NCBI GenBank assembly: GCA_946151075.1
Contig: OX267715.1
Location: 883,881-907,880 of the forward strand
Direction: 5' to 3'
Origin: Neobacillus sp. Marseille-Q6967
Lineage (GTDB): Bacteria; Bacillota; Bacilli; Bacillales; Cytobacillaceae
Length of the DNA: 24,000 nt
Shown: positions 1 through 24,000 of the stretch, piece by piece
How the letters are laid out: the number at the start of each line of letters is the position of its first letter
Numbering within the stretch: the stretch's first letter is position 1
Position numbers and translations under genes: made by a program
Notes under the pieces: model-generated
Seen by the model: the letters and a program-made list of their open reading frames with translations, nothing else
The model's database searches: none
What the model was told of the DNA's origin: nothing

Positions 1-656
1 CCTTTATACATGGACCCAACATTAAAAATATGTTAAAAGAAAGATCGGGCATGCCTGTATTTATGGAAAACGATGCAAACTGTGCCGGATACGCGGAGGT
101 GTGGAATGGGGCAGCTAAAGGTAAAAAGGATGTCCTAGTCATGGTCATTGGAACAGGAATTGGAGGGGCTGTTATTAAAGATGGCCGCGTGCATAAAGGT
201 GCAAACCTCCATGGCGGTGAATTTGGATACATGCTGCTTACCAGCGATATTCAGAACAGTAATGATGTTTGGAGCCGTGTAGCTTCAACAAAGGCACTTG
301 TACGGAAAGTAGCTCAAATGAAACAGGTAGATGTAGAAAGCATCACAGGTGAACAGATATTCCAAATGGCCGAAGCCGGAGATGAAGATTGCAAACAGGC
401 TCTTGATGCCTTTTACCATTTGTTAGCAGTGGGGATCTATAACTTGCAGTATATTTATGACCCTGAAGTCATATTAATTGGTGGAGGTATCAGTGCTAGA
501 GAAGATCTCGTTGATAAAATAAATGAAAAACTAGATTCCATTCTTAAAGCTATTGACCTTGCAAAAATTAAACCGAACATCGATACCTGCAAATTTCGCC
601 AGAACGCAAACCTTCTCGGAGCAGTTTATGGGTTTATGAAAGAATACGAGAAATAA
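1..656 (+). CDS. ROK family sugar kinase/regulator, C-terminal part (5' end lies outside the window)
   Basis: The frame is open from base 3 (FIHGPNIKNMLKE...). It contains the ROK-type ENDANCAGYAE motif, a GTGIGGAVI glycine loop and HGGEFGYM. The listed ATG at 30 is internal. Confidence 0.8.
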   Translation, partial: FIHGPNIKNMLKERSGMPVFMENDANCAGYAEVWNGAAKGKKDVLVMVIGTGIGGAVIKDGRVHKGANLHGGEFGYMLLTSDIQNSNDVWSRVASTKALVRKVAQMKQVDVESITGEQIFQMAEAGDEDCKQALDAFYHLLAVGIYNLQYIYDPEVILIGGGISAREDLVDKINEKLDSILKAIDLAKIKPNIDTCKFRQNANLLGAVYGFMKEYEK

Positions 657-692
657 AAAAAGCAGCATCCTTCTTAAGGGTGCTGCTTTTGT
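655..692. terminator. Bidirectional intrinsic terminator between convergent ROK and spo0A-like genes
   Basis: The stem is AGCAGCATCC / GGGTGCTGCT with loop TTCTTAA. It is flanked by an A-run upstream and a T-run downstream. Confidence 0.7.
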
Positions 693-694
693 AG

Positions 695-1468
695 TTATGA
701 AGCCTTTTTTACCTTCAAATAGTCGGCAATGAGAGCGATGAATTTGCCATTTGTCGGTTTGTTTTTTAAGGAACTAACTGTGTTTCCAAACACATAGTTT
801 AATACTTCTATATTCCCGCGGTTCCATCCAACTTCAATAGAATGCCGTATTCCTCGTTCGACACGGGTCGGAGTGGTGTGATACTTTTTGGCGATGGTAG
901 GATAAATCACTTTTGTGATACCGCCTAAACCGTTCAATAATTCATCATTCTCAATCACCATTTGGATGGCATCTCTTAAAAAATGGTATCCTTTAAGATT
1001 AGCAGGAATGCCCATAGAGCGCAGAACATCTGTTATTAATACTTCTAGGTTATCTTCCTGAAGTTTATTAGGGGATGCTGCCTCCACAGTGGTTCTATGT
1101 TCCTTTTTTGAACAAATTTCACGAATGGTGTCTGATAAATTAGAGAGCTCAAACGGTTTTAATAGAAAATATGACACTCCATATTCACTGGCTTTTTGAA
1201 TCACATCTTCTTTTCCAAATGCTGTAAGCATTAACACCTTTGTATCAATCTTTTCTTTTTGAAGTTGTTTTAATAAAGATAATCCATCAGAATGTGGCAT
1301 TACCAGATCTAAAATCACTAAATCGAGTTGTTCTCTCTTTATTAACTCCATTCCGTCCAAGCCGTTATGAGCAATACCTATAATTTTCATATCATCTAGA
1401 GTTGATAGATAATCATCTAATACCTCTGTTAATAGAATGTTATCATCAATAATTCCAATTTTAATCAT
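695..1468 (-). CDS. Spo0A-like response regulator (REC domain plus Spo0A_C DNA-binding domain), probably a paralog rather than canonical Spo0A
   Basis: The receiver has the IIDDN acidic pair, the LVILDLVMPHSDG phospho-Asp motif, MLTAFG and LLKPF. The C-terminal half aligns to Spo0A_C (GIPANLKGYHFLRDAI..., TRVERGIRHSIEVGW, KPTNGKFIALIADYL, ending KKAS as Spo0A ends HKAS). A GGAGGA SD lies 12 nt upstream. Confidence 0.8.
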   Translation of the reverse strand: MIKIGIIDDNILLTEVLDDYLSTLDDMKIIGIAHNGLDGMELIKREQLDLVILDLVMPHSDGLSLLKQLQKEKIDTKVLMLTAFGKEDVIQKASEYGVSYFLLKPFELSNLSDTIREICSKKEHRTTVEAASPNKLQEDNLEVLITDVLRSMGIPANLKGYHFLRDAIQMVIENDELLNGLGGITKVIYPTIAKKYHTTPTRVERGIRHSIEVGWNRGNIEVLNYVFGNTVSSLKNKPTNGKFIALIADYLKVKKAS

Positions 1469-1762
1469 AATTCTTCAAATTCCTCCTTAAAAAATTCCCC
1501 AGTACCCATTATTTTTCGATATTTCGGGTTTAAAAACAAGAAAAATATTCCAACAAAATTCTCGCTTTAGGCAGGATTGTAATGAGAAATTGTATATAAA
1601 TGTCGATATGTCTTGTTTGTTGATACAAAAAATAGACTATAGTACTAGATTAAAAAATGACAAGTTCTCCCCTTTTCTATAAAAAATTGAAGCCAATTGA
1701 CATAGAAATATATTTTCTTCAATAAGATAGTTTTATAGTTAAGGACCAAGGAGGGAAAAGGT

Positions 1763-2578
1763 GTGGTGAAGACCATATTAATAACAGGGACATCTTCAGG
1801 GATCGGAAGAGCAACCGCAATGTATTTTGCTAAAAAAGGGTGGAATGTTGTTGCAACAATGCGAACACCTGAAAGGGAAACGGAATTCACTCAAGTGCCC
1901 AATATTATCGTAACTAAACTTGATGTTGAAAATATGGGAAGTATAAAAGAATCGATAGCAGAAGGAATTGAGCACTTTGGAAAAATAGATGTGCTGATCA
2001 ATAATGCGGGTATTACATCAATGGGGATTTTTGAAGGGTTAACGGATGAACTGATCCAGAAAGTGTTTAAGGTAAATGTTTTTGGATTAATGAATACTAC
2101 AAAAGCCATCTTACCCCATTTTAGAGACAATAAAGAGGGTATGATCGTCAATATATCTTCTATGGGCGGAAAAATACCAATGCCCCTAATGTCACTTTAC
2201 AATGCTACTAAATTTGGAGTTGAGGGTTTTACTGAATCGGTATCCTACGAACTAGCCTCTCAAAATATAAAAGTAAAACTGATAGAACCAGGTGCAGTGA
2301 AAACAGATTTTGGCAGGAGGCCTATGGACTTCCATTTTAATGAATCTTTAACCGATTATAATCAGTTTATGGGTAAGGTTAGAGGAGAATTAGGGAAAAT
2401 GGCTGGTCCAGAAATGACGACAGCCGAAACAGCTGCTAAAGCGATCTATCAAATCGTAAATGACCCATCATCGCAATTACGTTACGTGATTGGGGAGGAT
2501 GCCAATAGGCTGATTGGGTTGAGAGACAAACTCGGAGATGAAACATACTTTCAATCAATGAGAGAAAGGTACTCTTGA
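1763..2578 (+). CDS. Classical short-chain dehydrogenase/reductase (SDR) family oxidoreductase
   Basis: It has the TGTSSGIG Rossmann motif, NNAG and a YNATK catalytic Tyr/Lys. The start is GTG, with an AAGGAGGG SD 8 nt upstream. Confidence 0.85.
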   Translation: MVKTILITGTSSGIGRATAMYFAKKGWNVVATMRTPERETEFTQVPNIIVTKLDVENMGSIKESIAEGIEHFGKIDVLINNAGITSMGIFEGLTDELIQKVFKVNVFGLMNTTKAILPHFRDNKEGMIVNISSMGGKIPMPLMSLYNATKFGVEGFTESVSYELASQNIKVKLIEPGAVKTDFGRRPMDFHFNESLTDYNQFMGKVRGELGKMAGPEMTTAETAAKAIYQIVNDPSSQLRYVIGEDANRLIGLRDKLGDETYFQSMRERYS

Positions 2579-2720
2579 AGAATATAATTTTTTAAAAAAA
2601 GATTAAGGGATATATTCTTGATGCTTTTTTATTATATAGTATAAAAACGATTCCTGAGGTGGGTATTAGCCAAAGGGCTTATCTTATATTTATCATATTG
2701 AGAGAAAGAAGTAGAACAAG

Positions 2721-3203
2721 GGTAGCCATTGGCTACCCAAATTTTATTTGTTAATTGAAAAGTGTAGGCAATAGTCCTGATAGGCTACCCATATTGAATT
2801 TACGAGTTAAATAGGGTAGCCAATACGCCTCATTGGCTACTCAAATTAAGTTTAGGAGATGAAAGGGTAGGCAATAGTCTTGATAGGCTACCCAAATTGA
2901 ATTAACGAGATGATTAGAGTAGCCAATAGGCCCCATTGGCTACTCAAATTAAGTTTAGGAGATGAAAGGGTAGGCAATAGTCTTGATAGGCTACCCAAAT
3001 TGAATTAACGAGATGATTAGAGTAGCCAATACGCCTCATTGGCTACTCAAATTGAGTTTAGGAGATGAATAGGGTAGGCAATAGTCTTGATAGGCTACCC
3101 AAATTGAATTAACGAGATGATTAGAGTAGCCAATACACCTCATTGGCTACTCAAATTGAATTAACGAGATGAATAGGGTAGCCAATATACCTGATTAGCA
3201 ACG
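2721..3203. repeat. Tandem array of hairpin-containing repeats: about 52-bp unit in two alternating variants giving a 103-bp higher-order period, about 9 half-units
   Basis: GTAGCCAAT-N7-ATTGGCTAC hairpins start at 2816, 2919, 3022 and 3126, with a degenerate one at 3178. They alternate with GGGTAGGCAATAGTCTTGATAGGCTACCC hairpins. Each hairpin is followed by the tail CAAATTGAATTAACGAGATGAWTAG. A loop-less palindrome GGGTAGCCATTGGCTACCC at 2721-2739 opens the array, which lies between the 3' ends of convergent genes. Confidence 0.9.
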
Positions 3204-3242
3204 ATTTAATATGTGTCCCAAAATTTCCAATAACTTCAATAA

Positions 3243-4178
3243 CTACGAATTTGTGTTTTTACTATAAGTTGCTGTTATTTTTCTCCTTTTAAATATGTTT
3301 GTATTTGTTCCAATATAAACCCCTGCTAAAACAAATGCTGCTCCGATGCCATGAGCCAATGTGAAGGTTTCATGTAAGAAGAAAGTTGCCATTAGAACAG
3401 CCGATAATGGCATGACATTAATAAAAATAGAAGCTTTTGCTGCTCCGACCTCTTTAATACCATAATAGTACATGATGAATGAAACCACGGTGACAAAGAT
3501 GCTCATATGAGCAATCGCTATCCAAGTTGAAGAATTAGCCTGCAAAATATCCTGCCAGGATGTTTCATAGGATGCAAATGGTAATAAAAATACCGTACCA
3601 AAGGCTACTGCATAGGTAGTCGATTCGACTGCACTATATTTTTTTAAAACCACTTTACCTACCACGCTGTACAATGCCCAGCTTACCACCGCACCAAGCA
3701 AGACGAAGTCAATAGGCTCGAAGCCAAATTGTAAAAGAGATAAGATATGACCATCTGTGATAATAAAGGCAGCTCCTGATAAGGCAATCACCATTCCAAT
3801 AATATTATTTTTAGTGATTTTTTCTTTTAGAAATAATCCCGATAAGAGAACAATCAATACAGGGTTTGAGGCAATAAATAAGGAACTTTTAATAACGGGT
3901 GCTTGTTTGGTTGCGATAAAAAAACAAATATTATAAAGTGCGATTCCAGTTAAGCCGAGAACGGCAAATAAACCATAGTCTTTAAGAGTTGGAGTCTTGC
4001 GATTTTTTTCCATCATCCACATAAGCGGAAATAATAGGATGGCGGCCACGAAAAATCGTAAAAATGCGACCGTGGCTGGATCAAAGCTTTGAACGGCTAT
4101 TTTTCCAGCAATAAATGCACTTCCCCAAGTGGCTGTAGCTAAAGTTAACATACCGTAGATAATCCATTGCTTTTTCAT
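3243..4178 (-). CDS. DMT superfamily (EamA-type) permease, 10 TM
   Basis: The protein is hydrophobic throughout with two EamA-like halves. The ORF track starts at 4184, but the ATG at 4178 sits 9 nt from a GAGGGA SD whereas 4184 sits only 3 nt away, so I prefer 4178. Confidence 0.8.
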   Translation of the reverse strand: MKKQWIIYGMLTLATATWGSAFIAGKIAVQSFDPATVAFLRFFVAAILLFPLMWMMEKNRKTPTLKDYGLFAVLGLTGIALYNICFFIATKQAPVIKSSLFIASNPVLIVLLSGLFLKEKITKNNIIGMVIALSGAAFIITDGHILSLLQFGFEPIDFVLLGAVVSWALYSVVGKVVLKKYSAVESTTYAVAFGTVFLLPFASYETSWQDILQANSSTWIAIAHMSIFVTVVSFIMYYYGIKEVGAAKASIFINVMPLSAVLMATFFLHETFTLAHGIGAAFVLAGVYIGTNTNIFKRRKITATYSKNTNS

Positions 4179-4301
4179 TATCATGTTTCCCTCAATTATT
4201 TTTTAATTTTATATTCCGTATTGTAACATTCTTTTCATACTTCGGAATATTATAATAATATTTTCTAAAAAAATACTTGCGTAATATATTATTATTTTCC
4301 A

Positions 4302-4330
4302 TTGTAACTAGATTAATAACGTGATATTAT
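4302..4330 (+). promoter_or_regulatory. Sigma-A type promoter for the PyrR-leader/MFS transcript
   Basis: The -35 is TTGTAA (4302-4307), followed by a 17-nt spacer and an extended -10 TGaTATTAT (4322-4330). It lies about 15 nt upstream of the first PyrR-type hairpin. Confidence 0.55.
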
Positions 4331-4346
4331 GAGTTGAAAATAAAAT

Positions 4347-4379
4347 TCCTTTAATATGGTCCAGAGAGGCCAAAAAGGC
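4347..4379 (+). promoter_or_regulatory. PyrR binding loop (anti-antiterminator hairpin), site 1
   Basis: The sequence CCTTTAATATGGTCCAGAGAGGCCAAAAAGG contains the conserved PyrR recognition core UCCAGAGAGGC. The upper stem is GG/CC and the lower stem CCUUU/AAAGG. Confidence 0.7.
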
Positions 4380-4417
4380 GAAAATAAAATTCGTACATAA
4401 ATGTCCGAATCTATTAG

Positions 4418-4458
4418 TACCCTTTTGTCCTTTTTGGATGGAAGGGTATTTTATTTTG
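4418..4458 (+). terminator. Leader attenuator (intrinsic terminator) downstream of PyrR site 1
   Basis: The stem GTACCCTT / AAGGGTAT is followed by TTTATTTTG. It sits between the PyrR site and the start codon of the MFS gene. Confidence 0.7.
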
Positions 4459-4465
4459 CCTATGT

Positions 4466-4500
4466 ATCTTTTAATCAAAGTCCAGTGAGGCTTGAAAGGA
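4466..4500 (+). promoter_or_regulatory. PyrR binding loop, site 2, overlapping the Shine-Dalgarno sequence of the MFS gene
   Basis: The sequence TCTTTTAATCAAAGTCCAGTGAGGCTTGAAAGGA carries the variant core UCCAGUGAGGC with upper stem AAG/CUU. The 3' arm GAAAGGAG is the SD for the ATG at 4510. Confidence 0.6.
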
Positions 4501-4509
4501 GAATCATCA

Positions 4510-5730
4510 ATGAATTATCAGAAAAAAACAGTAGTAGCATCCACTGCAGGGTTAACGTTAGAGGGCATGGATATCATGTTCATATCGTTTGCTATGTCCA
4601 TGATTATTGCAGAATTCAACATTGATATGGCAACCGGCGGACTAATTTCTTCTATTACCAACTTAGGAATGCTATTCGGGGGTATTCTTTTCGGGATACT
4701 AGCTGATAAATTTGGAAGAGTTAAAGTTTTTACTTATACCATTATATTGTTTGCTATAGGGACTGCACTTACTGGATTAGCCACAAATATTGAACAGGTT
4801 TATATTTTTAGGTTTATTGCAGGATTAGGTGCAGGTGGAGAATACGGAATTGGAATGGCACTAGTCGCTGAAGCATGGCCAAAAAATAAACAAGGACGAG
4901 CTTCTTCTTATGTGAGTGTTGGTGCTCAATTTGGTGTAATCCTAGCAGCATTACTAAGTGCATTGATTCTTCCGACTTGGGGATGGAGAGGATTATTTTT
5001 CATCGGAGCTCTCCCGGTTATCTTTGCCTTTATTGTCCGCAAGAACTTAGATGAGTCACCAGAATGGCTTGCATCACAAAAGGTTAAAAAGCAGAAACGA
5101 AATCAAGGAAATTTAAAGGAATTATTTTCGACTCGAAAAACAGCCCTAACTACGGCAGCATTAGCCATCATGGCAACGGTTCAAATTGCCGGCTATAACG
5201 GTTTGATGATCTGGCTTCCATCTATGCTTCAACAATCCCAAGGCTTGTCGGTTTCAAGTTCTGCTCTTTGGACAATTAGTACAGCGGTCGGAATGATTGT
5301 AGGAATGCTGACTTTTGGACAATTTATGGATCGACTTGGAATGAAACGGACGTATGGAATCTTCCTGCTTGCGTCAGCGGTAGCAGTCTTTTTATACTCA
5401 TATGCCTCTGGAAGCACAGGAGTTCTCATTGGAGGTGCCATCGTAGGATTCTTCTCAAATGGAATGTTCGCTGGTTACGGGGCCCTTATCAGCTACTACT
5501 ATCCAGTGGAAATACGTAGTACTGCAACGAACACGATTTTTAACTTTGGACGAGCGTTAGGGGGACTATCTCCAATCTTAGTTGGATTTATTTTAGAGAA
5601 TGCAAACGTAACGGTTGCGATGAGCTATCTAGCGATTCTTTATTGCATCTCGTTTATCGCGATGGTGAGTTTGAGAAAAGGTAAGGACAGCCGTAAACAA
5701 GAAACCATGACAACACTTAAAGCTGTATAA
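4510..5730 (+). CDS. MFS transporter (12 TM, sugar-porter/AAHS-like), predicted PyrR regulon member
   Basis: It has the MFS motifs GILADKFGRVKV (loop 2-3) and FRFIAGLGAGGEYG. The ATG at 4510 lies 8 nt after GAAAGGAG, and I judge the TTG at 4492 from the ORF track to fall inside the leader. Confidence 0.85.
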   Translation: MNYQKKTVVASTAGLTLEGMDIMFISFAMSMIIAEFNIDMATGGLISSITNLGMLFGGILFGILADKFGRVKVFTYTIILFAIGTALTGLATNIEQVYIFRFIAGLGAGGEYGIGMALVAEAWPKNKQGRASSYVSVGAQFGVILAALLSALILPTWGWRGLFFIGALPVIFAFIVRKNLDESPEWLASQKVKKQKRNQGNLKELFSTRKTALTTAALAIMATVQIAGYNGLMIWLPSMLQQSQGLSVSSSALWTISTAVGMIVGMLTFGQFMDRLGMKRTYGIFLLASAVAVFLYSYASGSTGVLIGGAIVGFFSNGMFAGYGALISYYYPVEIRSTATNTIFNFGRALGGLSPILVGFILENANVTVAMSYLAILYCISFIAMVSLRKGKDSRKQETMTTLKAV

Positions 5731-5737
5731 TTTCGAT

Positions 5738-5779
5738 AAAGCCATTACTGCAATTGCCGCGGTAATGGCTTTTATTTTT
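5738..5779 (+). terminator. Intrinsic terminator of the MFS gene
   Basis: An 11-bp stem AAAGCCATTAC / GTAATGGCTTT is followed by TATTTTTG. Confidence 0.8.
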
Positions 5780-5967
5780 GGAGGATGGGATTGTGAAAAG
5801 GTAAGCTCCAAGGTCCTGTATATTTAAATTGAAATCCTGTGTGAAAAGGCTCCCTTAGCATGGTTATTTTTTTCTCGTTATTAAATGGTTTATAATGGAA
5901 TTATTAGAATAAAATGAATTACAAATCCCTTTCATGATGGGGAAGTGCCTGAAATGTTTAGGAGAAG

Positions 5968-6249
5968 GTGAGCTTGATGCACACAGGTGATGAAGTTTTT
6001 ATTACGAAGACGGGAAAGAACTATCATTATTTTGATGATGACTGTCCCACGACTTCTAGAATTTTAAAAGGAAGAATCGCTGCGCAAAGAATCAAAGAAA
6101 CAGAAGCGATTGCGAAAGGTTATACATTATGCAGACATTGTGCCAAGGAGTATAAAGAAGATTTAGCCGAAAGAAAAGGATGTGGCACAGCGGCTCTTTT
6201 GTTTTTGGGAGCGGGCATCATTCTGCTGGCGAAACAATTATTGTTCTAG
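5968..6249 (+). CDS. Small Cys-rich protein with C-terminal membrane anchor (hypothetical)
   Basis: The spacing KTGKNYHYFDDDCP...GYTLCRHC resembles Ada-type metal-binding or zinc-ribbon-like modules. The C-terminal stretch GTAALLFLGAGIILLAKQLLF looks like a TM helix. An AGGAGA SD is present and the start could instead be the ATG at 5977. A terminator follows. Confidence 0.55.
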   Translation: MSLMHTGDEVFITKTGKNYHYFDDDCPTTSRILKGRIAAQRIKETEAIAKGYTLCRHCAKEYKEDLAERKGCGTAALLFLGAGIILLAKQLLF

Positions 6250-6257
6250 ATGAAAAG

Positions 6258-6295
6258 CGCTTGGGATTGATGAAACCAAGCGGTTTTTCTTTTTG
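6258..6295 (+). terminator. Intrinsic terminator
   Basis: The stem CGCTTGG / CCAAGCG is followed by GTTTTTCTTTTTG. Confidence 0.7.
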
Positions 6296-6470
6296 ATTTT
6301 TTGTATGCTTGAAGAAATTTTCCGATGAAGCGTGAAACATTGAGTTCACAGGAAAGATACCTGAAGAATCATTCTGATTAAACTCGAAAAAAATACGACA
6401 AAGTTACTTGGAGAATCAATCTATCAAGTACCAATAAATTGTATTTGTGAGAATCTAATAGATTGAAAGG

Positions 6471-7598
6471 ATGGAAGAGTGGATGGAAAGAATTTATTTT
6501 GATTATAATGCCAGCACCCCAATCGCGCCAGAAGTTGTCGAAGCGATGAAGCCTTTGTTAACGGATTATTTTGGAAACCCTTCAGCGTTACATTGGGCGG
6601 GTAAACCGATCAAAGAATTATTACAAACAGCAAGACAACAAGTGGCAGATTTAATCGGCAGTACATCAGGAGAAATCATTTTTACCAGCGGCGGAAGTGA
6701 AGCCAACAACTTAGCACTAAAAGGCTTTTATTTTAAAAATCGACATAAAGGCAACCATATTATTACATCTAAAATTGAGCATCCTGCTATCCTAAATCCG
6801 TGTAAGTTCTTAGAGCAAATAGGGGCAAGGGTATCTTATGTAGGTGTAGATCATTACGGAAGAGTATCGATAGAAGAAATCGAAAAAGCCATTACTAAAG
6901 AAACCATTTTAATTACAATTATGCACTCCAACAACGAAACGGGCACTTTACAACCTATAAAAGAGATTGGAAGAATCGCAGAAAAATATGGAATCGCTTT
7001 TCATTCAGACGCCTCTCAATCAGTTGGGAAAGTTCCTGTTGATGTGAATGATTTAAAGGTAGACCTTTTGACGATTGCTGGCCATAAACTCTATGGACCA
7101 AAAGGAATTGGGGCTCTTTACATAAGGGAAGGAATGGAACTAGAACCACTTATTCATGGTGCAGGACATGAAAATGGATTACGTGCAGGGACAGAAAACA
7201 CGTTATTGGCAGTGGGATTAGGAAAAGCCTGTGAAGTAGCAGCTACACAAACGAGTCATATCAGGGATTTAACCGACTATTTTTGGACAAAATTAAGGGC
7301 AGAGTTTGGTGAACATGTGGTACTAAATGGCCATCCGGAAGAACGGTTGCCGAATACGTTAAATGTAAGTTTTATAAACCGAGTAGGGCAGGAAATATTA
7401 TCTGCTATTCCTTACCTAGCCGCTTCAACGGGATCAGCATGTCATGCCGGCAGTATCGAATTATCGCCGGTATTAAAAGAAATGGCTATTCCTGAAAAGG
7501 TTGGGATGGGAGCAATCCGATTCAGCTTGGGCCGGGCTACCAAAAAGGAAGAAATAGATACTGTCATTAAGAGCTTTAAAAAAATACTAGAGGCATAA
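6471..7598 (+). CDS. NifS/IscS-like cysteine desulfurase (class V PLP enzyme)
   Basis: It has SGGSEANN, HSNNETG, FHSDASQS, the PLP-lysine motif AGHKLYGPKG and an active-site Cys loop STGSACHAGS. The true start may be the ATG at 6483 (MERIYFDYNAS). Confidence 0.85.
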   Translation: MEEWMERIYFDYNASTPIAPEVVEAMKPLLTDYFGNPSALHWAGKPIKELLQTARQQVADLIGSTSGEIIFTSGGSEANNLALKGFYFKNRHKGNHIITSKIEHPAILNPCKFLEQIGARVSYVGVDHYGRVSIEEIEKAITKETILITIMHSNNETGTLQPIKEIGRIAEKYGIAFHSDASQSVGKVPVDVNDLKVDLLTIAGHKLYGPKGIGALYIREGMELEPLIHGAGHENGLRAGTENTLLAVGLGKACEVAATQTSHIRDLTDYFWTKLRAEFGEHVVLNGHPEERLPNTLNVSFINRVGQEILSAIPYLAASTGSACHAGSIELSPVLKEMAIPEKVGMGAIRFSLGRATKKEEIDTVIKSFKKILEA

Positions 7599-7690
7599 TT
7601 TTTTTATCTGTTAAACAAAATCTCTATAATTAGTATAGGATAAACTAAGTTCATGAAACTAAGAGTATACATAAGCTGGAGGTTTTTTTA

Positions 7691-8755
7691 TTGGAAATCG
7701 GTATTAGTACTTTTGTTGAAACAACGCCGGATGTGGAAACTGGTAAAGTCATAAGTCACGCTGAACGGATCCGGCAAGTGGTCGAGGAGATTGTACTCGC
7801 TGATGAGGTAGGGCTGGATGTTTTTGGTGTAGGGGAGCATCATCGCGAGGATTATGCTGCTTCTTCTCCGGCTGTTGTGCTTGCAGCGGCTGCATCTCAG
7901 ACAAAAAGGATCCGATTAACAAGTGCAGTTACGGTTCTTTCTTCAGATGATCCAGTCCGGGTTTTTCAGGATTTTGCTACCCTCGATGCGATTTCGAATG
8001 GACGTGCCGAGATTATGGCAGGCCGCGGGTCTTTTATCGAATCGTTTCCATTGTTTGGATATGATTTACAAGACTACAACGAGTTGTTCGAAGAAAAGCT
8101 GGATTTGTTATTAAAAATCAGTGAATCCGAAAAAGTGACATGGCAAGGCACTCATCGTCCTGCTATCCATAACCTTGGTGTGTATCCAAGACCGGTTCAA
8201 AATCCTTTACCGGTATGGATTGGCAGCGGCGGCAACCAGGATTCCGTTATTCGTGCGGGGCTCCTTGGACTTCCGTTAGTTTTAGCAATTATAGGTGGCA
8301 GTCCTTCGTATTTTGCACCACTTGTCGAACTGTATAAAAAGGCTGCCGCTCATGCCGGTCATGATGCTTCGAAGCTTCCGGTTGCATCTCATTCTCATGG
8401 TTTTATTGCTGATACAACGGAATTAGCAGCTGAAAAGTTTTTCCCATCTACCCAGCAGGCGATGAATAAATTAGGACGTGAGCGTGGCTGGGGCAAGTAT
8501 GACCGTACCAGCTTTGACCTTGCCCGGAGTTTTAAAGGCGCATTGTATGTAGGAGATCCAAAAACGGTTGCCGAGAAAATCATTCACTTGCGGAAAAATG
8601 TAGGAGTCACACGGTTCATGCTCCACGTGCCAGTCGGAACGATGCCGAATCATGAGGATGTTTTAAGAGCAATTGAATTATTGGGTAAAGAAGTGGCTCC
8701 GATGGTCCGTGAGGAAATTGCAAGATGGGAAGCTGAAAACAAACCCCAATTGTAG
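7691..8755 (+). CDS. LLM-class (luciferase-like) flavin-dependent oxidoreductase
   Basis: The start is TTG, 8 nt after GGAGG. The regions GVGEHH, RLTSAVTVLSSDDPVRVFQDFATLDAISNGRAEIMAGRGS and the overall TIM-barrel LLM pattern are present. Confidence 0.8.
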   Translation: MEIGISTFVETTPDVETGKVISHAERIRQVVEEIVLADEVGLDVFGVGEHHREDYAASSPAVVLAAAASQTKRIRLTSAVTVLSSDDPVRVFQDFATLDAISNGRAEIMAGRGSFIESFPLFGYDLQDYNELFEEKLDLLLKISESEKVTWQGTHRPAIHNLGVYPRPVQNPLPVWIGSGGNQDSVIRAGLLGLPLVLAIIGGSPSYFAPLVELYKKAAAHAGHDASKLPVASHSHGFIADTTELAAEKFFPSTQQAMNKLGRERGWGKYDRTSFDLARSFKGALYVGDPKTVAEKIIHLRKNVGVTRFMLHVPVGTMPNHEDVLRAIELLGKEVAPMVREEIARWEAENKPQL

Positions 8756-8785
8756 AGACGAGAGGAAAAAAATTTTTAAAGAGAT

Positions 8786-8818
8786 ACGGCTGTCCACGTT
8801 TTGTGACAGCCGTTTTTT
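8786..8818 (+). terminator. Intrinsic terminator after the LLM gene
   Basis: The stem ACGGCTGTC / GACAGCCGT is followed by TTTTTT. Confidence 0.8.
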
Positions 8819-8831
8819 AAACAAAAAATTT

Positions 8832-9140
8832 CTATTTTTGTTTTAACCTCATACCGAAAGATAAAATTTCGAAACTGTTTTTAAGGACATACCCGTAATT
8901 TTGTTTGTAGTCAATAACAATATCTCCATCTAAATGTTCTTTTGACTCCGGGTTTACAACAATGCTTACATCTTCAAATGAATATACTTCATCATTTTTT
9001 TCCTGCTCATCCTGAGCAAGTTCATACATCACATTACTGCTTCAACCACCAGTTTGAACAGCATTTAGTCGGATCGTAGTTTTCGCAGGAAAAACTCTCT
9101 TAAGCTGTTGATAAGCATCATTTGTCAGTACAATACTCAT
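8832..9140 (-). CDS. HesB/IscA-like (single-Cys, YneR-type) Fe-S biogenesis family protein interrupted by an in-frame TGA at the conserved Cys position: candidate selenoprotein, or a pseudogene
   Basis: The ATG at 9140 is preceded by GAGGTGA. Translation gives MSIVLTNDAYQQLKRVFPAKTTIRLNAVQTGG-TGA-SSNVMYEL..., continuing in the same frame into the listed 66-aa ORF. The TGA (9044-9042) falls where the family has GGC-S. Confidence 0.5.
9002..9020 (-). other. Candidate bacterial SECIS-like hairpin downstream of the in-frame UGA
   Basis: On the minus strand, CUUGCUCA-GGA-UGAGCAGG forms an 8-bp stem (one G-U pair) with a G-rich apical loop. It starts 21 nt after the UGA. Confidence 0.3.
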
Positions 9141-9297
9141 GTTTTCACCTCAATATTATTACTTTCCCTTATCTTTAGATTACTAATCATCCCTTTATTA
9201 AGGTACCACAGGTATTTATTGTTTTGAAATAAATTGTCTTTTTGTTTAATTTCCATTATATTAAACTTGTTATACTATTCTTAAGGGGCTCATTACT

Positions 9298-10599
9298 ATG
9301 GATTTTATCTACATTAATAATAATGTACTTGATAATCTTTTTTACATTTTGGTCTGCATTTTTATGTTCTTTTTCTTATTTGATAATGTAAAGAGACTTA
9401 AAAAATTCCATAAGCTCCTTTTTACCACTCTCATGGGGTTGCCAATTATTTTATGTATGAAATTTCCGATTTATATAGATGAATATTGCGTTCATGACTT
9501 AAGGCAAATTCCTCTTTTGCTTGGAACCTTGTATGGCGGCTGGCCCGCTGGTGTGGCATTATTAGTGGTTTTATTAATCACGCGTTTTGTTGTGTATGGA
9601 TTTAATTTCCTGACACTGGTTGTATATGTTGTAATAGTGGTTCTTACTGCTATTTACTCAGGAAGGTTTATTACATTAAATAAAAAGCATAAGTTACTAT
9701 CGTCTGTTCTCCTGACTCTGTGTCTGGGGATTGTAACTTCCTATATTGCTGTTACAATGTCTGATTATTTTGTCATAACTGATGCCTACATGTTTTATTT
9801 TATTATTCTTCCTCCAATCGTTATGTTTTTCGCCGTACATCTAATAGAATTCTTAAATGGTACCATCCATATCAGATCAAACATTGTAAAACTAGAGAAA
9901 ATGGAAGTCGTTAGCCAGCTGGCAGCAAGTATTTCGCATGAAGTTCGCAATCCATTGACTGTTGTAAAAGGGTTTGTTGAATTGTTAAAGGACCCTGAAC
10001 TTTCTCAAGAACAGAAGGAAGAATACATTTATCATGTTGTAAGAGAACTTAATCAAGCAGAGTCAATAATTAGTGAATATTTAGCTTTCGCAAAGCCGGC
10101 AACGGAAAAAGTAGAACCTATTTTGATAGACCGGGAGATTAGAAATGTCGTTGAGATCATAAGGCCATTAGCCAACATGAGTTCGGTTAATATAATGGAA
10201 AAGATCGTACCAGGAACAGTTCTTGGAAATACTAACTATTTCCGTCAATGTTTTTTAAACCTAATGAAAAACGCGATTGAGGCTTTACCAAACGGTGGAG
10301 AACTTATGATTGTTTCAGCTGTTGAAAAAAACAAAGTGATAATTAAAATTATCGATAACGGTGTCGGCATGAGTAAGGAACAAATAAATCGATATGGAGA
10401 ACCCTATTATAGCTGTAAAGAAAAAGGGACAGGCTTGGGTTCCATGGTTGCTGTGAAAACTATTCAAACGATGAACGGAAAACTGGATGTTCAGAGTATC
10501 CCTAATGAAGGAACAAAAATTACCGTTACCTTTCCTGCTTATATTTCAGAACTTGGCGATTTCAATCCAAAATTAAAACAGGCAAATAATACGATATAA
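9298..10599 (+). CDS. KinB-like membrane sensor histidine kinase (sporulation-kinase type HisKA, no cognate regulator adjacent)
   Basis: About 6 N-terminal TM helices are followed by the H-box SHEVRNPLTVVKGFVELL. The N-box is LMKNAIEAL, the G1 box IDNGVGM and the G2 box GTGLG. YGEPYYSCKEKGTGLG closely resembles the B. subtilis KinB layout as I recall it. Confidence 0.75.
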   Translation: MDFIYINNNVLDNLFYILVCIFMFFFLFDNVKRLKKFHKLLFTTLMGLPIILCMKFPIYIDEYCVHDLRQIPLLLGTLYGGWPAGVALLVVLLITRFVVYGFNFLTLVVYVVIVVLTAIYSGRFITLNKKHKLLSSVLLTLCLGIVTSYIAVTMSDYFVITDAYMFYFIILPPIVMFFAVHLIEFLNGTIHIRSNIVKLEKMEVVSQLAASISHEVRNPLTVVKGFVELLKDPELSQEQKEEYIYHVVRELNQAESIISEYLAFAKPATEKVEPILIDREIRNVVEIIRPLANMSSVNIMEKIVPGTVLGNTNYFRQCFLNLMKNAIEALPNGGELMIVSAVEKNKVIIKIIDNGVGMSKEQINRYGEPYYSCKEKGTGLGSMVAVKTIQTMNGKLDVQSIPNEGTKITVTFPAYISELGDFNPKLKQANNTI

Positions 10600-10611
10600 C
10601 GGAGTCAAGAA

Positions 10612-10639
10612 GGTCACCAATTATTGGTGGCTTTTTTTC
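10612..10639 (+). terminator. Intrinsic terminator of the kinase gene
   Basis: The stem GGTCACCAA / TTGGTGGC is followed by TTTTTTT. Confidence 0.7.
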
Positions 10640-10840
10640 ATTGGACTATTAATTCCCTTTGCTACTTCTCTAAATCGTAATATGAAAAACTAGTTCGTTA
10701 TACTACTCTATAAATCCAGAGCAAAAAATAGGGTGGTATTTTTAAAATAAATTACTGAATATTTAGAACTAAATCAACATACACATTACTATCTTCAAAA
10801 AATCCACAACATTTCACAGTACATCCCACAACTTAATTCA

Positions 10841-10859
10841 AAAATACCTTTGGTATTTT
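10841..10859. promoter_or_regulatory. Perfect 8-bp inverted repeat upstream of the BMC cluster (candidate operator or weak hairpin)
   Basis: AAAATACC-TTT-GGTATTTT lies 47 nt upstream of the SDR start. Direct repeats CCACAAC are also present at about 10804 and 10826. No protein-binding evidence is available. Confidence 0.25.
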
Positions 10860-10905
10860 GTTGTTTTTTAAATAAGCCCATTTAAAAAGGTGAGGAGCTG
10901 GTAAT

Positions 10906-11664
10906 ATGTTAAGTTCATTTCAAGGAAAAACGATAATTGTTACGGGTGGTAGTAAAGGAATAGGAAAAGGTATTGCTCGTGTATTTGCTAAAAATGGGGC
11001 AAATGTCGCTGTGGTAGCCCGTAATTTAGAGGCAGCTGAGGAATGTGCTTCCGAATTAAATGAGGAAAACACAAATGTAATGGCATTTACGGGTGACGTC
11101 CAAGATCGTGAATCAATGAAGGCAGTGGCACGACAGGTTTTTGAAAAATTTGGAAGTGTTGATGTGTTATGTGCAAACGCGGGAATTTTCCCTGCTGCTA
11201 ATCTTGAGGATATGACAAATGAAGATTGGGATACGGTCATGAATACCAATGCAAAAGGGACCTTTCACGCTGTTCAAGCCTGTATCCCATACTTAAAACA
11301 AGCGGAATACGGTCGTATTGTCATTACCTCATCCATTACCGGTCCTGTCACTGGATACCCTGGATGGTCTCACTATGCGGCAAGTAAGGCGGCACAATTA
11401 GGTTTTATGAGAACAGCAGCATTAGAGTTAGCCAGTCATCAAATTACAGTGAATGCAGTACTTCCGGGTAATGTACTAACGGAAGGATTAGAGGGCTTAG
11501 GAGACGATTATTTAACAGAAATGGCCTCTGCCATTCCGATGAAAAAGTTAGGCACCGTAGAAGATATAGGTTATGCGGCCCTATTCTTAGCCTCGAAAGA
11601 AGCAGGCTTTATTACGGGTCAAACAATTATAGTAGATGGCGGCCAAATACTGCCAGAAAACTAG
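10906..11664 (+). CDS. SDR family oxidoreductase (FabG-like), candidate aminoacetone / 1-amino-2-propanol dehydrogenase of the BMC pathway
   Basis: It has TGGSKGIGKG, NAG and a SHYAASKAA catalytic Tyr/Lys, with a GGTGAGGAG SD. It is the first gene of the co-directional cluster. Confidence 0.8.
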   Translation: MLSSFQGKTIIVTGGSKGIGKGIARVFAKNGANVAVVARNLEAAEECASELNEENTNVMAFTGDVQDRESMKAVARQVFEKFGSVDVLCANAGIFPAANLEDMTNEDWDTVMNTNAKGTFHAVQACIPYLKQAEYGRIVITSSITGPVTGYPGWSHYAASKAAQLGFMRTAALELASHQITVNAVLPGNVLTEGLEGLGDDYLTEMASAIPMKKLGTVEDIGYAALFLASKEAGFITGQTIIVDGGQILPEN

Positions 11665-11716
11665 ATATCCTAAGTATATAAGGTTCCCATTCATTGCAAG
11701 GCAGGTGATAGCAGAT

Positions 11717-12493
11717 ATGTCTTTATCTTTTGAAGAACGGAAAACAACTATTATGGAATCTTTAGAAAAGGAAGAGAAAGTTCAGGTCCGGGTGCTGGCT
11801 AATATGCTTCAAGTTTCGGATGAAACGATTCGCCGTGATTTGGATCGTCTAGAAAAAGAGGGGTACTTGAAAAAGGTATATGGGGGAGCTGTCAAAACAA
11901 AGATTCATAGTTGGGAACTGCCTTTTGATGAGAAAACAATGATTAATCAAAGAGAGAAACAAGCCATTTGCAGAGCGGCAGCGAGTCTAGTGGAAGACGG
12001 TGACATCATCATGATAGGAAATGGTACCACTCCGTTAGAAATGGTTCCCTTTTTAGCGGATAAAAAGGATATTACTCTAATAACCCACTCTGTACCCGTT
12101 ATGCTTGGAGCTATGGATGTTTTTAAAGGCCGTGTTATTTTTATTGGCGGTGAGATCGAAAAAAATCAAAAATACACGAGCGGCCCTCTATCAGAGAGGA
12201 TGCTCGAATTGCTTCGTGCCAATAAAGCCTTTATTTGTGCAGGCGGCATTTCAACGCTTAATGGAATTACCGACTATGATATCAGCGGCTCGAGTATCTC
12301 GCGTAAAATGATGGAACGAGCTGAAGAGGTCATTATTTTGGCAGACCATACTAAGTTTGGAAAAACAACTTTTGCCCATATGTGCTCTTTAACAGATGCA
12401 TCTAGAATTATTACAGATCAATACTGTCCAAAGGAATGGAAACATATATTGGCTGAAAAAGATATTGATTTGTTGATCGCGGATGAGATTTAA
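11717..12493 (+). CDS. DeoR family transcriptional regulator
   Basis: The N-terminal wHTH (VLANMLQVSDETIRRDLDRLEKEGYLKKVYGGA) is followed by a DeoR C-terminal sugar-phosphate-isomerase-like sensor domain. I chose the ATG at 11717 (AGGTGA SD 8 nt upstream) over the track start at 11636, which overlaps the SDR gene. Confidence 0.85.
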   Translation: MSLSFEERKTTIMESLEKEEKVQVRVLANMLQVSDETIRRDLDRLEKEGYLKKVYGGAVKTKIHSWELPFDEKTMINQREKQAICRAAASLVEDGDIIMIGNGTTPLEMVPFLADKKDITLITHSVPVMLGAMDVFKGRVIFIGGEIEKNQKYTSGPLSERMLELLRANKAFICAGGISTLNGITDYDISGSSISRKMMERAEEVIILADHTKFGKTTFAHMCSLTDASRIITDQYCPKEWKHILAEKDIDLLIADEI

Positions 12494-12533
12494 TACTACA
12501 CATCAATAGAGTTATAGAAATGAGGAGAATAAT

Positions 12534-13796
12534 ATGATTGAATTCGGCAGTAAAAAAACGGTGATTGATCGATCCCTTCAATGGTGGAACCCGGGAAAAA
12601 CCAGTCAATGGCAAAAAGATGGTATTGATCTGGTAATGGGGGAAAGAGAAGGTTATTATTTTTACGATATGGAAGGCAAAAAGTTGATGGATGTCCATTT
12701 AAATGGAGGGACTTATAATTTAGGACACCGTAATCCTGAAATTATTGCCGCCCTGAAAGAAGCATTAGATGAGTTTGATATTGGAAATCATCATTTTCCT
12801 GCGATGACTCGCGCTCTCCTAGCGGAAAAGATGGCTGAATGTACACCGGACAGCCTTCATTATACGATATTATCGGCAGGTGGAAGTGAAGCGATTGACG
12901 TCGCTTTAAAATGCGCTAGATATGCAACCAAGCGGACCAAGATTGTTTCCATCATAAATGGTTATCATGGCCATACGGGGCTTGCTGTATCATTAGGAAA
13001 TGAACGTTACTCACGTCCGTTTTTGAGTGAAGGGGATCCTGCAGAGTTTCTTCATGTTCCATTCAATGATTTGGAAGCTATGGAGAGAGCCCTGATGAGT
13101 GAAGATGTCGCGTGTGTCATTATTGAGACGATCCCGGCAACCTATGGATTTCCTATGCCTGAAAAAGGATATATATCTGCTGTGAAAAGATTGTGTGAGA
13201 GGTATGGAACTTTATATATTGCAGATGAGGTACAAACAGGATTAATGAGGACCGGGAAGCTCTGGGGGATTGAACATTATGGGGTTGAACCAGATATACT
13301 CGTTACCTCAAAAGGTTTCAGTGGAGGAATTTATCCAATTGCAGCAACCGTTGTTAGTAAAAAAGCGGGGAATTGGATGAACGAGGATGGTTTTGCTCAT
13401 ATCTCAACTTTCGGCGGATCAGAGTTGGGCTGTATCGTAGCGATGAAGGTGTTAGAAATCTCTCAACGCAGGGAAGTTAAGCAAAATGTCGATTTTGTTG
13501 CCCGATATTTACGGACAGGATTAGAGATGATTAAGAAGCAATACCCTGATTTCTTCGTTGGTATTCGCCAATTAGGTGTCGTAATGGGTCTGGAATTTAA
13601 TCATCCAAAAGGGGCGGTCTATGTCATGCAGGAACTTTATAAAAATGGAGTATGGGCCATTTATTCCATGCTCGATAATAGAGTCCTTCAATTTAAACCA
13701 GGTTTGCTGTGTGATAAAGACTATTGTGATGAGTTATTATCAAAATGTGAAGACAGTATAAAGCAGGCAGCTAAAATGGCTTACAGCTATAGCTGA
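12534..13796 (+). CDS. Class-III aminotransferase-fold PLP enzyme, candidate amino-alcohol O-phosphate phospho-lyase
   Basis: It has SGGSEAIDVALK, DEVQTGLMRTGKLWG and the PLP lysine in TSKGFSGG, with a GAGGAG SD. Its position immediately upstream of an APH-family kinase matches RMM-type loci. Confidence 0.75.
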   Translation: MIEFGSKKTVIDRSLQWWNPGKTSQWQKDGIDLVMGEREGYYFYDMEGKKLMDVHLNGGTYNLGHRNPEIIAALKEALDEFDIGNHHFPAMTRALLAEKMAECTPDSLHYTILSAGGSEAIDVALKCARYATKRTKIVSIINGYHGHTGLAVSLGNERYSRPFLSEGDPAEFLHVPFNDLEAMERALMSEDVACVIIETIPATYGFPMPEKGYISAVKRLCERYGTLYIADEVQTGLMRTGKLWGIEHYGVEPDILVTSKGFSGGIYPIAATVVSKKAGNWMNEDGFAHISTFGGSELGCIVAMKVLEISQRREVKQNVDFVARYLRTGLEMIKKQYPDFFVGIRQLGVVMGLEFNHPKGAVYVMQELYKNGVWAIYSMLDNRVLQFKPGLLCDKDYCDELLSKCEDSIKQAAKMAYSYS

Positions 13797-13816
13797 TAAG
13801 AGGGGAGTCTGGAAAT

Positions 13817-14830
13817 ATGAGTAATTCCTTCGTGGACCCACTACAAGAATCGATAGCAAAATTTAATCAAATTGCCAATACAGCCATTGGCTGCTATCCA
13901 TTATTATCAAAAGCTGTGATTCAACTATTAAACTACTCTGAAAATGCAACCTACCTAGTAAAAAGGCTAGGTACGAATGAAAAATATATACTACGCGTCG
14001 GCCGTCCTGGATACCACACGAAAACAGAAGTTGAGAGTGAACTTGAATGGTTGAAGTCGATTCATAAGCATTCGAATATACAGGTTTCACTGCCTATTTT
14101 AGGAGGAAATGGCGAATATATTCAAGCCCTAAATCATGAAAATGAATCCTATTATTGTACACTTTTTACCTTTTTAGAAGGAGAAGCCCCAAACGAAGAG
14201 AACGAAACCGAACTTATCAGCCAATTTGAAAAGCTTGGTGAGATTACAGCCCAACTGCACAATCATAGTATCAAGAACTGGGATGAACTTAGTCGAGTTC
14301 AGCGGTTAACATGGGATTACGAAACGGTCTTAGGACCATCTCCAAAATGGGGAAAATGGCAGGATGGTTTGGGGATGACGCCTGAACGTGAGGAATTATT
14401 CACGAAAGTTGCCAAAAAAATTAAAAACAGGTTAGAGCAATTCGGTAAAGGGTCCAATCGTTTTGGCTTGATCCACTCCGATTTACGTCTTGCCAATTTA
14501 CTAGTGGAACGTGACCAAATTAAAGTGATTGACTTTGATGATTGTGGATTTGGATGGTACCTATATGATCTAGCAACTTCTATAAGCTTTATCGAACATA
14601 AACCATATGTACCTGAACTAATCCAATCTTGGTTAAAAGGGTATCAAAAAATTCGCGCTCTTTCCAATGAGGAGAAACAAGAAATTCCTACTTTTATTTT
14701 GATGCGAAGACTCCAGTTAATTGCTTGGGTTGGCAGCCGAGATAACGAAACAACACGAGAATTAGGAAGTAATTTTACCGTGGAAACCGATGATTTGGCA
14801 AAAAAATACCTGCTTGAAGGAACAATATAA
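13817..14830 (+). CDS. APH (aminoglycoside phosphotransferase-like) family kinase, candidate amino-alcohol kinase
   Basis: It has the Brenner motif HSDLRLANLL and the DFD metal-binding motif VIDFDDCGFGW. Confidence 0.8.
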   Translation: MSNSFVDPLQESIAKFNQIANTAIGCYPLLSKAVIQLLNYSENATYLVKRLGTNEKYILRVGRPGYHTKTEVESELEWLKSIHKHSNIQVSLPILGGNGEYIQALNHENESYYCTLFTFLEGEAPNEENETELISQFEKLGEITAQLHNHSIKNWDELSRVQRLTWDYETVLGPSPKWGKWQDGLGMTPEREELFTKVAKKIKNRLEQFGKGSNRFGLIHSDLRLANLLVERDQIKVIDFDDCGFGWYLYDLATSISFIEHKPYVPELIQSWLKGYQKIRALSNEEKQEIPTFILMRRLQLIAWVGSRDNETTRELGSNFTVETDDLAKKYLLEGTI

Positions 14831-14860
14831 TATCTGACAGTTGTACAGGTGGTGGAAAAG

Positions 14861-15256
14861 ATGGATGTCAAATTAGTAGAAGAGATTACCAGATTAGTAT
14901 TGTCTAAGTTGGAAGAATCCTCAGAACCAACTTTAAACTTCGACTATCCTCCTCTTACTGAAGAGGAAGTTAAGGAGTGGAATGAGATTTCTTCGGCTAT
15001 TATGTTTTCGAAAGGAACAAATGATGTTCCTTCCTATTTAGCCCCACTGACGAACGAAGAATTAAAAATGTGGAATGTCTTATCTGACAGAATTGGATTT
15101 AAAAAGAGCGTTAATTTTTCGAGTGTGGCAGAACAATCTGGCTACCGTCCACTTACGGACAAGGAGTTAAAAGACTGGAATGATTTGGGGAAGAAAAGGG
15201 TTGTTCGGGTAAGAAATTCTAAACATGGCGAAGTAAAATTTTTTCAACATCAATAA
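14861..15256 (+). CDS. Small BMC-associated protein: encapsulation-peptide-like N-terminal helix plus three PLTxxExKxWN repeats (unknown function)
   Basis: The N-terminus is MDVKLVEEITRLVLSKLEE. The repeats are PPLTEEEVKEWNEI, APLTNEELKMWNVL and RPLTDKELKDWNDL. The ATG at 14861 follows AGGTGG by 9 nt, and the track start at 14849 is a less likely GTG. Confidence 0.65.
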   Translation: MDVKLVEEITRLVLSKLEESSEPTLNFDYPPLTEEEVKEWNEISSAIMFSKGTNDVPSYLAPLTNEELKMWNVLSDRIGFKKSVNFSSVAEQSGYRPLTDKELKDWNDLGKKRVVRVRNSKHGEVKFFQHQ

Positions 15257-15280
15257 TAGGGTGAATGAAAGGAGAGAGGA

Positions 15281-16819
15281 GTGATCCCAATTATTGAGTT
15301 TGATCTTGACTTGAAATCAATCCAAGAGATGAGAGATGTGGTAAAAAAAGCAAAAGAAGCACAAGCAAAGTTTCAGTATTTTTCACAGGAACAGGTAGAC
15401 CAAATCGTAAAACATGTGGCAGAAACAGCCTATAAGAAATCTGATATATTGGCCCAAATGGCGGTAGAGGAAACAGGAATGGGCGTTGTTGAACATAAAA
15501 AGATCAAAAACGAACTGGGCTCGATGGGTGTCTATGAATCTATTAAAGATGAGAAGACAGTCGGAGTGATCGGGTCAGATTCAAAGAGGAAAATAACGGA
15601 AATTGCTTATCCATTTGGCATCATTGCAGGGATTATCCCTACGACTAATCCTACTTCTACTGCTATTTTCAAGACTCTTATCTCACTAAAGACAAAAAAT
15701 GCTATTGTCGTAAGCCCTCATCCTTCTGCGGCCAAGTGTACAGTAGAAGCATTAAAAATTTGTTCACAGGCTGCTACTGAAGCTGGTGCTCCGGAAGGCG
15801 TAATTGGCTGGATGACCAAACCAACCATGTCAGCAACAACGGAACTTATGCACCACAAGGATATCAATTTAATTTTAGCAACGGGCGGAGGCGGTTTGGT
15901 TCGAGCTGCGTACAGTTCAGGAAAACCGGCATACGGTGTTGGGCCTGGAAATGTGCCGGTCTACATTGACAGGTCAGCCGACGTAAAACAGGCAGTCAGA
16001 ATGATTATTGATAGTAAATCCTTTGATAATGGAACCATTTGTGCGACTGAGCAATCTATTGTCGTTCATAAGAATATCAAAGAAATGACACTTAGAGAGT
16101 TAAAGAATAATGGCGGGTACTTATTAAATGAATCAGAAAAGGCAAGGGTTGAAGACGTTATATCTCCAATCAGGGGTAAGCTGAACCCAGCAATAGTGGG
16201 CAAAACCGCAGAAATTATTGCATCCATGGCAGGTATTCATGTTCCAGAAGGAACCCGTGTATTAATTGCCGAGGAGGATTTAATCGGAAAAGAAATACCA
16301 TTTTCCATTGAAAAACTATCTCCTATCTTAGGTTTCTATACAGCCAGTCATGTAGATAAGGGGTTAGAAATATGTCAGGGGTTATTAGATATTGGCGGAA
16401 GAGGGCATAGTCTCGCTCTTCATACGAATGATGAAGAAGTAGCCAAGCGGTTTGGCCTAGAAATGCCCGTTTCGCGGATTTTGGTCAATACCTTGGCATC
16501 CATCGGTGCAGCTGGAGCAACAACGGGGTTAACCGCTTCGTTAACACTTGGTTGTGGATCGTTTGGCGGGAATATAACCGGAGATAACATCACCGCTCGA
16601 CATTTAATTAATATAAAACGTATTGCGTATGGAATAAAGGATGTTAGCTTACCAAAGGCATTACAATCTAATAGAGGTAGAGTGGAAAAAGAATCGGCCA
16701 GTGTTGATGGTATAGTAGAACAGGTCTTAAAAGAAGTAAATGACAAAACACCTGGAATTAATTCGGACTTGATTGCAGAATTAGTTAAAAACGTCATGGC
16801 GCAGTATCAAAAACAATAG
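15281..16819 (+). CDS. CoA-acylating aldehyde dehydrogenase (PduP/EutE class) with C-terminal extension carrying two encapsulation-peptide-like helices
   Basis: It has IIPTTNPTST and a catalytic Cys in GTICATEQS. The GTG start follows AAGGAGAGAGGAG. The C-terminal tail contains ...SVDGIVEQVLKEVNDK...NSDLIAELVKNVMAQYQKQ. Confidence 0.85.
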   Translation: MIPIIEFDLDLKSIQEMRDVVKKAKEAQAKFQYFSQEQVDQIVKHVAETAYKKSDILAQMAVEETGMGVVEHKKIKNELGSMGVYESIKDEKTVGVIGSDSKRKITEIAYPFGIIAGIIPTTNPTSTAIFKTLISLKTKNAIVVSPHPSAAKCTVEALKICSQAATEAGAPEGVIGWMTKPTMSATTELMHHKDINLILATGGGGLVRAAYSSGKPAYGVGPGNVPVYIDRSADVKQAVRMIIDSKSFDNGTICATEQSIVVHKNIKEMTLRELKNNGGYLLNESEKARVEDVISPIRGKLNPAIVGKTAEIIASMAGIHVPEGTRVLIAEEDLIGKEIPFSIEKLSPILGFYTASHVDKGLEICQGLLDIGGRGHSLALHTNDEEVAKRFGLEMPVSRILVNTLASIGAAGATTGLTASLTLGCGSFGGNITGDNITARHLINIKRIAYGIKDVSLPKALQSNRGRVEKESASVDGIVEQVLKEVNDKTPGINSDLIAELVKNVMAQYQKQ

Positions 16820-16836
16820 GGGTTGAGCATTGTCAC

Positions 16837-17336
16837 AGTTTGTTGCGGATAACAAGAAATACTCTTGGATGGGGCGAAATACTCTCGGATGGGGCGAAAT
16901 ACTCTCGGAAGGCGAGAAATACTCTCGGAAGGCGAGAAATACTCTCGGATGGGGCGAAATACTCTCGGAAGGCGAGAAATACTCTCGGAAGGCGAGAAAT
17001 ACTCTCGGATGGGGCGAAATACTCTCGGAAGGCGAGAAATACTCTCGGAAGGCGAGAAATACTCTCGGATGGCGGAAAATACTTGCGGATGGCGGAAAAT
17101 ACTTGCGGATGTCGGAAAATACTTGCGGATGTCGGAAAATACTTGCGGATAGCGGAAAATACTTACGGATGGCGGAAAATACTTACGGATGGCGGAAAAT
17201 ACTTGCGGATGGCGGAAAATACTTGCGGATAGCGAGAAATACTAGCGGATAGCAAGAAATACTGGCGGATGGCGAGAAATACTGGCGGATAGCAAGAAAT
17301 ACTGGCGGATAGCGAGAAATGCTCTCGGCTAGCACA
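16837..17336. repeat. Array of about 24-25 tandem 20-bp direct repeats (consensus AAATACTnnCGGAnnGCGnn) inside the BMC operon
   Basis: Units start every 20 bp from 16857 to 17317, preceded by a degenerate unit at 16837. Sub-families occur in blocks: ACTCTCGGATGGGGCG and ACTCTCGGAAGGCGAG first, then ACTTGCGGATGGCGGA, then ACTGGCGGATAGCRAG. An exact 60-bp higher-order repeat occurs three times across 16877-17056. No stop codon occurs in any forward frame for about 300-400 bp. Confidence 0.95.
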
Positions 17337-17358
17337 CAAAAATTAGGAGGAATGTTAA

Positions 17359-17643
17359 ATGGCTATTAATGGTGCACTTGGGATGATTGAAACTAGAGGA
17401 TTGGTCGCTTCCTTGGAAGCAGCAGATGCGATGGTCAAGGCCGCAAATGTAAATTTAGTGGGAAAAGTTCATGTTGGCGGAGGGATCGTAACTGTACTTG
17501 TAACAGGGGACGTAGGGGCAGTAAAAGCCGCAACTGAGGCAGGTAGTGAAGCGGCACAACGTGTGGGTGAGATTCTCTCCGTTCACGTCATTCCAAGACC
17601 ACATAATGAACTCCAAATGATTTTACCGAAATTTGAGGGATAA
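17359..17643 (+). CDS. BMC-H shell protein (PduA/EutM type hexamer, single Pfam BMC domain)
   Basis: It has [41 protein letters not shown] and [18 protein letters not shown] is present. Confidence 0.9.
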
Positions 17644-17669
17644 TAGTTTAAAAGAGTGAGGCTCATAAG

Positions 17670-18326
17670 ATGATTAATCTAAACTCACAACGGATTGTCG
17701 AAGAGGTGTTAAAGCAGCTGCAGGAAAGAATGAATTCAAAAACCGAAACCCCCATTGGAGTTTCCGCCCGGCATTGCCATTTTAATGAAAAAGATTTAGA
17801 AACCCTATTTGGAAAAGGTTATCAACTTACGAAAAAGACAGATTTATTGCAGCCAGGGCAATTTGCGGCAAACGAAACCGTTACGATTGCGGGGCCAAAA
17901 GGAAGTATTGAGAGAGTGAGGGTACTTGGGCCTCTAAGGAACGCAACCCAAGTAGAAGTAAGTCAAACAGATGCGATGAAACTTGGGCTGAATCCCCCGA
18001 TACGAGAGTCGGGAAATTTACAGGGTTCTTCGCCCATTACCATTATTGGTCCAAAAGGGAGTATTTACCTTGAAGAAGGGTTGATTATTGCTCAAGCACA
18101 TATTCATATGCCGCCTGATGTTGCACGGCAGCTACATGTACAAGACGGGGATTATATAAAAGTGGAAATAGATAATCCGATACGCCCAATATCTTTTGAG
18201 AAAGTAAGGATAAGAATCTCGTCTAAATATGTATTGGAAATGCATATCGATACGGATGAAGCCAATGCGGGTTTTATCAAAAGCGGACAAAAAGGAAAAA
18301 TCATTAATGCAGGCAAAATCCTATGA
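17670..18326 (+). CDS. pduL: Phosphate propanoyl/acyl-transferase PduL (PTAC) with N-terminal encapsulation-peptide-like helix
   Basis: It shows the duplicated PduL fold signature: GVSARHCHF..., VRVLGPLR, AQAHIHMPPD and LEMHIDTDEANA. The N-terminus is NSQRIVEEVLKQLQERM. Confidence 0.85.
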   Translation: MINLNSQRIVEEVLKQLQERMNSKTETPIGVSARHCHFNEKDLETLFGKGYQLTKKTDLLQPGQFAANETVTIAGPKGSIERVRVLGPLRNATQVEVSQTDAMKLGLNPPIRESGNLQGSSPITIIGPKGSIYLEEGLIIAQAHIHMPPDVARQLHVQDGDYIKVEIDNPIRPISFEKVRIRISSKYVLEMHIDTDEANAGFIKSGQKGKIINAGKIL

Positions 18327-18979
18327 TCAATAAAGAATTGATTGAAGAAATCGTTAAAGAAATCCTGCGGAAAATCGATTCTCCCATAAAAAACAAACTT
18401 CTTGTAAATCATCGAGGTATGGAAAAAGACCTTGAATCAATCGAATGGTTAAAGAGATACTGGCATGTAGTAGAGTTGACCAATGCGAATGAACATATCC
18501 CCCCATCTAGTCAAAATGCAGTCTTTTTAGAAGTAGACCAGGATTTATTTGTAAAGGCGGCTCTTGGAATTACTGATACGAAAGAGAGTCTACTCTTTTC
18601 AAAAATATTGCTTCACGGGATGCAAATTGATTTTATCCTTATTGACTCCTTATGGCGGGCTCTGAATGAAACTAATTCGCATACAAATAAGAGGTATTTA
18701 AAGATGTTATTAGGCTATCAAAATCAACTTAGTAATTTTGGGGTCCGCTTTTTTCCATCTTGCCACTATATAGTACCTGACCAAAAGAGTCCTAACATGA
18801 TAGGAGCCGAGTATCAAGAAAAATTGTTAACCAAAGCGGTAATTGATGGATGGAAAAAGGACTCCATCACAGTTAAGAGTAACACGATTATCACCCCAAT
18901 GGCCCGAGAGGCGGCAAAAGAAAGGAAGATTACTATATTAAGGGGTGAGGTAAATGACGAAAGCGTTAGGAATGATTGA
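18323..18979 (+). CDS. BMC-associated protein of unknown function with encapsulation-peptide-like N-terminus
   Basis: The ATGA overlap with the pduL stop indicates translational coupling. The N-terminus is MINKELIEEIVKEILRKI. The C-terminal ITPMAREAAKERKITI resembles a motif I associate with uncharacterised proteins found after pduL/eutD in Firmicute eut loci, from memory and unverified. Confidence 0.6.
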   Translation: MINKELIEEIVKEILRKIDSPIKNKLLVNHRGMEKDLESIEWLKRYWHVVELTNANEHIPPSSQNAVFLEVDQDLFVKAALGITDTKESLLFSKILLHGMQIDFILIDSLWRALNETNSHTNKRYLKMLLGYQNQLSNFGVRFFPSCHYIVPDQKSPNMIGAEYQEKLLTKAVIDGWKKDSITVKSNTIITPMAREAAKERKITILRGEVNDESVRND

Positions 18980-19223
18980 AACGATTGGAGTGGCAACCTC
19001 GATAAAGGCCGCTGACGAGATGTTAAAGAATTCATTTGTCCAAATTGTTAAGCAGTCAGTGGCAGATGCAGCGCTTATTACAATAATCATTGAAGGAGAT
19101 ATCAGTTCCGTAAAAGCAGCCGTCGAGGCAGGTGTCTTGATAGCGAAACAAAATAAAGCGCTTGTTTCGTTTAATGTCATACCTCACCCTGAAAAAGGTA
19201 CCAATCACTTAATCAGAGATTAA
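18954..19223 (+). CDS. Divergent BMC-H shell protein (single BMC domain)
   Basis: It has ALGMIETIGVATSIKAADEMLKNSFV, EGDISSVKAAVEAG and FNVIPHPE. The ATG follows GGGGTGAGG and the gene overlaps the preceding gene by 26 nt. Confidence 0.85.
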   Translation: MTKALGMIETIGVATSIKAADEMLKNSFVQIVKQSVADAALITIIIEGDISSVKAAVEAGVLIAKQNKALVSFNVIPHPEKGTNHLIRD

Positions 19224-19381
19224 CAGATGGAATGAGCATTATAAATCAAGTAAGATAAATTTTTTTACTATAAATTATCTTAATTTTTAGAAATTTAAGG
19301 AGGTGAATAAGAAGAAACGCCTCTTTTAATTGTTATCTTGGCTGAAAGGAATGTAAATCTTTAAGGAGAGAAGGGAGAAAA

Positions 19382-20983
19382 ATGTCTAAAGCTGGTCTCG
19401 CTTTGTTTGAACAGAAATCTACTGGCGGTATTGCACGGCAAATTAGTCCAATTGATACCATGATTTATTCAGCAGCAAATCCAGGGCTGATGTTTGCACT
19501 TGTGTATATTATGTGGGCACCATTCCTCTATCCAGGTGCACACATGGTTTGGGCAATATTAGCGGTGGCACAGATGTTTATTATTGCCGGCCTTTATTGG
19601 TTGTTATCCGTATCAATGCCAAGGTCTGGCGGTGAATATATCTACATTAGCCGGATTCTCCATCCCTCGTTGGGGCTGATGGCAAGCTTTATGATTACCT
19701 TTACTTCCATCTCATGGACGGGAATTCTTTTAAACTGGATTATCAAATGGTCAATCGTTCAATTCTTCTATACGATTGCAATCATGAATGGAAATGACGC
19801 AACTTGGCTCAACTTAGCTGAATTTTTTAATAGTAATTGGATGCACGCCATTCTCGGAACAGCCATGCTGATTTTCATCTACTATATCTACTATAAGGGA
19901 ACAAAGTGGATGGTTAGATTGGCTTATTTAACATTGGGGGCTACATTAGTTGGAGCTGTTGTCTTTATTATCGCAAACTTAATCACAGGTCAAGGAACAT
20001 TTGCGGCTAATTTTACAGAGCTTACTGGTTTAGCTTATGACGATGTTATTAAATTGGCGGCAGCAGATGGCTATACCACCGAGTTTTTATTCGGTGCTAC
20101 TATGATGGCTGGTTCAACTTATATTATTCTCAATACACTTGGTTCTACCTTTGGAGCGAATCTAGCAGGTGAAGTTCGTAACGTTCAAAAGTCCCAGTTG
20201 CTAGCCTTATTTGGTTCACTTGCCATTTTAATGATCGTGTGGGCAATTTTTTATGCTATGTCCTATATTAACTTTGGAGATATTTGGTCCAATAGTTTGT
20301 ATTATCTTTATAATTCAGGTCATGAGGCATATCCGTTTAAGGGGTATGATCCATTTATCACAATCATGATTGGAATCATGACAAAGAATCCCATTTTTGT
20401 CGTGTTAATCGCCATCTGTTTTGCGATTGCAACATTCGGATCAGCTGCTGGATTAGGGTTTGGACCTTCCCGGAATATGGTAGCATGGTCCTTTGACCGC
20501 TTAATTCCTAGTAAGTTTATGGAGCTTAATAAAAAGACCAATTCACCAACATATGCTTTAAGAACGGTTATCATCGGTGCATGGTTCTTCTTAATGCTGG
20601 ATATTTTCGTGCCATCTTGGACGGCTAATATTGCTTACACCATTTTCACATGGTTCCTTGCATGGATCTTCCTCGGTATTGCAGGTATTGTATTTTCAAC
20701 AAGAAAGAAGATACTTTTTAACTCCTCCCCGCCTATCGTAAAAACGAAATTCTTAGGGATGCATTTAGTGACGATTTTAGGCTGGTTAACTCTCGCAATC
20801 AGCGTGTCGATTTGCTACTATCTCCTAATCCCGTTTTTTAGAGGAGATTTACCATTTACGATGATTGTCGTATCCCTTGGTTTAATGTTAATCCCGATTA
20901 TTATTTATTTTGTCATGAAACGTCACCATGCAAAGAAAGGAATCGATATTGATATTCAATTCCAGGAAATTCCTTCAGACTAA
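19382..20983 (+). CDS. APC superfamily amino acid/amine permease
   Basis: It has at least 12 TM helices and an APC-type SMPRSGGEYIYISR motif, with an AAGGAGAGAAGGGAG SD. Confidence 0.8.
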   Translation: MSKAGLALFEQKSTGGIARQISPIDTMIYSAANPGLMFALVYIMWAPFLYPGAHMVWAILAVAQMFIIAGLYWLLSVSMPRSGGEYIYISRILHPSLGLMASFMITFTSISWTGILLNWIIKWSIVQFFYTIAIMNGNDATWLNLAEFFNSNWMHAILGTAMLIFIYYIYYKGTKWMVRLAYLTLGATLVGAVVFIIANLITGQGTFAANFTELTGLAYDDVIKLAAADGYTTEFLFGATMMAGSTYIILNTLGSTFGANLAGEVRNVQKSQLLALFGSLAILMIVWAIFYAMSYINFGDIWSNSLYYLYNSGHEAYPFKGYDPFITIMIGIMTKNPIFVVLIAICFAIATFGSAAGLGFGPSRNMVAWSFDRLIPSKFMELNKKTNSPTYALRTVIIGAWFFLMLDIFVPSWTANIAYTIFTWFLAWIFLGIAGIVFSTRKKILFNSSPPIVKTKFLGMHLVTILGWLTLAISVSICYYLLIPFFRGDLPFTMIVVSLGLMLIPIIIYFVMKRHHAKKGIDIDIQFQEIPSD

Positions 20984-21013
20984 TAGATTCTATAAAAATA
21001 CTTTTCTTACGGG

Positions 21014-21955
21014 GTGAGGAAGTTGAAAATATTTTATGCTGGAGATTTACATGGCGGCGAAACAGCCTTTCGTAAATTTACCAATGCCGGTAAGTTTTAT
21101 CAGGCAGATTTAGTCCTTTATGGCGGGGATTTTACAGGAAAAATGGTCGTTCCTATTGTGGAAAATGGGGGCGTTTATACTTGCCGTTATTATGGTTCTA
21201 CCGTGAAGGTTAAAAAAGCAAAAGAACTCCCCGATCTAGAACGAAATCTTAGGGATGCAGGATTTTACCCATTCACCGTATCGGAAGAGAAGTTAAATCG
21301 CTTAAATGAAAGTGATGCAGAGCAAATCATTAAAGAAAAACAAATGGAAGTATTGAAACAGTGGATCGAATTAGCGGATGAAAGGTTTAAAGCAGCAGGA
21401 ATTCCCTGCATTATGATTCCTGGAAGCGTGGATGATTTTTATCTAGATGAGTTATTAAATTCAGGAAGTTATGTACAAAACGGCGATGGAAAAATTATTG
21501 AGGTAAATGGTTTTGAAGTCTTATCCATTGGCGGCGGTATACCAAGCGTATTTAAATACCCGCGGGAGTTCAGTGAGGAAGAACTTGCAGCAAAAATTGA
21601 AAATCTTGCCTCACAGGTAAAAGACATGAATAAATGTATATTTAATATCCATATCCCTCCCCACAATACTGACCTAGATCAAGGTACACTGTATGATGAG
21701 GAGTTAAAGCCGGTTCTTGATGGTGATTCCTTGGCAACCGCCCCAATCGGAAGTAAAGCGGTGCGTAATGCCGTTGAAAAATATCAGCCGCTACTCTCTT
21801 TACATGGGCACGTGCATGAAAGCAGGGGAGTAACTGCCTTGGGCAGGACGATCTGTATCAACGCAGGAACCGATTATGACCAAGGGCTGCTAAGAGGGGC
21901 ATTAATAGACATTGATTCAGGAGGAAATGTGTCCTATACATTAACAGCAGGTTAA
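21014..21955 (+). CDS. Calcineurin-like metallophosphoesterase
   Basis: The motifs GDLHG, GGDFTGK, a mid-protein IHIPPH and C-terminal HGHVHES are present. The start codon is uncertain (GTG at 21014 or TTG at 21023). Confidence 0.7.
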   Translation: MRKLKIFYAGDLHGGETAFRKFTNAGKFYQADLVLYGGDFTGKMVVPIVENGGVYTCRYYGSTVKVKKAKELPDLERNLRDAGFYPFTVSEEKLNRLNESDAEQIIKEKQMEVLKQWIELADERFKAAGIPCIMIPGSVDDFYLDELLNSGSYVQNGDGKIIEVNGFEVLSIGGGIPSVFKYPREFSEEELAAKIENLASQVKDMNKCIFNIHIPPHNTDLDQGTLYDEELKPVLDGDSLATAPIGSKAVRNAVEKYQPLLSLHGHVHESRGVTALGRTICINAGTDYDQGLLRGALIDIDSGGNVSYTLTAG

Positions 21956-21964
21956 GGAAGGAGT

Positions 21965-22870
21965 ATGAGTGTGGAAATTATTTACAAAGAAAATGCTATT
22001 CTTAAAATGTCACCAAACAATCGGCCAATCAAAAAAGTGAACCCTGGAACTGAAGTAGTCTTTGAAACATATGACTGTTTCAGTAATCAAATTAAGCGGG
22101 AGGATCAACCATTTAGCTCTGTGGGGTGGGATAAGATCAATCCGGCTACCGGCCCATTGTTTATAGAAGGGGCGGAACCTGGGGATATTTTAAAGGTTGA
22201 GATTATAGATATTAAGATAGATAGTAAAGGTGTCATGACAACTGCACCTAAGCATGGAGTACTTGGGGATATTGTAACGGGTGAAACAACGAAAGTAATC
22301 CCGATTCAAGAAGGGAAAGCTATCTTCAATGACAAAATTCATATTCCGATTAAGCCGATGATTGGGGTGATTGGCACTGCACCTGCAAGAGAAGAAATAC
22401 CGACTGGAACCCCAGGCGCTCATGGCGGCAATATGGATTGCAAGAAAATCATTAAAGGATCTTGTCTCTACTTACCGGTTAATGTTCCTGGTGCGCTTCT
22501 TTCCATGGGAGATTTACATGCTGTTATGGCTGACGGCGAAATTGTTATCTGCGGATTGGAGATTCCAGGGGAAGTTACAGTCAAAGTTGATGTTATAAAA
22601 GGAGAATCGCTTCCGCTTCCGATGCTTGTCAGCGAAGACAGATTGATTACCATTGCCTCTGCTGAAACATTGGATGAGGCAGCGAAGCAAGCAACCGTGA
22701 ATATGCATCAATTTTTAGTGGAGCAGCTTGGCCTCCCTATTGATGAAGCAGGAATGCTCTTATCTTTAGTGGGTGACCTAAGAATCTGTCAGGTAGTAGA
22801 CCCCTTAATGACAGCTCGGATGGAACTGCCACAGTGGATTTTAGATCAATACGATTACCAAGTAAAATAA
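21965..22870 (+). CDS. Acetamidase/formamidase (FmdA_AmdA) family amidohydrolase
   Basis: It has NPATGPLFIEGAEPGDIL, GGNMDCKKI and GDLHAVMADGEI. The ATG lies 9 nt after the previous stop, with an AAGGAAGGAG SD. Confidence 0.8.
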   Translation: MSVEIIYKENAILKMSPNNRPIKKVNPGTEVVFETYDCFSNQIKREDQPFSSVGWDKINPATGPLFIEGAEPGDILKVEIIDIKIDSKGVMTTAPKHGVLGDIVTGETTKVIPIQEGKAIFNDKIHIPIKPMIGVIGTAPAREEIPTGTPGAHGGNMDCKKIIKGSCLYLPVNVPGALLSMGDLHAVMADGEIVICGLEIPGEVTVKVDVIKGESLPLPMLVSEDRLITIASAETLDEAAKQATVNMHQFLVEQLGLPIDEAGMLLSLVGDLRICQVVDPLMTARMELPQWILDQYDYQVK

Positions 22871-22881
22871 CCTAGTTAGTC

Positions 22882-22916
22882 GGTCAGTCCCCTAAGTGGG
22901 GCTGACCTATTATTTT
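22882..22916 (+). terminator. Intrinsic terminator closing the BMC-associated operon
   Basis: The stem GGTCAGTCCCC / GGGGCTGACC (one bulge) has loop TAAGT and is followed by TATTATTTT. Confidence 0.75.
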
Positions 22917-22937
22917 AAAAAATGAAGGAGTGAGGAA

Positions 22938-24000
22938 ATGAGAAAAAAGCGTGCACGTGAACTTGGATTACCATTCCCAGGGAAAACAGGAGAATGTAAT
23001 GCAATAACAGATGTTCCAGGCGTAGAAGTTGGGTTTACTACAATCATCGAAGGGGAAGGCCCGGTACAAATTGGTAATGGCCCTATTCGAACCGGTGTGA
23101 CGGCCATTTTACCACGAGGAAAAAAAGAAAAAATGCAGCCTATTTGGGCAGGTTTTTATAGCTTAAACGGGAATGGTGAAATGACGGGGGTACACTGGGT
23201 AAATGATGGAGGCTATTTTCTTAGTCCGATTTGTATTACTAATACCCATTCGGTTGGAATTGCCCATCATGCCACAACAAAATGGATGGTAAAACAATAT
23301 CAAGAACAATTCAAAAACGAACATTTATGGGCAATGCCAGTGGTTGCTGAAACCTATGATGGAGTTCTTAATGATATTAACGGACAGCATGTTACAGTAG
23401 AGCATGTTCTTTCAGCGATTGAAAGTGCAAAATCAGGCCCGGTGGCTGAAGGAAATGTTGGCGGCGGGACGGGAATGATTTGCTACGAATTTAAAGGAGG
23501 AACAGGCACATCATCGCGAGTAGTGACCATAAAAGGTGATCATCACCATATTGGTGTGTTAGTTCAAGCAAATTTTGGTTTGCGCGAATGGCTTTCTATT
23601 CTAGGTGTCCCGGTCGGTAAACATATGAGTAAAGATAAATTATTAGAAAAAGAGCAAGGTTCCATCATCGTTATTATTGGAACAGATATCCCTATGCTGC
23701 CCCACCAGCTTCAAAGGGTTGCCAAGCGTGCTGCGATTGGGATTGGGAGAAGCGGAAGTCCTGGAGGAAATAGTTCAGGAGATATTTTTCTAGCGTTTTC
23801 AACAGCAAACGAAATGGATATCCCTCAACTTTCAGGAGAGAAATTGACAATGGATTTTATCAACGATGAAGTGTTTGACCCTATTTATGAAGCGGTTTGC
23901 CAATCTATAGATGAATCCGTTGTAAATGCGATGCTGGCTGCAGAAACATTGACTACTGTTAAACCTTATGGGCAAAAAGTTCCTGCGCTTGATCATGACG
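22938..24000 (+). CDS. DmpA/P1 (peptidase S58) family aminopeptidase, 3' end outside the window
   Basis: It is not in the ORF track because it runs off the window. The ATG follows GAAGGAGTGAGG. The product begins MRKKRARELGLPFPGKTGECNAITDVPGVEVGFTT and contains GNVGGGTGMICYEFKGGTGTSS (autoprocessing/nucleophile region) and IIGTDIPMLPHQLQRVAKRA. Confidence 0.75.
   Translation, partial: MRKKRARELGLPFPGKTGECNAITDVPGVEVGFTTIIEGEGPVQIGNGPIRTGVTAILPRGKKEKMQPIWAGFYSLNGNGEMTGVHWVNDGGYFLSPICITNTHSVGIAHHATTKWMVKQYQEQFKNEHLWAMPVVAETYDGVLNDINGQHVTVEHVLSAIESAKSGPVAEGNVGGGTGMICYEFKGGTGTSSRVVTIKGDHHHIGVLVQANFGLREWLSILGVPVGKHMSKDKLLEKEQGSIIVIIGTDIPMLPHQLQRVAKRAAIGIGRSGSPGGNSSGDIFLAFSTANEMDIPQLSGEKLTMDFINDEVFDPIYEAVCQSIDESVVNAMLAAETLTTVKPYGQKVPALDHD

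Follow-up and report, generated by a model that had tools for sequence, protein, structure and literature searches.

A reduced EUT2x locus of Neobacillus sp. Marseille-Q6967 that probably associates an AAUM-type amino-alcohol module with a EUT2C-derived core

Which substrate is processed by the bacterial microcompartment (BMC) locus present at positions 10906 to 22870 of a 24,000-nt stretch of Neobacillus sp. Marseille-Q6967 DNA (the whole stretch that was analyzed, hereafter the window), and does this locus represent a new type? The initial annotation described thirteen co-directional genes between two terminators in a sporulating host. The 13 ORFs are intact and located on the + strand, and both hairpins are present. 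On the left side, a hairpin followed by a T-run (10612..10639, +) lies at the 3' end of an upstream histidine-kinase gene; it was read directly in the sequence (GGTCACCAATTATTGGTGGC then TTTTTTTC) and is absent from the list produced by the terminator consensus scan. The right boundary, found by the scan, is an intrinsic-terminator-like hairpin (22882..22907, +) with a stem of 10 pairs, including 7 G-C, and a T-rich tail behind it. Intergenic gaps range from -26 to +52 nt with two exceptions, 539 nt between the genes for the aldehyde dehydrogenase (AldDH) and the first BMC-H protein, which holds a repeat, and 158 nt between the genes for the second BMC-H protein and the permease. Pfam scores were judged against curated cut-offs (24.5 bits for BMC, PF00936), and every domain previously called, both BMC domains included, was above its cut-off. 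Two of the 13 ORFs, encoding proteins of 135 and 218 residues (U135 and U218), have no Pfam family. A gene for Spo0A, present at 695-1468 (-), confirms that the host is a spore-former.

The amino-alcohol chemistry of AAUM type that had been assigned to this BMC locus was corroborated by three enzymes. The SDR (10906..11664, +; adh_short, 209.7 bits) had as top PDB matches the mycobacterial SDRs 3PK0, 6CI8, 6CI9, and 3RIH (E values of 3e-90 to 5e-88, versus 3e-52 for the next match), 6CI8 and 6CI9 being presumably the RMM aminopropanol dehydrogenase, and shares 49-64% identity with SDRs from RMM-type loci. The top solved relative of the APH-family kinase (13817..14830, +; APH, 97.9 bits), which displays the motifs HSDLRLAN and DFDD, was the (S)-1-amino-2-propanol kinase of M. 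smegmatis (6EF6; E value of 8.9e-71 over residues 19-332, versus 3e-16 for the next). The class-III PLP enzyme (12534..13796, +; Aminotran_3, 265.3 bits) is 54-62% identical to its actinobacterial and alphaproteobacterial counterparts of RMM type, whose loci contain BMC-P, BMC-H, a BMC-T-like protein, and a GntR regulator. Sequence comparison makes the three proteins orthologues of those in the aminoacetone/1-amino-2-propanol module of RMM/AAUM, the first two corresponding to the 1-amino-2-propanol dehydrogenase and the (S)-1-amino-2-propanol kinase.

The class-III enzyme might act as a transaminase converting aminoacetone to methylglyoxal, from which AldDH would produce pyruvyl-CoA. An aminoacetone transaminase route has been proposed for RMM1 (Axen 2014, PMC4207490), and the nearest solved relatives of the PLP enzyme are transaminases (putrescine aminotransferase, E value of 1e-58). 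This route would leave without a role the kinase, whose gene adjoins that of the PLP enzyme in 48 loci from several phyla. A Gln residue is present in the motif VLQ[FYW]KPG of 48/48 PLP-enzyme orthologues at the position where E. coli putrescine aminotransferase aligns an Arg, and the enzyme passed no NCBIfam equivalog model, transaminase models included. The linkage to the kinase and the Gln-for-Arg replacement argue for a lyase rather than a transaminase, and we consider the transaminase route very improbable. The PLP enzyme is, by homology, a candidate amino-alcohol-O-phosphate phospho-lyase generating an aldehyde, an activity likewise deduced, rather than observed, in Mycobacterium.

The earlier RMM-like reading recognized this module correctly and missed the EUT2C-derived origin of the core. 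The CoA-acylating AldDH is of the EUT2 (EutE) type (15281..16819, +; Aldedh, 92.7 bits). It scored 620.0 bits on TIGR02518, the EUT acetaldehyde-dehydrogenase equivalog (cut-off of 620.1), and is 61-62% identical to the AldDHs of the true EutABC-containing EUT2C loci L005 and L006, versus 28-42% for those of RMM loci. The PduL-type phosphotransacylase (17670..18326, +; PTAC, 249.8 bits) scored 260.1 on NF011652 (cut-off of 209) and 233 bits on the Gram-positive EutD model. The first BMC-H shell protein (BMC-H1, EutM-like; 17359..17643, +; PF00936, 97.4 bits) scored 122.9 bits on NF012018 EutM, under the cut-off of 133, and shows 88-95% identity among EUT2x relatives; the second (BMC-H2; 18954..19223, +; PF00936, 78.3 bits) is 51-61% identical to close relatives. 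U218 (18323..18979, +) is a divergent eut_hyp/PduM-like microcompartment protein: 6/6 members of its family matched TIGR02536 (best E value of 1.4e-9) and PduM (5.5e-5), below the cut-offs, and no relative of U218 was found in the PDB. In the related locus L088, the core is present as two tandem copies. The AldDH score and identities, the U218 matches, and the tandem cores of L088 point to an EUT2 origin, and AldDH, PduL, the shell proteins, and U218 are assigned by their sequences to Firmicute EUT2 stock. The association of this core with the AAUM module indicates that the locus is a chimera, in which AAUM chemistry would be housed in a EUT2C-derived shell.

The remaining annotated genes encode a regulator, a transporter, and two hydrolases. 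The ORF of the DeoR-family regulator (11717..12493, +; DeoRC, 154.4 bits; HTH_DeoR, 56.1 bits) opens at 11636 with a likely start at 11717 (a 258-aa gene is called in the relative L081), and the protein fell under every NCBIfam equivalog cut-off. Upstream from the SDR gene, a conserved promoter-like and operator-like leader (10740..10905, +) comprises blocks invariant in an alignment of 11 relatives (A1), in the order GAATATT..CATACAnATTACTATC..TCCACAAC..CCCACAAC..TGTTGTTTTTT, the ribosome binding site coming last. Neither RNA-fold conservation nor an Rfam match was found in this leader, which is a candidate DeoR operator. The APC-family permease (19382..20983, +; AA_permease_2, 55.4 bits), the presumed substrate importer, is 83-94% identical to its relatives, including that of the shell-less locus L017. 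The metallophosphoesterase (21014..21955, +; Metallophos, 29.3 bits), for which no relative was found in the PDB, shows 78-85% identity in L001-4, L006-9, and L017; in another sub-architecture (L087 and L088), a HAD hydrolase gene lies between the permease and U135 genes and no metallophosphoesterase was seen. The acetamidase/formamidase-family hydrolase (21965..22870, +; FmdA_AmdA, 122.9 bits; E value of 3e-95 with PDB 2II1) shows 80-89% identity in L001-4, L007, and L008, and homologues with 34-35% identity occur in L052, L066, and L067, which are loci of RMM type. The two hydrolases previously described as extra are present, but are conserved members of the module in relatives.

We therefore favor, as the probable reading, a DeoR-regulated EUT2x operon for a hybrid metabolosome, in which the AAUM/RMM signature module is combined with a EUT2C-derived core in a reduced copy. 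In the pathway predicted by homology, the Firmicute members being known from sequence, an amino alcohol or amino ketone would be imported by the permease, and the SDR would interconvert aminoacetone and 1-amino-2-propanol. The kinase would form the O-phosphate, from which the class-III PLP enzyme would eliminate phosphate and ammonia to give propionaldehyde. The EutE-type dehydrogenase would trap the aldehyde as propionyl-CoA, and PduL would form the acyl-phosphate and regenerate CoA. A different assignment is a B12-independent ethanolamine microcompartment relying on an ethanolamine kinase and a phosphoethanolamine phospho-lyase producing acetaldehyde, with AldDH and PduL acting as in EUT2 and a peripheral SDR. 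A C2 substrate is conceivable because AldDH, which is at the EUT equivalog cut-off and close to the EutE of EUT2C loci, and PduL, in view of its EutD score, are of the acetaldehyde/EUT type, although AldDH and PduL enzymes commonly take both C2 and C3 substrates. An EutABC locus lies immediately ahead of the SDR-DeoR-kinase-permease genes in L006, and the documented class-III lyase is an ethanolamine-phosphate phospho-lyase (PMC8154272). However, the SDR is kept in almost all members as a close orthologue of the mycobacterial group that presumably includes the aminopropanol dehydrogenase, and the nearest characterized relative of the kinase is the aminopropanol kinase. We consider the ethanolamine assignment unlikely.

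In the preferred amino-alcohol pathway, access of the phospho-lyase to the shell may depend on U135 (14861..15256, +; likely start at 14861). The protein matches a hypothetical protein from Neobacillus sp. Marseille-Q6967 at 100% identity and has neither a Pfam nor an NCBIfam family. An encapsulation-peptide-like helix at its N-terminus is followed by three repeats of the form PLTxEE(L/V)KxWNxIS and, at the C-terminus, by a VKFFxH motif; its AF2 model contains four isolated helices (pTM of 0.20). The family is small (65 cluster representatives) and seen only in EUT2x-type loci, in which the gene is every time directly upstream from that of AldDH; a homologue persists in the shell-less L017. 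Amphipathic-moment maxima revealed encapsulation-peptide-like helices in the C-terminal extension of AldDH (strongest segment, 475-488) and at the N-termini of PduL (residues 6-19), U218, and U135, the last two being the unknown proteins to which the initial annotation assigned such peptides. Terminal extensions were looked for in the PLP enzyme, the kinase, and the SDR, and neither an extension nor an encapsulation-peptide-like helix was found. We propose U135, an encapsulation-peptide helix with three repeated helices behind it on flexible linkers, as the best candidate adaptor for bringing the phospho-lyase into the shell. The persistence of a homologue in L017 speaks against this role.

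Complete relatives contain a gene for a BMC-P vertex protein and a gene for an Ldh/Mdh-like NAD-recycling dehydrogenase, both verified in L003 (PF03319, 91.8 bits; Ldh_1_N/C, TIGR01763, 464 bits). Neither had a match in the 24,000-nt window (best E values of 0.85 and 0.29, respectively), in which no BMC-T was found either. The window copy is a reduced member of the EUT2x type that has lost BMC-P and the Ldh-like gene, a point that the initial annotation missed. This absence implies that the copy borrows these parts from another BMC locus of the genome or builds open or defective shells, and a working compartment may not be formed. In the extreme case, the locus would be a decaying remnant, with a soluble cytosolic amino-alcohol pathway and leftover shell genes building no functional compartment. 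Further loss of core genes in the two closest relatives, L001 (no U218 or BMC-P) and L002 (no PduL, U218, BMC-P, or Ldh), suggests decay in the clade. L017 has the module and zero shell genes. Of the 80 kinase loci, about 50 have none in their neighborhood. A tandem array is also inserted ahead of the shell genes, following the enzyme genes (16855..17328, 474 bp; 20-bp unit x 23.7, 90% matches; TRF score of 416-500; higher-order units of 60 bp in its left part). The initial annotation noted this large internal repeat, which is real, and missed its non-coding nature. The RNA fold z-score of the array is -0.94; the array is missing in L001-L009, present at the matching spot in L081, and belongs to a dispersed unit family also found in unrelated metagenome contigs. 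Against decay, 13/13 ORFs are intact, the encapsulation-peptide-like helices are kept, and BMC-H1 is 94-95% identical to those of L001 and L002, versus 74-77% for the kinase, which indicates that the shell protein is under strong purifying selection. Another EUT2 locus, which could supply the missing parts, co-occurs with all but five EUT2x loci (Sutter 2021, PMC8217296). We consider it quite improbable that the locus is a mere remnant.

The Firmicute variant had been put forward as potentially novel. However, EUT2x is catalogued as 24 loci from Bacillales with the substrate not assigned (Sutter 2021, PMC8217296, Suppl. Data 2), and is termed 'incomplete' in the text, which does not name a signature enzyme. 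The shell-protein trees of that study label as EUT2x Bacillus V3-13 and Pseudogracilibacillus DSM 28556, the organisms of the syntenic relatives L004 and L013, and the architecture is conserved in L001-4, L007-9, L011, L013-15, L087, and L088. The operon is of the catalogued EUT2x type and not of a new Firmicute type. We identify the kinase and class-III PLP enzyme pair as the signature of EUT2x, and U135 as a type-specific component. PduL and DeoR had been taken as parts of the RMM signature, which does not hold, as RMM1 has neither PTAC nor AlcDH and uses a GntR regulator (Axen 2014, PMC4207490); the same is true of the RMM2-like locus L044.

The locus shares with EUT2x (Sutter et al. 2021, Nat Commun 12:3809) its occurrence in Bacillaceae, the lack of EutABC, a core closest to EUT2C, an RMM1-type SDR, and gene-by-gene synteny with L004 and L013, but differs by the missing BMC-P and Ldh/Mdh-type dehydrogenase and by the 474-bp array. 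With RMM1/AAUM and RMM2 (Axen 2014; Mallette & Kimber 2017-2018; Sutter 2021), it has in common the SDR, aminopropanol kinase, and PLP-enzyme orthologues, an amino-acid-type permease, the predicted chemistry, and the acetamidase-family homologue found near L052, L066, and L067. In contrast, RMM loci, from Actinobacteria and Proteobacteria, have GntR, no PduL, no AlcDH, and distant AldDHs (28-42% identity), whereas the window locus has DeoR, PduL, an EUT2-type AldDH, U135 and U218, and no BMC-T. EUT2C of Bacillales is similar in its AldDH (61-62% identity), PduL-type PTAC, eut_hyp-like protein, and BMC-H, and, for complete EUT2x members only, in a same-clade BMC-P and a pf02866-type dehydrogenase. 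EutA/B/C, an EutL-type BMC-T, and B12-dependent chemistry are all absent from the window locus, in which the kinase and PLP-lyase module takes the place of the EUT2C signature enzymes. Finally, as a purely functional analogy, U135 may be likened to the carboxysome scaffold proteins CsoS2 and CcmM-CcmN, which are similarly small and largely disordered, with repeated short motifs and a shell- or core-targeting element, although the sequences are unrelated and the system of U135 is a metabolosome rather than a carboxysome.

The region 10906-22870 comprises thirteen plus-strand ORFs, 11 of which scored above curated Pfam thresholds. These encode the SDR (adh_short, 209.7 bits), a class-III aminotransferase-fold PLP enzyme (AT3, 265.3 bits), an APH-family kinase (97.9 bits), the aldehyde dehydrogenase AldDH (92.7 bits), PduL (PTAC family, 249.8 bits), two BMC-H shell proteins (97.4 and 78.3 bits), a metallophosphoesterase (29.3 bits), an acetamidase/formamidase-family protein (122.9 bits), the DeoR regulator, and the APC permease. 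The two remaining ORFs, encoding proteins of 135 and 218 residues (U135 and U218), matched no Pfam family. A terminator scan detected the right-hand terminator at 22882-22907, and a hairpin followed by a T-run was read in the sequence at 10612-10639 on the left. The ORF calls, the scan, and the left hairpin confirm the thirteen co-directional genes between two terminators described in the initial annotation. Its two BMC-domain calls withstood the HMM cut-off of 24.5 bits, and the sporulating character of the host is supported by a Spo0A gene identified by Pfam upstream of the operon within the window. BMC-P (vertex) and BMC-T genes were not detected in the window by Pfam or tblastn. EutA, EutB, and EutC were absent from the ORFs of the 24-kb window, all three being present in the EUT2C (ethanolamine-type) locus L006.

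Outside the operon, a PyrR binding site (4344-4454, plus strand; Rfam 68.1 bits, gathering score 54) was found directly 5' of an MFS transporter gene (4492-5730). Past the right-hand terminator, a plus-strand ORF starting with MRKKRARELGLPFPGKTGECNAITDVPG (22936-24000) runs off the end of the window. We presume that its product resembles DmpA/S58-type aminopeptidases. This ORF was conserved downstream only in L001 and L002, the two closest relatives (85% identity).

The closest solved relative of the kinase was 6EF6, the (S)-1-amino-2-propanol kinase of M. smegmatis (E value of 9e-71, the runner-up being at 3e-16). The closest relatives of the SDR were the mycobacterial SDR structures 3PK0, 6CI8, 6CI9, and 3RIH (approximately 1e-90, versus 3e-52 for a generic FabG). 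The structure search lists 6CI8 and 6CI9 only as 3-oxoacyl-ACP reductase; we take them to be the aminopropanol dehydrogenase of the RMM microcompartment. A kinase-based genome scan returned 80 loci. Among these and the loci fetched later, 48 harbored an AT3 orthologue (54-98% identity) in the same locus as the kinase, usually immediately upstream from the kinase gene. The 48 loci span Bacillota, Actinomycetota, Pseudomonadota, Acidobacteriota, Bacteroidota, and other phyla, and BMC-H and/or BMC-P genes were also present in 16 loci outside the Bacillaceae. In locus L044, the gene order was AT3-AldDH-BMC-T-like-?-BMC-P-BMC-H-?-kinase-SDR-GntR-diol dehydratase (annotated here), a content that agrees with RMM2 (Axen 2014, PMC4207490).

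The nearest solved relatives of AT3 were transaminases (putrescine aminotransferase, 1e-58), an observation in favor of the transaminase route to methylglyoxal that has been proposed by Axen 2014 (PMC4207490). No NCBIfam equivalog model was passed by AT3. The motif TIRIEPPL of putrescine aminotransferase aligned with VLQFKPGL in AT3. In class-III transaminases, the keto-acid co-substrate is anchored by its carboxylate to the aligned arginine. Glutamine was present at this position in all 48 kinase-linked AT3 orthologues. This replacement and the invariant partnership of AT3 with the kinase argue against transamination and favor a phospho-lyase. AT3 is therefore a candidate enzyme that would release phosphate from an amino-alcohol phosphate by 1,2-elimination, and Mallette and Kimber reportedly read the class-III enzyme in the same manner. 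In five other loci (L040, L049, L060, L070, and L078), the kinase was paired with a second class-III subtype displaying LKIRPPL at the position of the AT3 motif, with Lys for the usual Arg and 23-26% identity to AT3 of the window. The hosts of this subtype are Treponema, Bifidobacterium, Coriobacteriales, and Deltaproteobacteria MAGs, and it may represent a second lyase family that was recruited independently.

The RMM-like enzyme set proposed in the initial annotation was thus retained for the SDR, the kinase, and the class-III enzyme, based on 6EF6, the SDR structures, and the 48 loci, but not for PduL and DeoR. The core of RMM1 has been described as incomplete, lacking PTAC and AlcDH, with a regulator of the GntR family (Axen 2014, PMC4207490), and the RMM2-like locus L044 encodes a GntR/UTRA regulator and no PTAC. 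PduL and DeoR consequently do not belong to the RMM signature.

Against TIGR02518, the model for the EUT acetaldehyde dehydrogenase (cut-off of 620.1), the AldDH reached 620.0 bits. It was 61-62% identical to the AldDHs of the EUT2C loci L005 and L006 and only 28-42% identical to those of RMM-type loci, placing it outside the RMM clade by percent identity. PduL passed model NF011652 and approached the model for the Gram-positive EutD. A PDB profile search with U218 returned no match, and U218 and its five relatives (six of six) matched TIGR02536 (eut_hyp; best E value of 1.4e-9) and PduM, all below cut-offs. Judging from these similarities, the core formed by AldDH, PduL, and U218 is EUT2-derived and not of RMM origin. 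L006 (Bacillus sp. V5-8f, 368-13833) displays the order EutA-EutB-EutC-EutL-AldDH-BMC-H-Ldh-like, directly followed by SDR-DeoR-kinase-permease-metallophosphoesterase, and lacks the class-III enzyme and U135. This locus may represent a step between EUT2C and EUT2x, a locus type catalogued in Bacillales. L088 (ENA ERZ27286114, 1-16009) harbors two tandem cores, each with the order AldDH-BMC-H-PduL-unknown-BMC-P-BMC-H-Ldh, separated by a DeoR-AT3-kinase-permease-HAD-U135 module, the SDR gene being located after the second core. The latter arrangement suggests that EUT2x arose through duplication of the EUT2 core.

The complete relatives L003, L004, and L007 to L009 carry BMC-P and Ldh/Mdh-like genes, which are also present, in a rearranged order, in L013 to L015, L087, and L088. 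In L003, BMC-P (14763-15047; PF03319, 91.8 bits) is located between U218 and the second BMC-H gene (BMC-H2), and the Ldh/Mdh-like dehydrogenase (15467-16405; Ldh_1_N/C; TIGR01763, 464 bits) between BMC-H2 and the permease. Neither BMC-P of L003 nor the Ldh-like dehydrogenase had a tblastn match in the window (best E values of 0.85 and 0.29, respectively). The U218 ORF of the window directly overlaps the BMC-H2 ORF. No remnant of the Ldh gene was found, homology with the relatives resuming only 25-45 nucleotides 5' of the permease gene. A BMC-P of the window organism did not appear among the 120 listed of the 210 homologues of L003 BMC-P. L001 is devoid of U218 and BMC-P (at 13348-14335), and L002 of PduL, U218, BMC-P, and Ldh (at 13002-13765). 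The window, L001, and L002, all from one Neobacillus clade, thus make up a reductive series in which different core genes were lost. That the window copy is in decay is argued against by the integrity of all 13 ORFs and by the conservation of BMC-H1, which is 94-95% identical to its counterparts in L001 and L002, the kinase being only 74-77% identical. In L017 (Neobacillus massiliamazoniensis LF1, 7100-14100), the order is SDR-DeoR-AT3-kinase-U135-permease-phosphoesterase, with no shell gene and no AldDH. The window copy is of interest mainly as part of this natural reduction series, as a vertex-less locus without NAD recycling.

The strongest amphipathic segment was N-terminal in U135, PduL, and U218, and C-terminal in AldDH (for example KLVEEITRLVLSKL, ELIEEIVKEILRKI, and VDGIVEQVLKEV), which fits the usual pattern of encapsulation peptides (EPs). 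EP-like helices were indeed found on both family-less proteins, as initially annotated. In comparison with their shell-less homologues, AT3, the kinase, and the SDR carry no extensions at their termini. AT3 has an amphipathic helix at its C-terminus, which was rejected as an EP because it belongs to the normal fold and occurs in shell-less homologues as well. The sequence of U135 matches a hypothetical protein of Neobacillus sp. Marseille-Q6967 (Bacillaceae) at 100% identity. Its family is characterized by a conserved helix at the N-terminus, by PLTxEE(L/V)KxWNxIS repeats, of which there are two or three, and by a VKFFxH motif at the C-terminus; the homologue in L017 retains the EP helix along with two repeats and lacks the VKFFxH motif. 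An exhaustive profile search of 1.84 billion proteins retrieved just 65 cluster representatives, with sizes of 70-163 residues except for one 412-residue false friend. Of the weak members, P0172 (E value of 2.6e-7) and P0189 (E value of 7.5e-4) were inspected, and both are encoded directly 5' of AldDH, in loci with the order DeoR-AT3-kinase-permease-HAD-U135-AldDH-shell. For U135, AlphaFold2 predicted four separate helices with linkers of low confidence between them (pTM of 0.20). U135, with its EP helix and the repeated PLTxEELKxWN helices behind it, is a candidate multivalent adaptor for EP-less cargo, and it could serve as a dedicated recruiter of the EP-less signature enzyme. If true, this would correspond to a cargo-scaffolding logic resembling that of CsoS2 and CcmM, which to our knowledge has so far not been described in catabolic metabolosomes. 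The U135 family thereby offers a concrete candidate for the entry route of EP-less enzymes into a metabolosome.

The metallophosphoesterase, for which a PDB profile search was empty, and the acetamidase-family protein were 78-89% identical in relatives and are conserved members of the module. In a Lysinibacillus-like sub-architecture, a HAD-family hydrolase is encoded between the permease and U135 (L087, 5670-6404; L088, 9215-9988), and no metallophosphoesterase was seen in these two loci. This arrangement may point to a needed phosphatase or phosphoesterase step. Homologues of the acetamidase/formamidase-family protein (34-35% identity) were present in three actinobacterial RMM-type loci (L052, L066, and L067), indicating that this hydrolase accompanies the amino-alcohol module repeatedly in different phyla.

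The leader upstream from the SDR gene (10740-10905) was conserved in an alignment of 11 relatives. It contains the blocks GAATATT, CATACAnATTACTATC, two CCACAAC boxes approximately 22 nucleotides apart, and TGT(T/G)GTTTTT, in addition to a -10-like TACTAT. A riboswitch or attenuator was not detected, as there was no Rfam match in the locus and no consensus RNA fold in the leader alignment. The boxes were therefore read as DNA elements, and the leader is likely to be a promoter with a putative DeoR operator. A palindrome, AAAATACC-TTT-GGTATTTT, considered together with the repeat unit as sharing a DeoR half-site, was discarded since it was not conserved in relatives.

The large internal repeat is real and consists of approximately 24 copies of a 20-bp unit (16855-17328) between the AldDH stop codon and the first shell gene. 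The array was absent from L001 to L009. In the near relative L081, it starts approximately 40 nucleotides past the AldDH stop (6190-6220), and the short-read contig ends inside the array. Four metagenome contigs (L082, 891-1282; L083, 782-830; L084, 1551-2495; L085, 3379-3469), which have no protein in common with the window, carry tandem arrays of the same unit family (core AAATACTnnCGGAnnGC) in unrelated intergenic positions; in L083 and L085, the array is located just past a terminator. The window array is thus a member of a dispersed minisatellite family. A structured RNA was rejected (z-score of -0.94). All three frames are open, but a coding function was also rejected because the units are identical at the DNA level and a period of 20 bp cannot be divided into whole codons.

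The initial annotation raised the possibility of a novel Firmicute variant, a claim that is largely refuted by the catalogue of Sutter 2021 (PMC8217296, Suppl. Data 2), which lists "EUT2x - 24 loci", all in Bacillales. According to this catalogue (PMC8217296), the EUT signature enzymes are missing from EUT2x, whose proteins most closely resemble those of EUT2C; all but five loci co-occur with another EUT2 locus, and the type is termed "incomplete", with no substrate named. In the BMC-P tree of the same study (PMC8217296), the label bmcType=EUT2x is assigned to a 94-residue protein of Bacillus V3-13 and to a 91-residue protein of Pseudogracilibacillus DSM 28556. The corresponding loci, L004 (Bacillus sp. 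V3-13) and L013 (Pseudogracilibacillus auburnensis DSM 28556), share their gene set with the window and are syntenic with it. The window locus also fits EUT2x by its Bacillales origin (Bacillaceae, with a Spo0A gene), the lack of EutABC in a BMC locus, and a core closest to EUT2C (AldDH identity, TIGR02518, and similarity of U218 to eut_hyp). It differs in that the locus has no BMC-P belonging to the 'pastelBlue_eut2x' clade. The window locus is thus assigned to the catalogued EUT2x type as a new member with a reduced gene set. In the literature searched, EUT2x was given no function and the strain was not mentioned. The amino-alcohol substrate hypothesis, which provides this type with a candidate substrate, goes beyond the catalogue text.

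[quoted passage not shown] As in canonical metabolosomes, AldDH and PTAC carry EP-like helices, whereas an NAD-recycling dehydrogenase and a pentameric vertex protein are missing from the locus. Orthologous SDR, aminopropanol kinase, and class-III PLP enzyme are shared with RMM1/AAUM, from which the window differs by the presence of PduL and by its DeoR regulator. Its shell set is limited to two BMC-H proteins, in contrast to the BMC-T-like, BMC-P, and BMC-H proteins of the RMM2-like locus L044. The window contains a real BMC locus, and its predicted AAUM-type chemistry, in a EUT2C-derived shell, is well supported. A more extensive proposal, which we regard as tentative and rather doubtful in its entirety, is that EUT2x is not an "incomplete EUT" but a self-standing, cofactor-complete aminoacetone/aminopropanol microcompartment, in which a kinase/phospho-lyase module would have been grafted on a duplicated EUT2C core and the EP-less signature enzyme would be recruited by the multivalent adaptor U135. 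The RMM/AAUM compartment is puzzling because internal cofactor recycling is seemingly missing. In the EUT2x loci of Bacillales, the signature enzymes of RMM/AAUM occur together with PduL and, where the locus is complete, with an Ldh-type dehydrogenase, making EUT2x a natural comparison system for RMM/AAUM in genetically tractable spore-formers.

Follow-up and report, generated by a model that had tools for sequence, protein, structure and literature searches.

The array of 20-bp repeats that separates an aldehyde dehydrogenase gene from a shell protein gene in a microcompartment (BMC) operon of Neobacillus sp. Marseille-Q6967 is very probably a non-coding minisatellite, one member of a 20-bp tandem-repeat family that is dispersed across the whole Neobacillus lineage. 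The array was analysed in a window of 24,000 nucleotides (contig OX267715.1, positions 883,881 to 907,880, forward strand), and coordinates below are those of the window. Dispersal of the repeat within the source genome itself, of which these 24 kb were examined, is presumed from its relatives. As judged from sequence comparison, the array is here most likely co-transcribed with the operon and tolerated as a passenger, and it would play no part in how the microcompartment works. The outcome for microcompartment biology is negative: the array does not represent a new component of the BMC. An earlier note on this DNA had leaned towards a BMC-related function, a view that is contradicted by the occurrence of the repeat at about 22 unrelated loci and by the junction of only ~20 bp in the operons of many relatives.

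The array and its operon junction

The spacer between the aldehyde dehydrogenase (AldDH) and BMC-H genes is 539 bp long (16820-17358). It is the sole long spacer of the operon, as the earlier note had stated, and is filled by the array. TRF delimits the array at 16855-17328, with a period of 20, 23.7 copies, 90 % match and 0 indels. The features of the region, the body blocks being taken from the unit table, are:

15281..16819, + strand: acylating aldehyde dehydrogenase gene (Pfam Aldedh), the upstream flank of the array
16817-16819, + strand: AldDH stop codon TAG
16820..16856, + strand: 5' 'head' of the array, degenerate: GGGTTGAGCATTGTCAC, then the head-type unit AGTTTGTTGCGGATAACAAG (16837-16856)
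16857..17076, + strand: body block 1, 11 'CT' units (AAATACTCTCGGA...), including the three 60-bp copies
17077..17236, + strand: body block 2, 8 'TG/TA' units
17237..17316, + strand: body block 3, 4 'AG/GG' units
17317..17336, + strand: degenerate 3' 'tail' unit of the array, AAATGCTCTCGGCTAGCACA
17337..17358, + strand: ancestral junction with the Shine-Dalgarno (SD) sequence of the shell gene, AGGAGG (17345-17350); its ATTTAGGAGGAA motif is common with array-free relatives
17359..17643, + strand: BMC-H shell protein gene (Pfam BMC), the downstream flank of the array
16830..17252 (longest), 16840-17232 and 16865-17152, + strand: spurious overlapping ORFs arising from stop-free units

AAATACT occurs 23 times at exact 20-bp spacing from 16857 to 17297 (22 of 22 spacings equal 20), which gives 23 units in perfect phase (16857-17316) flanked by degenerate end units at 16837 and 17317. 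These values agree with the earlier count of about 24 tandem units. Unit positions 1-7 (AAATACT) and 11-13 (GGA) are the same in all 23 units and C10 in 22 of them, in keeping with the near-invariant AAATACT/CGGA core described before. A 17-nt core, with up to two mismatches allowed, has 24 matches in the window against 0.11 expected by chance. The exact three-unit repeat of 60 bp does occur three times, in the order A-B-B at 16877-17056 (TRF also detects the period of 60), and the arrangement of sub-families in blocks is equally evident from the CT, TG/TA and AG/GG blocks. The exact triplication and the subtype blocks can be read as traces of replication slippage or unequal recombination, through which the length of the array would change. 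Two units are identical to consensus sequences of arrays elsewhere: AAATACTTGCGGATGGCGGA from block 2 to that of N. niacini MER TA 87 and of N. driksii, and AAATACTGGCGGATAGCGAG from block 3 to that of N. vireti and of Bacillus sp. OK048. The ends of the array have counterparts as well: head units of the form (A)TTAGTTGCGGATAG lie at the 5' side of arrays at many other loci, and tail units of the form AAA(T/C)ACTCTCGnATA close arrays at many loci.

Whether the same operon junction is filled varies among relatives. The AldDH protein is 100 % identical to a protein of Neobacillus sp. Marseille-Q6967, and a metagenome scan retrieved relatives at up to 75 % identity. Orthologous junctions in L054-L057 are free of the array and 20-38 bp long, with the ATTTAGGAGGAA motif 5-20 nt downstream of the AldDH stop codon; in ~25 further metagenome loci the junction is typically ~20 bp and has no array. 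Filled junctions are found only in the window and in two metagenome contigs, L052 and L053, which are its closest relatives and encode an identical BMC-H protein. With flanks that are 95.5-97.7 % identical, L052 and L053 still differ in array length: the former has ~3 degenerate units, the latter 18. The L052 array starts like that of the window (TAG-GGTTGCGGATAG), and the unit sequence of the L053 array is unlike the window's. Comparison of filled and empty junctions shows the array here, as assembled, to have been inserted downstream of the AldDH stop codon and upstream of the SD site of the shell gene, and shows the insertion to be confined, among the loci compared, to the sub-lineage of the window and its two metagenome relatives. 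The differing lengths of arrays in otherwise similar flanks show that copy number in the family changes fast. One operon junction is thereby seen in four states in related organisms (empty, ~3, 18 and ~24 units); comparison of related genomes, which the earlier note had proposed, finds the array patchy in presence and the junction often empty.

The filled junctions, when set against the empty ones, have no target-site duplication. A mobile element with a transposase or recombinase was considered and rejected on this ground, and also on the grounds that the flanking proteins are unrelated housekeeping proteins and that the pattern is absent from phage contigs.

Arrays of this kind break short-read assemblies and yield spurious gene calls, and an artefact, that is, a mis-assembled or inflated repeat, has to be considered. 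Family arrays do lie at contig ends in L002, L004, L009, L014, L031 and L040 (short-read assemblies are often broken), L028 is a 238-bp contig of the repeat alone, and the exact copy number in the window could be wrong. Independent isolate and metagenome assemblies, however, place arrays at the same loci, and the subtype blocks are ordered and the degenerate ends run into unique flanks, which makes an artefact highly improbable.

A dispersed repeat family in Neobacillus

Arrays with the 13-nt core AAATACTnnCGGAT, which is conserved across the family, were located in at least 13 Neobacillus/'Bacillus' genomes, at about 22 intergenic loci that are unrelated to one another. Neobacillus and its allies account for 49 of 51 matches to the core pattern, with several loci per genome; relatives carry 4-8 array loci each. 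All the Neobacillus arrays occupy intergenic positions. The genes on either side are unrelated housekeeping genes, and none was found to recur as a neighbour across the family loci. The unit is 20 nt long, occasionally 21, and copy number ranges from 3 to 181 per array. Deviation from the consensus is ~2 % in the core (AAATACT, CGGAT) and 13-33 % at positions 15 and 18-20 (chi-square p ~1e-105), and the core is conserved between species that share only about 80 % identity in their coding DNA. Arrays are kept at the same loci in 5-7 species. They also have a polarity, a head-body-tail order of units that is seen at many loci. Positions 8-9 are uniform among the loci of one genome and different between genomes (78/87 against 24/46 pairs, p<0.0002).

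The conservation of the core, the persistence at the same loci in 5-7 species and the genome-uniform positions 8-9 do not fit easily with pure neutrality. The 'neutral VNTR' offered in the earlier note came closest among its options, but it overlooks that the array belongs to a dispersed and polar family with a conserved core that has already been catalogued.

Many family arrays lie outside predicted transcription units, where they are bounded by a terminator and a promoter or by convergent terminators; several have a predicted terminator on one side or on both that insulates them. Relative to co-directional neighbours, 12 locus groups are in sense and 2 in antisense orientation. This strand bias shows some directional constraint. 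It is equally explained by leading-strand orientation: GC3 skew is positive in 18 of 22 locus groups, both antisense groups agree with the GC3 skew, and the sense bias does not depart from a 75 % null (p=0.28). The family list for B. niameyensis has five arrays in one orientation over 3.6 Mb of one scaffold, which speaks against a strict replichore rule if the scaffold orientation holds.

Coding, RNA and DNA-level explanations

The earlier note had considered that the array might be translated into a basic, Trp/Gly-containing repeat protein, a BMC scaffold by analogy with CsoS2. The three overlapping ORFs with TTG starts at 16830, 16840 and 16865 that it listed are present (95-140 aa), its example of a repeat peptide, KYSRKARNTLGWGEILSEGE, is a correct reading, and a gene of 152 aa was called on the L053 array in the JGI annotation. 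The L053 units differ in sequence from those of the window, however. The three forward frames are open as described, but openness is not limited to them: the array is open in all six. Random tandem 20-mers are stop-free in three frames in 17-24 % of cases and in all six in 5-14 %, so that six-frame openness is unremarkable. The forward ORFs stop where the GGATAG units start, and most units of the family carry an in-phase TAG. As 20 is not a multiple of 3, each gain or loss of one unit shifts the frame. The ORFs start with TTG, and the motif check found on the array no valid start that is preceded by an SD-like sequence; this agrees with the argument that the earlier note itself had raised against translation. 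Among 5.8 billion proteins, only two array-derived, unannotated hypothetical proteins match, and there is no Pfam domain. A CsoS2-like scaffold needs a start and a ribosome binding site, a repeat at the codon level and conservation in orthologous operons, whereas the array has none of these and is missing from orthologous operons. Translation into a scaffold is extremely improbable on this evidence, and the three ORFs should not be annotated as genes.

Another explanation is that the array acts as RNA. With one GGA per 20 nt it would offer CsrA, Hfq or some other RNA-binding protein a sponge or landing pad; alternatively it would be a spacer for processing or stability that uncouples expression of the enzyme from that of the shell. 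Consistent with this are the retention of GGAT throughout the family, with the low deviation of the core given above, the orientation of 12 against 2 locus groups in sense to their co-directional neighbours, the probable co-transcription of the array in this operon, and the report that the 52-nt repeats of B. coagulans are transcribed. The sense-strand RNA is purine-rich and unstructured (fold z = -0.7, no better than shuffles), as a landing pad might be. Against it, the orientation is explained equally well by the leading strand, with which both antisense groups agree, predicted terminators insulate several family members, and orthologous operons lack the array. Rfam has no match to the array at gathering score or at E<=1, and a known RNA family was rejected on that basis. 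The CsrB-type RNA with GGA in hairpin loops that the earlier note had suggested stands in so far as a 5-bp hairpin with GGA in its loop can form in the six GGAAGGCGAG units (6/23); it is not a property of the family, and neither Rfam nor the fold score favours it. On inspection, self-complementarity is present in the CT/GGAAGG, AT and niameyensis variants, with a centre that shifts between variants. A conserved RNA hairpin was also rejected, as there is no consistent covariation and the register of pairing differs between variants or pairing is absent. The CsrB/RsmY/RsmZ sponge RNAs resemble the array in having many GGA motifs at a spacing of roughly 20 nt. Unlike them, the array has its GGA outside conserved hairpin loops, lacks a promoter and terminator of its own and has no Rfam match, and other members of its family appear, by prediction, to be untranscribed. 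An RNA function of the array is distinctly unlikely.

The conserved core, polarity, strand bias, orthologous persistence and concerted positions 8-9 narrow the possible mechanisms, and point to a process at the level of DNA rather than RNA. The period of two helical turns, the conserved core and the genome-specific variant at positions 8-9 suggest that the whole family may be recognised or homogenised by some sequence-specific process acting on DNA. A specific form of this idea is that AAATACTnnCGGAT is the recognition sequence of a lineage-specific protein, which would polymerise along the repeats at their 20-bp, two-turn spacing, with candidate roles in nucleoid organisation, replication, recombination or upstream of promoters, and with a local effect on transcription in the operon. 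The contrast between the core and the hypervariable positions argues for it, as do the exact 20-bp phase with almost no indels, the genome-specific variant at positions 8-9, which is expected from co-evolution with a trans-acting factor, and the location of many arrays outside predicted transcription units. Subirana and Messeguer have proposed the same idea for the repeat class. No candidate protein was found, nor a gene that recurs beside the arrays; the range of copy number from 3 to 181 and the absence from close relatives argue against a locus-specific requirement, and a symmetric DNA binder does not need the observed strand bias. We consider such a protein unlikely. In an extended form, which is rather unlikely, the arrays are polymerisation tracks for a putative lineage-specific nucleic-acid-binding factor that co-evolves with positions 8-9, and copy number at sites within operons is a fast-evolving dial of downstream expression. 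If this were true, the single variant shared within each genome would be explained, and array copy number would tune the shell-to-enzyme ratio of the aminopropanol microcompartment.

A DNA-binding factor could also be local. DeoR-family repressors bind tandem operators of ~20 bp, as GlpR of E. coli does, and the operon contains a DeoR-family gene; the array could on this account be an operator or iteron array for that regulator, an option that the earlier note had listed. The repeat, however, is found at about 22 loci where the neighbouring genes are unrelated and none is a DeoR gene, and the junction is empty in orthologous operons that retain the same DeoR gene. An operator for the DeoR regulator is therefore very improbable. 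Resemblances of the unit to known motifs were also considered, namely to the E. coli ops sequence, the CsrA SELEX consensus, the Spo0A box, the DnaA box, B. subtilis Chi (AGCGG), the Rok motif TACTA and the sigma-54 motif. They were partial, fell on variable positions or had the wrong spacing, and were set aside.

We return to the array as a passenger minisatellite. Prediction on the + strand gave neither a sigma-70 promoter nor a terminator within or near the array, and for this reason the array may be carried passively on the operon transcript. It would be tolerated there because its purine-rich sense strand is without a terminator and without an SD-preceded start site. An effect of the 540-nt insert on expression of the shell gene is possible. 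With its different states in related organisms, the locus offers a clean natural experiment on this class of bacterial satellites, in which effects of such arrays on transcription and translation would be directly measurable.

Comparison with known repeat systems

Plasmid iterons are, like the array, direct repeats of ~20 bp that are phased to two helical turns. Unlike iterons, the array family is chromosomal, occupies many housekeeping loci in up to 181 copies and has no context of a rep gene or origin. REP/BIME elements share with the family a lineage-specific, dispersed and intergenic distribution, a conserved core and a frequent position beside terminators. REPs, however, are palindromic and mobilised by RAYT transposases, whereas the array units are direct repeats, not consistently palindromic and without an associated transposase. 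The mycobacterial interspersed repetitive units (MIRUs) were reportedly described by Supply and colleagues in 1997 and 2000. They are dispersed intergenic minisatellites like the present family, often found in operons, mostly co-oriented with the flanking genes and variable in copy number between strains (VNTR), and their units measure 40-100 bp and contain small ORFs that overlap the stop and start codons of their neighbours. The array differs in its 20-bp unit, in the lack of any such ORF logic, and in that many arrays of its family lie between a terminator and a promoter.

The closest likeness is to a class of satellites in Bacillus. Subirana and Messeguer are said to have described this class of 20-21-nt tandem repeats in a 2020 article in J Bacteriol. 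Their later survey characterised Bacillus tandem repeats of 20-21 nt as constant in size, species-specific and non-coding (Subirana and Messeguer, Int J Mol Sci 2021, PMC8161180). Its family Bacillus_Fam_142_20_5 includes a 180-copy array of B. niameyensis at 224994-228602, and this is the same array as L046, which was retrieved by the core pattern of the window. The class has in common with the window's family a non-coding 20-nt unit, many arrays per genome, species specificity, a short signal that is conserved in every unit, and an array length that is poorly conserved between strains. The present family has, correspondingly, a constant unit length, no coding function, a conserved signal, several arrays per genome (in relatives), a variable array length (L052 against L053) and a link in sequence to a catalogued family. 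The repeat class is already known in Bacillus, and by the features of its sequence the array of the window is a member. The source species is not included in the survey, and the GG, TG and AT body variants of Neobacillus are not among the entries in the covered part of its supplement. The location within an operon, the head-body-tail polarity, the strand bias and the concerted positions 8-9 are likewise not reported in the covered parts of that work. To the known class, the present analysis adds the head-body-tail architecture, the strand bias and the genome-wide concerted evolution of positions 8-9.

The array and its operon

Between the genes for the acylating aldehyde dehydrogenase (AldDH) and the shell protein (BMC-H) of a microcompartment (BMC) operon lies a gap of 539 bp holding a tandem array of 20-bp units, both of which the earlier note had described accurately. 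Judged by known BMC locus types, the operon is of the aminopropanol/aminoacetone (RMM-like) type.

Features of the window
2720-3195: second tandem array, between convergent SDR (1763-2578) and EamA transporter (3243-4184) genes
4344-4454: PyrR binding site (Rfam RF00515, 68 bits), directly 5' of an MFS transporter gene (4492-5730), which is not a pyr biosynthesis gene
Upstream of the array: SDR, DeoR regulator, class-III aminotransferase, APH-type kinase, 135-aa unknown protein, acylating AldDH
14849-15256: the 135-aa ORF, immediately 5' of AldDH; no significant Pfam family
15281-16819: AldDH; shares 100 % identity with a protein of Neobacillus sp. Marseille-Q6967
16820-17358: gap between AldDH and BMC-H
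16855-17328: 20-bp array (TRF: period 20, 23.7 copies, 90 % matches, 0 indels)
17359-17643: BMC-H
Downstream of the array: BMC-H, PduL, 218-aa unknown protein, second BMC-H, amino-acid permease
18323-18979: the 218-aa ORF, between PduL and the second BMC-H; no Pfam match

The motif AAATACT occurs 23 times at a spacing of exactly 20 bp, from 16857 to 17297. The core is invariant as claimed, with positions 1-7 and 11-13 of the unit constant and C10 present in 22 of the 23 units. A 17-nt core pattern, allowing at most two mismatches, matches 24 times (0.11 expected by chance) and nowhere else in the 24-kb window. The array is a mosaic of CT, TG/TA and AG/GG blocks, named for positions 8-9, and contains the exact 60-bp higher-order unit (A-B-B) noticed earlier, three times at 16877-17056. 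The degenerate units at its edges, at 16837 and 17317, are a head and a tail of the family type. Consensus scans predict no promoter-like or terminator-like site on the + strand inside or beside the array, which suggests that it is probably co-transcribed as part of the operon transcript.

An ORF of 120-154 aa without a Pfam family stands in the place of the 135-aa ORF in all orthologous operons (metagenome contig L052 and the array-free relatives L054-L057); it may encode an uncharacterised BMC-associated protein. An Ldh-like gene follows the second BMC-H in L052-L056 and is absent from the window operon; given this difference and the 218-aa ORF, the gene content of the BMC locus is variable among close relatives.

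Filled and empty junctions

The BMC-H protein of the window is encoded identically on two metagenome contigs. The gap is 97 bp with about three degenerate units in one (L052), and 419 bp with 18 units of AAATACTGGCGGATGGCAGA in the other (L053). In the flanks the two contigs share 95.5-97.7 % identity, and each is about 79-80 % identical to the window. The operon is complete, DeoR gene included, in the next closest relatives (Neobacillus sp. NPDC097160, Neobacillus sp. SAB-20_R2A, Bacillus sp. FJAT-49825 and one metagenome contig; AldDH 75-78 % identical), with 20-38 bp from stop to ATG; there the stop is followed by a few bases and then ATTTAGGAGGAA. The gap is typically about 20 bp at some 25 more metagenome loci with AldDH directly before BMC-H, and the repeat is absent from all 84 additional loci examined. 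The comparison with related genomes that the earlier note proposed thus speaks against the array as an operon component: judging by these relatives, the operon does not need it. Most simply, an array would have entered once, between the AldDH stop and the SD region, in a common ancestor of L052, L053 and the window, and would then have expanded and had its units replaced independently. As related organisms carry it empty or with 3, 18 or 24 units, this junction inside an operon lends itself well to testing.

That operons with a DeoR gene have empty junctions, and that the family is dispersed as described below, contradicts the proposal that the array is a set of iterons for this regulator; we give it next to no credence.

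A dispersed family with genome-specific variants

One genome per bacterial species was scanned for two consecutive cores (AAATACTnnCGGA-N7-AAATACTnnCGGA); because two perfect cores were demanded, diverged or solitary units were missed. Of the 51 loci found, 49 are in Neobacillus and allies, with several loci per genome: N. niacini-group strains, N. vireti, N. driksii, several 'Bacillus sp.', one Neobacillus MAG and B. niameyensis. The two outliers, with 2 units each, were rejected as chance matches within ORFs; apart from these, the arrays are intergenic at all loci, and most have 3-22 units (TRF). Phage contigs gave no match to the core pattern. Grouped by flanking proteins (simple ORF calls), the loci form about 22 independent groups beside unrelated housekeeping genes (CorA, radical-SAM enzyme, aminotransferase/sirtuin, fructose PTS, MsrAB, SufB/DUF72, isocitrate lyase/DUF1694, acyl-CoA synthetase/RecQ, NadA, M42 peptidase/SspI), among which no recurrent recombinase gene was found. 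Whole 20-mers are shared with the window: AAATACTTGCGGATGGCGGA is the array consensus of MER TA 87 and N. driksii, and AAATACTGGCGGATAGCGAG that of N. vireti and OK048. The repeat is not specific to the BMC operon.

Thirty arrays were cut into 305 units by phase alone, with no anchor motif. Mismatches to the array consensus affect about 2 % of units at positions 1-7, 10-14 and 16, and 13-33 % at positions 15 and 18-20, where A/G changes predominate (conserved versus variable positions, chi-square p ~1e-105). Arrays are polar, running from head (A)ATTAGTTGCGGATAG through body AAATACTnnCGGATrG to tail AAA(T/C)ACTCTCGnATA, and each class is able to expand. At L029:2600-2860 and L011:2230-2620 (minus strand), blocks of head (GGAATTAGTTGCGGATA x5), body (x2) and tail (AAACACTCTCGGATrAC x6-10) follow in fixed order; such separately expanded blocks indicate that each class can amplify on its own. 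The largest array retrieved, L046:994-4630 (B. niameyensis SIT3, NZ_LN831197.1 224994-228602), has 181 copies of AAATACTCTTGGATAGAGAA over 3.6 kb, at 99 % unit identity, between rnhC and pheT.

Body positions 8-9 track the genome rather than the locus (TG at 6/6 loci of MER TA 87, AT at 5/5 of MRMR6 and 4/4 of AA13, GG at 7/7 of N. vireti). The variant is shared by 78 of 87 pairs from different loci of one genome, versus 24 of 46 pairs from one locus in different genomes (permutation p<0.0002). This uniformity implies inter-locus homogenisation or co-evolution with a putative trans factor.

Arrays persist at the same loci in 5-7 species, and it is exceedingly improbable that the array in the operon is an assembly artefact. 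Contig ends often coincide with arrays of the family (L004/L031, L009, L014, L040, L002), so copy numbers in short-read assemblies are lower bounds. Contig L028 is 238 bp of pure repeat, and L031 and L004 seem to derive from a single locus (acyl-CoA synthetase ... RecQ) that the array cut in two.

Where the neighbours are co-directional, the array is sense in 12 locus groups and antisense in 2 (p=0.013 against a 50:50 null; p=0.28 against a leading-strand gene bias of ~75 %). GC3 skew, noisy over 8 kb, is positive on the array strand in 18 of 22 groups, both antisense groups included; transcription and replication are therefore inseparable as causes.

Coding, RNA and DNA readings and the 20-nt class

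The three ORFs with TTG starts noted earlier are present, and three forward frames are indeed open, but so are all six, for 300-420 nt. Random tandem 20-mers are stop-free in three frames in 17-24 % of cases and in six in 5-14 %, so this openness is uninformative. A translated scaffold repeat protein is contradicted by the TTG starts, with no SD-like sequence upstream of any valid array ORF start (SD motif check), by a period that is not a multiple of 3, by TAG (GGATAG) in most family units, which closes every frame within three units, and by the databases. Only two array-derived matches, both unannotated, occur among 5.8 billion proteins, and they stem from the arrays beside M42 peptidase/SspI and isocitrate lyase/DUF1694. 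Public annotation places 'hypothetical proteins' of 113-152 aa on arrays L053:1560-2018 (the 152-aa gene, called by JGI), L138:5001-5345 and L139:5001-5342; these are spurious calls that arise from stop-free unit variants. We regard translation as barely conceivable.

A role at the RNA level, such as a CsrB-like GGA element, lacks support as a family property. The GGA-loop hairpin does exist in six units, but it is confined to them; in other variants the pairing is shifted in register or lacking. Rfam gave no match to the array even at E<=1, and the predicted fold of the sense RNA is no more stable than those of shuffled sequences (z = -0.7). Several arrays of the family are situated outside predicted transcription units.

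Predicted settings of three arrays
L025: between two convergent terminators
L139: between a terminator and a TTGGAA-17-TATTAT promoter
L017: just 3' of a terminator

An RNA-level role of the family thus appears unlikely. The VNTR option is supported. In our judgement the array is probably a member of a non-coding 20-nt satellite family that would have been inserted into the junction within one sub-lineage, changed in length and content by slippage or unequal exchange, and carried on the operon transcript as a passenger with no microcompartment role. Four features of the family argue for a sequence-specific process that would act on it at the DNA level: its conserved core, its exact phase of two helical turns, its persistence at the same loci and the variant specific to each genome. 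The process could be binding by a protein or homogenisation, e.g. by ectopic gene conversion. A DNA-binding track with local consequences is rather doubtful, if somewhat less so than the RNA role; both estimates overlap with the satellite reading because they concern function, not identity.

In a survey of 176 Bacillus genomes, two thirds of the tandem repeats keep a fixed unit length, either 51-53 nt (1886 cases) or 20-21 nt (781); these fall into non-coding, species-specific families in which every unit retains a short signal, and array lengths are rarely conserved between strains (Subirana and Messeguer, Int J Mol Sci 2021, PMC8161180). As possible functions the authors proposed a protein that polymerises along DNA (nucleoid), a link between the 20-nt unit and two helical turns, and transcribed small RNAs or sponges (PMC8161180). 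The second array of the window fits the 52-nt class: about 9 units of ~52 bp make it up, unrelated to the 20-bp array, each with a GGGTAGCC...GGCTACCC hairpin plus a AAATTGAATTTACGAGATGA linker, and it shows a 103-bp higher-order repeat (94 % match); it had no relatives among the loci compared. For the 20-nt class, Table S3 includes family 142_20_5 with a B. niameyensis array of 3609 bp and 180 copies, and the genome has other 20-nt arrays of 89-92 perfect copies; Table S1 lists numerous B. vireti repeats under one 20/21-nt size column (PMC8161180). The literature searched does not mention the Neobacillus unit strings. The 180-copy array is L046, which our core pattern had retrieved, and the 142_20_5 consensus is a tail-type unit. 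The 20-bp array of the operon is a further member of this 20-nt class.
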